DNA from: an uncultured delta proteobacterium
Lineage (GTDB): Bacteria > Desulfobacterota > Binatia > UBA9968
Reading direction: 5' to 3'
DNA length: 64,000 nucleotides
Assembly (NCBI GenBank): GCA_963745835.1
Contig: CAVUZH010000014.1
Span: 352,001-416,000, forward strand
In this document: positions 1 through 64,000 of the stretch, one piece after another
How positions within the stretch are numbered: position 1 is the first letter of the stretch
Layout of the letters: each line of letters opens with the position of its first letter
The notes under the pieces: model-generated
Databases searched by the model: none
What the model was told of the DNA's origin: nothing
The model's input: the letters and a program-made list of their open reading frames with translations, nothing else
Program-made: the position numbers and the translations under genes

Positions 1-579
1 CTTACTATAGGTATCGATGAAGGTCTGTTGATAGATCCGTCCCACTCCCTTTAAGGTCCCTACATAGAAAGTATCCTGTGCTCCACAATATCCAGGACAC
101 TCACTCTCAAATTCCCCATGCGCCTCTTTGTCCTCTTTGGCTTTCTCCAAAACCGCAATCTGGGCGTCAGTCAAGACTAACCCCTCCTGGAGGCTCTTGG
201 CCTCCAGAGCTTTGAGCCGCTTCTTGATATTCTCCAGATCATGACGTAGCCAAACGCAATGGACTCCGGCCGGTGAGATCGATATTGCTTTTCTCTTAAG
301 TTCATTAGCAACTCGCACTTGCCCCCACGCCGGCTCTTCGATCGCTAACTCCACTACCGCACTTTCAACCTTTTCTGCTATCCGATTCCTTAGGTTCGGC
401 TTGCTCCGCGAAATCTCTCGCAGCGCTGATTCTCCGCCGGTCTCGTAGAGATCCTTGAACCGATAGAAACTGTCGCGGCTGTACCCCATCACTCGACAGG
501 CTTTCGACACATTGCCCAGCTGCTTGCCCAGCTCCAATAAACCTACCTTCGTCTTAATCACCTTTTCTGCCGTCGTCAT
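1..579 (-). CDS. IS481-family transposase, N-terminal part (absent from the ORF track because truncated)
   Basis: Manual translation [42 protein letters not shown]...[32 protein letters not shown]; HTH plus start of the rve DDE domain. Confidence 0.9.
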
Positions 580-665
580 CTTCCTCGCTCCTTTCTCTCT
601 CCTTGAGAGTCTGAGAATCGGCGAGGACTTTACCATGCCTGTCAGACTAAGTCTTAACACTTACA
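1..665 (-). mobile_element. IS481-family insertion sequence, left part (runs off the window start)
   Basis: Transposase ORF 579->1 plus the terminal inverted-repeat end TGTAAGTGTTAAGACTTAGTCTGACA at 665->640 (TGT... end typical of IS481). Confidence 0.85.
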
Positions 666-736
666 GCTTAGCCCAGCGTACGGCACCAGTTCTTGCTGCC
701 CTTCTTGGCGCCGCCGGTTTTTGTTCCTTTAGCCAT
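666..736 (-). pseudogene. Phage small-terminase-like N-terminal remnant interrupted by IS481
   Basis: MAKGTKTGGAKKGSKN; related copies near 934 and 13741. Confidence 0.4.
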
Positions 737-1346
737 TTCCAGATTTTTCTAAATTAGATATTCCCATTTCCCTCTACATCAATAACCTCGACATCGCTGA
801 CCTCCGTTAAATACGCCGCAGGATTAGCCATCTTGCCTCTGCAATGCTGAATAGCCTCATCTTTCGTAGAGCCCACATCCACCGCACGCACACACCCCGC
901 TTCTTGCGCCCGCCGGTTTTTCTCGCTTCGCCATTTTCTAAATATTTTCTAAATAGAACCGGGCGGTTACGTTTTAAGAACAGGCTGAAGAAAGAGATTT
1001 CCGAGTACCGATTAAAAAGTCTTTGGAGGTGAGCATGGAAAGGAAGCCATTAAAACTGACAGCGAGATTCAGGAGTTCATAAAGGAGCACTACGGCAGTG
1101 TCGAGAATTACTTGCCTAGGCGCAACGATAAGCCGCCATTATCCAGTCCGATGCCTCAGTGGTGCGCAAGAGCGCAGCGGAGGTATTCCTGGACCTCTGC
1201 GATGCGAAGGCTAAGAGCCTCGGCATGAATCGCGAGGCATCTTTCAAATAGTATCCCGAGCAGTATCGGCGATAAGGCGAGCTGGTGACCGGCGATTACT
1301 GAACCGGACGGCGTCATCGTCCTATTATTTTGAAGGTTGCTTGAGA

Positions 1347-2291
1347 TTAGTTAGATATCACAACCTCCACCCGTCTGTTCATAAGTTGTCCCTGCTTAGT
1401 TTCATTGGACGCCACCGGATAGGCTTCCCCAAGCCCGCGCGCAGTAACCCGATCCGCTGCAATACCATTTGCAACCAACAATCTACGAACCGCATCGGCA
1501 CGGCGTTGAGACAGCGCTAGATTGTAAGCGTCCGAGCCGACGCTGTCGGTGTGACCCTCGATCGTTACCCCTCTGGAAGAATTCTCTTTGAGAAACGAGA
1601 CCAGAGGCTGGAGATTGCGCACTGCCCCGGGTTTTAGGTCTGCCTGGTCAAATTCGAACAGCACATCCCCCAACGTAAGCACTAGACCACGCTCAGTTTG
1701 TTTTACGTTTGCTTGAAGCGCTTGCATCTGTTGTTCAAGTTCTTTCCTCTCGGCTTCTATCTGAGCCGCGGTCTTGCGAGCTTGATCGGCGTCTTGCGCT
1801 CGAGCTAGTGCCTCTTCTTGCGCTTTTTTCGCCTGCGATTGCGCTGCAGTTGCCTGCTGCCGCGCCAGTTCTGCTTCTTGCGCTCTAACTTCAGCTTCCC
1901 TGCGGGTCCTTGCTATTTCCCGTTCGCGAGCTTCGAGGACAATTTTTTGACGCTCAGCGCTCAATCGCTCAATGTCTCTCTCGACTAGGTTGCGTTCAGC
2001 AACTGCCCGAGCGATCTCGACCTGCTGCTTCGTCACATATGCTAAATGTTCAACTTCATCTCGGTCTTCGTCTTTTTCCCATACCTGTTCAGCGTCGGCC
2101 AATGTCTTCTGTGCATCATGCAATGCAACCGCGGCGTTACCCGTCATGTTGGGACTCTGTTCGGCCTGCCGGTATGATGTCTGGGCTTCTAGGAGCGCGG
2201 CTGGCGGAGTCGCGCTGCAGCCACCGGCGAGTACGGCGGTTAGGGCGAACGCAGTTAGGGAATGGTCTTTAGAAAAACGCCTTAGGTTCAT
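1347..2291 (-). CDS. OmpA/MotB-domain lipoprotein with N-terminal DUF4398 and coiled coil
   Basis: Lipobox LAGGC; C-terminal IEGHTDSVGSDAYNLALSQRRA...NRRVEVVI OmpA motif. Confidence 0.92.
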   Translation of the reverse strand: MNLRRFSKDHSLTAFALTAVLAGGCSATPPAALLEAQTSYRQAEQSPNMTGNAAVALHDAQKTLADAEQVWEKDEDRDEVEHLAYVTKQQVEIARAVAERNLVERDIERLSAERQKIVLEAREREIARTRREAEVRAQEAELARQQATAAQSQAKKAQEEALARAQDADQARKTAAQIEAERKELEQQMQALQANVKQTERGLVLTLGDVLFEFDQADLKPGAVRNLQPLVSFLKENSSRGVTIEGHTDSVGSDAYNLALSQRRADAVRRLLVANGIAADRVTARGLGEAYPVASNETKQGQLMNRRVEVVISN

Positions 2292-2321
2292 TATTATTCT
2301 CCTTTTGTGATTGGGGCACAG

Positions 2322-2702
2322 TTATCTGATCGATCCTCGCTGCGCCTCGGCACGTAAGGACTCAATAGTTTTTTGCAACTCGGCGGCATTGCGGCGGGCC
2401 ATCTCTGAGTTGGCTTTGCTTTCGGCTAAGCGAGCATCCACCAAAGCTGCCTCTGCCAGTCGTCGCGCCTTTAGATACTCTTCATTCCTCATGGCTTTCT
2501 CAGCTTGAGCGAACTTTTCCTGTGCTTTGCGCAGTTCCAACGGCGCATACTGAGAGGCTTTGCTCTGATCTGCCTGGCGTATAGCCAATTGGGCTTGAGA
2601 TATCGTGGCTGTCGGAGGCTGCACCGAGCTACATCCGACCACTCCCATCGTCCCGGACATAGCAATAACAAGAAAAGACTTCTTCAATCTGAAATCTGAC
2701 AT
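2322..2702 (-). CDS. DUF4398-domain lipoprotein
   Basis: Start MSDFRLKK at 2702 after RBS AAAGGGAG; lipobox VVGC; YAPLELRKAQEK...ARRLAEAALVDARLAE; usual partner of the OmpA gene. Confidence 0.85.
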   Translation of the reverse strand: MSDFRLKKSFLVIAMSGTMGVVGCSSVQPPTATISQAQLAIRQADQSKASQYAPLELRKAQEKFAQAEKAMRNEEYLKARRLAEAALVDARLAESKANSEMARRNAAELQKTIESLRAEAQRGSIR

Positions 2703-2799
2703 GATTGCGCTCCCTTTGGATGACTTTCGGATCACCAACAGGCTCGTATTGCTCAATTGAAGTTGTAGACTAGATACAAACCAGCTTGTACTACTAAGG

Positions 2800-2816
2800 T
2801 GCAAACTATCTGCCAA
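2800..2816 (-). promoter_or_regulatory. sigma54 -24/-12 promoter of the DUF4398-OmpA operon
   Basis: TTGGCAGATAGTTTGCA (GG-N10-GC). Confidence 0.65.
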
Positions 2817-3366
2817 TCGGCATGACAAACAACGTCGATGGTGATTTTTGCTGTCCCTAAGAAGAGGAAAACCGGTCTTTCGAGGCCAACAGCTATTCGC
2901 AAGCCACCTTACATTCTTGCGAAAGGGACAGAGTGAGCATCACTGCGTTGCAAAATCGATAAAGCTAAGCCAATCCTCTCCAGATGTTATAGGTCACGAG
3001 GTTCGGGAAAAGAATTCAGTGAATGCCAATATTTTTGCGAATTACAGGCGGCAAGACTCCATGACCTACCTGGTTGCCGCTATTCTCCTTACCGAAAAAA
3101 ATCAATCAAGGGCATTGCGCAACATGTCTTCATGACGTTTCTAGCGAGCAAAGTATTTCAAGCAGCTTTCCATTGATCCGGACTTGGATGCCGTGTTTGG
3201 GATAAGTTTGCTCCACTACCCGGGTAGGGGCTCGATTTTGAAATCAATATCACGCGACCCAATGTAAACCCGCGGTGGATATGGACGCTGAGTGCAATCG
3301 TGGCGATGCGTGGGATGTGACGTCACGTTGCTGAGGGCGAAAGAGTCCTCCGGCTCTTAGCTCCGC

Positions 3367-3445
3367 CTTTGCTGTGGAGGGTGTGAGCCGCCTGGTAAGC
3401 GGCTCGCGGTAACCGCTGGTACCTCTGGCAACCCTCCACGCAAAG
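3367..3445. other. Strong multi-stem inverted repeat (candidate structured RNA or DNA hairpin)
   Basis: CTTTGC-T-GTGGAGGGT pairs with ACCCTCCACGCAAAG; inner hairpin GAGCCGC/GCGGCTC. Confidence 0.45.
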
Positions 3446-3457
3446 TACCATTGGTAA

Positions 3458-3642
3458 TTACTGAGTTGTCGGATTTAGAATGCGCTGATACACCGTACAC
3501 TCTTCGAGCAGCTTCTGTTTGAACTCCGCGTCCGTGATGACGCCGTTCTCTATCAGCAGCTTGGCGAGCGCATCTGTCATTCCGAGGGTCGGGACCATGA
3601 GTTCTTGCAGCGATACGGGTTTGCCTTTTTCGTGTCTGTCAT
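3458..3642 (-). CDS. ~61-aa small protein with SHOCT-like motif, 1-bp frameshift (not in ORF track)
   Basis: GKPVSLQELMVPTLGMTDALAKLLIENGVITDAEFKQKLLEECTVYQRILNPTTQ*; RBS AGGAG; paralog at 20388-20574. Confidence 0.7.
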
Positions 3643-3650
3643 TGGGACTC

Positions 3651-4575
3651 CTATCTGATCACGCTATCGGCCTCGCCAACATATTCTGAGGGATAATTAC
3701 GCCAATCTGCTTCGCCGTTTTGAGATTTAACACCAGCTCAAGTTTTGTCGGCTGCTCTATAGGCAGATCGGCAGGCTTGGCTCCTTTCAGGATTCTGTCC
3801 ACGTAATGTGCGACGCGCCGGTAGCTGTCCACCAGGTCCGCCCCGTAGAATATGAGCCCGCCGGCATCTACAGCTTCTCTGTTGTTGTATATTGATGGTA
3901 ACCGGCTCTTTAAGGCGAAGCCCGCGATCCTTCCATAGTTAGCAGACGTCTGCGTGCCGGAGAGTGCGTAGAGTGCATCCGGGCGCTCCTTGTTAAACCT
4001 AGAAATGCGGGCTCGAAATCGTCTGCGTCTGGTACCTCCCAAGGCTGAACAGTCAATTTCAGCACGCGTGCGGTCACTGGCAGAATCTCTTTCACCTCCC
4101 GTATCTGGGACGTATTGCCGGGATGATAAAGGACCGCGACGCGGCCAAGTTTGGGGACCGCTTCTTTGAGCAGCTCCAGCCGTTTCCCGCCTAGTTCTCT
4201 GGCAAAGTTTGTAAGGCCGGTGACGTTGCCGCCGGGGCGGGCAAGGCTTTCAACCAGCCCTGCCTCAACGGGTTCGGATCCGCCCGTCATAACACGATGG
4301 GAATCGTCTTGGTCGCATTCTTGAGCGTCCGCGCCGGACTGTTTCCTCCTGATACCACGATGATATCAACCTTCAGACGCACCAGCTCCGCCGCAAACTC
4401 AGGAAACCGGTCGCGCTTCCCGTCCGCGTATCGGTATTCGAACGCGATGTTCTGTCCTTCTAGTGGGATTGCCCGGCAATAGATATCCTATCCGCGGGAC
4501 TTTCTTCGCCTGCTGCGCCTCGGCAAAATGGATAGTCGCTAAGATAAAGCCAATCAGCAAAAGTACAGCCTTCAT
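3651..4575 (-). pseudogene. ABC transporter substrate-binding protein (COG2984/ABC_sub_bind type), copy A, internal deletion and frameshifts
   Basis: SLARPGGNVTG and ILKGAKPADLPIEQPTKLELVLNLKTAK motifs in different frames; about 20 codons missing after LLPGNP relative to copy E. Confidence 0.85.
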
Positions 4576-4588
4576 GCCTGATGCCCTG

Positions 4589-5561
4589 TCACTTAATCAC
4601 CCTGTCTGCTCCCGCCAGCACATTCGGCGGAATCGTGAGGCCGATTTGTTTTGCCGTTTTAAGATTAATGACCAGCTCGAACTTGGTCGGCTGCTCAACC
4701 GGTAAATCGGCGGGCTTTGCGCCTTTCAAAATCTTGTCGACATACATAGCTGCCCGCCGAAACAAGTCGGTACTGCTCTCGGTGTACGTCATCAGGCCCC
4801 CGACCTTCACAAATTCTACCCTGTCGTAGATCGCCGGTAGCCGACTCTTTACCGCAAGTTCGACAATCTCGGATCGGTGAGCCGATGCGACCCGCACGCC
4901 ACGAACATAAGGACTGCGTCAGCACGCCCCTCGCCTGCGGCTCGGAATGCAGTCTCAATATCCTTGGGACTTAGTACGTCCAGGTATTGAAGCTTCACCC
5001 CGATCGCCCCGGCCGAGAGGTCCACCTCTTTTAAAGATTGTGCGTTGCCCGGTCGGGTCGAAGTTCCGAAGACAGCAGCACGGGTGAGCTTAGGAAGGAT
5101 TTCTTTCAGCAGGTCCAGTTGCTTTCCGCTTAACTCCGGGACCAGCGTGGACAGCCCGGTGATATTCCCACCAGGTCGCGCCAGGCTATCGACGAAGCCG
5201 GAGGCAACTGGATCGGCATCTTGCGCCATCATCGTTACAGTTGCTTTCTTTGCCGCGCGGGTCGGCGTCGGGCCGCCCGTAATGATAATGTCTACCTTGA
5301 GACGCACAAGTTCAGCGGCGAGCCCAGGCAGCCGTTCCGCTTTCCCCTCTGCAGATCGCCACTCAATGATAATGTCTTTCTCCTCCACATACCCAAGCTC
5401 GCGCAGTCCCGTCTTGACTGCGTCGATGCGGGCCGAATTAGCGGAAAGGAAAGTGCCGGTCAAGTATCCTAGCCGCGGGACTTTTGTTTGCTGCGCGCCT
5501 CGGCAAGCTGAACGTGCGTAAGAAGTAGAGTCGCGACTAGCCAGAGGATCTTTCTGATCAT
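4589..5561 (-). CDS. ABC substrate-binding protein (COG2984), copy B, frameshifted
   Basis: ORFs 4849-5463 and 4589-4897 carry the family motifs; signal peptide MIRKILWLVATLLL from 5561. Confidence 0.85.
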
Positions 5562-5758
5562 GGGCGTTATCTCTTACCGCAACGGATATGCCACAAAAAG
5601 AAGCTGATGGACACCGGATTTTTCTCGAGTCTGCAGACGACAGTGTAGTGCTTCGACTACAGGGAGGTATCAGATTTCATTCTTAGTCTCTCACACGACC
5701 AATCTGCTGCGCATCAAGCTGACTGCGGTTGATCGTAAACGAAGCCGTAGAGGTATGT

Positions 5759-6550
5759 TTATCTCAACGTCTCATCCAGCAGCCACGTCAGCCTCGCTCC
5801 GGCTTGCGCTAAGCGAGTCCCCGAATCACAGCGCGTGCGGGTTCGATGTAAGTTGCATCGTTCTCGCCCGACGCAGGTAGCCGATAAGCTTGCGCCCTTA
5901 CGGTTGCCAGCGATTTTAGCGCCCATTCTGCCGGCATCCCTTGCTGCCATTGCTTAACATCATCACTTGTTACCGCAGCTGGATTCGCGCCGCAACCTCT
6001 GCGGGAGTGCCTTGCTCTAACTCAACCAGAGCCGTGTCCCACAACGAGTGCCAGGTTTTCTTTCCTGTCATTGAAGCGCACGTCAACACTGTTGCCGCCA
6101 CGATCCTCAGTGAACCCACCGTGAAGCGGCTGATGAATGTCGCCGACCAGGTGAGCCACGAACCGCAGGGGGTAGTACGCTTCTCATTGCGTGGTGCGTC
6201 TGCTGACTTCAGCACCTGCACATACCACGCGATAGCCTCAATGACACAGTTGCGCAGTTTGCAGTCACGCTGCTGGTCGTATGAGTTGGTGCCCTTGGAA
6301 AGTTGATGAAGTGTACGGGTCCAGTCGGGAATCTGGCGTCCCCGCTTTGTCCGGCGACGTCGATGCGTCGGCTAACGTCGTGCCTTGCGGGAGAAGCTCT
6401 TTTATTCGCCTACGTGCAGTGTCGGTGAGATGAGTCTCGGCGATGGCGACGACGATTTCATGGCCTTTGCTGCCCCAGGGGTAAGCAGGTGAAATGAGAA
6501 TGCCGAGCAGCCAAAGGGTAGCGGCGACAAAGAGCCATAAAATGTTCAGT
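5759..6550 (-). pseudogene. S1/P1 nuclease, multiply frameshifted
   Basis: Signal peptide then WGSKGHEIVVAIAE; HLVGDIHQPLH and HSLWD motifs in other frames. Confidence 0.85.
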
Positions 6551-6765
6551 CCAAGATCGTCTAAGCGGCGTAGCCGAACGGCAGAACAGCACATTAGTCG
6601 GGTATTTTCTGCATAAGAACGGCGGTGTCAACCTCATTGCGCAACGCGCTATGCCTCACTGTGGCAAATCTGCCTGCAAAACTCTTCTACACAACACTAT
6701 CAGGTGTATCGCGGTAGTTTTGATGAAAGAAGGAGCGACAACAATAGACAGACATTACCAATACC

Positions 6766-6782
6766 TCGGCATAATGCGTGCG
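6766..6782 (+). promoter_or_regulatory. Candidate sigma54 promoter of the PilX-like gene
   Basis: TCGGCATAATGCGTGCG; palindrome TGCCTCACTGTGGCA at 6652-6666. Confidence 0.45.
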
Positions 6783-6795
6783 CTTGCTGTTGCGC

Positions 6796-7950
6796 ATGCG
6801 CTTGCCGAGCCGAATCAAAGTCCCCACGATAGTTTTCAGGGTCGAATCTGACAAAGGCTTTCTCCTGATCGCAGTGTTGGCGCTTCTATCAGTGCTCACA
6901 TTGTTGGGAACCACCGCCGCCTTACTTACAAGGACTGATACCAAGATCAGCGGCAACTTCAAAAACAACCAGACGGTGCTCCAGGTGGCGATGGGTGGAG
7001 CGGAACGAGCGCGTCAGGCACTCAGAATAGAAAACTCTTCAAGCAGTGACAGTGGCTCCTTCAGCGACGAGCTCAACAGTTCCGCCCGCAAAGGGGCCAA
7101 TGGAGTTCTCAACGGTTACAGTATGGCCACTGATGACCAAGCTATCACTAGTGGAACGCTGAACGGAATTTCATACTCGGCTTATCTGACCAACGATCCT
7201 GCTGACGGGATATCGAACACCACGGATGCTAACGGCAAAGTGTTGCTCACCTCGGTGGCAAGTGGTCCGAACAGTTCTAAAGCACGCGTCGAGATTACAG
7301 TACAAGTGAATACCGCAGCTTCTTCCAGTGAAGCGGTCGTTTACTCTAAGGGCGACATCACGGGTAATGGTTCTTCCTTAACCATCACGGGGGCCGACGC
7401 TTGCGGAGCGGGCACGGGACTGGGGCCGATATATACTATGGATCCGGCCACCACGACTCTCAACGGAAGTCCCACGCTTTCCGGTACTCCACCAACACCA
7501 CAACACGGGACATTGAACGTCGATATTCAGGGCCTGATCAACACTTTCAGGCCGAGCGCCACTAGCACGATTACTGCGGACCAAAACGGTGCCAGTTACG
7601 GTAGCTCTACAAATTACGTGACGGTCTATTCCGATACCGAAGATCCTTCAAATACTCAGGGACTAAAGCTTCAAAATGTCACAGGCTACGGGATTCTTCT
7701 GGTGAAGGGAGACTTAGTTTTGGGTGGAGGATTTACTTGGAACGGGATTATCTATGCTACCGGATCAGTCACTCTGAACGGCGGTGGCGGCGCTGGAATT
7801 AATGTTCACGGGCAAGTTTATGCGGGAACATCGACGGTGACCGACGTCACAATCAACGGTAGCAATACCTTGGGATATGATAGTTGTGCAGTTAAGAAAG
7901 CCTTAGCCAGTCAAGCCTTCAAAGTTGTTAGCTGGAAACAGGATTACTGA
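6796..7950 (+). CDS. PilX N-terminal-domain (minor pilin-like) protein
   Basis: KGFLLIAVLALLSVLTLLGTTA pilin-like helix; Gly/Thr-rich beta repeats (GILLVKGDL...WNGIIYATGSV); C-terminal VVSWKQ. Confidence 0.75.
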   Translation: MRLPSRIKVPTIVFRVESDKGFLLIAVLALLSVLTLLGTTAALLTRTDTKISGNFKNNQTVLQVAMGGAERARQALRIENSSSSDSGSFSDELNSSARKGANGVLNGYSMATDDQAITSGTLNGISYSAYLTNDPADGISNTTDANGKVLLTSVASGPNSSKARVEITVQVNTAASSSEAVVYSKGDITGNGSSLTITGADACGAGTGLGPIYTMDPATTTLNGSPTLSGTPPTPQHGTLNVDIQGLINTFRPSATSTITADQNGASYGSSTNYVTVYSDTEDPSNTQGLKLQNVTGYGILLVKGDLVLGGGFTWNGIIYATGSVTLNGGGGAGINVHGQVYAGTSTVTDVTINGSNTLGYDSCAVKKALASQAFKVVSWKQDY

Positions 7951-8022
7951 TTGCCCTTTGGCAGCCGCTCCGGAAGACGTCAAGCAGAGACTCGTCGTTC
8001 GTTTCCTGTTGCGGGTTAATAC

Positions 8023-8346
8023 TTACTTCTGCGTATCGCCGGAACCAATCTCGACTCGTAGCTTTCCCGCCAGCTCAGGGATGTTGGCCTCAATAAACGG
8101 CCGCAGTTTAAGGCTTAGCTGTTCCTCAATCGGCAACCGAGCCTCACCTTCGCGCATATTGCGCTCATGCTGCGCGATTTCGGCATCTAGTTCACTGATA
8201 CGCTTCAGCATTGCTTCACGTTCGAGAGTTCTTTGTGGGTCCAGCATGTGGCGCAGGTTATATCTCTGAGAAGTGTCGGGAGTAAGGACTCTGCGGGGCG
8301 CTGCAATAATTGGATCTTTGTTGCCAGATAGCGCCGCGCTGAACAC
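8023..8346 (-). CDS. Hypothetical protein, coiled-coil fragment
   Basis: ORF only; heptad-like segment. Confidence 0.3.
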   Translation of the reverse strand: MFSAALSGNKDPIIAAPRRVLTPDTSQRYNLRHMLDPQRTLEREAMLKRISELDAEIAQHERNMREGEARLPIEEQLSLKLRPFIEANIPELAGKLRVEIGSGDTQK

Positions 8347-8632
8347 TTCTACGAATCCTGCCGGATGTTTGTCAATTTGTTGGCGTGCCGTGTCAACGAT
8401 TGCTTGCTAAGAGCCGTCGTCGAAGATGCCCCTACGTGTCCTTTTGAAGAAAATTCATAAAATGTGCGCCGGGTCTCATTTTTGCGCTTTCAAATGATCG
8501 TGGAGGCAGCATGTTAAGCGATTTGATCACACGGACGGCGACGGTGCTCGCAGTGGTATCCACAATGGCTATTTGGCTTTTCCTGTAGCTTGATTGCCAT
8601 GGGTAACGGATCAGAACGGATAACGGCGGCCA

Positions 8633-8990
8633 ATGAAAATTTTGGTCGTCGAAGATAACGAGGCTATGCGCGATCTATTGGCTCGTATATTAGAAAGAAT
8701 GGGCTATGTTCCAGTCTTAGCGAGTCACGGTAAAGAAGGCTTAGAGAAAGCTATCGCAGAGAAGCCGAACTTAATTATAATGGACATGATGATGCCGGTA
8801 ATGGACGGCTGGGAGACAGCGAGAGCCCTTCGCGCCAATCCCGACACGAAGAATATTCCGATTTTGGCAACAACCGCGCTGTCTCGACCTCGTGAACTAA
8901 AAAGCTGCTTGGATGCCCGGCTGCAACGGCTACATCGTAAAGCCGTTTAGCGTTCGGAATCTCCAGCGCAAAATTAAAAAACTGTTAGCC
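8633..8990 (+). CDS. Single-domain response regulator (DivK/CheY-like), C-terminal frameshift
   Basis: MKILVVEDN...IIMDMMMPVMDG...LATTA; GCNGYIVKPF continues in another frame. Confidence 0.85.
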
Positions 8991-9228
8991 GGCCAGTGAT
9001 AGTTGTTTGGTTGACCGTTGCTCCTCTATGCGGATTCAGCATGTAGCTATCGCCTGACTGGTGACGAGCAGGCTGTTTGCCCTTGATGACGATCCAAGCC
9101 AGTCGATAACCGCATTTGAGGCAATGCCCGTTGACAGCACGCACTGGCATGTGGCGTCCCCAATCTCGCAATACAATGCCGACATAGCCGTTACAGCGCG
9201 GACACGGTCGAGCTAGGTAGGTTGCCAT
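8974..9228 (-). CDS. Small zinc-ribbon-like protein
   Basis: MATYLARPCPRCNG...HCLKCGY (two CxxC); truncated second copy at about 10741-10772. Confidence 0.55.
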   Translation of the reverse strand: MATYLARPCPRCNGYVGIVLRDWGRHMPVRAVNGHCLKCGYRLAWIVIKGKQPARHQSGDSYMLNPHRGATVNQTTITGRLTVF

Positions 9229-9286
9229 AACTTTGGGCTGCGGTTCGGCTGTTATCAAAACTGTTCTAAGTGCCAGAAAAGCTTTT

Positions 9287-9622
9287 TTACGCCGAGATTT
9301 TCATTTGTTGCGTCTTCGATCTGATTACAAGCTCATCTGGAGTTTTTATTCGGTGCTTCTTGGCCAATCGCGAGCGAATGAAACTTGGGTCCACATTAAT
9401 GACATGACAAGTCCAAATAAAACTGCCTACCTCATCACTATTGGAGGCAAACCATTCTCTCGCATAAGTTTGTGTTGACCTTGGGCTCAATTGTGTACGC
9501 CTACCCAGGTCATCTATCGCCTGTAGTATAACGGCAGTCCAAAGTTCTGCTTCCGGTAATATGCGCTGATCCGTACCCATTCCACAGACTACGCCAAATC
9601 GATTGAGGTAATTCGGTTTCAT
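9287..9622 (-). CDS. Conserved hypothetical protein
   Basis: PEAELWTAVILQAIDDL...AREWF...SFIWTCHVINVDPSFIR pattern; RBS GAGGGAGG before MKPN. Confidence 0.6.
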   Translation of the reverse strand: MKPNYLNRFGVVCGMGTDQRILPEAELWTAVILQAIDDLGRRTQLSPRSTQTYAREWFASNSDEVGSFIWTCHVINVDPSFIRSRLAKKHRIKTPDELVIRSKTQQMKISA

Positions 9623-10221
9623 CGTTTCCTCCCTCGAATCCGAGTTAAGCATTCCTGTTGGGCCTTCTGGAGCCTACCACTTCGTGCGATTAGAAGAAGA
9701 TAGGTGGCGCTTGCAGGAGAAGCGGGCATCGCTGCAGAAGCTGTGGCCTAGGATAAAGCCACTCTTAGGGATGCGATTTGGGAGCGTTTCTCGAGAAGCT
9801 GGACTCGATCAATGAATCTCGGACGAAAAACTCTGACCTTCGGCTTATGCGGATCATTAAAAAACCATCACGAAGAAGTATTCCGCGAGGAAGTAAAGCC
9901 CGAGGCGCCGATCATACATACAGAGACAAGTAAATAGGCCTTCTGCGTACTTGGCCTTGATAGTTTTGATCATGTGAATATCTCGCGATGATGGATAATC
10001 TCTAAAGCTCAATGCGGCAGGCTAATTATTACAATTCTTCTTCTTTACAGCAGCAAAATGCCAGCCCTTAATACAGACGCTGGTCGGCCATGGCAAACGT
10101 CCGAAGCAGACGCAAGTGATGTAGGGTAAGGCAGTCGAAACGGTCTTCACCTGAGGCTGAGATTTCGCAGATTTTCATTCGAATTACTTCATAGTCAAGA
10201 TTTGTCCAGGTTTAAGATAGC

Positions 10222-10238
10222 GCGGCACATCAAGTGCA
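10222..10238 (+). promoter_or_regulatory. Candidate sigma54 promoter
   Basis: GCGGCACATCAAGTGCA, 35 bp before the ATG at 10273. Confidence 0.5.
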
Positions 10239-10272
10239 AGTATCGGCTCTCAGCCTGCAACGAAGAGAGACT

Positions 10273-10536
10273 ATGAAAACACGATATGAGCACCGGCCTG
10301 GCCTCTTCGGGCTCGCGTCAATCGCTGCTGGTTGCGCCGCCAAGACTCGCGAAACAGAAACTCAAGGACTTTTAACTGCGCCGGCCGGAAAAAATCAGAA
10401 GCAATCCGAGTTGCAGTCTGAGCGTGAAACCACCGAAAAATCGAACACGTCGAGTAGCAGCGGCCTCTACGAGAAACGTGCAGATCAGGTATCACGTACC
10501 AAAGCCGTAAATGCCTTAAAACAAGCAATGTCATGA
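10273..10536 (+). CDS. Possible small lipoprotein, probably degenerate
   Basis: MKTR...ASIAAGC lipobox. Confidence 0.4.
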   Translation: MKTRYEHRPGLFGLASIAAGCAAKTRETETQGLLTAPAGKNQKQSELQSERETTEKSNTSSSSGLYEKRADQVSRTKAVNALKQAMS

Positions 10537-10585
10537 GGCGGCAGCACTATTGGAGATAAGTTGCATTTAGAAACGGAGTTTACAC

Positions 10586-10683
10586 ATGTTTAAAGCTAGG
10601 CTCAGCCCCGAAGCAATCACAAAAGTGCGAAATTACACAGGGTTCTCCGCGATAGAGTTACTAGTAGTAGTAGCTATCATGGT
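10586..10683 (+). pseudogene. Truncated prepilin N-terminus
   Basis: TGFSAIELLVVVAIM class III signal, then unrelated sequence; RBS GGAG. Confidence 0.6.
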
Positions 10684-10731
10684 GTGTTGGCCGCGAACGC
10701 CGGTCGGCTATGCTCGATCTCCAAAACGAAG

Positions 10732-11777
10732 CTATGAAGCCGTGGGCACGGACGAGCTAAATACGTTGCCATAGCTAAGACGATCTCTGTTGGCGGGCAT
10801 TGTTCGTTTACGCCACTTAGGGTGAAGATATAAATTCGGGTCGATGCCGGCCGCATGCAGAGCGTTGCCCCAGCTTCCAAAGTACGCTTCGGCAGCACTC
10901 ACAAGCGCGGGGTTATCTCGCCGCACTGCTGCATAGCCGAGCGGCTTGCCCGACCCGTGCCTCCGAACGATCATCGCTATAACTTTAGCTTTGCTCCAAC
11001 CAGCCGAAACTCTACGGTCAGTCTTTAAGGCAGCCTTGGCTTTCCGCAAGCTACCGAAATAATAAACCGCATGCAGTTTCAGTTTATCTGGAAGATCATA
11101 TCGGAATGCTGCTCCAAAGCATCACGCAAAGCCCTTAAAACTCCGCGACGGCCATCATGCGGGCTGTCAGGAACTTCTATACCGGCGGCGAGTAGTGCGT
11201 TTGCCCAAAACCCAAATATGCGTAGAGCTGCGGAGAACAGTGCAGCGTAATGTTTTAGGACATATGCCGGATAGAGAGGTACGCCTTTTTCCCGTAAGAA
11301 ACGGAGCTTGATGATAACTCTTTCGGTTTCCCAATACGTTCTTAGCCGCATCCGTTCTGGGGTAAATCCCAGTACACGGAGAGCCGCATCCCAATCTCCA
11401 CCGTTGAGCCAAAGCCCTTCTACATACAGAGTTGGATACTGCTTTTGGAGAAATCCTGCATAGACGTTGCCGTCCTGCTTATAGACGGCCTTCATCGCAG
11501 CGATCCACTCCCGCCTGCTGTGCGCACAGTAATCGGATCGTGAACTATGATTTACACGGAATGATTTGGAGCAGAGCTTGTCCGGGCTGAGCCGGTACTC
11601 CTCGATGTAGGTTTCACGGTCAGTGCCATGCGTTGAAAAGTGTCGGCCACTGATTACGCGCAAGTGTTTGCCGCAGATACGGCAGCGAACGAAGTCGATG
11701 CCTTAACCAGTCTGGATTTTGGGATGGTGCGTTTTAGGACGAGAATCACTGTTGCCGATGGAAGGTTTCGACTTCAT
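10732..11777 (-). pseudogene. Zn-finger plus homing-endonuclease-associated-repeat-like DNA-binding protein, disrupted
   Basis: CRICGKHL..ISGRHFSTH; repeats GGDWDAAL, IFGFWANALLAAGI, YFGSLRKA, YFGSWGNALHAAGI; internal stop and frameshift. Confidence 0.6.
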
Positions 11778-11873
11778 TTGGGGCGCCGGTATATACGCCT
11801 AGAAAGCCTGCGAGTCAAAATCTGCTACGTTAAACGATGGCGCTGCACGGGGCCCGGGCGGGTATGTCTAAAG

Positions 11874-12567
11874 CTACCAAAGGCGCCGCTGCGGGTGTGG
11901 CGCAGGCTGAATGCACTCCGCGGTGTCATACTCTGGCTTATTGACGAGCGGGGACACGTCATGGGCCTGCATCTGTTCAGATGTGAACGGGGCAAGCACG
12001 GCGGCGATATCCGCCGGCCAGGTACTGAGTCTTGGATCTAGCCACTGCTTAGCCTGCAGCGCGTCAAAGATCACGGGCATACGGTTGTGAATGCGTCGCA
12101 GCAGGGCATTAGGTACGGTGGTTATGATCGTAAAACTGTGGCGCACCTCGCCCTCAACATCGCGCCACATATCCCATAGACCAGCGAACGCGAACGGCTG
12201 TTTTTTTCTTCAGGTGAAACCAAACCGGAATTTTACCCCTGCCTTCTCGGCGCCACTCATAAAATTCATCTGCGGGTATAAGACAACGATTACTCTCAAC
12301 CAGCCGTCGATAGCTCGGCTTTTCAGTGATTGTCTCGGCGCGCGCATTGATCATGTTGTTACCGATCGATGGATCCGGAGACCACGACGGAACCAATCCC
12401 CACTTCATCGGTTTGAGTTCGTTGACGCCTTCGTTCTGCACGATAACCGGCACTTCCTGGGACGGCACGACGTTATACCGCCGAGCGAAGAGCGGTATGT
12501 CGCGCTGAAGATTGAAAAGCAGCTTAATTTCTCGAAACTCAAATGAAGCAGTGAAGCGTCCACACAT
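11874..12567 (-). CDS. SOS response-associated peptidase (SRAP/YedK family), frameshift in a T-run near 12200
   Basis: MCGRF start, INARAET, RCLIPADEFYEW, IHNRMPVI. Confidence 0.9.
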
Positions 12568-12615
12568 CGCGTTGTGTTCTCCTTCCGTCCACTATCATTT
12601 TGCTCGCGAACGTGT

Positions 12616-12837
12616 TCATCGACCCATTGTTCTGGCGAGTTCTAGCCCGTGCTGGATCGCGGTTTGTTTACCGGCAAAACGCTGACCTTCGATTCGTATA
12701 ATCTCTACCAAAGGGCTTCGCGTTTTCGCTGAATAGACCGGTTCCGAGTGACTGCCACTCATTGGGTTTGGATGGGCTATCGTAACCGAATCGTGAACCA
12801 AGGAACCCTTGTATTCCGCAAGCGGTGATTCGTCCAT
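12616..12837 (-). CDS. Hypothetical protein
   Basis: ORF only. Confidence 0.35.
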   Translation of the reverse strand: MDESPLAEYKGSLVHDSVTIAHPNPMSGSHSEPVYSAKTRSPLVEIIRIEGQRFAGKQTAIQHGLELARTMGR

Positions 12838-12970
12838 CCGCGGACTACGTAAATTGACGTGTGACGATTCATGGCTACGAATTTTCGTTCGTGGGGCTAT
12901 TCAAGAGCATACTTTGCGGCGTATCGTTCGCTGCTTTCCTCTGAATAAACAAATCATTCCGCAAATCTCA

Positions 12971-12987
12971 TTGGCATCTTCATTGCG
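12971..12987 (+). promoter_or_regulatory. sigma54 promoter
   Basis: TTGGCATCTTCATTGCG, identical to 56336-56352. Confidence 0.7.
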
Positions 12988-13059
12988 GTTTAGGCTTCCC
13001 ATCTCGCGCCGCGCTCATTTTAAACGGGAACGGCATAATCTCGCCTGTTCGGAGGAACT

Positions 13060-13386
13060 ATGAAAAAACTATTCGTATGTCTTACATTGTCGATCCTATT
13101 AGTGACGGCGTATTCGGAGGCGCAGTTGAGCAATGGAGGCGCTGTGTCTTGGCTTGAAGACCAGCCGATCGTAGCGAAAGTCGAGAGACGCGGATGGGTC
13201 GCTGGCTCTGTAGACATACATGTGAATAATGCGTGGGATGCTATGAAGAAGTATGAAAAAGAGTTGTTGGTGAATAATTGGGCGCAGACTTGGATGGCAG
13301 CAGGTGGTAAGACTATGTTTGTTTACGACAGCGAGGGGAAACAGGTCGCGTCTTCCGTACTTCACAGGGCAATAGTAAGAGATTGA
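13060..13386 (+). CDS. Exported hypothetical protein
   Basis: Signal peptide MKKLFVCLTLSILLVTAYSEA; RBS GGAGG. Confidence 0.7.
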   Translation: MKKLFVCLTLSILLVTAYSEAQLSNGGAVSWLEDQPIVAKVERRGWVAGSVDIHVNNAWDAMKKYEKELLVNNWAQTWMAAGGKTMFVYDSEGKQVASSVLHRAIVRD

Positions 13387-13499
13387 GCACTGTTACGGCA
13401 TTATGGACTTAGGCATCAACAAGACACGTCTCCTGGGTAACCACAGATGTATCTGCTGGCATCGGAACGCCACCGGCAGAGCGATACAGGTCCAGGCAT

Positions 13500-13741
13500 A
13501 TAAACCCGTCGTTATGCACCGGAGAGATCGTCATCATCCTCTGGCGCTCTACGTGCGTGGAGATAAGGCGCGGCAGCTCTGGCCCATATCGTCGCGGCGC
13601 TCCTTGTCGGCTTTCGGATCGCGCATGACTTTAAGCATATAATCCAGCGGCAGCGTCCCTTTCTTCGCTGCGTTATCGAGTAAGGGTGCGGTGATTCTTA
13701 CTGCCCTGCTTGCGCCCGCCTGTTTTTGTTCGGTTGGTCAT
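13500..13741 (-). pseudogene. Phage small-terminase-like remnant
   Basis: MTNRTKTGGRKQGSKN...LPLDYMLKVMRDPKADKERRDDM...AAAPYLHARRA across frameshifts. Confidence 0.5.
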
Positions 13742-13866
13742 TTCCCAGATTTTCTAAATTAGAACTTCAGTCCCACCACAATGCCCCCTTTTTGGTCTGC
13801 CGCCGTAATGTTCGTGAATCCCACTGTCGAGCATTTCCACACCGAATGTGCGCACCGCAACAAAAT

Positions 13867-15320
13867 TCATTTGATCACGTTCTCCGACCGCGTCCGTAGG
13901 CGAATGTCTTCTTTCATCATCGTTCGACTGTTCTGCATCGATTCAATTCCGCCGGCCCGAGTCGCTGCCCCAAGGAGTTTCCGATGTTCACGAACAATGC
14001 CCATGGCGAGAAGGAGCCACAGCCCCGTGATAAAGATATTTACGAGCGCAAAAGCGCTGATACTGAAGGCAAATGTTACTCCGCCAAAAACCAGTACCGC
14101 CGCTAAAACGTCGCCGAAGCGGACAAAAAAAGTATCGATTGCGGCCTTTGCCTTGTATTTAACTTCTCGGCTGGTCGGCAGAAATAACGTCTGCCGAGCG
14201 GTGTTTTGAACCGAATAGTCGACGCTCTTTTCGGTGATTTTAGCAATTCTGATGTAGCTGAGGACTGGTATCACAGCGATGAGTGAGTAGCTTCCCAGCG
14301 CAATCAGCGGCAGGAAGTAGAGAGCCCCGGCGAGGCCAAAATACTTAAAGATCCGTGAGACCAGAAATAGTTGGATGAGGGCCTCGCAAAGACTCACCCA
14401 AAAAAAGAAGTTGCCGTAGAACTCCCCAAGAAACACTTGCGCCACTTTTTCTCTCTGCGCGCTTGTCAGTGAACTCCCTAGAGCTTCGGTAATCGTCCGC
14501 CGTTCTTCGTCAGCTATGACGAGTTGAGCCTCATCGGTGACTTTCTTGCCCAGGATGTATTCGCCGGTGGTATTGACCAGATTGGCCACGACCATAAGAA
14601 GGGCGATCAAAAGCAGATAGCGTTGTCTCATGACCAGACCAAACCCGTCTGCTTGCCCGACAGGCTTCTCAGTGTCTGCGGTTCGGACTGCTGAATTGAG
14701 AAGGCGTTTCTCCCGTGCATTGACGAGCTTGGCGAGGATGATCGAAATCGCGAGAAGACCGGCGGCAATCAGCATGAGCTGGTATGTTCCAAGTGGACGG
14801 ATTAGCCAACCCGCAACTATGGGTCCTAAAATGGCGCCGAGGGAGCCGCCAAAGGCAACGATGGCGAACAGACGCTGTCCTTGCTCCTGGGTGTAAATGT
14901 CGTTCGCAAAGGACCAGAATTGCGCGACCACGAGAAGATTAAAAATGCCGACCCATAGAAAGAAAACAATCCCGATCGGCACATGAAACTGCGCCAAAGC
15001 GTAAAAGCAAAGAAGGTTGGTGATAAAAAAGGTCGTGACCCAAGTAATCAGCCTGATGCGGTTGACCCGACTGGCAATGAATCCATAGGCGGGCACGACG
15101 ACAAGGAACAAGAGCGCCTGTCCGGCGGCAGCATAGCTTTTGACCGCGGCTCCGCCTTGCGTGAGAATGAGCGGTTCGCGCACGGTCTTTATCATTAAAT
15201 AAGCGGTTAAAAGATAAACAAATTGAGCGTCAGCAAAATCGCCGTCGTTCCCTCCCCTGGACGAATCTCGGCCACAAGTCCGAGAGATCGCTCCAAAATG
15301 TTGAGTTGTCTTTTTTTCAT
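13867..15320 (-). CDS. Npt1/Npt2 (TLC/AAA ATP-ADP translocase-like) MFS transporter, 5' frameshift near 15210
   Basis: IKTVREPLIL, QFWSFANDIY, DYSVQNTARQTLFLPTSREVKYKAKAAIDTFFVRFGD; N-terminus MKKRQLNILERSLGLVAEIRPGEG from 15320. Confidence 0.85.
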
Positions 15321-15326
15321 TGCCGT

Positions 15327-16320
15327 CTATCTGATTACCTTGTCGGCTCGCGCCAGCACGTTCGGCGGAATCGTGACGCCGATCTGTTTGGCGATCTTGA
15401 GATTGATCACCAACTCAAACTTGGTGGGCTGCTCAATCGGCAACTCTGCCGGGTTCGCACCCTTGAGGATTCTATCTACGCGGTTAGCGGCGCGCCGATA
15501 CACATCATTTGAGCTACCGCTGTAAGACATTAGGCCTCCGGCAGGAGGAAAGTTCGGATCGGGGAACATTGCTGGCATCCGGTGCTGCAACGCGAGACCG
15601 ACAACCTGCTTAACTTCGGTAGTAATAGGTGGACTCGCCGCAGCGATAAGCCCCGTTGCTTTTGATCGGGTTGCGTTCTCGAAAGCAAAACCGAGATCGC
15701 TCGGACTACGCTACATCGAGCGGCAACAGCTTTACCCTTAGGAGTCGGGCTGCGCCTCTGATTGCTGCTTCTGTTAATCGGGCAGCGGGATTATCTGGAT
15801 TTCTGAGATAAGCCACTAGCGATAGGGTCGGTACGGTTTCCTTCAGTAATTCTAGTCGTTTTTCGTACAATTCCGGGCCACCGGAACCTACGCCCGTGAC
15901 ATTACCGCCCGGACGAGCAAAACTCTTCACTAGTCCTAATTCGACCGGATCGGTCCCCAATCCGGCAAACACAATCGGAATTTTGCTCGTTGCGTTTTTG
16001 GCAGCACGAATGGAAGGAGTGCCACCAATGGCGAGCACTACATCAACATTCAATCGAACAAGGTCCTCGACTAGTTTATCAAGCCGGTCAAAGTGACCAT
16101 CAGCCCATCGCTCCTCAATAATAATATTTTGCCCGACGATGTAGCCGTGCTCAGCCAGACCAAGTCGGAACGCCGCAAGTCGCTCGCTGGATTGAAATGC
16201 CGACTGTGTGCCCAGCAGGCCAATTTTTGGAACTTTGCTGAACTGCTGTGTCTCGGCTACCCCTAAACCAAACACCAGAACGGCTAGGGCGCACCCAATC
16301 AAGCTTGCAGCACATGTCAC
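15327..16320 (-). CDS. ABC substrate-binding protein (COG2984), copy C, frameshift near 15706
   Basis: Second half of ORF 15706-17301 plus ORF 15327-15590. Confidence 0.8.
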
Positions 16321-17301
16321 TTGATCACCTTGTCCGCCCGCGCCAGCACGTTTTGCGGAATCGTTAACGCCGATCTGTTTTGCGGTTTTCAAATTGATCA
16401 CCAGCTCAAACTTCGTCGGCTGCTCAACCGGAAGATCAGCGGGCTTTGCACCTTTCAGAATCTTGTCAATGTAGAAAGCAGCACGTCGAAAAGCCTCAAG
16501 ATCACTGGCTGAATAGGACATCAATCCACCTTGCTCCACCCAAGTATGTCCCTCAAACATCGAAGCCAGTCTGTTCTCTATTGCCAGTTCTGCGATTCTT
16601 TTCTGATGACGAAACAGGTTGGTGTTAGTGATCGTAACGAATGCTTTGGCGCGTCCCTTCATCGCGCTTTGGATCATTCCTTCAACATCAGGATTTAATC
16701 CACGTACTTCTAAGGCTTGAATGCTTATCTTTAGGACTCCGGCTGCAGTCTCGTATTCCTTAAAACGCATGGCCGAATTTTGGCTATCTGCATCCCGGAG
16801 CACCGCGACTCGTGAAAGATGCGGGACGATTTCGGTAAGCAACTGAAGCCGTTTTCCACTCAAGGCTCGATTCAGTGTCATAAGTCCGGTTATATTGCCA
16901 CCTGGACGCGCCAAGCTATCAACTAGGCCAGCTCCGACTGCATCAACACCGGCAACCATGACAATCGGGATGCTTTTGGTCGCCTGCTTAGCTGCGAGTA
17001 TTGCTGGCATGATAGGCACGACAAGCACATCAACTTTAAGTTTAACTAATTCGGTTACGAGATTTGAGACACGATCCACGTTTGCGTCCGCGCCCCGATA
17101 CTCGATGAGGATATTCTTACCGTCTATATAGCAACCAAGTTCGCTAAGGCCGTGGCGCAATGCCTGAACGTAAGGTCCTTGATTAAAGGCATCTCCGGTC
17201 CCTGACACATAACCAATACGTGGAATTTTGGCTGGCTGCTGAGCGGCAGCAAAATGTATTGCCGTCAAGATAAAGCCAATAAGCACAAGAGCGGTTTTCA
17301 T
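16318..17301 (-). CDS. ABC substrate-binding protein (COG2984), copy D
   Basis: Full-length family motifs; a 3' frameshift joins it to copy C in the ORF track. Confidence 0.85.
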
Positions 17302-17308
17302 GCGTCAA

Positions 17309-17337
17309 TTTTTACCCCTGTCGATCTAGCTTGTCCA
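17309..17337 (-). promoter_or_regulatory. sigma70-like promoter, probably leaderless, for SBP copy D
   Basis: TGGACA-17bp-TAAAAA-7bp-ATG, same geometry as 21573-21601. Confidence 0.45.
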
Positions 17338-17408
17338 GAAATGTTTTGGTCAGCGGAAATTAAAGCCTGAGTAAGCCGTTGAAGGGTGCTGATTATTGAA
17401 GGTTTTGA

Positions 17409-17783
17409 TTAAGCAGCCACGCCAGTCTCGCTCCCGCGTGCGCTAACCGAGGGCGAATCAGGGCGCGTGCCGCTTCTGCGTAGGTTGCGCCGATCTCGCC
17501 CGACGCAGGTAGCCTATACACCTACGCCCTGACTATCGCCAGCGATTCAAGCGCCCACTGTGCCGCGGTTCCTTGCTGCCACTGCTGAAGCTCATCGCTA
17601 GTCACAGCAGCTTGTATTCGCCCGGCGATCTCTGCGGCAGTGCCGTGCTCCAACTCAACCAGTGCGGTGTCCCACAACGAGTGCAGGTTTTCTTTCTTGC
17701 CGTTGAATCTCACGTCAACACTGTTGCTACCGCGATCCTCTGCGAAGCCGGCATGCAGCGGCTGATGGATGTCGCCGACGATG
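17409..17783 (-). pseudogene. S1/P1 nuclease 3' fragment
   Basis: IVGDIHQPLHAGFAEDRGSNSVDVRFNGKKENLHSLWD; homologous to 5759-6150. Confidence 0.8.
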
Positions 17784-17837
17784 CCGGATTGTCTTTTTAG
17801 ATGCGCAGGATTATCTCTTTATTGACCAGGAGGAGCT

Positions 17838-18476
17838 ATGAAAAACAATATTTCCGTTGGGTTGTTCTCCTTGATTCTGCTCTTTTCGGGTTGCGCCGGT
17901 TTTCAAGCCGCTCGAGAGGTCAACTCAGGAAGACAGGCTTACCTTATCGGCAACAACGAAGCCGCCTATGCACACTTCCAAAAGGCTGCGGAAGTGGACC
18001 CAAATTATGTTTACGGCACTGCGCTACGCCAGGGAGTCTGGAGTTACGTTGGCCGGGTGAATTACGATATAGGGCGGCTCCCTCAAGCGCGCGAGGCACT
18101 TGAGCGAGCGCTTGCCGCTAACCGTGAAGAAGATCTTTCCAGACTTTATTTCGGCCTTGCGTTAGCTCGAGAGGGCGATCGCCAGAGAGGGCTCAAGGAA
18201 ATCGAAGGTGGCCTGCGTGGAATGCATCAATGGTTGGATTATGTGGATCAGAACCACGGCTCTTCCTTTGGCCGATTCTGGGATCCGTCGCGCGAGATAC
18301 GTTCGGCGATTCAGACAGACCTCGCTTTAATCTCTGGCAGAGACATCGATTGGCAAAAGCTCATCGCCTCCAGTGAATGGGTTGGCAAACGAATGGAACT
18401 TGAAAGCGATCTTGCGAGACGCGACGAAACGATCGAGCGAAACAGAGACAACGACGGCCGGGGTAATCGCTCCTAG
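17838..18476 (+). CDS. TPR-containing lipoprotein
   Basis: Lipobox FSGC, TPR-like helices, RBS AGGAGG. Confidence 0.8.
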   Translation: MKNNISVGLFSLILLFSGCAGFQAAREVNSGRQAYLIGNNEAAYAHFQKAAEVDPNYVYGTALRQGVWSYVGRVNYDIGRLPQAREALERALAANREEDLSRLYFGLALAREGDRQRGLKEIEGGLRGMHQWLDYVDQNHGSSFGRFWDPSREIRSAIQTDLALISGRDIDWQKLIASSEWVGKRMELESDLARRDETIERNRDNDGRGNRS

Positions 18477-18828
18477 AATGTCAAATCAATTGCGCGGTTG
18501 ATCGGGCCAAGCGCATTTGTAAAGAGCACCCCGAAGTCTACGCCGCGGAGGACGGTATATACGTCCCGCCGTGATTTGATCGGTGCACCCGACCGTTGCG
18601 CGGACGTAGCTGTCCACTCCGAATTAGGTTGCAATGATTGCCTCCCGCACATCGCTCATCCGTCGCACTGTCTCCGGATCAATGATCTTCGTACCAGCCT
18701 AACCGTTAAGATGAGCCGTCTTATGACGCATCAATGGCTATTGGCGTCTATTCGCGGATAGCCCAGGGAACAGAGCGTAAATACGTTGAAGTTGTTGAGG
18801 TTTAAGCCGGGACAAAACAAGAGACCCG

Positions 18829-20205
18829 CTACCTTAGATACAAAACAGCATGTCCGCTAAATGGTGCAGAGAAGGAAATTGAGCCGGTTGACACTATAAT
18901 GCTTCCTCTGTTCGCTACTGTTCCCGTACCAGGATTGAACCATTCAAAGTTGTAGGTTCCATTCTTGAGGTTCACATTGAAAGATCCATGATTCGGTTGA
19001 TAGATCAAATACTCGGAACCCCCTGTGGACAAACAGTATCCGGTAGAAGCTTGGCAATTCTGAGGCGTCATTAAAGCCAGATTGATTCGGTCTGCATAAG
19101 AGCGAGCATCTCCCATTGCCGCACGGATAGGATCCCATTGCGATCCATTGTAATGATCCATCACAATCGGGTTCACGCCTGAAAGAAAACTTTTCCACAC
19201 CCAAGCAGGATTCCTTTCAAAAGCATTGATGTGGTCGGTATCCGCGATCACCACTTTTCGGCCATCACCCATGAGGTTTGCGACCGGAGAAATCCAGTCA
19301 GCCGGGCTGTTGAAAAGCTCCGCATCTGACCCAGAATAACCAATGTTTGACCATTGATATGTCATTCCTACAGGATGTTGCTTGGGTTTAGCAGATTGGT
19401 AGGATTTAATAGAGTTGATAAAATCGTACTGCCAATGGGTTGAATAGGTTCCGCTCTCGTTAACAATCTCATATAGAACGTTATTCAAATCATTGACAGT
19501 ATCTACAACCTTTCGCATGTAGGCTTTTTGGATTGCGTTTACACCAGTCGGCCCTGGGAAGGTTTGGGACTCAATACCGTAACCGTCATTGTTTGGATCC
19601 CCATTAATGCCGTTAATATTGTTTTCGGAATGCATCGGATGCCCATTCCATCTCCAAGCCGGCTCTGATGCCTGTAGTCCCCAACCTTCGAAGAGCATTA
19701 TGGAAACGTAAATCCCGCGATTTCCGGCCTCGACAACTCTTTGGCGAAGCCGATCGAAATAAGCCTGATCAAGCTTGCTCAAATCAAACTTTGGTTTTCC
19801 GTCTAAAGCGGTTCCCGGCCCGGTTCTCGGCCATGGAAAGTGTATTACATAGTAGTAGCCTTCATCGTGGATGCTTGTAATGGAATTGGTCTTAAACGAG
19901 TCCCAGGCCCACAGACGTATAAAATTGTGTCCATTCGATTGTAGAAGATCGAGGTAGCCGTTGAAATCAAAGATAGGCGGCGGATCAGTGAGTCCTATAT
20001 CTCTCATATTTGACCATGTATGTGAACCAGTAAGATACACAGCTTTACCGGAACCATCGGTGAAATAGCGGGGGTTAGAAGGAAGAACGCGCAGAGTACG
20101 ATCCCTTTGGACATTGCTTACATTTAGAAGAGTGCAGCCGAGCGCCCCGACAATGGTAACAAAAATCAACCATGCTATCTTGGATGCGAAGTTTCGGGAA
20201 TGCAT
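18829..20205 (-). CDS. Secreted putative glycoside hydrolase (DUF6298/DUF4038-like TIM barrel with C-terminal collagen-binding-like domain)
   Basis: NPRYFTDGSGKAVYLTGSHTW, GHNFIRLW, VLYEIVNE, EWFNPGTG. Confidence 0.7.
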   Translation of the reverse strand: MHSRNFASKIAWLIFVTIVGALGCTLLNVSNVQRDRTLRVLPSNPRYFTDGSGKAVYLTGSHTWSNMRDIGLTDPPPIFDFNGYLDLLQSNGHNFIRLWAWDSFKTNSITSIHDEGYYYVIHFPWPRTGPGTALDGKPKFDLSKLDQAYFDRLRQRVVEAGNRGIYVSIMLFEGWGLQASEPAWRWNGHPMHSENNINGINGDPNNDGYGIESQTFPGPTGVNAIQKAYMRKVVDTVNDLNNVLYEIVNESGTYSTHWQYDFINSIKSYQSAKPKQHPVGMTYQWSNIGYSGSDAELFNSPADWISPVANLMGDGRKVVIADTDHINAFERNPAWVWKSFLSGVNPIVMDHYNGSQWDPIRAAMGDARSYADRINLALMTPQNCQASTGYCLSTGGSEYLIYQPNHGSFNVNLKNGTYNFEWFNPGTGTVANRGSIIVSTGSISFSAPFSGHAVLYLR

Positions 20206-20387
20206 AAGGACAACTTAGGAGTAGTAATCGCGTATAGGCGTCATTAGGCTGCTTCTGCCGCCAACCGTTCCGATAAACCTACCTTACGCTTCACCTTAAC
20301 ATCAACATAGGGATAGAGCTGCCGTCGATGTTGAAGCCTTTGTATTCGAGCATGGCAGTCTGTCCCGTTGTTGATAGCTACTGATGA

Positions 20388-20574
20388 TTATTGCGTTGTC
20401 GGATTTAGAATGCGCTGACAAACGGCACGCTCATCAAACAGCTTCTGCTTGAACTCCGCGTCCGTGATGACACCCTTGTCGATCAGTAGCTTGGCGAGCG
20501 CGTCTGTCATCGCCAGGGGTGGTTACCACAAGTTCTTCCAGAGATACGGGTTTGCCGTTTTCGAGTTGTGCCAC
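20388..20574 (-). CDS. ~61-aa SHOCT-like small protein, paralog 2, 1-bp frameshift
   Basis: MAQLENGKPVSLEELVVT/LAMTDALAKLLIDKGVITDAEFKQKLFDERAVCQRILNPTTQ*. Confidence 0.7.
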
Positions 20575-20582
20575 TGTGACTC

Positions 20583-21565
20583 CTATTTGATGATTCTGTC
20601 CGCTCGCGCCAAAACCTTCTGCGGGATGATAAGTCCGATCTGCTTCGCTGTCTTGAGATTTATCACCAGCTCAAGCTTTGTCGGCTGCTCCACTGGCAGA
20701 TCAGCGGGCTTGGCTCCTTTCAGGATTCTGTCCACGTAATATGCGACGCGATGGTAGCTGTCCATGAGGTCCGCCCCATAGAACATGAGCCCGCCGAGAT
20801 CTACAGCTTCGGTGTTGTTGTATATCGACGGTAGCCGACTCTTTAACGCGAAGCCTGCAATGCGTTTTTATAGATAGCCCACATTCGCGTGCCTGAGAGC
20901 ACGTAGAGTCCATCCGGGCGCTCGTTGTTAAATGAAGCGAAGGCTCGCTCGAAACCGTCCGCGTCTGGTATCTCCCAAGGCTGAATAGTCAACTTCAGCG
21001 CGCGCGCTGTCACTGGGAGAACCTCCTTCACTTCCGCTAGTTGGGACGTATTTGCCGGATCGTAGAGAACCGCGACACGAGCTACTTTGGGAACGGCTTC
21101 TTTGAGCAACTCAAGCCGCTTACCGCCTAGCTCTCTGGAAAGGTTTGTAAGGCCTGTGACGTTGCCGCCGGGACGGGCAAGACTTTCAACCAGGCCTGCC
21201 TCGACGGGATCGGACCCATTGGTCATCACGAGGGGAATACTCTTGGTCGCATTCTTGACCGCCCGGACCGGTGTATTCCCACCTGCTACCACGATGATAT
21301 CAAGCTTGAGACGTACCAGCTCGGCCGCAAGCTCAGGAAACCGATCGCGGTTCCCCTCCGCATATCGGTACTCGCTGGAGATGTTCTGTCCTTCAATGTA
21401 GCCAAGCTCGCGCAGAGCCTGCCGAAGTGGCTCGGAACGGGCGGAGTCAGTAGTGGGGTTGCCCGGCAATAGGTACCCTATCCGAGCGACTTTCCTTGCC
21501 TGCTGCGCCTCGGCGGGATGAACACTGGCCAAGATAAAGCCAATCAACAACAGAATAATCCTCAT
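20583..21565 (-). CDS. ABC substrate-binding protein (COG2984), copy E, frameshift near 20865
   Basis: ORFs 20843-21565 and 20583-20786; closest to copy A. Confidence 0.87.
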
Positions 21566-21572
21566 GTGCCGA

Positions 21573-21601
21573 CAGTTATCGCTGTTCGAGATAGGTGTCC
21601 A
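21573..21601 (-). promoter_or_regulatory. sigma70-like promoter, probably leaderless, for SBP copy E
   Basis: TGGACA-17bp-TAACTG-7bp-ATG. Confidence 0.45.
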
Positions 21602-21801
21602 GGAAAGTTTTTGGGCTCAGAATGTCAGATAACACTCGATACGAATGGGCAATTTCTCCCCAGTAAGAGGGCCGCGTAAGCTTGTCTAATGCGATGGCCG
21701 AAGCGCGCAAGGGAAAACACACTGCCTAAGGTGTCTTGGAGACTAAAGTGGAGACAACCGGAAAGAAGATCAGACTTGGGACGCTAAGTAATTGAAAATA
21801 C

Positions 21802-21847
21802 TGGCGCGCCCGGAGGGATTCGAACCCCCAACCCTCAGATCCGAAGT
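21802..21847 (-). mobile_element. att site: duplicated 3' half of tRNA-Arg(TCG)
   Basis: ACTTCGGATCTGAGGGTTGGGGGTTCGAATCCCTCCGGGCGCGCCA contains anticodon loop, T-arm and CCA; the 5' half is absent. Confidence 0.85.
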
Positions 21848-22695
21848 AGGATCCGGCCACGCACCAGAAAGAGACAAGAAGTAAGAGAGCCGCGAAAACG
21901 TCTGTTGTCTCGCCGCGATCGGGACAGGTTTGATTCTTCTCTCCAATCCCTTTTCCTGCGTGTTCCCGCTCATTCCGGCTACAATAAGGCAACATTTTCA
22001 ATAACAGGCGATGAAACAGGCGTCATTAACTCCCGCTTTCCTTCGTGAGCCGGATCGTTAATCGTAAAAAACAGCGCGAGAACAGCAGTAGTATGATGCG
22101 CGAATGGGCTTCTCGGAAGTCTGGTAGTCCTAAGAAAACACGCTTAATATCTTCTTCACCGAAGCTCCTTTCTCTCACGAGCCTTGCTCCTTTACCTCCC
22201 TCTTGTTTTTGCCTAATTGCTCCTTAACCTCCTTTCTCTTTCACCAGTCTCCATCCCTTCTTGATCGTGGCTTGTTTGGCACAAACTGCCTTCTGTCCAG
22301 AGGCCTTGTCCAATAGTTTCTTCCGATGTACGGTGTGTAGAACCACGTGTTCAGGACAATTACAAGAAACTAACCACCGGTATCGACGATACTGGCCGAC
22401 GACATGGCAACTGCAGACCGGCCATTCGCTCGCCATAGTGGTTGCCACGGTCCCCTTCGCCTGCCTCTTGAATGATCACCATATTACCCAGGCAAGCCTC
22501 GAAGACTTCCCGCGGCGCGCCTGTTGCCGCGAGTTAAGCACAGCGATCGGTGTTCAACGAAGCATCGTCTCGTCTGCTCGCCGCCTTCGCATGCCTCACA
22601 ATACATAATACAGCGCTATCCCGGAGAACAACCACGCCGTCCATGTAAGCAGAACGCCAGTTCTCAAAAATCATAGAGCTACTGTGAAATTTGTG

Positions 22696-22723
22696 CTTGA
22701 TTGATTGGTTTATAGTTATAGGC
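22696..22723 (+). repeat. 28-bp element repeated at 29366-29393
   Basis: CTTGATTGATTGGTTTATAGTTATAGGC vs CTTGATTGATCGGTTAATAGTTATAGGC (26/28). Confidence 0.7.
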
Positions 22724-22878
22724 GCGGCGAGCGCAAAAAGGACGAATAATATGGAGCGCTTCCAATCAATCCGGATCCGGGTTCCACCGCGGTGGCTTTC
22801 GTTTTAGTCTAGCCGACTTCTGCCGTCGTCTGGCCACAGAAGCTGCCGAGCCGTCCATCCTCGAGCGCAGGAATGACG

Positions 22879-25688
<2,810 letters not shown>

Positions 25689-25692
<4 letters not shown>

Positions 25693-28600
25693 TTTGCTCG
25701 ACTCCCGAGCTTGAAAACGCGCGTGCTGCCGCAGACAAACTCGTACACCTCGTCTTTGATTCCCAGCTTGATCGGCGCAACGCCGCGTTCGCGCCCGCGC
25801 ACGGTGAGCGTGTCGCGCGTAAGCCGCAGATCGAGCGAATGCCCGCGATAGCGGATGCGCATGTCGAGGCGCTCCAACTCCTGCGGCAATTGCGGATTGA
25901 GCCGCAGAACGTCCCCGGTTACTTCGATACCGGTCGATACACGCTGCACCAGATCGACGGTTCCCGCCATGGCGCCGAGATGCACGCCCTCCGCGGTGGT
26001 GCCCTGCTGGATATCGCTCACATCGCTCTGCAGCGCCTCGGCGAAGTAGCGTCATCGAGCGCGGCCGGTCCGAGCGCGCCAATACCCACGCATGGACCAC
26101 CCGGGAGAGCGTGGAGCCGTGCGACGAGCGGCAGTCGTAGTAGGCGACGTTGCGCGGGATGGTGTCGCGGTCGAACGGATAGCCCAGACGCGTGAACAGC
26201 TCGCCCAGCTCCTCGGCGGAAAACAGATAGAACAACATCAGCACGTCGGCCTGCTTCGAAAGCTTGTAGCGGTTCGCGCTGTCATTCTCCGCTTCGAGGA
26301 TGAGCTCGAGGCGCTGGATGTTGCCGTAGCGGGCGCGGTAGTCCTCGCCAATCCAGCTCGGCGAGCGTTTCGTAGCCCTCGAACTGGCTGATGATCCCGT
26401 CGCCATGAAACGGCACAAACATCCTGCGGCTGATGTCGTCCCAGCGCGCGATCTCGTCCGCGGACAACCCCAGCCGCGTCGTGAGCTCGGCGCGACGAAT
26501 GTCGGGGAGCAGGTCGAGCACGTCCAGCGCGCGGCACAGCACCCACACGGCCATGATGTTGGTGTAGGCGTTGTTATTGAGGCCGGGCGTCGGTGAACCC
26601 GGATAGCCCTCGTGAAACTCGTCGGGGCCCATCACGCCGCGAATCTCATAGCGCCCGCGCTCGTCATTGAAACTCGCGATGCTCGACCAGAAGCGGGCGA
26701 TCTCGAGAATCAGCTCGGCGCCGTGGAACTGCAGAAACTCGACATCGTGAGTGACTTGAAAGTACTGCCAGACGTTGTAGGCGATGGCGCTGCCGACGTG
26801 GCGCTGCAGGTAGGAGTTGTCGGGCACCCAGCGCTGCGAGCGCGGGTTCAGGTTGAGCTCCTGGGTTTCCTCCTGCCCGTCGCTGCCGCTTTGCCAGGGA
26901 AACATGGCGCCCTGAAATCCCGCGCTTCGGGCCGCGGCGCGCGCCTCGCCGAGGCGCCGGTAGCGATACATGAGCAGCGACCGGGTGATTTCGGGCATGC
27001 GATAATTGAGGAACGGGAAGATAAACAGCTCATCCCAGAAGATGTGGCCCTGGTAGGCCTCCCCGGTCCAGCCGCGCGCCGGCACGCCGATATCGAGCCC
27101 GATGGAGTTGGGCGACACCGCCTGCAGCAGATGAAACATGTTCAACCGCAGCAGCATCGGGACGTTCAGCTTGAATCCGGGCTCTGCCGGCTGGATATGC
27201 ACGTCGAAACGGCGCCACAAGTGCTTCCAGGCAAGCACGTGCTCCGCCATCACCGCGTCGAAGCGACCCGCGCGCGCGATCGCCTTGCGCGCCGCCAGGC
27301 CGCACTCGGAGATGGCCTGATCTCGCGACGTATAGAAAGAGGCGAGCTTCTCCAGCACCAGCGTCTCGCCCTGCTGGAGGTCGATCGACGAGTTCCTGCC
27401 CGATGTAGCCCGGTTCGTCGATGATCCGGCGCGGGCCCTCGCGAAGCTGTCCGTCGACGAACGCTTGCGTTCGCGCCGCCTGCGCGACATGAATATTCGA
27501 CTGGCAGGTGCGCACCAGCAGATACACGCCGTCCTCGCCAACGACCTCGCCTGCCAGCGGCTCCAGGTGTTTGTTGTTGAACTTTCGATAGAGCTTCGCG
27601 CCCGCGTTGACGACGCGCCCATCGATCGCCGAACGGACCGTGACGCGTGGCGGACCAGTTCTCGGCGGTCAGCGCCAGCTCCAGCGCGCCCAGGTGCATG
27701 TCGGCCATCGAGACCAGGCGGCGCTCCTTGAGCGTGGTGCGCCGCCCCTGGCCGTCCTCGAAGCTGAGGGTTCGCAACAGCATGCCGCGCCGGAGATCGA
27801 GCTCCTGGCGGTAGGACAGGATCTTGACTGTTCTCGGCATCGAACCAGTCCGCGTCGGCGATGCGAAACTCGAGCGCAAGCCAGTTGGGAAAATTGACCA
27901 GATCCTCGTTCTCGACCACCCGGCCGGCAATATCGGTGCGCAGCCGATTGTAGCCGCACGGCGAGGTAGGTGCCGGGATAGTGAATGTCATCCGCCCGCG
28001 CCCAGGCTGCCGCCCCGCGCGTCGCGAAATAGCCGTTCCCCAGGGCGCACAGGGCTTCGCGGATTCCCTCGCGCGCCGGGTCGAATCCTTCGTACACCAG
28101 TGACCACGCCGACGGCGGTTCCGCTGCGATCTTAACCTGCGCCAGGTCGGTGACCACGACATCGGCGCCGGCCTCGCGCAGCGCCTGCGATTGCCCGCTG
28201 CGATCGACGCCGATGACGCAGCCGAAAGCGGCCGGCGCGCCCCGCCTCGACGCCGGCGATCGCGTCCTCGACGACGACCGCCCGCGACGGTTCTACCTTG
28301 AGGCGCCGCGCCGCTTCCAGGAAAGCATCGGGCGCCGGCTTGCCGTTGAGAGAGAGGCGGGTGATATCCATCCCGTCCACCCGCGCGTCGAACAGCTGCG
28401 ATATCCCGGCTGCCTCAAGCACCGCCGCGCAGTTGTTGCTGGAGGACACGACCGCAGTCTTGATCTCCTGCGCCCGAAGTGTTCGAACGAGCGCGATCGA
28501 CGCTTCGTAGACCTCGACGCCGTGCTGCTCCAGGTGTTGCGGTGAAATATTGGTCCTTCAGGTTGCCCAGCGCGTGCACGGTTTGCGCGCCGGGGCCGTC

Positions 28601-28886
28601 TTCGGGTGCGCCGAAAGGCAATTCAATACCGCGCGACGCGAGGAAGTCCGCCACGCCGTCGTAACGCGGCTTGCCGTCGACGTAGCGCCGGTAGTCGGCA
28701 TCGATATCAAAGGCGACGAACGGTTCACCCGTCGTCTGCGGCCCGCTGCTCGAGAAACTGATCGAATAGCTTTTTCCACGCCGCTGCATGCACGCTCGCC
28801 GTCTTGGTCAGCACGCCGTCGAGGTCGAACAAAACAGCGTCGTAATCGCGCGGCGAAAGCGTGACTATGGGGGATAGGCTGGTCAT
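25689..28886 (-). CDS. Beta-phosphoglucomutase-family HAD fused to GH65 phosphorylase (trehalose/maltose type), many frameshifts
   Basis: [31 protein letters not shown]; [55 protein letters not shown]. Confidence 0.88.
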
Positions 28887-29365
28887 GATTCATTCTCTGG
28901 TGCGCTTGAAAAAACGGGTGCGCTCGCGCGACCCAAGAATGCCAAGCCCGGAAGTAAATCTTCTTTGGGTCCTTGCGTCTCTTTTACTCTGCTAAGGACT
29001 GCTTTGCGCGAGATATTCTGAGTTCGGTGAGCGGCAAGGAATTTTCGCGGCAAGTAGGTCGCTAGGAAGCCCTCCTTATGAACCTCATAGGAATTTCGAT
29101 CGCGCTCCCCACAGGCCGCATCGATATTGCCTGCCCGGTGCCTTTCGCGCCTCCTGGCTTAGTGTTGGATCTCGAGTCGCTATTGCGTCGTGTCTGCTGT
29201 CCCGTCAGATTCATGGTCACCTCCTCGGGCGGCGCACCCTGAGTAATCAGACAGAGATCTCACAGTATGTAGTAGCGGAATGTAGTCGACTTATCACCTA
29301 AACTTTTTCGCAACAAGGAAATTATTGTCTTTTCCGGGACCGTGAGGCAATGTTTCAGAACGTTT

Positions 29366-29393
29366 CTTGATTGATCGGTTAATAGTTATAGGC
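29366..29393 (+). repeat. Second copy of the 28-bp element
   Basis: See 22696-22723. Confidence 0.7.
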
Positions 29394-29561
29394 TAACGAA
29401 GAGCCTCCAACATCAACCGCTTTCTACCAGCATATTCGGAAAAAGAGGGAGCGTGCCAGTCAAGGATTCGGAATCCCGACGCCACGGTTGAGATCGTTTT
29501 AAGCACCTGTGCTCGCGTCGGTTCTGATGTTCAATCAATAGAGATGCAACTCTAGACTTGC

Positions 29562-31028
29562 ATGGATATTATCGTTGTCGATCGTATAAGCGCCATCCTG
29601 ACCGTCTTGCTCAGTGTCTACGCGCTCGGGATGACTGTACTCCTCATTTCGGAAAACCGGCGACCCCAAGCGACATTGGCCTGGATACTTATATTCGTCT
29701 TAGCTCCGGTGATCGGAGGGTTGATCTACATTTTTTTCGGCAGAGACACGAAAGCCTTCAGCAAACAGAGCAAGCTCCTCAGGCAGGATCTCGACGTTAG
29801 CGCCCGTCCCTTGTTGTCGCCGCTATTGTCACGCCAGGATATAGAGATCGCCCGGCTCGAGTATGAGAGTCTCGGCTATCGAAAGCTGATGATGCTGGTG
29901 CGTCGCAACTCCCGGTCGGCGTTAACAAAGCATAACCGTGTGGAGATTCAACAAGACGCCGCCAAGTTTTATCCGAATATGGTGGAGGATATAAAAGCGG
30001 CGCAGCACTCCATCCATCTTCAGTATTTCGTCTGGGCTGCCGACACGTTTACGGAATGCCTCAAGGAAGTTTTGAGCGCCAAGGCGAGAGCGGGGATCGA
30101 GGTCCGGTTGCTGTATGATCCGATAGGCTCCCAGGCACACGTGGGCTCCGCTTATGTAAAGAAGATGCTGGCGTCGGGAATCCAAATGGCCCCTACTTCC
30201 CCGCCCTACAGGCTGCACACGATTAGCTACCGCAATCATCGCAAGATCACCGTCATCGACGGCGCAATTGGCTATACCGGTGGGATGAATATTGGCAAGG
30301 AGCACGTTGACGGCGGCGAAGGCTTCAATTCGTGGCGGGATACTCAAGTGCGGATCGCCGGCGAAGGCGCCGCGGTGTTGCAAGCTGTGTTCATGGTCGA
30401 CTGGTATAACGCAGTCAGGGAAAACCTCTTTGCCGAGGCCTATTTTCCCGCAGCCGCTACCGAATTAATCGACGGCGATGTGCCGGTCCAGATCCTAACC
30501 TCGGGGCCAGATTCGCATTGGGCCGCGATCAGGCAACTCTACTCCTTCATGATCGTATCGGCCAAAAAACACGTCTTTATCCAGTCGCCTTATTTTGTAC
30601 CCGACGCAACCATTGCCGAAGCGCTTATGACCGCCGCTTTCTCTGGTGTCGACGTCAGAGTCATGCTCAGCGCGCGGCCTTCCGGCAACAGAGTGCCTGC
30701 CTGGGCAGGGAACACGTTTATGGCTGAGGTTGTCGATGCCGGGGTGCGCATGTTTCTTTATGAAAAGGGCTATCTGCACGCTAAGACCATCAGCATCGAT
30801 TCGGAGGTCTGCTCAATCGGCTCGGCAAATATCGACATTCGCAGCTTCAGTATCAACTACGAGCTCAACGCAGTGCTCTACAGTCGCGAACTCGCCAGGG
30901 AGTTGGAGAAAGACTTCGAACGCGACCTCGTTCACTGCACTGAATTCAGTCCCAAAGAGTATAAGAAGCGCAGTGGTGTCGTGCGGTTCAGGGATTCGGT
31001 CGCAAGGGTCTTCTCTCCGCTGCTATGA
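29562..31028 (+). CDS. cls: Cardiolipin synthase
   Basis: Two N-terminal TM helices; two HKD motifs RNHRKITVID and LHAKTISID. Confidence 0.93.
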   Translation: MDIIVVDRISAILTVLLSVYALGMTVLLISENRRPQATLAWILIFVLAPVIGGLIYIFFGRDTKAFSKQSKLLRQDLDVSARPLLSPLLSRQDIEIARLEYESLGYRKLMMLVRRNSRSALTKHNRVEIQQDAAKFYPNMVEDIKAAQHSIHLQYFVWAADTFTECLKEVLSAKARAGIEVRLLYDPIGSQAHVGSAYVKKMLASGIQMAPTSPPYRLHTISYRNHRKITVIDGAIGYTGGMNIGKEHVDGGEGFNSWRDTQVRIAGEGAAVLQAVFMVDWYNAVRENLFAEAYFPAAATELIDGDVPVQILTSGPDSHWAAIRQLYSFMIVSAKKHVFIQSPYFVPDATIAEALMTAAFSGVDVRVMLSARPSGNRVPAWAGNTFMAEVVDAGVRMFLYEKGYLHAKTISIDSEVCSIGSANIDIRSFSINYELNAVLYSRELARELEKDFERDLVHCTEFSPKEYKKRSGVVRFRDSVARVFSPLL

Positions 31029-31336
31029 GAAAACGACCGTGACAGGGGCCGGTCAACTGTAGTTCAGAAAACCATTCCATGTACGCAGCAGGCCATCGTG
31101 CTTGCAGCCGAAGCCCTTTGTATGCTCAGCGAGGGAATACGACGACTTTATCCCTGCACAACTGTATGTCGTGAAATTAAGGAGAGCCTGGTCGGAGCTG
31201 GCTTAGACTTTGTCAGTCCCGCTGTCCCTAGTGTAACCAGACGTTCTGCACAATATTTTCGGTCAGTCTTATCCATGATGTAATGACCCGTCAGCACAAC
31301 GATAGCAAACTTGCGCGGCAGTCCTATACAGTCGAT

Positions 31337-33628
31337 TCATACTGGCCTACTTCCCGGCTCTGAATCGTAAGTGTAAAGCATGCGTGGCAGCTGGGCTTCG
31401 GCTTCGATGCGGCGGGGGTTCGGATAACGCAACGCCTGCCAACAGAGCCAGAGCAGAGGTAAAGCTCCGCCGATGATGAATAGAGCGTCGCCTGGTAAGC
31501 GCGCCCATTCGAGAACATTAACCCAGCGCAGATTGAGAAAGCTCAAACTCCGCGCATACCAGTAGCCGATATCCACGGCATAATAGAGCTGGACAATGCC
31601 GAGCGGGAAAAGATTCACAAACGCCATCCATGCCAGGCCGATATTCAGAGACCAGAAAGATATTTTAGCCGCGCGATCGCTCCATCTGTCGGGATGGGTC
31701 AAGTAGCGCAAACAGAAGAGCAACAATCCGACCGCCAGCATGCCGTAAACGCCCATCATGGCGGTGTGGCCGTGGTTGGCGGTGAGCGCGGTGCCGATTT
31801 CGTAATAGCTTACGACTGGAAGATTGATCAGGAATCCAAACACGCCAGCGCCGAGAAAATTCCACACACCCACCGCTACGAGAAACCATACGGCCCAACG
31901 ATGGAGGTGATAGCGCTCCACGGTTTTCTGTTCTCCCGACTTGATGAAGGACCACGCTTCGAGGCTCAGCAACAATAATGGAATGACTTCCATCGCCGAG
32001 AAAGTCGCGCCTAATGCCAGGTGCGCTACCGGCGTGCCGCTAAAATAGAGGTGGTGCATCGTGCCGATAACACCGCCCAGCGAGTAAAGGATGATATCCA
32101 GATAAATCACGCGCAGGGCAGTCGCCTGGCGAACGACTCCCAGCAATACGAACATGTAGGCGACCATAACAGTGGTAAACAGCTCGAGAAAATCCTCCAC
32201 CCAAAGATGCACCACCCAGAAACGCCAGAAATCATTGACGACGAAACCTTCGCGAGGGCTCGCGAGCAGCCCTACGGCGTAGAACGCAGGAATGGCAAGA
32301 GCGGCATAAAACAAGAGCCAAGGCATATTGCCGAAGTGCTGCTCGCGCAACGTTCCGCGGAGCCCGCGAAACAAGATGAACACCCACAGCAACAGACCAA
32401 CGACGAGCAGGATCTGCCACAGTCTGCCGAGGTCGAGGTATTCCCAGCCTTGATGACCGAGCCAAAACCACAGTCCCTCGCCTAACCAGCCGCGCGCGCC
32501 GAGGTATTCGCCGGCCAGGCTGCCGAAGACTACGATGGCAACGGCAATGAGAAGCACGATTGTAAGCGCCCCCTGGCCGGAGCGCTCACGCCCCGCGATC
32601 AGCGGCACAATGAAAATGCCGGTTGCAAGAAACGACGCGGAGACCCAAAAAATTGCCAGCTGAACGTGCCAGGTCCGCATGATGTTGAAGGGCAGGATGG
32701 TTGAGAAATCGATGCCAAAAAATCCCTCCGGCTCAGCCCGATAGTGTGCAATTAGTCCACCGGTCAAAGTTTGCAAGACAAAGAGTAGCGAAGAGACGAA
32801 CAGAAACCAGACGATGGCTCGCTGTGCCGGTGTAACCGCCACTTGATCGATCGAACGGAATCGCACCGGTTCAGTTTCCGTTTCACTCCAACCGAGCCAA
32901 TCGTAGCGGCCAAAGAAATAAAGGATCACCCCGGTTCCGCCTAACAAGCCGATGATCGAAATCACGCTCCAGGTGATGGCATCGGCGGTGATGAAATTTC
33001 CAGCCAGAGGCTCGGGCGGCCAATTGTTCGTGTACGAGTAGGAGTAACCGGGACGATCGGCAGCGGCGGTCCAGGCAGTCCACGCAAAAAAGGCGGTGAG
33101 TTTGCGGATATCCTCGGGATTGGTAATCCATTCAGCCTGAGCGCCGCCATGGGTTTTCTTTGCGAAGAAAATCGAGTGATAGTGCTCCTCCATCATTCTG
33201 TGCGCCGCTGCTCTTGGTCCGGTCCAGACAAGCGAATCATCCGCCGGGTTGTAAGTATTTTTGTGCAGCTCGGCGGCAACTCGCTCACGTGATGAAAGAC
33301 CGCTCACCGGCGCGCCTGCATACGCGTTGATGAGGAACTCGGAAGTATTGTGAAGGTACTCGGCGGTGAAATCCGGTCCCAGATAAGCGCCATGACCGTA
33401 CACCGAGCCATACTCCATCACCCCATAGCGCTGGAAAACGTTCATTCCGCCGACAATATCTTCGCGGGTAAACAGGACCTTGTTCTCGGCCAGGACTCTG
33501 GCAGGGATGGGCGGTTGGTCACGATAGACCAAATAGGCGAGGAGCCCGAGCACGGTAAAACCGAGGAGATAAGTCAGCACTGCTCCTTGAAACCAAAGAG
33601 ACGAAATCGGCATGGGTTCTCGTGTCAT
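31337..33628 (-). CDS. norB: Quinol-dependent nitric oxide reductase (qNOR)
   Basis: GSVYGHGAYLGPDFTA, YTNNWP, RTWHVQ, VHLWVEDFLE, GTMHH, HGHTAMMGVYG; 763-aa single subunit. Confidence 0.93.
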   Translation of the reverse strand: MTREPMPISSLWFQGAVLTYLLGFTVLGLLAYLVYRDQPPIPARVLAENKVLFTREDIVGGMNVFQRYGVMEYGSVYGHGAYLGPDFTAEYLHNTSEFLINAYAGAPVSGLSSRERVAAELHKNTYNPADDSLVWTGPRAAAHRMMEEHYHSIFFAKKTHGGAQAEWITNPEDIRKLTAFFAWTAWTAAADRPGYSYSYTNNWPPEPLAGNFITADAITWSVISIIGLLGGTGVILYFFGRYDWLGWSETETEPVRFRSIDQVAVTPAQRAIVWFLFVSSLLFVLQTLTGGLIAHYRAEPEGFFGIDFSTILPFNIMRTWHVQLAIFWVSASFLATGIFIVPLIAGRERSGQGALTIVLLIAVAIVVFGSLAGEYLGARGWLGEGLWFWLGHQGWEYLDLGRLWQILLVVGLLLWVFILFRGLRGTLREQHFGNMPWLLFYAALAIPAFYAVGLLASPREGFVVNDFWRFWVVHLWVEDFLELFTTVMVAYMFVLLGVVRQATALRVIYLDIILYSLGGVIGTMHHLYFSGTPVAHLALGATFSAMEVIPLLLLSLEAWSFIKSGEQKTVERYHLHRWAVWFLVAVGVWNFLGAGVFGFLINLPVVSYYEIGTALTANHGHTAMMGVYGMLAVGLLLFCLRYLTHPDRWSDRAAKISFWSLNIGLAWMAFVNLFPLGIVQLYYAVDIGYWYARSLSFLNLRWVNVLEWARLPGDALFIIGGALPLLWLCWQALRYPNPRRIEAEAQLPRMLYTYDSEPGSRPV

Positions 33629-33685
33629 AGCGTGTCACCTCTGTTTTTATAGCGTTCAAAAGCTCGAAACGTTGCTATGGGTCTC

Positions 33686-33702
33686 TGCAATCAGAGTCCC
33701 TG
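33686..33702 (-). promoter_or_regulatory. Candidate sigma54 promoter of qNOR
   Basis: CAGGGACTCTGATTGCA. Confidence 0.45.
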
Positions 33703-34010
33703 TGTGTTAACCCGATGTCGAGTCGTAGTTCTCATTGATCAAGTCCTCGGGTACGCCCGGTAAAGTCCAGGTATTCTATTGATGATCAGAGCAATTACAT
33801 AATACCTCGGTACAATTTAGCGAGTTTGAAGCAGCAGAGAAACAGTGTGTCCCTAACGAGCGACAAGGGTCGTGGTATCTTGAAAGTGAGATCGACTAAG
33901 ACCAAGAGCGAAGGTCAAGGAAAATCAAAGCTAGTCGAGTAGCGCAAATCCTGACGGCTTTATTGTCGCGGCATCCGCTCAAGAAATCGCCCGCAATCAG
34001 CTATAATCTG

Positions 34011-34277
34011 CTACTCAACATCCGCGACCTTCTTGATCCCATCGCCCCAATCTTCAACTTTGAAGTCCGAGAACGAAAGCACGATCGGCTCCTTTTCCTC
34101 GATGACGATCATCCGGTTCTTGTACTTAATTAGGAATGAAATCTTGAGCAATAACGAGTCGTCACGAAATTCGAGGAGCGTTACCTTTTGCTCGAAATAG
34201 GAGTATTCCTTGTCGCGCAATATCTCTTCTACTCGCTTACGCGTAAGTGTCTCTTTAGGAGCTAAAAATCCATCCAT
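34011..34277 (-). CDS. Hypothetical protein, 88 aa
   Basis: RBS GGGGAGGGG; clean ORF. Confidence 0.6.
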   Translation of the reverse strand: MDGFLAPKETLTRKRVEEILRDKEYSYFEQKVTLLEFRDDSLLLKISFLIKYKNRMIVIEEKEPIVLSFSDFKVEDWGDGIKKVADVE

Positions 34278-34348
34278 TTCCCCTCCCCATTCCTAGTCGC
34301 CGGCGTTTTGCAATCCTAATCTCGCACATCCATCCGTCAGGACGTTCT

Positions 34349-34768
34349 TCATGCCTGCTCATCTTCTAACCGGTTAAGGAAACACCGCAGGACGTCAACA
34401 TAGGTGACAGTGTCCACGATGCCTTCAGTTCATCGACAGGAATGCCGCCGATCTTTTCTTCGATCAGCAATTCAACCGCTTCGCGGAGATCGTTCTCAGG
34501 CGAAACTGTCGGAGCTTGGCGGTCATTATCTCGTTTACCTTGGTTCTCAGCGCTCTGGCCCTTCCTCTGGCTTAAGAAGCGACGATTGGGCAAGGAAAGA
34601 GCGAATATCGCGCTCACTGACGATACCAATAAGTTGTTTCTTCTCGATGACCGGAAGTTGTCGATAGTGGTTCTCGTCCATTAGCTCTTCCGCTTTACCC
34701 ACTGTATCCGAGGGACTCACGGTCAGAGGATCACGTCGAATAGTTTCATTGAATTAGCTTTTCATCAT
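34349..34768 (-). pseudogene. CBS-pair (AcuB-like) protein, frameshifted
   Basis: PLTVSPSDTVGKAEELMDENHYRQLPVI...GIVSERDIR; TVSPENDLREAVELLIEEKIGGIPV. Confidence 0.8.
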
Positions 34769-34792
34769 GGTTTCCCACTACGATCTATAGAG

Positions 34793-34915
34793 AGCACAGG
34801 TTGTGCCAAGGACGTGGGAAAAATGTTCCCGTGAATGTCATCCGTAATCGGCATCGATCGCCAAACTCTCGCTAGAAATGAGAAAAGTTCTGCGACAAAT
34901 TCTAGTTGCTGCGAA
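34793..34915 (-). promoter_or_regulatory. sigma54 promoter with paired upstream boxes
   Basis: TTGGCACAACCTGTGCT (34793-34809); boxes TTCTCA-TTTC-TAGCGA (34869-34884) and TTCGCA-GCAA-CTAGAA (34900-34915). Confidence 0.65.
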
Positions 34916-35233
34916 TCAAAAGAAGCGTTGAACCCGAAGATTTCACTCATTGGCGTTCACCCTGGTCGAACCTCTCGGCTGTCAAGGCCGCGAAGAGTCT
35001 CCGGTTTGCACTGATGCGCCGGCAGGATGGCGCTCCGGTAGGAATTGCGCAGCCATACTCGCTCCTTCGATTAGCTTGAGTACTGGTGAAAAGGGCCCAT
35101 CTCGACTCCGGTCTGGTTTAGTATTTAGATTCAAGGCATTCGCTCGAAGGAAGGTAACCAATTAGCAAAAAGGCAATAGAGATTCCCGAATGAGCCGTGC
35201 GAAAAGAACTGCCGACGGTCCAAGCCAAACGAA

Positions 35234-35376
35234 TTCTCAAAGCCGCGAAACCAGCGACCGATCTTTCGCGATTCCAATAATAGAGGCGAGATAGAGATAC
35301 CGCCCGCCGGCATTTTGCCCGCTAGAACTCGATAAAAAGCAGTGGGATCGTAAGCGAAAGTGGCATCGAAGATGCG
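35234..35376 (+). promoter_or_regulatory. sigma54 promoter with paired upstream boxes
   Basis: TTCTCA-AAGC-CGCGAA (35234), TTCGCG-ATTC-CAATAA (35265), GTGGCATCGAAGATGCG (35360-35376). Confidence 0.55.
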
Positions 35377-35404
35377 TTATTCCCCCATGTGGGAGATGAG
35401 AAAT

Positions 35405-35731
35405 ATGGCAGACGAAACGGATCGATTTGGCGATACCATGCGACTTGTTGAGAGAGCTAAAGAAGATATTTACTTTGCCGAGCAAGATCGACAGGTGCTG
35501 GAAAAACTCCGCAGTCAACTCCGTAAGGTCGAGACTTCTGACGCGCCCCGGCACTGTCCCAAGTGCCCGGGTAAGCTAGAGGCTTACACGTTTGAGGGCT
35601 ATGCGCTCGATCGCTGTCAGGAATGCGGTGGAGTTTGGTTGGATCGGGGTGAGCTCGAGGCGATCGTCAAGAAGATCAGGCGCGGGCCACTTGGTGGGTG
35701 GTTGGATACCCTGAGCGAGGAAATCAAATAA
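35405..35731 (+). CDS. zf-TFIIB zinc-ribbon domain protein
   Basis: CPKC...LDRCQECGGVWLDRGEL. Confidence 0.85.
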   Translation: MADETDRFGDTMRLVERAKEDIYFAEQDRQVLEKLRSQLRKVETSDAPRHCPKCPGKLEAYTFEGYALDRCQECGGVWLDRGELEAIVKKIRRGPLGGWLDTLSEEIK

Positions 35732-35836
35732 TGACGAAGCTTGGAATGCGATTAGCGGCGAAAGATCACACTTTGCAGAAGGCTTAGGGCCGAAAGAAAC
35801 ATTCGGAACGTTTACGGGGCGACGAAAGATATTTTT

Positions 35837-36469
35837 ATGAAAAAATTTTTAGTTCTGCTCGTTGCTGGTTTCAGCGTCGGGATATTAGGTATGGTCGAAC
35901 CGAACACAGCCTTTGCCCATTGTGACGGGCTCGACGGTCCCGTGGTTGAAGCGGCGCAGAGAGCTTTGGATTCTGGTAATCCTAATCTTGTCTTGATCTG
36001 GGTCCAGAAGCGCGATGAAAAGGAGATCAGAGCAGCTTTCGAAAAAACGCTCGCAGTGCGGAAATACGGTAGCCAGGCGAGGGAACTTGCCGATCTCTAT
36101 TTTTTCGAGACGCTGGTACGCATCCATCGAGCCGGAGAAGGCGAACCTTACACCGGGCTCAAACCTTCCGGGCGCAACCTCGGGCCGGCAATTCCTGCGG
36201 CAGATAAGGCTTTGGAAAGCCGGGAGGTAGAGCCGCTGCTCAAGCTGATCACCGAAGAGACCCGAAGAGCCATCCGCGACAGGTATGAAGATGTGCTGGC
36301 GAAGAAACACTATCGACCAAACGACGTTGAGGCAGGACGAGAATATGTGGAAGCCTATGTTCTCCTCCTCGAACAGGTCGAGCGGATATATGAGGCTGCG
36401 AACAGCCCTGCCCGGGGCCATATAGAGAAAACTGGAAAAACCGAATTGCATAAAGAAGAAAAGCATTGA
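35837..36469 (+). CDS. DUF6448-family exported protein (His/Cys metal-binding start)
   Basis: Signal peptide then AHCDGLDGPVV; FFETLVRIHRAGEGEPYTGLKP. Confidence 0.8.
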   Translation: MKKFLVLLVAGFSVGILGMVEPNTAFAHCDGLDGPVVEAAQRALDSGNPNLVLIWVQKRDEKEIRAAFEKTLAVRKYGSQARELADLYFFETLVRIHRAGEGEPYTGLKPSGRNLGPAIPAADKALESREVEPLLKLITEETRRAIRDRYEDVLAKKHYRPNDVEAGREYVEAYVLLLEQVERIYEAANSPARGHIEKTGKTELHKEEKH

Positions 36470-36486
36470 TTAAAAGAGGGCCTACG

Positions 36487-36939
36487 ATGATATTCAAAAT
36501 TCCCACGCCTTTGAAACTGGAACATGACGAGCTTCACGCCGATCTTGTCAAGGCAACTCAAGCTGGCGGGCGGGTAGGCGATGCCGCTAAGATGGTGGCC
36601 AAAGTCCTTCACGAGCACTTTGTGAAAGAAGAAGAGTTTGCCTTGCCGCCACTCGGATTACTCTCCGCACTGGCTCGGGATCAAGTCGACGAAGTTATGA
36701 AGACCGCAGTACCTATGACTGATCGACTGAAAGCAGAGCTGCCGGAAATGCTGCAGGAGCATGAAGCTGTGGTTGCTGCTCTGAAAACTTTGATCACGGC
36801 GGCTCAGGCTGAGAATAAACCGGAGCATGCGCGCTTCGCCGAGAAGTTGATCTTACATGCCCGGACTGAAGAGGAAGTGCTTTATCCCACTGCAATATTG
36901 ATTGGGGAATACTTAAAACTAAGACTTAGCGCCTCGTAG
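36487..36939 (+). CDS. Hemerythrin (HHE) domain protein
   Basis: EHDELH, HFVKEEE, EHEA, HARTEEEVLYP. Confidence 0.85.
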   Translation: MIFKIPTPLKLEHDELHADLVKATQAGGRVGDAAKMVAKVLHEHFVKEEEFALPPLGLLSALARDQVDEVMKTAVPMTDRLKAELPEMLQEHEAVVAALKTLITAAQAENKPEHARFAEKLILHARTEEEVLYPTAILIGEYLKLRLSAS

Positions 36940-37126
36940 CGCAAAATTTAAATCGCTCTCTAATACGGCCGCGTCATGAAGCAGCTAAATCGTGGGCCGC
37001 TGATTTCTGTACACTGACTTGTTACGGGGGTTTGTCCGGGCGCGAGTAGGCACAGGGTGCGCATTGGTTCTTCGGTTTCCGCGGCGTTGTTCCAGATACC
37101 AATTCATCGCATGCGCTTGAAAACTT

Positions 37127-37229
37127 TTCTCATTGTTTAGAAACAAGATCGGCGCCTCTCCGAAAAACGAGAACAAATCATCGAAAGGTTCGAAGCTTGT
37201 CGGGCGGCAAAACTGGCACTTCTATTGCT
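37127..37229 (+). promoter_or_regulatory. sigma54 promoter with paired upstream boxes
   Basis: TTCTCA-TTGT-TTAGAA (37127), CTCCGA-AAAA-CGAGAA (37158), CTGGCACTTCTATTGCT (37213-37229). Confidence 0.7.
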
Positions 37230-37289
37230 CTCTCTGAATTGGAGAGAATTGATCTTAACCGACAAGCTAGGCAGCTGATGGGGGACAGT

Positions 37290-38006
37290 ATGTTTACCGA
37301 AAAGATAGAGCTAAAAGATCTCGATAAGATGGATGCGGAATATCGGGATCTGCTGGGGCGCGTGTTGACGATACAGGCAGATTGCGAGATCGGCGGACCG
37401 CACCTTTATGTAGAAACGATGCTGCCGGCGGCGCCCAGTAAGCTTGATCAACTGATCGTCGCGCGCACGGCGGCCGAGGAGATCGATCATTTCCGCAAAG
37501 TTGCGCGAGTGGCCGGGGATATGGGAGTCGATGTTTCATTTGTGCTGAGCCAGCCCAACGAAAAACGCTTCGTCGACTCCTTCCGTGGTCTCATCACAAC
37601 CTGGGAAGACCACGCGGTTTTCGGCTTTTTGATCGATCGGGTCGGGCGATACCAGCTTGAAGAATTCTATGATTGCAGTTATCTGCCGCTGCAGCGAATT
37701 CTTCCGGACATTGTCACCGAGGAACTGGGGCATATCGAATACGGTTACAACAAAAGCCTCGAACTGATGTCCAAGGGTGACGAGCAAAAAGAACGCGTCC
37801 AAAAGGCTATCGATTATTGGTATGTTCGCGCGCTCGACATGTTCGGTCGCAGCGGATCCAAACGCGCCGAGCGCTATCTTTATTGGGGATTAAAAAGGCG
37901 GAGCAATGAGCAGGCTCGCGAAGACTACATCCGTGAAGTCAATCCGATCCTGCTTAGCTTGGGTCTCAAAATTCCCGATCCGCTCGAAGGCCGCCGCTAT
38001 ATCTGA
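37290..38006 (+). CDS. PaaA/BoxB-like ferritin-fold diiron protein (short form, 238 aa)
   Basis: QADCE, EEIDH, LIDRVG, EELGH, ALDMFG, WGLKRRSNEQAR. Confidence 0.8.
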   Translation: MFTEKIELKDLDKMDAEYRDLLGRVLTIQADCEIGGPHLYVETMLPAAPSKLDQLIVARTAAEEIDHFRKVARVAGDMGVDVSFVLSQPNEKRFVDSFRGLITTWEDHAVFGFLIDRVGRYQLEEFYDCSYLPLQRILPDIVTEELGHIEYGYNKSLELMSKGDEQKERVQKAIDYWYVRALDMFGRSGSKRAERYLYWGLKRRSNEQAREDYIREVNPILLSLGLKIPDPLEGRRYI

Positions 38007-38020
38007 CAAAGGAGATTGTT

Positions 38021-38212
38021 ATGCCGCAAGCAGCACCTGATACGGAAAAGCTCGACGAGCACCTACTCGAAGTCGTCCGCGCCCTGCACGCGGCCGTCAA
38101 GCAGGGAGTTTCCCATTTAAATGACGCCACAGTGATGGATAAAGCGATTGCCGATAGTAAAGAAATTCTCGACGTCATCATGGCCGGAGAGGTGAAGGAG
38201 TGGCTGAACTGA
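38021..38212 (+). CDS. Small helical hypothetical protein, 63 aa
   Basis: RBS AAAGGAG; operonic spacing of 14 and 33 bp. Confidence 0.7.
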   Translation: MPQAAPDTEKLDEHLLEVVRALHAAVKQGVSHLNDATVMDKAIADSKEILDVIMAGEVKEWLN

Positions 38213-38245
38213 GTTCGGCGGAGGTTCAGCGCTCAGGGACATTTT

Positions 38246-38680
38246 ATGAGCGAAGGAAAAACTCATCTCTACGAGACCGAAGTCGAGTGGATTGGCGCAA
38301 AGGACCTGAAGCTTAGCGGCGCCAAGCAGCCTGCGATCGCCGCAGGAGCGCCGCCGGAGTTTCAGGGCCGGGAGGAAAACTGGTCGCCGGAGCATCTGTT
38401 AGTTGCCTCGCTGAACAGTTGTTACGTGCTGACCTTGATTGCGATTGCGGAATTCTCGAAAGTCGCTCTCGTTAGTTGTTCCTCCACGGCAAAGGGAAAG
38501 CTAGAGAAACTGCCAGGGGGCGGCTATCAGATCACCGAGATTACCGTCAAGCCAAAGGTGGTTCTTGCGTCGGCCGTCGACCTCTCGCGCATGCCGCGAA
38601 TCCTGGAAAAAGCCAAAGACAATTGCTTTATCTCCAACTCGATTAAGGCGACAATCAAGATCGAGCCCGAAATCTTTTGA
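38246..38680 (+). CDS. OsmC/Ohr-family protein
   Basis: APPEFQG...WSPEHLLVASLNSC...CFISNSI. Confidence 0.9.
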   Translation: MSEGKTHLYETEVEWIGAKDLKLSGAKQPAIAAGAPPEFQGREENWSPEHLLVASLNSCYVLTLIAIAEFSKVALVSCSSTAKGKLEKLPGGGYQITEITVKPKVVLASAVDLSRMPRILEKAKDNCFISNSIKATIKIEPEIF

Positions 38681-38862
38681 TCATCAGACGCAGACATCTT
38701 TTTGTCCATCGGGAGAATCTCCAGACTGATGCATCTGCCGGTCAGCTAACTAAAGGGTTTCGTCAATAGCTTCATCACCCACGACTCCTCTGCTTCACGA
38801 GTTGTTTCTTGAGCCAACCGGACGAAGCATAATATATTTGCAAGATCGCAAAAGAAGCCGAA

Positions 38863-39792
38863 ATGGAACGATCCGGTCTTACTCGCTTCGCATGGCTCTC
38901 GATCAGCGCCGCGCTGGCGACCATTGCTTTGAAAGCTTTGGCGTATTTCGTCACGGATTCCGTGGGGCTGTTGTCGGATGCATTGGAGTCATTGGTGAAT
39001 CTGGCTGCGGCTCTCATGGCGCTCGCAATGCTGATCGTTGCGGCTCGACCGCCAGATGAGATTCACGCCTTCGGCTACGGCAAAGCCGAGTATTTTTCCA
39101 GCGGCGCTGAAGGGGCGCTGATTATCCTTGCGGCGGCCATCATCGCCTGGACCGCGCTGCCACGTTTGATTACGCCACAGCCTTTGGAGCAAGTGGGCAT
39201 CGGTCTTGGCGCATCGATCGTAGCAGCGGCGCTCAATTTTTTCGTTGCCCGGCATTTGCTCAGCGGCAGCAAACAGTATCGCTCCATCACACTTGAAGCC
39301 GACGCCCATCACCTGATGACCGATGTCTGGACTTCGGCCGGTGTGGTCGCCGGAGTCGCGATTGTCGCCCTGACCGGCTGGACACGTCTTGATGCGGTGA
39401 TCGCGTTGTGTGTTGCCGTCAATATTTTATTCACGGGAGTGCGACTGCTACGCCGCTCGTTGCTTGGACTTTTAGACAGGGCGTTGGGACCTACCGAGCA
39501 AGAACTAATAAAAGAAATCCTCAGCCGATATGGCAGCCAGGGTCTTCACTATCATGCGCTGCGCACGAGGCAGGCGGGAATGCGGTCGTTCATTTCCTTC
39601 CATGTACTCGTGCCGGGAGAATGGACCGTTCAGCGCGGGCATGATCTGGTCGAACGAGTAGAGCGCGATATACGCGCGGCGGTTCCCGGCGCAACGGTCT
39701 TCACTCACCTCGAGCCGATCAATGATCCGGCAGCTTGGCTGGACTTAACGCTTGATCGGAGAGACGATGCAATACGCAGCAAGTGCAACTAA
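38863..39792 (+). CDS. Cation diffusion facilitator (FieF-like)
   Basis: [28 protein letters not shown]. Confidence 0.92.
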
Positions 39793-40139
39793 AAGGCAAA
39801 TCGGTTATCGGGTTCGGCTGTCGATTTGATAAAAAGCGCTATGAGGCAGTTACAAACCTGACGGATTGGCATTTGATTAGTAGAGGAGAGAAGTATCGCC
39901 GGCGGGTTGTGGTCATTGCGTTATTCCTTATCTACTCGCGCGATGTTCTGAGCGCTGCTTCATCTGGGGTGCGAACTTGGAATGGCCGATAACTTCAAGT
40001 CTCGACGCCACAGCAGTCACAACCTCCCGCCTCGTTTATTCGCAGCGCGGATCCGCCTGAAGGTTTGCTGTAGAACTCGCGAGCTTGCGGTATCACTTTA
40101 TCTGTCTCGATCGAGACATGATTGATTCGAAAAAGCTTG

Positions 40140-41084
40140 TCAGCTAATCTCCAGCTCTTCGATCTTGCGGTAGAGCGACGAGAGACTGATATCCAGAAGC
40201 CTGGCCGCCTCTTTCCGGTCTTGATGGGCTAGGTCCAGAGCGCGCAGAATGTGCTGCTTTTCGAATTGTCGCGACGCATCCCTGAGATTGAATGTGAAGC
40301 CAGGATTGGTTTGACTACTGGCGATGATAGCGCTTGGCAGATTCTTCAACATGATTCGGTCGCCTTCGGCAAGAATCATCGTATGCTCGATGACGTTGTC
40401 GAGCTCGCGAACGTTGCCCTTCCATTGCAGCGCCATTAGAACGCGCACCGCGGCCTCGTCGATACCCTGAAAATTTCTTTTGAGCTCCGGGTTGTGACGC
40501 TTGATGAAATGTTCGATCAACTCCGGAATATCCTCCGGCCGCTCCCGTAAAGGGGGAATATGGATTTCCATGACATTGAGACGATAGTAGAGATCTTCGC
40601 GAAAGCGACCGGCTTCAACTTCGTTATCTAAGTTTCGATTGGTTGCGGCCAAAACCCGAACGTCGATCCGGCGCGGTGTCGTGCTCCCCAGCGGAAGAAT
40701 TTCCTTGGCTTCCAAAGCTCTGAGCAATTTGACTTGGAGGTGCGGCGGGATCTCGCCGATTTCATCGAGAAAAATGGTTCCGCCTCTGGCCTTCTCGAAC
40801 AACCCTTCCTGATTGGCGAAAGCCCCCGTGAAAGAACCTTTTATATGGCCGAAAACGAGACTTTCCAGCAGCGTCTCCGGTAGTGCGCCGCAGTTGACTG
40901 GCAGAAAAACTTTTTCGTGACGATCGCTAAGCGCGTGGAGCGCTAGAGCAATGAGTTCTTTACCGGTGCCGCTTTCGCCCGTGATCAGAACCGTCGCTTG
41001 AGTGTTGGCAACTTTCTTGACCAGCTCTAGGACGTCATGAATCGCCTTGCTTTTGCCAATGATGTTGTTCAATTGAAAGTCCAT
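40140..41084 (-). CDS. sigma54 enhancer-binding protein with no N-terminal regulatory domain
   Basis: Starts directly at IIGKS; GESGTGKE, GSFTGA, FLDEIGE, FREDLYYRL, Fis-type HTH. Confidence 0.9.
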   Translation of the reverse strand: MDFQLNNIIGKSKAIHDVLELVKKVANTQATVLITGESGTGKELIALALHALSDRHEKVFLPVNCGALPETLLESLVFGHIKGSFTGAFANQEGLFEKARGGTIFLDEIGEIPPHLQVKLLRALEAKEILPLGSTTPRRIDVRVLAATNRNLDNEVEAGRFREDLYYRLNVMEIHIPPLRERPEDIPELIEHFIKRHNPELKRNFQGIDEAAVRVLMALQWKGNVRELDNVIEHTMILAEGDRIMLKNLPSAIIASSQTNPGFTFNLRDASRQFEKQHILRALDLAHQDRKEAARLLDISLSSLYRKIEELEIS

Positions 41085-41240
41085 TGACCTATTAAGCCGG
41101 ATGTAGCAGTCATCGGCACGTCACGCGATTTGCGTTGTTTTGCGCGCGAATCCTCTCCTTACGAAATGCCGGCAGCACGCCATCGGCAAGATAAAAGCGT
41201 GCGATGAATGTGTCAAGGAGATGGGAGTTGGAACTCGGAC

Positions 41241-41744
41241 TCAGAGTCTCTCGGCCGCCTGAATAAGCTCCGGATCGGAACAGAAGCGGCGCAGTGCGGT
41301 CTTTAGTTTTTGTCTTTGCACCGCGGCGGGAACGCCCAAATTCTCCATGGTTTTGCCGATGTGCGGGCCTCCCAATTGCAACAATTTGCCGTAGATCACA
41401 TCGATCTCGGAGCTTTCTATTTCGAGCGCAATTTTGAAAGCATCCTCGACGGCGAGCGTCGGTGTACCTTGGTCGAGAAGGGACTGCAGTCGAGCGGCTA
41501 CTCTATCGGCACTGTCACTGCTGATCATCGGATCGAGGGATTCGTCCTCATAGTTAAGGATAAGGTCCCGGCACGCGCCCAGAATACTCGCATGCTGCTC
41601 TTCTTCTCGCGCCATCTCCCACCAAAAGTCCCGCAGGTCCTGTCGCGTTAAAAAGAGATGTGAGAATCGATAGTATATCTTCGCTATCAGCCGTTCGATT
41701 TCGGCAAAGCGCAGCAGGGGATCGAATGGAGCTAAGGTGATCAT
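41241..41744 (-). CDS. Ferritin-like (rubrerythrin-like) protein
   Basis: EIE...YY, WWEMAREEEQH, ALEIESSE. Confidence 0.7.
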   Translation of the reverse strand: MITLAPFDPLLRFAEIERLIAKIYYRFSHLFLTRQDLRDFWWEMAREEEQHASILGACRDLILNYEDESLDPMISSDSADRVAARLQSLLDQGTPTLAVEDAFKIALEIESSEIDVIYGKLLQLGGPHIGKTMENLGVPAAVQRQKLKTALRRFCSDPELIQAAERL

Positions 41745-41842
41745 GATTACAGATTCTCCTTCAACAACGGCAGCAGCTCAGCTTGTCCGAAATCCGACTC
41801 TGCGGCATTCTGAGAGACTGTCGGCGCAGATATTTCACTCCG

Positions 41843-42424
41843 CTAAAGCGCCTTCGCAGTTCCGTTCTTTCGATGCCCGTCAAAAAAGTAACCAGGCCTC
41901 CAAGGGGTTCCCAGCGCAGGCAAGAGCCAGCGGTCAAGTCCGATCCATCCCGCGTTGCGCCAGGCGAGAACCAGCCAGGTTGCTATTGCGAAGAGCATCC
42001 CATTGGTCGAAGCCGATCCAGCCATGATAAAACTCCAGTTCATCAATCCGCCGAAGAACGCGGCCACTCCAACGAAGGCCCCAAAGATCAGTCCTGCAGC
42101 GACCAGAAGTTCGCCGAAAACGATGACTTTGGAAAACCATGTGTGCGCCTCGGCGTTCACCAAAAATTCTATAAAGCTTCGGTACCAGTCGTAGGAGATC
42201 GCCGGCTTGGGGGTCATCTTAAGGCCTCGCTTCCAATACTCGAGCAACGCTTCGCCGCTGCCAATCCATTTGGGGTCGACGAACTTGTGCCATCCCGCTT
42301 CCCACCAAGCCCAACCAAGATATAGCCGTAACGGTAGCCAGAGCCAACTAAACCGCGTGTCCGCAAAGAGCAATCGGGCAATGCGGGGTTCCTCGATGAC
42401 GACTGATTCTCTGTTCGCATTCAT
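41843..42424 (-). CDS. DoxX-family membrane protein (TQO small subunit DoxD-like)
   Basis: LRLYLGWAWWEAGWHK, FGELLV, GSASTN, AGWIGLD; RBS GAGGAG before MNANR. Confidence 0.85.
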   Translation of the reverse strand: MNANRESVVIEEPRIARLLFADTRFSWLWLPLRLYLGWAWWEAGWHKFVDPKWIGSGEALLEYWKRGLKMTPKPAISYDWYRSFIEFLVNAEAHTWFSKVIVFGELLVAAGLIFGAFVGVAAFFGGLMNWSFIMAGSASTNGMLFAIATWLVLAWRNAGWIGLDRWLLPALGTPWRPGYFFDGHRKNGTAKAL

Positions 42425-42456
42425 GGTCTTTCTCCTCTTGTTCCCCATATCCGATC

Positions 42457-42570
42457 CGCACATACCGTACCATAACGCACTCGACCACAAATGCGGAGTA
42501 CCTGGCCGAATAGCTCATTGAATTTTTGCAAACCTGAGAATTAGCCGCTGGCCATTCGCTAGATTGAGAA
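42457..42570 (-). promoter_or_regulatory. sigma54 promoter with paired upstream boxes (DoxX operon)
   Basis: ATGGTACGGTATGTGCG (42457-42473); TTCTCA-GGTT-TGCAAA (42525-42540) and TTCTCA-ATCT-AGCGAA (42555-42570). Confidence 0.6.
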
Positions 42571-42676
42571 AATTGCTGCGTCGGAGGTTAAATGAAAGTG
42601 TTCGAGGATGCTAGCTGAAGACGGTTAGCTGTCGAGATGAGGTGTGCCGGATGATTTTGAAAAAGGCACTCCAGAA

Positions 42677-42797
42677 TTCTCAGCGCTAAGAACATGATGT
42701 CAACTATTTCTCACGGCTAAGAAACGGCCGTACGGAATTGTATTCCGGCTTAGTAATATGAGGCCTTTTTCACCTTAAGGATGGCATTTCTGTTGCG
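42677..42797 (+). promoter_or_regulatory. sigma54 promoter with paired upstream boxes (BoxB-like gene)
   Basis: TTCTCAGCGCTAAGAA (42677), TTCTCACGGCTAAGAA (42708), ATGGCATTTCTGTTGCG (42781-42797). Confidence 0.75.
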
Positions 42798-42839
42798 ATT
42801 CTTCGATCAGGTAGCAAACCCAAGCGATCGGAGAAGAAA

Positions 42840-43967
42840 ATGATGACGCACAACATCTCAACATTCGATGACTGGAAAGATCTATTTTCCAAATGGCAGA
42901 CAGACGTCGGTTTTGATTCCGCCCTGGTTAAGGATTACACGTACGACGCGATTTACGATGCCGGAACCGCGGGGGAAATAGAGTTCGGCGAGTTTAAGGG
43001 CCGGAAGAAGTTTGAAAAGATTCTCGATATTCCGACGCAGGAGATGCGCGATTCTCTGCTCCATCTGATTTATTACCAAGGGGACACCGAATTTGCCTCG
43101 ACAGAACAACAGCGGAAACTTCTCGATACGGCTCCCAGCGACTACGATTTACAGTGCTTACTGCGCGTGATGCGAGAAGAACAGCGCCATGGGTGGCAGA
43201 TGTGCCACGTCCTTATGAGCCAGTTCGGCGATTCAGGCAAGATCGAGGCGAGAAAGCTCCTTGAACGACGCGCATACGACGGAACCCGGCTGTTAGGCGC
43301 TTTCAATCAGGAGATGGATAATTGGATCGACTTTTTCACTTACACGTGTTTCATCGACCGAGACGGCAAATTCCAGCTGACGATGCTGCACCGCTCTAGC
43401 TTTGCACCCTTGTCAAGGAGCATGGGACCAATGCTCAAAGAAGAGGCTTTTCACCTCTTCACCGGCCAGAGCGGTCTTATGAGAATTATCAAGACCGGCA
43501 AAGTACCGATCGATATCTTACAGAAATATCTCAACAAATGGCTATCCACCGGCTACGATCTTTTCGGTAAGGACCACTCCAGTTCTGCTGCGCGATTCTA
43601 TAGATGGGGTTTTAAGGGGAGATTCGATGAGGCGCTTGGCTCTGACCTGCCCGGGGACCTCGATCGTCTAAATGAGGCGGCGAGAAATCTATACTACAAG
43701 GAGAGTTGCGAGATTATCACGAGTCTCAACGCCCTTATCCCAGACGGCAAGCCGAAGTTGCGGGCGCCTAGCCCTAAGTTCAATCGGCAGATCGGTGATT
43801 ATGCTGGACAGACATATAGCGTCGGCGGCTATCTCCTCTCCGGTGCGGATTACCGGGATCATCTCAGGGACGTGCTCCCTGGTCCGGGCGATTTACATCA
43901 GCTCGAGACGATCTTTAAGAGCAAGGACTGGATCACAGCTGGACATGCACAGTCTCAGAAGTCGTGA
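42840..43967 (+). CDS. BoxB-like (benzoyl-CoA epoxidase/PaaA family) diiron protein
   Basis: QGDTEFASTEQQR, TAPSDYDL, EEQRH, LGAFN, FIDRDGKFQL, EEAFH, DLFG. Confidence 0.85.
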   Translation: MMTHNISTFDDWKDLFSKWQTDVGFDSALVKDYTYDAIYDAGTAGEIEFGEFKGRKKFEKILDIPTQEMRDSLLHLIYYQGDTEFASTEQQRKLLDTAPSDYDLQCLLRVMREEQRHGWQMCHVLMSQFGDSGKIEARKLLERRAYDGTRLLGAFNQEMDNWIDFFTYTCFIDRDGKFQLTMLHRSSFAPLSRSMGPMLKEEAFHLFTGQSGLMRIIKTGKVPIDILQKYLNKWLSTGYDLFGKDHSSSAARFYRWGFKGRFDEALGSDLPGDLDRLNEAARNLYYKESCEIITSLNALIPDGKPKLRAPSPKFNRQIGDYAGQTYSVGGYLLSGADYRDHLRDVLPGPGDLHQLETIFKSKDWITAGHAQSQKS

Positions 43968-44017
43968 CTGAAGTGATGGGGGGACGTTGCTGGAACAAAC
44001 TTGAAAGGAGAGATCAG

Positions 44018-44335
44018 ATGGATGCACTATATTTCGATAAACTGCGGGGCCGCCGAATGGAGATTGAGACGACTTTACGACATCTCGATATCCAGCGGCG
44101 TGATGTTGAAGAAAACACCGACTGGATGAATAGAGCTGCTTACGAGAGCCGGATTTACCTGCTCGCCCGCTTATCCTCATGGTATCAGGACGAAACAGGT
44201 CAAATAGAGAGAGCGCTCGAACGGCGAGATGCTAGTTTGTACAGCCTCTGCTTTGGATGCCATGAACCTATCGGAAGAGAGCTCTTGGAAGCTGACCCTA
44301 AAGCGCAGTTTTGCTTCGAGTGCCAAGAGTCATGA
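44018..44335 (+). CDS. TraR/DksA C4 zinc-finger protein
   Basis: IERALER...CFGCHEPI...CFECQE. Confidence 0.75.
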   Translation: MDALYFDKLRGRRMEIETTLRHLDIQRRDVEENTDWMNRAAYESRIYLLARLSSWYQDETGQIERALERRDASLYSLCFGCHEPIGRELLEADPKAQFCFECQES

Positions 44336-44459
44336 TCCGTAGTTTTGGCTTCGAAGTCACAGGCTACAACAGTGAATAGTTAGCGAGACCATGAAGCTGA
44401 CGGCTAAGCAAACTCGTTTCGGCTTGATCCTGCAGCGATGCCTTCTTGAGTGGTCACCC

Positions 44460-44906
44460 GAGTGGCGATTCTTATGGGACTGTTGAAAACGATTCTAGCA
44501 CCAACGGATTTGTCCGACGTCTCAGCCGAGGGCGTTCGTTACGCGTGCCGACTGGCTACGGAGATTGGGCGGAACTCATCGTCCTCAGCGTTATGCTATT
44601 GAACAAAAGCAACGCCGTCGAGAAGTACGACATTGCATACCATCAAAGACGGCTCGAAAATCATCCTCGTGAGAACTCGCCGATGCGGGGCTGTGTTGAA
44701 AGCGCCCCAGATGGTCGATGCCGGCACCCCACGCTGCCATCGTCAGCTGCACCGAGAAGGAAGGGGCCAACCTGATCGTTATGTCTTCGCACTATCGGAG
44801 CGAATTGACCCGGATGTTGATCGGCAGTGTTACGGCTAAAGTCTTGCGTGCTGCACCATGCCCCCATGCTATCGTCCTACGATCGAATGACAAAGTATTT
44901 CGCTAA
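44460..44906 (+). pseudogene. Universal stress protein remnant
   Basis: KTILAPTDLS; ANLIVMSSH...LIGSVTAKVLRAAPCP; internal disruption. Confidence 0.75.
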
Positions 44907-44963
44907 CGATAAACTACATAAAGCTGCCGTTGATGAAGAGTTTAAAGTTGATTCTTCAAGGCG

Positions 44964-46058
44964 GTGGATATGAATGCAATTCGGCCCAGGTTCGTTCTCG
45001 TTGTTTTGGCGGCAGTTTCACTTCTCATTGGTCTGTGGGCTGGCATGGTTAGGATCGGTTGGGTTCTGCCGAGACCGACTGAAGAGTTTGTGCTCGTTCA
45101 CGGGCCGCTGATGGTGGTGGGATTTCTCGGTACGCTCATCGGACTTGAGCGCGCCGTCGCCTTGCATCGCTGGTGGCCGTACGGCATCCCCGTCTTCTCC
45201 GCTCTCACCCCAATTACGTTGTTTGCCGCTCCAGTGGAATTGACGGCGTCATTGGCAGCCGCGGCGAGTATACTTCTGATCGCGGTGTTTATTGCGCTTT
45301 ACCGCCAGTACCCTTCCGCGCATTTCATCATCATGGCGCTAAGCGCCGTTACCTGGTTGGTGGGCAACGCTCTTTGGCTTACCGGTTTTCCAATGTTCGC
45401 TCTGGTGCCATGGTGGGCTGCATTCCTGGTGCTCATGATTGCCGCTGAAAGATTGGAGCTGTCTCGACTCAGGCAACCCACGGCGCTCGTTCGTTTGGTA
45501 TTTCATGCCGCGGTTGCGGTCATACTCACCGGACTTGGGTACTCGTTCCTGAATCTTCATACAGCCATTCGCATAGGCGGAATCGGACTGCTTATCTTGG
45601 CACTCTGGTTGTTGCGTTACGATCTGGTATGGAAGAGCGTACAGCAAGTCGGTTTGCCGCGTCTCATGGCGATCTGTTTGATTGCCGGATATGTATGGTT
45701 GGCGGCGGCCGGAGTTCTTTGGATTATTTTCGCAGAATTTTTTAGCGCCGGCCCGCGCTACGATGCGATGTTACATGCGATCTTTTTGGGTTTTGTCTTC
45801 TCGATGATATTTGCCCACGCGCCGATCATATTGCCAACCATAACCGGACTGGCCTTGCCGTTTCAAAATGCTTTTTATCTGCACGCGGGTTTATTGCATC
45901 TGTCGGTGCTCTTGCGAATCTCCGGCGATCTTGCGCTTTTGCTTTCGGTGCAACGATGGGCTGGTTTGCTCAATGCAAGCGCGATCTTACTCTTTTTGAT
46001 CAATAACGTTCGCGCCGTGCGGTTGGGGGCAAACGGCCGTTCGATTAGAAAAAACTGA
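44964..46058 (+). CDS. NnrS-like polytopic membrane protein (NO-metabolism associated)
   Basis: HGPLMVVGFLGTLIGLERAVAL, AERLELSR, YDAMLHAIFLGFVFSMIFAHAP. Confidence 0.65.
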   Translation: MDMNAIRPRFVLVVLAAVSLLIGLWAGMVRIGWVLPRPTEEFVLVHGPLMVVGFLGTLIGLERAVALHRWWPYGIPVFSALTPITLFAAPVELTASLAAAASILLIAVFIALYRQYPSAHFIIMALSAVTWLVGNALWLTGFPMFALVPWWAAFLVLMIAAERLELSRLRQPTALVRLVFHAAVAVILTGLGYSFLNLHTAIRIGGIGLLILALWLLRYDLVWKSVQQVGLPRLMAICLIAGYVWLAAAGVLWIIFAEFFSAGPRYDAMLHAIFLGFVFSMIFAHAPIILPTITGLALPFQNAFYLHAGLLHLSVLLRISGDLALLLSVQRWAGLLNASAILLFLINNVRAVRLGANGRSIRKN

Positions 46059-46606
46059 TCCGGGTCAGCAAATTTCTTGGAACGCAGAATCTGTTTGGGT
46101 GCGATTCCTATTCATAACAACCGGCTTGCTTGGCCAGGTGGTGCCAGGCATAGAAACAGGCGCGCACCATCGGCGGCACCTCAGCTTTGTCAAAATCCTC
46201 GGGCGTTAAGCCGATTACCTCCCCTTGCTTCACCGTGACCGTGCAGTGATCCATGCCGCCAGCGGGTCGTTAATTAGGTCATCGCTCTCGTGCCCCAGAT
46301 TACCCGCTTGACCGCCAGCGGTGCACTGACTTGCACATAGCCCCAGCAATCGCGTCGGTTGGTTGTGTACAGCGCACTCTGCACGACATAGAAACGTCCC
46401 CGCTCCAACGTCAGCGGCACCGCGAAGAAACTTTTGAACTCGACGCTCTCGAACTGGTCATTGACCCATCTGGTCCAGAGTTTTCAGTAAGTCGCCCACA
46501 AGATCCAGAGCGATCTCCCAAAGTTTACAGCAGCGCAGGCTCCGAAATCACGGACGTGCACGCTTTCAGTAGATTACATGTAAACCAAAATTTCGTCATT
46601 CTCCCT

Positions 46607-47020
46607 CTAACGATGATAATCGCCCGCCGCTTCGGGCTGATAGACGATCTCTCTAACAGTTAGCCTTTTTAAGCCAGCTGGAACGTCCCATTCAACTGTG
46701 TCCCCAACCCGATATCCCAGCACTGCGGTTCCAATTGGAGCTAGAATTGAAATTTTGCCACGCGACGAATCAGCGTCAGCAGGGAACACTAAGCTGTAGA
46801 CGGGTTCCTCGCCGTTGTCTAAGTCTTGCAGTCTAAATGTTGAATTCATTGTGATCACATCGTTGGGAATTTCTTCCGGTCGCACCAAATCAGCTTGATC
46901 CAATTCGTCGCTTAGCTCATCAAGATATTCCAGAATTCTCTTGTCGCCAAATTCTGAGGCGACGTCTATAAGTTCGCGTAATCGTCGCGAATCGAACTCG
47001 GTAATATAGATTTTACTCAT
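46607..47020 (-). CDS. rnk: Regulator of nucleoside diphosphate kinase (GreA/GreB family)
   Basis: IYITEFD...DVITMNS...LVFPADAD...ISILAPIGTAVLG. Confidence 0.88.
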   Translation of the reverse strand: MSKIYITEFDSRRLRELIDVASEFGDKRILEYLDELSDELDQADLVRPEEIPNDVITMNSTFRLQDLDNGEEPVYSLVFPADADSSRGKISILAPIGTAVLGYRVGDTVEWDVPAGLKRLTVREIVYQPEAAGDYHR

Positions 47021-48058
47021 TGTAGGTTCCTCGTTTGGGTACAGTATCAATCTCGGGAAAGCCCTTATCTTTGTCAGTTGATGAACCGTCTATTATTGCT
47101 ACTTTCTCGATATCAGAGTGAGAAGGCTTTCTGGCCAATCCAACCGCGCCGTTTGGTTTTACCATCAATACGGAGCATTTGACTTGGTTGAGGATTTTCT
47201 CGGCGGTATTGCCGATGAGCCATCCCCCTAATCCACGTCTGCTGAACATACCTACGACAAGCAAGTCAATTTTTGCCCTGCGCGCTACCATTGGAATCAC
47301 TTTACTCGCCGTGCCTTTCATCAGGTGCATGCGATGTCGCACTGTCGTTGCACTGGAGTTTTGGATCATCTCTTTGACAGAACTCGCCTGAACATTAAAA
47401 ACGTTGTAGGCATACCTGCTTAGATTCTCAGCCGAGAGTCCGCCTTGGCTGCGGAGAACACCTTCAGCGGGCGCCCTCCAGGCGTTGACAATGTGCAGTT
47501 CAGTGCCTTCTCTACGGCCAGTGAAGAGGCTATATCCAAAATCTTCGTATTCAACGCATCTCTGTCTTCGTCGAACGGATCCGGATCCACAGCAGCCATT
47601 ATCCGGATATCTTCCTTTGCGATACTTGGGTTTATAACCCAAACCGGACACGGGCACTTCCGGATGAGCTTCAACGTGGTAGAGCCGAGTGAGATCTGTT
47701 TCAGTGGAGGCCTACTATGTTCGGCCACCAGTACAAGATCATGTCGGCCACGTAGTACTTGCTGCATTACTTCGGCGACCGGATTTCCGCACACCACATT
47801 AATTTCGAACTGCAGATTTGCCTGCTTCGTTACTACGAGCTCTTTTAGTTTCTCGCACCGCTCCAGAATGCCAATCTCTCGGAGATCCTTTGACGATTGA
47901 TCAGCCGGTGAACCCAACCGTTCTGGCACTGCTTCGATCACATTGAGTATCGTTAAACGGGCGTTCTCCTCCGCAGCAAGCGCGATTGCGCGCTCACAGG
48001 CTTCTTCACACAGTGTGTTCGAATCAACAAACAAAAGAATGTTTTTAAATCCCGCCAT
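47013..48058 (-). CDS. Tandem-domain universal stress protein (UspE-like), frameshift near 47510
   Basis: FKNILL, LIRKCPCPVW, IMAAVDP, LIGNTAEKILNQVKCSVLMVKP. Confidence 0.85.
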
Positions 48059-48410
48059 GAACTTCTTTGCTCCTTGGGCCGACAAATAAAACGGCCTTCA
48101 AAGGTCAGTTGTTATAGGCAAGCTCGAGGGTTGCCTAGTTTGTTTGCTTGTTCTTAGTTCGGGCTACTTAAAAGTATACCGTTGCATGAGATCCGCTGGT
48201 GATCTCGCACGTGATCCACACAGGCGCAGTGCCGGACCGACGGTATAAGACTGTCACGGTATTGAGTCGTGGGAGATTGCCAGCCGATCTAGCATCCGAA
48301 GATAAAATACACATCAGACGCTGTCAGCTTTCGACGACCTCCTACGGCGGTGCGTTTACGTTTGCTCTGCGACAGCTAGAATCTGCAGCTTTTGGGAACG
48401 CCTAGTTTTT

Positions 48411-48539
48411 TTAAGCTCTCCCGATACTAGCAGCCAGTCCGGCAATTCCGAGAAAAAAGATAACCAGCGCTATCGGGAGAACAATGATGGAAAATAAACT
48501 GAAAGCTATAAGACCAACAATTGGATTTAAGATGCTCAC
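48411..48539 (-). CDS. 42-aa hydrophobic small protein (below ORF-track cutoff)
   Basis: MSILNPIVGLIAFSLFSIIVLPIALVIFFLGIAGLAASIGRA; RBS AAGGAG; own sigma54 promoter. Confidence 0.55.
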   Translation of the reverse strand: MSILNPIVGLIAFSLFSIIVLPIALVIFFLGIAGLAASIGRA

Positions 48540-48565
48540 ATCGACGCTCCTTACGCATTCGATAG

Positions 48566-48582
48566 AGCAAGATCGATGCCGG
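48566..48582 (-). promoter_or_regulatory. sigma54 promoter
   Basis: CCGGCATCGATCTTGCT. Confidence 0.6.
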
Positions 48583-48717
48583 GATCGATTGAGGAATTTA
48601 TCGGCTTCGAATGAAGAAAAGTTTGGTAGCTCTTTTATGTCTGCGCATTATCTACTTGGGATCCGCAGAGCAAGATGTCCACATAAGGCTCGATGGTGGT
48701 TCTTGCACCGTCAAGGC

Positions 48718-48745
48718 TGAGGCAAGATTGTGAGACACTGTGGCA
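48718..48745 (+). promoter_or_regulatory. Conserved 28-bp upstream element, copy 1 of 3
   Basis: TGAGGCAAGATTGTGAGACACTGTGGCA; compare 56074 and 61855. Confidence 0.55.
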
Positions 48746-48903
48746 TGTTTGCGTTCTTGGATTCTCCAAATGCTCATCCACAATGTAAGCTAGGCGCACT
48801 GGTTGGCGAACGACCGCATAATCCTATGGCGATCTGTCGCATTGATCCACGACGCTGTCGCACAATTAGAAGCGAAGCTTACCGTCGCTACTCACATAGC
48901 CGG

Positions 48904-49404
48904 TCACAGCTCTATATCGTAGCCGGCCTTTGCCAAGGCGCGGCGCGTCGCATCGATCACTTTGGCAGCGTCGACATGTGGCGCCACTCTTACATTGGAA
49001 GCATTTCGTAGCTGGGTTAAGATTTGATCCGTCTCAGCCCCTGCCAGTTCTTCACATTGTTCATAGAATCCGCCCGGCCGCTCTTCAATGGGATTGTGCA
49101 CTTGGAGGATGATTTTGATCGCCGCTATGATAGAAGAGGTAGGCGTGGGCACAAGAAGCGCCGCGAGAGCCCCGTGATCGAGACGGAGTTTCGACGCGAT
49201 CGGAAGGGGTTTCCCATTGCCAAGCCGCTGCGCCGCGGGGAGCAGGATCTTTTCCTCCATCGCGATATGTTTCAACAATTGAGCACGGAATTGCGCGTAA
49301 GCGGGGCCGTCAATAGTATCCAGACGAGCCGTAGCACGCTCAAGCAAAGCGTCGAGACATGCGTGATCGTCCGCGAGGTAGCGGTAGATTTTACCCCGAT
49401 CCAT
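48904..49404 (-). CDS. Hemerythrin (HHE) domain protein
   Basis: DDH, HIAMEEKILLP, LDHGAL, HNPIEE. Confidence 0.82.
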   Translation of the reverse strand: MDRGKIYRYLADDHACLDALLERATARLDTIDGPAYAQFRAQLLKHIAMEEKILLPAAQRLGNGKPLPIASKLRLDHGALAALLVPTPTSSIIAAIKIILQVHNPIEERPGGFYEQCEELAGAETDQILTQLRNASNVRVAPHVDAAKVIDATRRALAKAGYDIEL

Positions 49405-49538
49405 AAGGCCCCTGACCAAAAGTCTTCAATGGCTGCAACCTAACTTAAATTTAAATTTAGGAGGAACAATCAGTTGAGAATTAGACGGCATTAAGGTTTC
49501 ATGTAGGCCTTGTCACACTGTAGAGGTCAACATCGACC

Positions 49539-49660
49539 TTGAGACGATGGTTGACCACATTCCAGTCAATGTTGGCGAAAAAAGCATCGATGTATTTTGA
49601 ACAGTCAGCAGGTTAATAGTCGACCAGGAACGCGTGCTCCCAAACATCCATCACGAGCAC
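49539..49660 (-). pseudogene. Degraded 3' fragment of Fe/Mn superoxide dismutase
   Basis: VLVMDVWEHAFLVDY*PADCSKYIDAFFANIDWNVV; inverted paralog of 52375-52500. Confidence 0.8.
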
Positions 49661-49825
49661 GCCCAGCACGGCCGGCCCGCGTCCCCGCCCATGACAATTG
49701 TAGCGTCATAATCAGTGAGCAAAACCAAATAGCGCATTCCGGTAATCTTTTTAGCACTAACGGCTTCGACATCACTGCAGCGCTGTGGCTTGCACGGGAT
49801 GGCCGGATGATGCCGTAGCAGCCTC

Positions 49826-50026
49826 CTATCTGTTAACTTTTAACAAGGACGAACGATAGCCGCGCCGCTCATGACGCCTCGGCACCGCCACAGTTTTGAA
49901 ATTTGGAAGAAGGCCAATCCTTATCTTCCATTCTCCGATACTAACTACCAGCGCAGCAACAGCCAGGCAGACTCCCGCAATGATGCTAACCGAGAGCACA
50001 ACAGTAGAGAACATACCCATATCCAT
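49826..50026 (-). CDS. Small single-TM hypothetical protein
   Basis: Hydrophobic N-terminus, basic tail, RBS AAAGGA. Confidence 0.45.
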   Translation of the reverse strand: MDMGMFSTVVLSVSIIAGVCLAVAALVVSIGEWKIRIGLLPNFKTVAVPRRHERRGYRSSLLKVNR

Positions 50027-50124
50027 CCTTTCTTTTCGCAGTATTTAGAAACTCACCCCGCAAAGGCCGCCGCCTAACCAGTGCCGACTTTCTTTTTAGG
50101 CGCGAGGCTCATATGTCCCTGGGC

Positions 50125-50408
50125 TCACCTCGGGCCTCCTTTTGCTGACGATCCAAAAATTTCGACGAACGAATCTTTCGGTCTCAGCGGCGGCATTGAG
50201 AACTCGCAGGGCCGATTCCTTACCACTCCTCTCAAGTCAGTATACTCTTGCAGATTCATCCGGGATAATCGGGAAAAGGCTGGCCGGACTTCATCCGGCT
50301 CGCCGGACCATGCTGAAGAAAGATGACTGAGGTGGAAGGATACCGTTGAAGAAGCTCGTCGAGGAGCCACTCCTCTGTTATATCGCCCGAGTAATCTTTC
50401 TCCTTCAT
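50125..50408 (-). CDS. DUF1858/ScdA-N-like small domain protein, frameshifted (not in ORF track)
   Basis: MKEKDYSGDITEEWLLDELLQRYPSTSVIFLQHG...MNLQEYTDLRGV..ESALRVLNAAA. Confidence 0.5.
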
Positions 50409-50441
50409 TAAATGACCTCGGCCGATTACGAAAAGCTAAAA

Positions 50442-50458
50442 CGCAACTGTTATGCCAG
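50442..50458 (-). promoter_or_regulatory. sigma54 promoter
   Basis: CTGGCATAACAGTTGCG. Confidence 0.65.
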
Positions 50459-51003
50459 GAATCCTCGAACCTTTTAGATTCTGGAGATGACCAAGCCACA
50501 GCAGACGCCACTCGTGTTTCAGACGTTACGCAGAGTATTCACTGTCAGTAGATTTTGTTTGCTCAGTAAAGCCGGAAGGCTGGGGCAAGAATGTGTGGCC
50601 ACTGAGGCGTTTTTGTGATTAATCGGCTTCTCACTGCTCAGCACAATAACTCTGTAATTTGCGCCGCCATTTTGAGCCTTCAGTAAAACTATCGTGCGGC
50701 TTTCTCTAATATTCGTTTTCATTCACTGCAAAAAGTAGAGCCATTGGGTTTTACTTCGTCCGTTTCATAGAAGCGTTTTTGAAGTTCACCCGTTGTTGGG
50801 AATAATCTTATCTATAATCATAATCGCACAACGCCGCTTGACGCTGATATACGATTTCGTTGACTTCTCGAGTCCACCCGTCGAACAGTACACTGACTAC
50901 TTGAAAATAGTTCAAGGAAGGCTTGCCAGCGATCAGTACCGATGAAACGCAGATTTGCTGCTTGCCAACTCGTTGCATCAACAGGTGCCTAACCTAAACT
51001 GTT

Positions 51004-51020
51004 CTGGCACATGGATCGCA
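51004..51020 (+). promoter_or_regulatory. sigma54 promoter of dps-sod
   Basis: CTGGCACATGGATCGCA. Confidence 0.6.
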
Positions 51021-51098
51021 TTGTAAGCGTGAGACGAGTTCAACCGTTTGGGATCTATAAATAGCCGGGCGTTCATTAAACTAAATAGGGAGAAAGCA

Positions 51099-51833
51099 AT
51101 GGGAGCGGTAAGCAGACGAGATCAACAAATTTCGGAAGAGATGATCGATTCGACCCTGGCGGATAGTTTTCCCGCAAGCGATCCGCCGTCCTGGACATTG
51201 GGCCGCGAGCGTTATCGCAAAAAAGAGCCCGGCACGTCAATCGCCGAATCGCCGCGAACAGATAACAAAGAGAAGTTCAGTTTGAAAAGAAATATCGATT
51301 TTTTAGAAGAACGAAATATAGATGTGGTGAAGATCCTGAACACGTTATTGTCCATCGAGTACCTGCTTTACACCAAAACACAGAGCTATTACTGGAACGT
51401 CACCGGACCGCAGTTCCGCGACCTGCACAAGCTCTTTGAGGAGCAATATATCGAGCTCAGTGAAATCGTCGATCAGATTGCGGAATGCGCGCGCTCTCTT
51501 GATGGATCGGCATTCGGCACAATGAACGAATTCTCCCACCACGCCAAGCTCAAGGAACCCTCGGACCAGTATCCCGAGCCGTGCGAGATGATTGCCAACC
51601 TTCTAGGCGACCATGAGGCGGTCATTCGACAATTACGCCGTGACCTGGAGACCTGCGCCAATAGGTATCGTGACATGGGCACCCGCGATTTTCTTACAGG
51701 CTTGATGGAGCAGCACGAAAAGATGACCTGGATGCTAAGAGGATTTCTGAGTCAGTTTAGCCCATGCGACAGAGGAAAATTGGAGAAATATGGCACTCAT
51801 CCATTGAAACTAGTTAGTCACATGAAGCGGTGA
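51099..51833 (+). CDS. dps: Dps-family protein with N-terminal extension
   Basis: WNVTGPQFRDLHKLFEEQY, DQIAE, HEKMTWML. Confidence 0.85.
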   Translation: MGAVSRRDQQISEEMIDSTLADSFPASDPPSWTLGRERYRKKEPGTSIAESPRTDNKEKFSLKRNIDFLEERNIDVVKILNTLLSIEYLLYTKTQSYYWNVTGPQFRDLHKLFEEQYIELSEIVDQIAECARSLDGSAFGTMNEFSHHAKLKEPSDQYPEPCEMIANLLGDHEAVIRQLRRDLETCANRYRDMGTRDFLTGLMEQHEKMTWMLRGFLSQFSPCDRGKLEKYGTHPLKLVSHMKR

Positions 51834-51894
51834 GCGCCAGATCAACCATACCGGTTTGCGATTATGATCCCAAAAAATGAGGAGGGTATTATTC

Positions 51895-52566
51895 ATGGCG
51901 ACAGATGAGGCGTATCAAGCCAAGCAGTTCAAACTGAGCGGTCTTCAAGGGATTTCCGATCAAACCCTCGAGATGCACTTCAAACTCTATGAGGGCTACG
52001 TCAAAGAAACCAACCGGCTGACAGAAAAGATCTCGGAGTTGTTAAAAGATGGCCAGGTCGATCAGGAGGAGATGCCGGCTTATTCAGAGCTCACCCGCCG
52101 TCTGGGTTTCGAATACAACGGCATGGTGCTGCATGAGTACTATTTCGGCAACATGACCAAAGGTGGATCGGGTGATCCAGGCAAGCAGTCGGCTTTTTAT
52201 AAAGCGGCAGAGACCGGCTTTGGTAGCTATGATATTTGGAAAGCCGACTTTGTCAGCATCGGCAAAATGCGCGGTGTCGGCTGGGCCATCTGCTTTCAGG
52301 ATCCAAAACGCCGCCGGCTCAGCAATCACTGGGTAAGCTTGCATGAGATCGGCAACGTTGCGGGATTCGAGCCGGTGCTCGTGATGGACGTATGGGAACA
52401 CGCGTTTCTGCTCGATTACAAGCCCGCTGAACGGCCCAAATACATCGAAGCGTTTTTCGCCAACATTGACTGGCAGGCAGTCGAAGACCGTCTTCAAGGT
52501 CGATCCCGTGAATCCATGAATCCCGGTGCGAATTCTTATGTGACGCGCGAAGGAATGTATTCTTGA
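51895..52566 (+). CDS. Fe/Mn superoxide dismutase
   Basis: EMHFKLYEGY, LHEYYF, GVGW, DVWEHAF. Confidence 0.9.
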   Translation: MATDEAYQAKQFKLSGLQGISDQTLEMHFKLYEGYVKETNRLTEKISELLKDGQVDQEEMPAYSELTRRLGFEYNGMVLHEYYFGNMTKGGSGDPGKQSAFYKAAETGFGSYDIWKADFVSIGKMRGVGWAICFQDPKRRRLSNHWVSLHEIGNVAGFEPVLVMDVWEHAFLLDYKPAERPKYIEAFFANIDWQAVEDRLQGRSRESMNPGANSYVTREGMYS

Positions 52567-52693
52567 TCCAAGAAAAGGCCTCGACCAGAAGAAAAAGGTT
52601 GAGAGATTGTTTTGGCGACTCTCATGTTGCGGCAAGTTAACACCCGAGGCTAGGAAATCGGCAAAGCGGTTCGAGACAATCCAAGGAGATTTT

Positions 52694-53095
52694 ATGCAGG
52701 AATCGAAGACTAAAGTACCAAGGGGCAAAAAATCTGCGGTCCTTCGAGTTCGTCGGCTTGCAGGGAAAAGGCTTACATTCATGCTGCGAGCAGAAGATGA
52801 CACGTTGCGAGAATTTGCCGAAGACTCCAAGACCGGCAGAGCGGGCAAGACTCTGGTCAAGGAGGGAGCACTTCGGATTACACTGGTGGCTCTGAAAAAA
52901 GGCACTGTGCTTCCCCCGCACCAGGTAGAAGGCCCGATCAGTATCCAGACTATTCGCGGCTGTCTGAGGCTCACGACCGAGAGGGGAGACATGGATGTTC
53001 CGGAAGGGAACCTCATAGCCTTGGGTCCGGGTGTCGTGCACGCGGCAAAGGCGCAGGATGACTGTGCGATACTACTTACGTTCGCGATGCAGTGA
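52694..53095 (+). CDS. Cupin-domain protein
   Basis: LPPHQVEGPISIQ...GVVHAAKA; RBS AAGGAG. Confidence 0.8.
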   Translation: MQESKTKVPRGKKSAVLRVRRLAGKRLTFMLRAEDDTLREFAEDSKTGRAGKTLVKEGALRITLVALKKGTVLPPHQVEGPISIQTIRGCLRLTTERGDMDVPEGNLIALGPGVVHAAKAQDDCAILLTFAMQ

Positions 53096-53129
53096 GAGTC
53101 ACAACGAATATTCTGAAAGAAATAACCAG

Positions 53130-54098
53130 CTAGTTGTCCAGTCCGACTTTATTCAGTGTTCCGTTTTCGTTGAGGCGGTAGAGCAGCATGTGGAAATAAA
53201 TAAGTCCGGCGTAAGGCTTCCATTTGGCAATCAGCCGGCGCACGCCGTCGTAATCCAAAGGTTTCTTGAGGCCAAGCCATTTTTGTAAGGTATTCCGAGC
53301 GCCCACATCGTCACCGGGAAAAATATGCAAGCGGCCTAGACCACGCAGCAAAACATACTCCGCCGTCCAGCGCCCCACGCCGTTGAGTCTACACAGTTGC
53401 TCGACCGCCGACCCATCATCCAGAGAAAGGAAGCCGTCCCTGTCGACATTGCCTGCGACAATAGCGCGACTCAGTTCGATTATTGCTCCCGCCTTCTGTC
53501 GGCTGAAGCCGAGGTTCCGCAGTGGCTCCGGCTTGAGTGCGGCGAGGTCTTCTGGTCTGGGGAAGGTATGGGCGCGAATACCTATGCCTATGAGGGGTGT
53601 GCCGAACTTCTCGGAAACCCGGTTGAGCATTTGAATGCCGGAGGCGAGACTGAATTGTTGACAAGCAATCCCGTTCACCAAAGCCTCGAGCAATGAGGGG
53701 AACTGGGGCGGCTTAACTCCACGGAAGCGTTGGGCAAGTACCGATAATCTGGGATCCTTTGCAGCATACCGATAAAAGTCCGTGAGATCTGCTTGCAGGC
53801 CCAACACCCGGTTCAATGTTTCGGTTACACCTGCCACTACATCGTGCCCGAAAGGGACGCCAGTTACGGTGACCTGAAGTCGTGGCGCGGCCATTGAGCC
53901 TATCTGGATAACGGCAATTTCCACCGGCTTGCCGTTGAGCACCAGCCCTCTGCAAAATGTTGTCCCGTCCCATCGATCCATTTTGTTCTCTGGTCGCCGG
54001 CGCAATGCCCAGACCGTCAGATCAAGCCGGAAGGGTGGAACCACTTTGAGTGTGAAACGGTCCTCATCTTCTGCTTGGTTTGATCTCATAAGCTGCAT
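53130..54098 (-). CDS. alkA: DNA-3-methyladenine glycosylase II (AlkA family)
   Basis: IACQQ, FPRPE, HhH LNGVGRWTAE, FPGDD, WKPY. Confidence 0.85.
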   Translation of the reverse strand: MQLMRSNQAEDEDRFTLKVVPPFRLDLTVWALRRRPENKMDRWDGTTFCRGLVLNGKPVEIAVIQIGSMAAPRLQVTVTGVPFGHDVVAGVTETLNRVLGLQADLTDFYRYAAKDPRLSVLAQRFRGVKPPQFPSLLEALVNGIACQQFSLASGIQMLNRVSEKFGTPLIGIGIRAHTFPRPEDLAALKPEPLRNLGFSRQKAGAIIELSRAIVAGNVDRDGFLSLDDGSAVEQLCRLNGVGRWTAEYVLLRGLGRLHIFPGDDVGARNTLQKWLGLKKPLDYDGVRRLIAKWKPYAGLIYFHMLLYRLNENGTLNKVGLDN

Positions 54099-54246
54099 TA
54101 CCGCCGAGCCCCGTTTTTCTCTGACGGTACCCAAGGTTTTCTCTGCAATAGGCCGAACTTGGAAGCTCCCTCGTCCGATGTGCTGAATTCAGTGAAAATT
54201 GGTAGATCACCAGCAGTCGCTTTAATGATTCTGGGCTTGAGGCACT

Positions 54247-54594
54247 TCATCGCAGCTCCTCGAGAAGCTCTTTTAGCGCCATTGCGTTGTTGTGTTCCTT
54301 GTCGCGCGCGCCGTAAAGGATGGTGATCGTTGCCGGGCGTTTTTTTCGCGCAAGTTCCTGCAGTTCTTTGGCCCTTGGGCGAAGCTCTTCGTGGTATCGC
54401 CGTCTGAATTCCTCCCACTTCTTCGGGTCATGGTTGAACCACCTTCGCAGCCGATCGCTGGGTGCGAGATCTTTGCGCCAATCATTAAGGCAGGCTTTGT
54501 CCTTGGTGAGTCCCCGAGGCCAGAGCCGATCAATAAGAAGCCGAAAACCGTCCCGCGGTCCAGGCGGATCGTAAACCCTTTTAATCCTAATCAT
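54247..54594 (-). CDS. DUF488 (YeaO-like) protein
   Basis: IKRVYD...DRLWPRG...APSDRLRRWFNHDP...YGARDKEHNNA. Confidence 0.92.
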   Translation of the reverse strand: MIRIKRVYDPPGPRDGFRLLIDRLWPRGLTKDKACLNDWRKDLAPSDRLRRWFNHDPKKWEEFRRRYHEELRPRAKELQELARKKRPATITILYGARDKEHNNAMALKELLEELR

Positions 54595-54750
54595 GCGATA
54601 TCTCCGTTGTAACGCTCATCGGTCGCGAAGCTCTCCATTCGGGAACAGACCGGCAGCGATGAAGGATAGCTCGACGCTGTAGTCTTCATTGTCCAAGCCT
54701 TTCGCTGGGATCTTGCCTCTCCAACATCATTCCTTACCGAAATCGCCACA

Positions 54751-55652
54751 TTACGCGGCGCGAACGATCAGAACAGGATCTCCGGAGAGGCGTACCACTT
54801 TTTCGGTTACGCTCCCCAATACCCAGCGCTTTACGCCCGAGCGTCCATGCGTGCACATGGCTATAAGGTTATCGGGCGTTCGCTGGCCGAGGCGCAACGA
54901 TCTCACCGGCTCCGGAGCCTTCGGCTATGGCGAAGGAAACTTTTTCGATTCCGTTGCGCTTCAGCTCCGTAACTTTGCTTTCGAGGTAACTTTGCGCCTC
55001 GTCCCTGAGCGCGACGCTGATCCGCTCATAATCGACTGGGTAGTAATCCTCCATTCCTGCGTAAGTAGTGACAGGGATATGGTAGGCACGGAGCAAAAGG
55101 ATTTCCAGTTTTAATGCATTGGCCAACTGCACGACAGGAGAGAGGACGATTTCCGCCAACTCAGATCCGTCGAGAGGAACGATCACAGATCGTAGGATTG
55201 CCTGCCCTTCGCTCTTGGTTTCTTCATTGGCGCGGATGAGTAGGAGTGGATTGATTGAGCTCCGCAGCACCTTTTCCGCCACACTTCCCAGAAGCAATCG
55301 ATTGAATCCCGAACGGCCGTGTGTGGCCATGGCCGTAAGCGTTGCATCCGATCCCGCCTTTTCAATGATGACGTCTTCCGCCTTGCCCTTTTCTACAGTG
55401 CACTTTACCTCGTGGTCGGGAAACGTTTTTGCTATGCGTTTCAAATACTCTTCAGTGCTTCGAGCGCTTTCGGCGACGATCGGTTCGAAATAGCCGCTGC
55501 CACGAAATACCTGACTTGTCAATACCAGCAATATCGACAATACCCAAAAGCTCGACGGGGATTTTGAGCGTTCTCGCCAGAGTTCGGCCGTAGGGCAGCG
55601 CCGCTTCAGCCGTCTTCGATCCATCCAGCGGTATTAGCAATCGTGTGTACAT
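54751..55652 (-). CDS. Tandem-domain universal stress protein, frameshifted
   Basis: [16 protein letters not shown]...GSVAEKV, second VPLDGS...MCTHGRSG. Confidence 0.85.
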
Positions 55653-55956
55653 AGCTATCCTCTTCTAATTATCTACTCTCCTGCTCCGGGTAAATTTATG
55701 CGTAGAATGCCGCCGCAATTTTTCCATTATCATGAATCGAGACTCAGCCATTTTCGCAAATGATCGCTGCGGCTATCTGCTGAACCAGACATCACTGCCA
55801 AGTTCTTTTCTCAAACCTCTGAGCCAAGATCCGATCGACCAACAGACACTTGCAATCGCTCGCTGCTGTTCGACCGATTAAGCAGTCTCAAACTCAGAGC
55901 ATGGGATGCTCTCTTCATCCTTGTCCTTTAATCTCAATGCCATGACGATCTGTAAG

Positions 55957-55973
55957 CGCAATGATAATGCCAA
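55957..55973 (-). promoter_or_regulatory. sigma54 promoter
   Basis: TTGGCATTATCATTGCG. Confidence 0.65.
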
Positions 55974-56073
55974 GCGCGAACAGGCAGTGCTACTCAAAGC
56001 AATCCATTCCTTGTGGAAAGGCCGTCTTCAAAACGGAGCATCGAAACGCTTCTCCTTCTAAAGGCAATAAGGA

Positions 56074-56101
56074 TGAGGCACAAATGTGAGGCATTGTGGC
56101 A
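56074..56101 (+). promoter_or_regulatory. Conserved 28-bp upstream element, copy 2 of 3
   Basis: TGAGGCACAAATGTGAGGCATTGTGGCA. Confidence 0.55.
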
Positions 56102-56225
56102 TTATTGTAAATCACCGCTGGAAGTCCATTCGGTGAAAACATCGCAGAAAGTACGAGCAGCTAGTGCGCTCGATCAGCGCGAAGACAGAATGGCTAAGGC
56201 TCAAGAGAATTCAAGGCTCATCGGA

Positions 56226-56265
56226 TGAAACAGCTGAAACATCTGAAACGTTACAGCATGTTTCA
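56226..56265. repeat. TGAAAC repeats (three at 9-bp period plus one inverted)
   Basis: TGAAACAGC-TGAAACATC-TGAAAC...GTTTCA. Confidence 0.55.
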
Positions 56266-56335
56266 TGCAACATGGTCATTTGGCGAGTGAGCGCGCGAAC
56301 CTAGTGTCTACCACGACTTAACTCTCCCATCTGCA

Positions 56336-56352
56336 TTGGCATCTTCATTGCG
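56336..56352 (+). promoter_or_regulatory. sigma54 promoter of the DoxX-tal operon
   Basis: TTGGCATCTTCATTGCG. Confidence 0.7.
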
Positions 56353-56412
56353 CTAACATCTTTATGGATGCTTGAACGGCATCCATAAAAACTTTCGCAG
56401 GAGGAAACGAAA

Positions 56413-56826
56413 ATGGCTCGTCCAATGCTCAGGCCCGCGTACGTCGCTGCTGAACCAACTACAGACTACGCGCATCAGGCCTATATGATTCTCAAGTTTG
56501 GGTTCACCGTCGCACCGGTCATCGCCGGGCTCGACAAGTTTTCTAATTTGTTGGTGGACTGGACTCAATATCTCACGCCGTTGGTACCGACATGGACCGG
56601 GATCGATCCGGCCACTTTCATGATGGTGGTAGGAGTCATCGAAATCATCGCCGGTATTGCGGTCGCGGTGAAACCGAAGTTCGGCGCTTTGATCGTTACC
56701 GCCTGGCTCTGGGGTATCATCATAAACTTATTGCTGGTGCCGGGATATTTTGACGTCGCGTTGCGCGATCTAGGTTTATCCTTTGGCGCGCTTGCCCTTG
56801 CGAGATTAGCCGAGCGCGAGGAATAG
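56413..56826 (+). CDS. DoxX-like membrane protein
   Basis: AGLDKF...W..YL, VGVIEI, YFDVALRDLGL. Confidence 0.8.
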   Translation: MARPMLRPAYVAAEPTTDYAHQAYMILKFGFTVAPVIAGLDKFSNLLVDWTQYLTPLVPTWTGIDPATFMMVVGVIEIIAGIAVAVKPKFGALIVTAWLWGIIINLLLVPGYFDVALRDLGLSFGALALARLAEREE

Positions 56827-56915
56827 CTCGGCGTCGGCGTTCTGATCAATTACGATTTACCCGGGTTGCTCGGCGCATCAAATGACGGCGGCGGCGATGC
56901 GCAATGGGAGGAACG

Positions 56916-58019
56916 ATGAAGAGGACGCAGCAATTGCACGATCTGGGTCAGAGGCTTTGGCTCGACAATATCACGCGCGGGCTTCTGACGAGCGGCACAC
57001 TTGACCGCTACATTAGCGATTTTTCGGTGACGGGGATTACCTCCAATCCGACGATCTTCGATAAGGCCATCAAAGAGGCGGGCTTCTACGACGATGCCAT
57101 CTCTCAAAAGACAGTTCAGGGTAAATGGGGCGAGGAGTTGTTCTACGAACTTGCGTTGGAGGATTTGATCCGGGCAGCCGACCTGTTCCGTCCGGTCCAC
57201 GAGGCCACCAGCGGGATTGACGGCTGGGTTTCGTTGGAGGTGTCTCCCTTGTTGGCCGATGACACGGCCGGCAGTATAAAATCGGCGGTACAACTTCATG
57301 CGCGCGCGAGTCGCCCCAATCTTTTCATCAAAATTCCAGGTACCCGTAAAGGCGTTTCCGCGATTGAGGAGACAATCTTCGCGGGCGTGCCGATTAACGT
57401 CACACTGTTGTTCTCGCTAGAACAATACATCGCGGGAGCCGAGGCGTATATGCGCGGAATCGAACGCCGCATTGCCGCCGGCCTCGATCCGAACGTCGCT
57501 TCAGTAGCATCGCTCTTCGTCAGCCGCTGGGACGTAGCGGTCAAGGACAAGGTTTCAGACGGGCTGCGCAATCGCCTCGGCATTGCTATCGCCAAGCGCA
57601 CGTATAAGGCCTATCGCGACCTGCTGGCCTCGCCGCGTTGGCGGAAGCTTGCCGGCTCCGGCGCCCGGCCGCAACGCTTGCTCTGGGCAAGCACCGGAAC
57701 GAAGGACATGCAGGCCCCAGAGACCCTCTACATCGAAGCGCTGGCAGCTCCCGATACCATCAACACAATGCCGGAAAAGACGTTGCGCGCCTTCGCCGAG
57801 CACGGTCGAATAAGAGGCGTGTTGCCGATCGATGGCGGCGACGCCGAAGACGTGCTCGCCGAATTCACCCGCGAAGGCATCAATGATGAAACGCTTGCCG
57901 CTGATCTCCAGAGCGAGGGCACCCAATCTTTCAATAAGTCCTGGAACGACTTGTTGGCTTGCATTGCGTCAAAAAGTGTCCTCGTCAGGAACAAGTCTGA
58001 TCAAGCAGGAAGGAAATGA
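56916..58019 (+). CDS. tal: Transaldolase (type 2)
   Basis: WLDN, GITSNPTIF, VSLEVSP, IKIPGT, NVTLLFS, LWASTGTK. Confidence 0.95.
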   Translation: MKRTQQLHDLGQRLWLDNITRGLLTSGTLDRYISDFSVTGITSNPTIFDKAIKEAGFYDDAISQKTVQGKWGEELFYELALEDLIRAADLFRPVHEATSGIDGWVSLEVSPLLADDTAGSIKSAVQLHARASRPNLFIKIPGTRKGVSAIEETIFAGVPINVTLLFSLEQYIAGAEAYMRGIERRIAAGLDPNVASVASLFVSRWDVAVKDKVSDGLRNRLGIAIAKRTYKAYRDLLASPRWRKLAGSGARPQRLLWASTGTKDMQAPETLYIEALAAPDTINTMPEKTLRAFAEHGRIRGVLPIDGGDAEDVLAEFTREGINDETLAADLQSEGTQSFNKSWNDLLACIASKSVLVRNKSDQAGRK

Positions 58020-58064
58020 CAGTGACCTGAGGTATCTCAGGCCCAACATGTTAGGGAGGATCAA

Positions 58065-59648
58065 ATGAGCGAAGTAAAGGTGGAACTGAGTGGACCCGAT
58101 CTCGTGCAGGGAGTCGCACTCTCGACAATTGCCGACGGCGCCATGCTGCTCGGCCATGCCCACGGCGAATCGGCGCTCCTCGTACGTCGAGGCGATGAGC
58201 TGTTCGCGGTTGGTAACGCGTGCGCCCACTATGGCGCCCCGCTAAACGAGGGGCTGCTTGTCGACGATACGGTTCGTTGTCCGTGGCATCACGCCTGTTT
58301 CAGCTTGCGTACCGGTGCGGCCCTTCGGGCACCGGCCTTAAGTCCCATCTCGTGTTGGCGCGTCGAGCAGCGAGACGGCATGGTGTATGTGCGAGAAAAG
58401 ATCGAGATGACAGCCCAGCCACTACCGATGCCAGGGGCGGCCGGTATACCGGAGTCGGTCGTGATCGTTGGTGGTGGGGCGGCGGGCAACGCCGCTGCGG
58501 AAATGCTCCGTCTGGAGGGGTATCTCGGCCGTATCAGCCTGTTGAGCGCTGATGAGTCATTACCCTATGACCGCCCCAACCTTTCGAAAGCCTATCTCGC
58601 GGGCACCGCGCGCGAGGAGTCAAATCCGCTTCGATCCACGGAGTTTTACCAACAGCATAGTATCGATGTGAAGCTGCGGGCGCGGGTCGCCGCAATCGAT
58701 GCGCCGCGCCGCTACGTCGAACTCGTAGACGGCAGCCGGTATGCTTACGATGCGCTCCTGCTGGCCACCGGCGCCGAGCCGGTGCGCCTCGAATTGCCTG
58801 GCGGGGATCTCCCACACGTCCATTACTTGCGCACTCTCGCCGACAGCCGCGCTCTTGTCGGCAAGGCTCTGGCAGCGCGGCAGGCCGTAGTGATCGGCGC
58901 GAGTTTCATCGGGCTCGAGGTGGCGGCATCCCTGCGAGCGCGGAATATCGAAGTGACGGTGGTCGGCCGAGAGACATGCCCTATGGCGAAGATTCTCGGA
59001 GCCGATGTCGGCAATTTCATCCGCAAACTCCATGAAGAACACGGTGTGACGTTCCATCTCGGCACGACCGCTACATCGATTGACACGCGCCAGGTCGTTT
59101 TGAAGAACGGAGCGACCCTTCCGGCCGATCTCGTGGTCATCGGCATCGGCGTGCGACCGGCGATTTCACTGGCAGAACAGGCAGGGCTCGCCATCGACCG
59201 GGGCGTCACTGTGGACGAGTACTTGGAAACGAGCATCCCCGGTATCTTTGCAGCCGGCGATATCGTGCGCTGGCCGGACCGGTTCACCGGCGAACGGATT
59301 CGTGTCGAACATTGGGTTGTTGCGCAACGCCAGGGGCAGACGGCCGCGCGCAACATGCTGGGTCGACGGGAGCGTTTCGACGCCGTTCCGTTCTTCTGGA
59401 CCGAGCAATACGATTTCGGCCTCGCTTACGTCGGGCACGCCGAGCGATGGGATAAAGCCGAAATCGATGGGCAGCTTGACGCGCGAGACTGCACGATCGC
59501 GTATCGGAAGGGCGGCAGGAAATTGGCGGTCGCGCTGATTCACCGGGATCTCGAGGGACTTCGGGCCGAAGTCGAGTTCGAGAGGACAATCGCCGCCATA
59601 GGAGCAGCCGATCCTTCGAGCAAAAACCTTTTGAGACACTATGGTTGA
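58065..59648 (+). CDS. Rieske [2Fe-2S] plus FAD-dependent reductase (AIF-like)
   Basis: CAHYG...RCPWH; GGGAAG, YDRPNLSK, GASFIGLE, RVEHW. Confidence 0.9.
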   Translation: MSEVKVELSGPDLVQGVALSTIADGAMLLGHAHGESALLVRRGDELFAVGNACAHYGAPLNEGLLVDDTVRCPWHHACFSLRTGAALRAPALSPISCWRVEQRDGMVYVREKIEMTAQPLPMPGAAGIPESVVIVGGGAAGNAAAEMLRLEGYLGRISLLSADESLPYDRPNLSKAYLAGTAREESNPLRSTEFYQQHSIDVKLRARVAAIDAPRRYVELVDGSRYAYDALLLATGAEPVRLELPGGDLPHVHYLRTLADSRALVGKALAARQAVVIGASFIGLEVAASLRARNIEVTVVGRETCPMAKILGADVGNFIRKLHEEHGVTFHLGTTATSIDTRQVVLKNGATLPADLVVIGIGVRPAISLAEQAGLAIDRGVTVDEYLETSIPGIFAAGDIVRWPDRFTGERIRVEHWVVAQRQGQTAARNMLGRRERFDAVPFFWTEQYDFGLAYVGHAERWDKAEIDGQLDARDCTIAYRKGGRKLAVALIHRDLEGLRAEVEFERTIAAIGAADPSSKNLLRHYG

Positions 59649-59719
59649 CCTTGACCGGCAGTTCGGCCGCTGCTTAAAGCCAGCGTCTCGGAGAATAATC
59701 GACCGGAAGGAAGACCAAG

Positions 59720-59935
59720 ATGACGAGAAGATTTAGCGTGGGGGATCACGTGACATGGAACTCGGAGGCCGGACAGGTCAGCGGCAAGATCATTGAAGTG
59801 CACATAAAAAATATCGCCTACAAAGGGTATACCCACCACGCGAGCAAGAAAGATCCTCAGTATGAAATCAAGAGCGACAAGACCGACCGCATCGCAATGC
59901 ACAAAGGCTCGGCTCTGCACAAAGCGAACGACTGA
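59720..59935 (+). CDS. DUF2945 (HVA1-like) protein
   Basis: VGDHVTWNSEAG...YEIKSDKT...HKGSAL. Confidence 0.88.
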   Translation: MTRRFSVGDHVTWNSEAGQVSGKIIEVHIKNIAYKGYTHHASKKDPQYEIKSDKTDRIAMHKGSALHKAND

Positions 59936-60039
59936 CACCGCAATCGGCATTGGTTGTTTAGCCAAGGTGTGAACATCAGGAAAACGGGCGGCTCCGTGAC
60001 AACGATTCTCTGTTACGGAGGAGAACATGTAGCTCGTGA

Positions 60040-60322
60040 CGAGAGAGCTAAAAAGTTAGACCGGCATGAGACAGCTAAGACGGATTATTGTGAGTATGAT
60101 CTGGGAGTCGGCGGAGAGGTAGCCTTAAGCTCGGCCGTGGTTCTTGCCAAGCGATGTAAAGCTGCACTTCGACTGGTGCATGTGGTAGAGCCGCTCGATT
60201 CTTATCAAAGGATTTCGCATCCACTGACTTCTCCTTACCCGGTTGAGGAAATCGAAAAGAAGCCTGCTCACGGCCTCTTCATCGGTGAATCCTGTAATCG
60301 TAGCAGCAGCGCGATTGAATGA
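60040..60322 (+). pseudogene. USP N-terminal fragment
   Basis: ALSSAVVLAKRCKAALRLVHVVEP. Confidence 0.55.
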
Positions 60323-60538
60323 TATGATCGCATTCTGCGGTCAATCGTCAAGATTTTATCAGAGACACTGTCCAGAATCTGGCCCGCGTGTTGCAGGTTG
60401 CAAGACAGGCACTTAGCCGGTCCTGCGGTTCGACGTCTGGATAAACGGACATGACTAAGACTTTAGGAAACTAACCCGTGGAAGATAAGAGCTACCGGCA
60501 TTGCGGCCGGGCACATGAATTTCTATCGTCCAGGACGG

Positions 60539-61520
60539 TTAACCTGACAGCGAGTTGCTACGCCCGCCGTTCGCTTCCACACAGTTCAGCTGTTCGCTGC
60601 GACGCAGTTCACTGGTCGGCGAGCCACCGCGGACGATTAGAACCGGATCTCGGGAGAGGCGTACCACCTTTTCCGTTACGCTCCCTAACACCCACCGCTT
60701 TACACCCGACCGTCCATGCGTGCACATAGCGATGAGATTATTGGGAGTCCGCCCGCTCAGCGCCACGATCTCACCGGCGCCGGAGCCCTCGGGTATGGCG
60801 AAAGAAACCTTCTCGACTCCTTTACGCTTCAGCTCCCCGACTTTGCTTTCGAGGTAACTTTGCGCCTCGTCCCTGAGCGCGCCCCTGATCACTTCGTAAT
60901 TAACCGCATTGTAATCATCTGCGCCGGCATAAGTGTTGAAACGGGGATAGGCCCGGAGCAAAAGGACCTCCAGTTCTAAGGTCTTGGCCAGCTCCACGGC
61001 AGCGGGAAGGACGCTTTCCGCCTCCTCAGATCCGTCGAGAGGGACGATTACCTTTCTGAGGATTGCCTCACCCTCGCTATGGGCCTCTTCACTGGGGCGG
61101 ATGAGTAAAAGCGGATTGGTTGAGCCTCGCAACACCTCTTCCGCCACGCTTCCCAGAAGCAATCGATTGAATCCCGAACGGCCGTGTGTGGCCATGGCCG
61201 TAAGCGTTGCATCCGATCCCGCCTTTTCAATGATGACGTCTTCCGCCTTGCCCTTTTCTACAGTGCACTTTACCTCGTGATCGGGAAACGTGTTTCGCTA
61301 TCCGTTTTAAATATTGCTCACTGATTCGAACGCTTCCGGCGATGATCGTTTCAAAATATCGCGCGCCGCCATGGGACACGTGAGCGGCCAGTGCGCCAAT
61401 ATCGACGACGCCCAAGAGCTCGACAGGCAGCTTGAGCGTCTTGGCAATAGTTCGGGCGTAGGGCAACACTGCCGCGGCCGTTCTCGATCCATCCAGCGGT
61501 ACTAGCAATCGTCTATACAC
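60539..61520 (-). CDS. Tandem-domain universal stress protein, paralog of 54751-55652, one frameshift
   Basis: ORFs 61227-61520 and 60539-61195 with USP motifs. Confidence 0.87.
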
Positions 61521-61775
61521 TGTTTATCTCCTGTCGTTACGTATCCAGCTTTGTTGTGCTCAGAGGCGAGCCCACTCCAGTTAGGCGACTCTTTGATCCA
61601 ACGTCGAATGTCAATTAACTTTTTCTCGAACCTTGTCGCCCATGAGCGACAGCCCAGAAGACGGCCTCTGTCAATCGGCTGCTTTCTCGTGGCCTCGTTT
61701 GACTTTGATCGCAACGCGGCGTGGAATACTCATCTGCTTCTTGCCGTTTCGTTTCGGTGACATGACCTCGTTAAA

Positions 61776-61792
61776 CGCAATGTTCATTCCAC
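61776..61792 (-). promoter_or_regulatory. Candidate sigma54 promoter
   Basis: GTGGAATGAACATTGCG, in the same position as 55957 relative to the paralogous USP. Confidence 0.5.
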
Positions 61793-61854
61793 GAAGAACA
61801 GCAAGCACTCGCTCAAGGAGAGCGCATTACTGAACTTCCTTGTTGGAAAAGGCA

Positions 61855-61882
61855 TGAGGCCGAAATGTGAGGCACTTTGGCA
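61855..61882 (+). promoter_or_regulatory. Conserved 28-bp upstream element, copy 3 of 3
   Basis: TGAGGCCGAAATGTGAGGCACTTTGGCA. Confidence 0.55.
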
Positions 61883-62003
61883 GTGCTGTTATGCCGGGGA
61901 AATTTGGCGGGGTGAAATGTCAACAGTGAAGAGCTATTTGCATGACTCAACGGCTAATTCTAGGAGAGAGCTGCTGGCAGTACCCGCCTCGGGTCAGTTT
62001 CGA

Positions 62004-62390
62004 TTAGAGACATGAAGATTCTTTTGAGTTCTTACCCTGCTCGCTACTGACTCTCTCGATCACTCGGAATAAGTCGTCGGCGGAAAAGGGTTTGGAAAGA
62101 AGCTGCGCTTGCAGCTTTTCAGCGGCCTGGCGTAATCTATCGTCTGCAAAAGCTGAAATCAGAATGATCTTAGCTCCAGGATTTTTCTGCTTCAGCGCCT
62201 CGGCGATCTCAGTCCCTAACAGTCCGGGCGTGCGGACATCAAAAATGAAGAGATCGTAGGGATACGCCCATGCTTTCTCATAACCATCTACACCGTCCAT
62301 GCTCGAGACAACCTCATTCCCCCTGCTTTGTAGGATCTCTGATAAAAACTGGCAGAAAGTCTCGTCGTCTTCTATGATTAAAATACGCAA
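62004..62390 (-). CDS. Single-domain response regulator
   Basis: ILIIEDD, FIFDVRTPG, ISAF, KPF. Confidence 0.88.
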   Translation of the reverse strand: MRILIIEDDETFCQFLSEILQSRGNEVVSSMDGVDGYEKAWAYPYDLFIFDVRTPGLLGTEIAEALKQKNPGAKIILISAFADDRLRQAAEKLQAQLLSKPFSADDLFRVIERVSSEQGKNSKESSCL

Positions 62391-62425
62391 TTACGATCCT
62401 CCGTTGTTTCACTACTATCGTCCAA

Positions 62426-62442
62426 CGCAACAAATATGCCGA
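62426..62442 (-). promoter_or_regulatory. sigma54 promoter
   Basis: TCGGCATATTTGTTGCG. Confidence 0.65.
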
Positions 62443-62531
62443 TCGCGTAGGATCGTCAGCAAAGAGCGGCGGTAATTCTTTTGCGTAATGCGGGCGATAC
62501 GGAGGGATTCTTGTGCTTGAGCAGTTCGAGA

Positions 62532-63920
62532 TTAATGCTTAAAAGATTCGATCTTCCAACGTGCCAGCATGCGGTAAAGAGAGCGTCTGTCGATATGTAG
62601 AACCTTCGCCGCCCGAGAGATATTTCCTCTGGTACGGTTCATCACATAGAGCGCGTAACGCTTCTTAATCTCTTCTAAACTGGGCATGTCCGAAAAAACA
62701 AGGTGTTCATCGGCCGCGTTCTCGTACAGCGGCGGCAAGCCTTCCCGAACTTCTTGAGGCAGATCCTCTAACGTGAGGGCGGAATTTTTCGCGAGGACGA
62801 CAGCTTGCTCGATGGCATTCTCGAGCTGGCGGATATTTCCGGGCCAAGAGTAGCTCCTGAGTCGTTCGCTGGCCTCCTCAGAGATATCCGTAATGGGCTT
62901 ACCAGCAGCTAGGCTGTAGCGTCGGATAAAAATTTGCGCCAGCGCATCGATATCTTCCGTTCTTTCCCGGAGCGGCGGCAGTTGGATGGTAATCACTTTC
63001 AACCGGTAGTAAAGATCTTCTCGAAAAGCTCCGCTTTTCACCAGTTCGTCTAGATCCTTGTTGGTGGCCGCCAAGACTCGCACGTCTACTTTAATCCACT
63101 CTTTGCCCCCTACCGGTCTAATCTCTTCCTCTTGCAAGACCCGAAGAAGCTTTGACTGCATGTTAAGGCTGATATCCCCGATCTCATCGAGAAAGCAGGT
63201 TCCGCTGCTGGCCAATTGAAACACACCTTTTTTATCCCCGACGGCTCCGGTGAAAGCGCCGCGCGCGTGTCCGAATAGCTCGCTTTCCAGCAGCGTCTCG
63301 GTAAGAGCCCCACAATCCACCGCCACCAACGGACGTTGAGCGCGGGAACTGTGTTGATGAATGGACCGGGCGATCACCTCTTTGCCTGTGCCGCTTTCTC
63401 CGAGAATCAGCACCGTGCTTTTTGTGGGAGCTGCTCTTGCCACCATCTTGAACACTTCGACCATGGCCGGGCTTCTGCCGATTACGGTTTTCTGTTGCTC
63501 CAGATCCTCGCCTTGTTTGATCTTCTTGCGAGGCCGGGCTTCCAGTTCTCTTTGTCGTAAAGCGCTGAAAATGATTTTCTTCAGCTCATCCAAGTTCATC
63601 GGCTTTGAGACGTAATCATAAGCGCCCTCGTGAATAGCCTCGACGGCGGTCTCAATCGAACCGAACGCCGTCATCACGATGACGGGGAGAGACGGCTGCT
63701 CTTGCCGCATAGCCCGAGTCACATCTAGGCCACTGATTCCCGGCATCCGCACATCGACCAATAGCAAATCATAGGATTCCCTCCTCAGGCGATCGAGCGC
63801 TTCTTCACCGCTGCCAGCTTGATCTACCTCATGCCCATCTCCCTCCAGAACCTCGGCGAAAAGCCGGCAACTTACCTCGTCATCATCGACGATCAAAATG
63901 CGCGCTTGCAAGACGTTCAC
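62532..63920 (-). CDS. NtrC/AtoC/ZraR-family sigma54 response regulator
   Basis: Receiver domain (IVDDD, DVRMPG, KP), GESGTGKE, ESELFGH.RGAFTGA, Fis-type HTH. Confidence 0.95.
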   Translation of the reverse strand: MNVLQARILIVDDDEVSCRLFAEVLEGDGHEVDQAGSGEEALDRLRRESYDLLLVDVRMPGISGLDVTRAMRQEQPSLPVIVMTAFGSIETAVEAIHEGAYDYVSKPMNLDELKKIIFSALRQRELEARPRKKIKQGEDLEQQKTVIGRSPAMVEVFKMVARAAPTKSTVLILGESGTGKEVIARSIHQHSSRAQRPLVAVDCGALTETLLESELFGHARGAFTGAVGDKKGVFQLASSGTCFLDEIGDISLNMQSKLLRVLQEEEIRPVGGKEWIKVDVRVLAATNKDLDELVKSGAFREDLYYRLKVITIQLPPLRERTEDIDALAQIFIRRYSLAAGKPITDISEEASERLRSYSWPGNIRQLENAIEQAVVLAKNSALTLEDLPQEVREGLPPLYENAADEHLVFSDMPSLEEIKKRYALYVMNRTRGNISRAAKVLHIDRRSLYRMLARWKIESFKH

Positions 63921-64000
63921 CCGTTCGCTAGCGAGCTATCGTTGGCCGGATCCGTTGGAAAAAAGACTCTTACCGTTGTGCCCTTCTCGACTTGACTGTT

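Follow-up and report, generated by a model that had tools for sequence, protein, structure and literature searches.

Paired palindromic boxes at five sigma-54 promoters around a sensor-less activator gene and its conserved, predicted ferritin-like neighbor

The window, by which we mean the whole 64-kb stretch of DNA that was analyzed, carries a sigma-54 activator (bEBP) gene among operons for iron/redox-type proteins. Operon 1 (34011..34747, minus strand) consists of a CBS-pair gene, frameshifted in the window and traced with Pfam CBS and tblastn frames in three pieces (34747-34577, 34584-34435 and 34426-34358), and a gene (34011-34277) for an 88-aa protein that is conserved but belongs to no known family. 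Operon 2 (35360..36939, plus strand; Pfam) encodes a TFIIB-type zinc-ribbon protein (ORF 35360-35731, likely start 35405), a DUF6448 protein with a signal-peptide-like N-terminus (35837-36469) and a hemerythrin-domain protein (36466-36939). Operon 3 (37197..39992, plus strand; Pfam and NCBIfam) starts with a PaaA-like di-iron protein (ORF 37197-38006, likely start 37278 or 37290), followed by a 63-aa ORF (38021-38212) and an OsmC-family peroxiredoxin (38246-38680). A CDF/MntE-like efflux transporter (38863-39792) and a 69-aa ORF (39783-39992) are uncertain members; for the transporter the doubt stems from a 183-bp gap with a sigma-70-like site (38809-38838) between the OsmC and CDF genes.

The activator operon is encoded on the minus strand and begins with a DoxX-like membrane protein (41843..42423; Pfam DoxX 2.9e-4, below cut-off), whose ORF extends to 42490 and whose likely start, as read from the sequence, is the ATG at 42423 with a ribosome-binding site. 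It is followed by Ferr167 (41241..41744), a protein of 167 aa, and directly downstream by the activator gene (40140..41084). On the plus strand, a 375-aa BoxB-like di-iron protein of the PaaA/BoxB superfamily (42840..43967; Pfam PaaA_PaaC; NCBIfam benzo_boxB 1.4e-65 and 222 bits, under the cut-off of 499) forms an operon with a 123-aa DksA/TraR-type zinc-finger protein (43964..44335; Pfam zf-dskA_traR and DksA-like_N). The gene families named in a preliminary description of this DNA were recovered with Pfam and NCBIfam, the term ferritin-like for Ferr167 being based on its predicted fold. A quinol-type NO reductase gene (31337-33628) lies beside the locus.

Each operon has a sigma-54 promoter. 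The site upstream of operon 1 is TGGCACAACCTGTGC (34794-34808, minus strand), that of operon 2 is TGGCATCGAAGATGC (35361-35375, plus strand, two mismatches), and operon 3 has a perfect match, TGGCACTTCTATTGC (37214-37228, plus strand). The DoxX-Ferr167-activator operon is preceded by TGGTACGGTATGTGC (42458-42472, minus strand), which has two mismatches and keeps the GG and GC, and the BoxB-like/DksA-like operon by TGGCATTTCTGTTGC (42782-42796, plus strand). All five promoters had been described before; they exist as claimed, with start positions that were each given 1 bp too low. Ten other sites with at most one mismatch to the sigma-54 consensus are scattered over the rest of the window.

Upstream of each of the five promoters lie two 16-bp palindromes with the consensus TTCTCA-N4-TGAGAA, or more loosely TTCnCr-N4-yGnGAA. 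Pair A is found at 34869-34884 (TCGCTAGAAATGAGAA, weak) and 34900-34915 (TTCTAGTTGCTGCGAA), pair B at 35234-35249 (TTCTCAAAGCCGCGAA) and 35265-35280 (TTCGCGATTCCAATAA, weak), pair C at 37127-37142 (TTCTCATTGTTTAGAA) and 37158-37173 (CTCCGAAAAACGAGAA, weak), pair D at 42525-42540 (TTTGCAAACCTGAGAA) and 42555-42570 (TTCGCTAGATTGAGAA), and pair E, the best one, at 42677-42692 (TTCTCAGCGCTAAGAA) and 42708-42723 (TTCTCACGGCTAAGAA). The boxes are spaced by 31 bp, and by 30 bp in pair D. Including related loci, the spacing is 30-32 bp, about three helical turns, so both boxes face the same side of the DNA; because the assembly carries frameshifted genes, differences of 1 bp deserve little weight. Measured between the center of the nearer box and the GG in the -24 element, the distances are 70, 90, 50, 62 and 68 bp for pairs A to E. 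The ten box coordinates of the preliminary description proved exact, and its remark that some boxes are degenerate applies to three of the ten (34869, 35265 and 37158), which singly do not rise above background (leave-out ranks 203, 81 and 217, respectively) and count only because each has a strong partner at the proper distance.

A de novo motif search had been proposed as a check on this pattern. Among 36,864 palindromes of the form 6-N(0-8)-6, TTCTCA-N4-TGAGAA ranked first in the non-ORF DNA of the window (19.6 kb outside ORFs of at least 100 aa), with 8 sites where 0.67 would be expected (Poisson p 5.7e-7; with Bonferroni correction, about 0.02). It was not in the top 15 when palindromes were enumerated naively over the whole window, coding DNA included, an enumeration dominated by GC-rich codon patterns. 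Allowing up to two mismatches, the consensus occurs at 9 sites, 6 of which coincide with the boxes described earlier; 2.89 +/- 1.51 sites were expected and 9 were reached in none of 100 shuffles. When the matrix was built from the other four regions, each of the five left-out pairs came 4th or 5th among 63,954 positions (5th for pair D, 4th for pair E), outranked only by training pairs. The window contains five pairs with a score of at least 20, whereas 200 first-order Markov simulations averaged 0.010 such pairs. Since no further pair reached this score, the remaining sigma-54-like promoters are without box pairs, in agreement with the earlier claim. In the scan of the 64 kb, all five pairs fell no farther than about 6 kb from the activator gene; there was none upstream of norB, nor at the genes for ferritin, hemerythrin and USP at 47-61 kb. 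Identity is 78 % among the distal boxes and 21 % among the inter-box spacers, with the likeness limited to the boxes and the -24/-12 elements, so the pattern does not represent a duplicated segment.

Orthologous loci were available from four MAGs (L001-L004; activator 78-81 % identical; 69,731 bp in total), all from uncultured soil-type bacteria. The matrix trained on the window only found 8 pairs scoring at least 20 in these loci, versus a single one in 1,248,380 bp around 76 distant activators of at most 55 % identity, which bears out the motif in the loci where the preliminary description had suggested looking for it. Markov simulations of the ortholog loci gave a mean of 0.027 such pairs, and even one pair in only 8 of 300 runs. 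The control loci belong to other phyla, and the same enrichment would be seen with any lineage-specific regulator. All 8 pairs have a sigma-54-like promoter 42-98 bp away, and this range holds, from the center of the nearer box, for all 17 pairs of a wider set (5 in the window and 12 in the ortholog loci, four of the latter scoring below 20), with 70 bp as the commonest distance. The promoter has at most two mismatches for 15 of the 17 pairs and three for pair 8231 of L002, and at pair 14712 of L004 the sole sigma-54-like site (two mismatches) points away from the annotated gene.

A box pair precedes the Ferr167-activator operon in all four ortholog loci as well as in the window. In these four genomes the motif also recurs before non-homologous genes. 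In L001 the BoxB-like ortholog (80 % identical) and Ferr167-activator are arranged divergently, with a single box pair common to both; the DksA-like ortholog of L002 follows a box pair and a perfect sigma-54 promoter; and in L002 and L003 a box pair and a sigma-54 promoter precede the CBS gene and the 88-aa gene. The related loci also carry phosphofructokinase, lactate-dehydrogenase-like, 2-hydroxyacyl-CoA dehydratase and APH/AAA kinase genes, and a ferritin-like gene of 169/183 aa is present in L002/L004. The upstream regions 14712 and 15679 of L004 are clear duplicates of each other. Synteny across MAGs thus holds for Ferr167 and the activator (5 of 5 loci) and not for the accessory genes, which vary among genomes, and the DoxX-like gene is not kept at its position in the four ortholog loci.

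The activator has 314 aa (Pfam Sigma54_activat 7e-69, AAA_lid_14 and HTH_8). Its AAA+ domain starts at residue 8 and contains the Walker A, Walker B and arginine residues and a GSFTGA loop, and the C-terminus is a Fis-type HTH. The ORF 40140-41084 is the longest possible reading frame, which leaves no room for an N-terminal domain. Orthologs have 0-19 extra N-terminal residues versus at least 105 in 75 distant relatives; the lack of a sensor domain noted before is therefore real and limited to the clade of the 78-81 % identical orthologs. The top 120 relatives in the protein database are all 310-336 aa long. The HTH region is near-identical across the five orthologs (RKEAARLLDISLSSLYRKIEEL) and different in distant relatives. 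The protein is not a PspF ortholog (262 bits with the NCBIfam pspF model, cut-off 443.55), and it stays below the cut-off of the NorR model as well (310 bits, cut-off 476). A second bEBP in the window (62532-63920) bears a receiver domain. The gap between Ferr167 and the activator gene measures 80-156 bp in all loci. In the window it contains a sigma-70-like site (41216-41188), so the activator may own a promoter and autoregulation may be partial; the site is not conserved in the ortholog loci, and such sites are not enriched (11 found, 9.4 expected).

Ferr167 has no Pfam or NCBIfam match. Its AF2 model (pLDDT 90.7) most resembles symerythrin, MJ0754, ferritin and rubrerythrin, a weak match (TM about 0.5, E at least 0.04), and the description as a ferritin/rubrerythrin-like helical bundle follows from this predicted fold. 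Four metal ligands are kept: E17, E48 and E110 are invariant and H51 is present in 35 of 36 sequences. Position 143 is Gln, versus the fourth-helix His in 25 of 26 distant relatives, and this His-to-Gln change is specific to the activator-linked clade. Ferr167 adjoins the activator gene in all four ortholog loci and in the window, versus none of the 76 other activators, and is the only gene besides the activator that occurs in all five loci, in constant order and orientation. The 120 homologues listed are 74-95 % identical, with one at 55 %. This conservation with the activator was not mentioned in the preliminary description. The match lists of Ferr167 and the activator agree in seven longest-contig sizes, a weak hint of shared contigs elsewhere.

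We propose, with a probability of about 0.7, that the box pairs are the predicted upstream activating sequence of activator 40140-41084, linking the pairs and the activator in an autoregulated regulon. Activator dimers would bind each palindrome by the C-terminal Fis-type HTH, and two bound dimers may seed an AAA+ hexamer, by analogy with NtrC. The hexamer would touch the sigma-54 holoenzyme 42-98 bp downstream and open the promoter with ATP. The activator would serve five promoters in the window, and because the one that heads the DoxX-Ferr167-activator operon is its own, the circuit would feed back on itself. The autoregulated regulon, proposed earlier, gains support from the recurrence of the pairs with the orthologs, always before the activator operon, whereas its iron/redox label derives from gene content only and as a stress response is a guess; the gene content of the ortholog loci fits a low-oxygen or energy-stress response equally well. 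With accessory genes that vary between genomes, no single function emerges.

Without a sensor domain, the activity of the activator must be set outside the protein. Our preferred candidate is Ferr167, on gene order and one residue pattern, and its role as a sensor acting in trans is a tentative assignment. It would bind the AAA+ domain and release or stimulate the activator when O2, peroxide or NO reaches its metal centre or the iron supply changes, a control modeled on PspA-PspF or HrpV-HrpS. There is a realistic chance that the boxes are the activator's enhancer and Ferr167 is merely a product of the regulon. The activator could be constitutively active at a level set by positive feedback and a basal promoter, or be controlled by the CBS-pair, DksA-like or zinc-ribbon protein or a small molecule that binds the AAA+ domain. 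Other ferritin-superfamily proteins of the regulon are clearly cargo (the BoxB-like and PaaA-like proteins and the 169/183-aa protein), the CBS/88-aa unit is kept in two of the four ortholog loci and the DksA-like gene in one, and HrpR/S are partly governed by expression level and FleQ by c-di-GMP. The sigma-70-like site in the Ferr167-activator gap would suit a basal promoter, but lacks both conservation and enrichment. Against a mere product also speak the constant company that Ferr167 alone keeps with the activator, its strong sequence conservation, and the ligand change restricted to its clade, which is more in keeping with a sensor than with an enzyme.

Binding of the boxes by another protein, e.g., a Fur-family or other iron/redox repressor encoded elsewhere, with the activator using another site or none, appears unlikely. 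The served genes are rich in iron proteins, a lineage-specific global regulator is compatible with the cross-phylum control, and the half-sites are the hexamers of the Caulobacter Fur box, described as TGAGAA-N3-TTCTCA (PMC2724300). However, the halves of that Fur box are reversed relative to the boxes found here, with N3 instead of N4 (PMC2724300), which implies a different dimer geometry. A repressor site would be expected to overlap the promoters, but the boxes are located 42-98 bp farther upstream, counted from the -24 element, and the five loci share no further DNA-binding regulator. Two palindromes in tandem, separated by about three turns, form the classic arrangement of activator sites, as for NtrC at glnAp2. 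Between the local activator and some other regulator of the lineage, it is only the confinement of the pairs to the vicinity of the activator gene, with none at the 47-61 kb genes, that argues for the former. Chance or duplicated promoter segments are very improbable as a source of the pattern and already contradicted by the statistical tests. Some boxes are degenerate, two upstream regions of L004 are duplicates and enumeration with coding DNA fails to single out the motif, but the shuffle, leave-out, palindrome-ranking and Markov statistics, the dissimilar spacers and the recurrence before non-homologous genes in four other genomes all oppose this explanation.

Our literature search found no publication on this box-pair/activator system, and several known systems share parts of it. 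At glnAp2, the active NtrC oligomer is nucleated by two strong palindromes that precede a sigma-54 promoter and are separated by about three turns, and the box pairs described here have the same layout. Unlike the activator of the window, NtrC is phosphorylation-controlled via a receiver domain, and its motif is TGCACC-N5-GGTGCA instead of TTCTCA-N4-TGAGAA.

PspF, like the activator studied here, consists of AAA+ and HTH domains only, and its target is a tandem site in front of a sigma-54 promoter, as proposed for the window activator. In E. coli, its control is described as exerted in trans, by a partner that attaches to the AAA+ domain (PMC3128695). No PspA/IM30 family protein was present among the 63 window ORFs scanned; the conserved neighbor is a predicted ferritin-like bundle instead, the proposed regulon covers five promoters and iron/redox-type proteins, and the activator gene lies inside a regulated operon. 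HrpR and HrpS of Pseudomonas syringae are likewise reported as sensor-less sigma-54 activators regulated in trans (PMC3105312, PMC4145663). They form a co-dependent paralogous pair on one promoter (hrpL), whereas the window has a single sensor-less activator gene for many promoters, and no HrpV-like gene was identified in it.

The NmpR regulon of Myxococcus xanthus, a hypoxia-induced sigma-54 regulon with tandem palindromic activator sites, includes CBS-domain proteins, universal stress proteins and a hemerythrin (PMC11841059), and its gene content overlaps with that of the window. NmpR itself is described as a response regulator of the NtrC type that receives its signal from a heme-sensing phosphorelay, with GCGCA-N5-TGCGC sites separated by 14-15 bp (PMC11841059). 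The activator of the window, in contrast, has no receiver domain, and its predicted sites have another motif and a center-to-center spacing of 30-32 bp. NorR is a sigma-54 activator that senses via a non-heme metal centre, and a quinol-type NO reductase gene adjoins the locus studied here. PexR is described as sensing in the same manner (PMC12754779). NorR and PexR respond to NO or H2O2 through a metal centre in their own N-terminal GAF domain, which is absent from the window activator. If Ferr167 senses by metal, the sensor would be a separate polypeptide, unlike in NorR and PexR.

Five transcription units lie within 34.0-44.3 kb of the window, with operon limits inferred from gaps and simple scans and gene families identified by Pfam and NCBIfam. 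Unit 1 (minus strand) consists of a CBS-pair gene and an 88-aa gene, and unit 2 (plus) of zinc-ribbon, DUF6448 and hemerythrin genes. Unit 3 (plus) encodes a PaaA-like protein, a 63-aa ORF and OsmC, with a CDF transporter beyond a 183-bp gap. Unit 4 (minus) contains a DoxX-like gene, the gene of a 167-aa, putatively ferritin/rubrerythrin-like protein termed Ferr167 (41241-41744), and the 314-aa sigma-54 activator (40140-41084), while unit 5 (plus) carries BoxB-like and DksA-like genes. All five are preceded by a -24/-12 promoter with correct spacing of the GG and GC elements and 0-2 mismatches to TGGCAC-N5-TTGC. Sigma-54 sites with at most one mismatch are enriched across the window as a whole (13 versus 4.47 +/- 2.12 expected), a count reached in 0 of 100 shuffles.

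The preliminary description had placed ten 16-bp boxes of the type TTCTCA-N4-TGAGAA, arranged as five pairs, at these promoters, and all ten were found exactly there. At two or fewer mismatches the consensus occurs at nine sites, six of them among these ten boxes, against 2.89 expected, and again none of 100 shuffles reached the observed number. Two additional procedures were used that are free of circularity. Using a palindromic matrix built from four of the regions, the pair in the left-out region ranked 4th-5th of 63,954 positions each time, and the sites outranking it were training pairs only. In a blind enumeration of all palindromes with the pattern 6-N(0-8)-6 (36,864 in number) over the 19.6 kb outside ORFs of at least 100 aa, TTCTCA-N4 stood on top (8 sites versus 0.67 expected, p 5.7e-7), with the same motif moved by one base in second place. 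When the whole window was enumerated, coding sequence included and with a mononucleotide null, TTCTCA stayed outside the top 15; this search was uninformative since GC-rich coding and codon patterns dominate it.

Three boxes (34869, 35265 and 37158) are too weak to be called singly. Five pairs scoring at least 20 were present in the window, versus a mean of 0.010 in first-order Markov simulations. Among the five upstream regions the boxes are 78 % identical and the spacers 21 %; apart from the boxes and -24/-12 elements, these regions are unrelated. A third box one step further upstream was ruled out: the scores at the positions concerned are about -2 (42646) and -3 (37096), and their high pair scores are due only to the strong neighbouring box. 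A borderline pair at 46074/46105 (9.5 + 9.3; 46074-46120, TTCTTGGAACGCAGAA / TTCCTATTCATAACAA), located just past the stop of a 364-aa membrane protein, was not counted, as no sigma-54-like promoter is nearby. Two lone boxes have no partner at 30-32 bp. The stronger one (50035-50050, TTCGCAGTATTTAGAA) scores 17.1 with the matrix, the fourth best in the window, and lies some 15 bp upstream of what may be a minus-strand ORF for a small membrane protein; the weaker one (50628-50643) lies about 180 bp upstream of a sigma-54 promoter at 50443-50457 (-).

Broken genes in the assembly make single-base differences in spacing and some start sites uncertain. The CBS gene (34358-34747, minus) is in three frame pieces, and by eye a universal-stress-protein-like reading at 44446-44906 (+) appears split between ORFs. 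A GH65 domain extends over two overlapping ORFs and is joined in frame with a P-type ATPase, and fragments of ABC substrate-binding proteins are also present (regions that look frameshifted or fragmented include 22879-28162 and 3659-5463, both minus). Such genes may be either pseudogenes or the result of assembly indel errors.

To examine conservation, the activator was scanned against 185,579 species genomes, and the best 80 of 601 stretches were taken as loci. In these 80, four loci (L001-L004, from MAGs labelled Binatia, Eisenbacteria and Syntrophobacteraceae) encode activators 78-81 % identical to that of the window, with the next best locus at 53 %. A box pair precedes the activator operon in all four. 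The matrix trained on the window only gave eight pairs scoring at least 20 in the 69.7 kb of L001-L004, where Markov simulations gave a mean of 0.027, versus a single one in the remaining 76 loci (1.25 Mb). The C-terminal HTH segment of the activator is near-invariant in the five orthologs and different in distant relatives.

The promoters were inspected at the five window pairs and at 12 pairs from the orthologs; four of the latter fall below a score of 20. A sigma-54-like promoter was found 42-98 bp from the centre of the nearer box in every one of the 17, most commonly at 70 bp, with two or fewer mismatches at 15 pairs and three at position 8231 of L002. The only sigma-54-like site at L004 14712 points away from the annotated gene, and in L001 and L004 one pair is located between two divergent sigma-54 promoters. 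Two pairs in L004 (14712-14758 and 15679-15724) are nearly identical (TTCTTAsTTCTGCAAA ... TTATTGGA...), which points to recent within-genome duplication of one upstream region. From these sequence features, the box pairs qualify as putative activator sites upstream of -24/-12 promoters, as is typical of bEBPs.

The control loci come from other phyla, so a global regulator specific to the lineage would yield the same contrast between L001-L004 and the remaining loci. Such a regulator is disfavoured by the distribution of the pairs in the window, which all lie no further than about 6 kb from the activator and are absent from the genes for ferritin, hemerythrin and USP located at 47-61 kb. The preliminary description had reported no pairs at other sigma-54 promoters, and the window pairs indeed avoid them. 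Seven more good sigma-54 promoters are present (2801-2815(-), 5579-5593(-), 12972-12986(+), 50443-50457(-), 51005-51019(+), 55958-55972(-) and 56337-56351(+)); two are identical in sequence (TGGCATCTTCATTGC), and some are near USP, hemerythrin and Dps/ferritin-like genes. No palindrome common to at least four of the seven was detected in a 5-Nx-5 search allowing one mismatch. They may represent a second, hypoxia-type regulon like that of NmpR. The window also encodes a second bEBP (62532-63920, minus), which is of the NtrC type and has a receiver domain.

The regulon is directly flanked by the gene of a quinol-type nitric-oxide reductase of 763 aa, a NorB whose N-terminal domain is cytochrome-c-like (31337-33628, minus). 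Its upstream region has no box pair, which places the NO reductase outside the regulon, and the sigma-54-like site there is poor. The gap between the Ferr167 and activator genes contains a sigma-70-like site, TTGACA-17-TATCTT (10/12; 41188-41216, minus), which could provide basal expression of the activator. This site is not conserved across L001-L004, and sites of this kind are not enriched in the region. Alignment of the gap over the five loci revealed no conserved element, and an Rfam search of the whole window detected no RNA family.

The activator itself has the sequence features of a bacterial enhancer-binding protein. Its AAA+ domain starts at residue 8 (Pfam PF00158, 7.1e-69, model positions 1-168 of 168); the Walker A and B motifs are intact, and an alignment of activator sequences shows no variation in GESGTGKE, DEIGE or the conserved arginines. 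The sigma-54 contact loop reads GSFTGA, a variant of GAFTGA that also occurs in the distant relatives L042 and L077, and a C-terminal HTH_8 domain was detected (1.9e-9). The absence of a sensor domain holds up: only seven residues precede the AAA+ domain, the ORF cannot be extended upstream, and the orthologs have just 0-19 extra residues. Within the best 80 loci, an N-terminal domain is missing only in L001-L004, and seemingly in L032, where the gene runs up against the end of the locus; in the remaining 75 the N-terminal extension is 105-524 residues long, mostly around 135 as in receiver domains. The top 120 protein-database relatives listed are at least 83 % identical, all 310-336 aa long, and carry generic names only.

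Ferr167 is the sole further gene common to the five loci, and is always directly upstream of the activator with a gap of 80-156 bp. An HMM of its family matched the four ORFs in L001-L004 and nothing in the other 76 loci. No Pfam or NCBIfam family matched the protein, and a sequence search of the PDB gave only chance-level NrdR matches (E >=0.4). It has more than 1,000 database relatives, with the 120 listed being 74-95 % identical apart from one exception at 55 %, and a thinner halo of proteins of about 170 aa at 25-40 % identity. The nearest Atlas clusters are rubrerythrin-like. The all-helical AlphaFold model is of high confidence (pLDDT 90.7), and its top Foldseek hits in the PDB are symerythrin, MJ0754, ferritins and rubrerythrin, although these matches are weak (TM 0.5-0.56, E >=0.04).

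E17, E48 and E110 do not vary in the Ferr167 family, and 35 of 36 sequences have H51. The protein keeps E17, E48-x-x-H51 and E110, without the full di-iron set of E, ExxH, E, ExxH. The histidine of the fourth helix, found in 25 of 26 distant relatives, is replaced by Gln143 in nine of ten members of the activator-linked clade. This pattern of kept and replaced ligands suggests a remodelled metal site and would favour sensing over a catalytic role.

The products encoded in the window regulon include di-iron proteins, hemerythrin, OsmC and, as an uncertain member, a CDF transporter most similar to MntE (Pfam, NCBIfam). In the related loci, box pairs are found beside genes for phosphofructokinase (closely followed by GAPDH in L003), a lactate-dehydrogenase-like protein, 2-hydroxyacyl-CoA dehydratase subunits, an APH/AAA kinase and more CBS-pair proteins, and beside a second ferritin-like gene ahead of Ferr167. 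In L002 (10504-12226) and L004 (10947-12628) a box pair and sigma-54 promoter directly downstream of the activator precede the gene of a 542-aa protein that combines an APH phosphotransferase domain with an AAA_33 kinase domain; the versions in the two loci share 55 % identity, and the window lacks this gene. The hypoxia-induced NmpR regulon of Myxococcus is described as including CBS proteins, USPs and hemerythrin (PMC11841059). The gene content of the window points to iron, oxygen or peroxide chemistry. Given the resemblance of the overall mixture to the NmpR regulon, low oxygen or redox imbalance is at least as likely a signal as iron stress.

To explain how an activator that lacks a sensor could be controlled, we consider that Ferr167 could be the first representative of a new class of sensors that act in trans on sigma-54 activators. 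It would gate a self-amplifying regulon, which would be widespread in the uncultured phylum Binatota and relatives. This proposal is tentative, and we assign it a probability of roughly 0.3. The stand-alone helical bundle, through its His-to-Gln metal site, would read O2, peroxide, NO or iron and dock on the AAA+ ring of the domain-less activator, and the regulon would be a functional counterpart of the hypoxia/dormancy regulons of Myxococcus and Mycobacterium. To our knowledge, sensor-less sigma-54 activators are few, and every one known has revealed a different mode of control in trans. If true, a metal-protein partner would be a new control mode, and synthetic circuits could use it as a modular switch responding to O2, NO or iron. 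Should Ferr167 instead prove to be cargo, the result would still be a new regulon of an ordinary kind, predicted with good support. The enhancer motif and regulon predicted here are ready for testing; they concern a regulator family abundant in metagenomes (at least 120 protein clusters share 83 % or more identity with the activator) and a lineage without a cultured representative.

As judged from the sequence, the layout is that of a classic enhancer-dependent sigma-54 system, but the activator scored below the cut-off of every NCBIfam equivalog, including PspF, NorR, NtrC and RtcR. It resembles PspF and HrpS in having no sensor domain, and yet can be assigned to neither. The scores for PspF are 262.4 versus 443.55 bits (TIGR02974) and 227 versus 529 (NF008622), and scans of 63 ORFs in the window and of the 55 ORFs in L001-L004 gave no PspA/IM30 hit. 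HrpR and HrpS are two adjacent co-acting paralogs, whereas here each locus has one sensor-less activator. NorR has an N-terminal GAF domain with an iron centre, which the activator lacks (NF003451, 310 versus 476 bits), and the receiver domain of NtrC- and NmpR-type response regulators is likewise absent. NmpR (PMC11841059) and PexR (PMC12754779) are related in theme, but as described there they possess their own sensor or receiver domain.

The boxes were also compared with Fur boxes, as the one reported for Caulobacter reads TGAGAA-N3-TTCTCA (PMC2724300). The half-sites are equal, but their order is reversed and the spacer is N4. A Fur box of the 7-1-7 type would be expected to overlap the promoter, and the boxes are instead 42-98 bp away from the -24 element on its upstream side, so that they do not have the Fur-box arrangement. 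In the literature searched we found no description of the activator clade, the box motif or the Ferr167 partner, nor any sigma-54 biology for Binatia/Binatota. A sensor-less activator with a tandem upstream site is known from other systems, while the activator clade, its predicted motif and the conserved ferritin-like companion appear to be new here.
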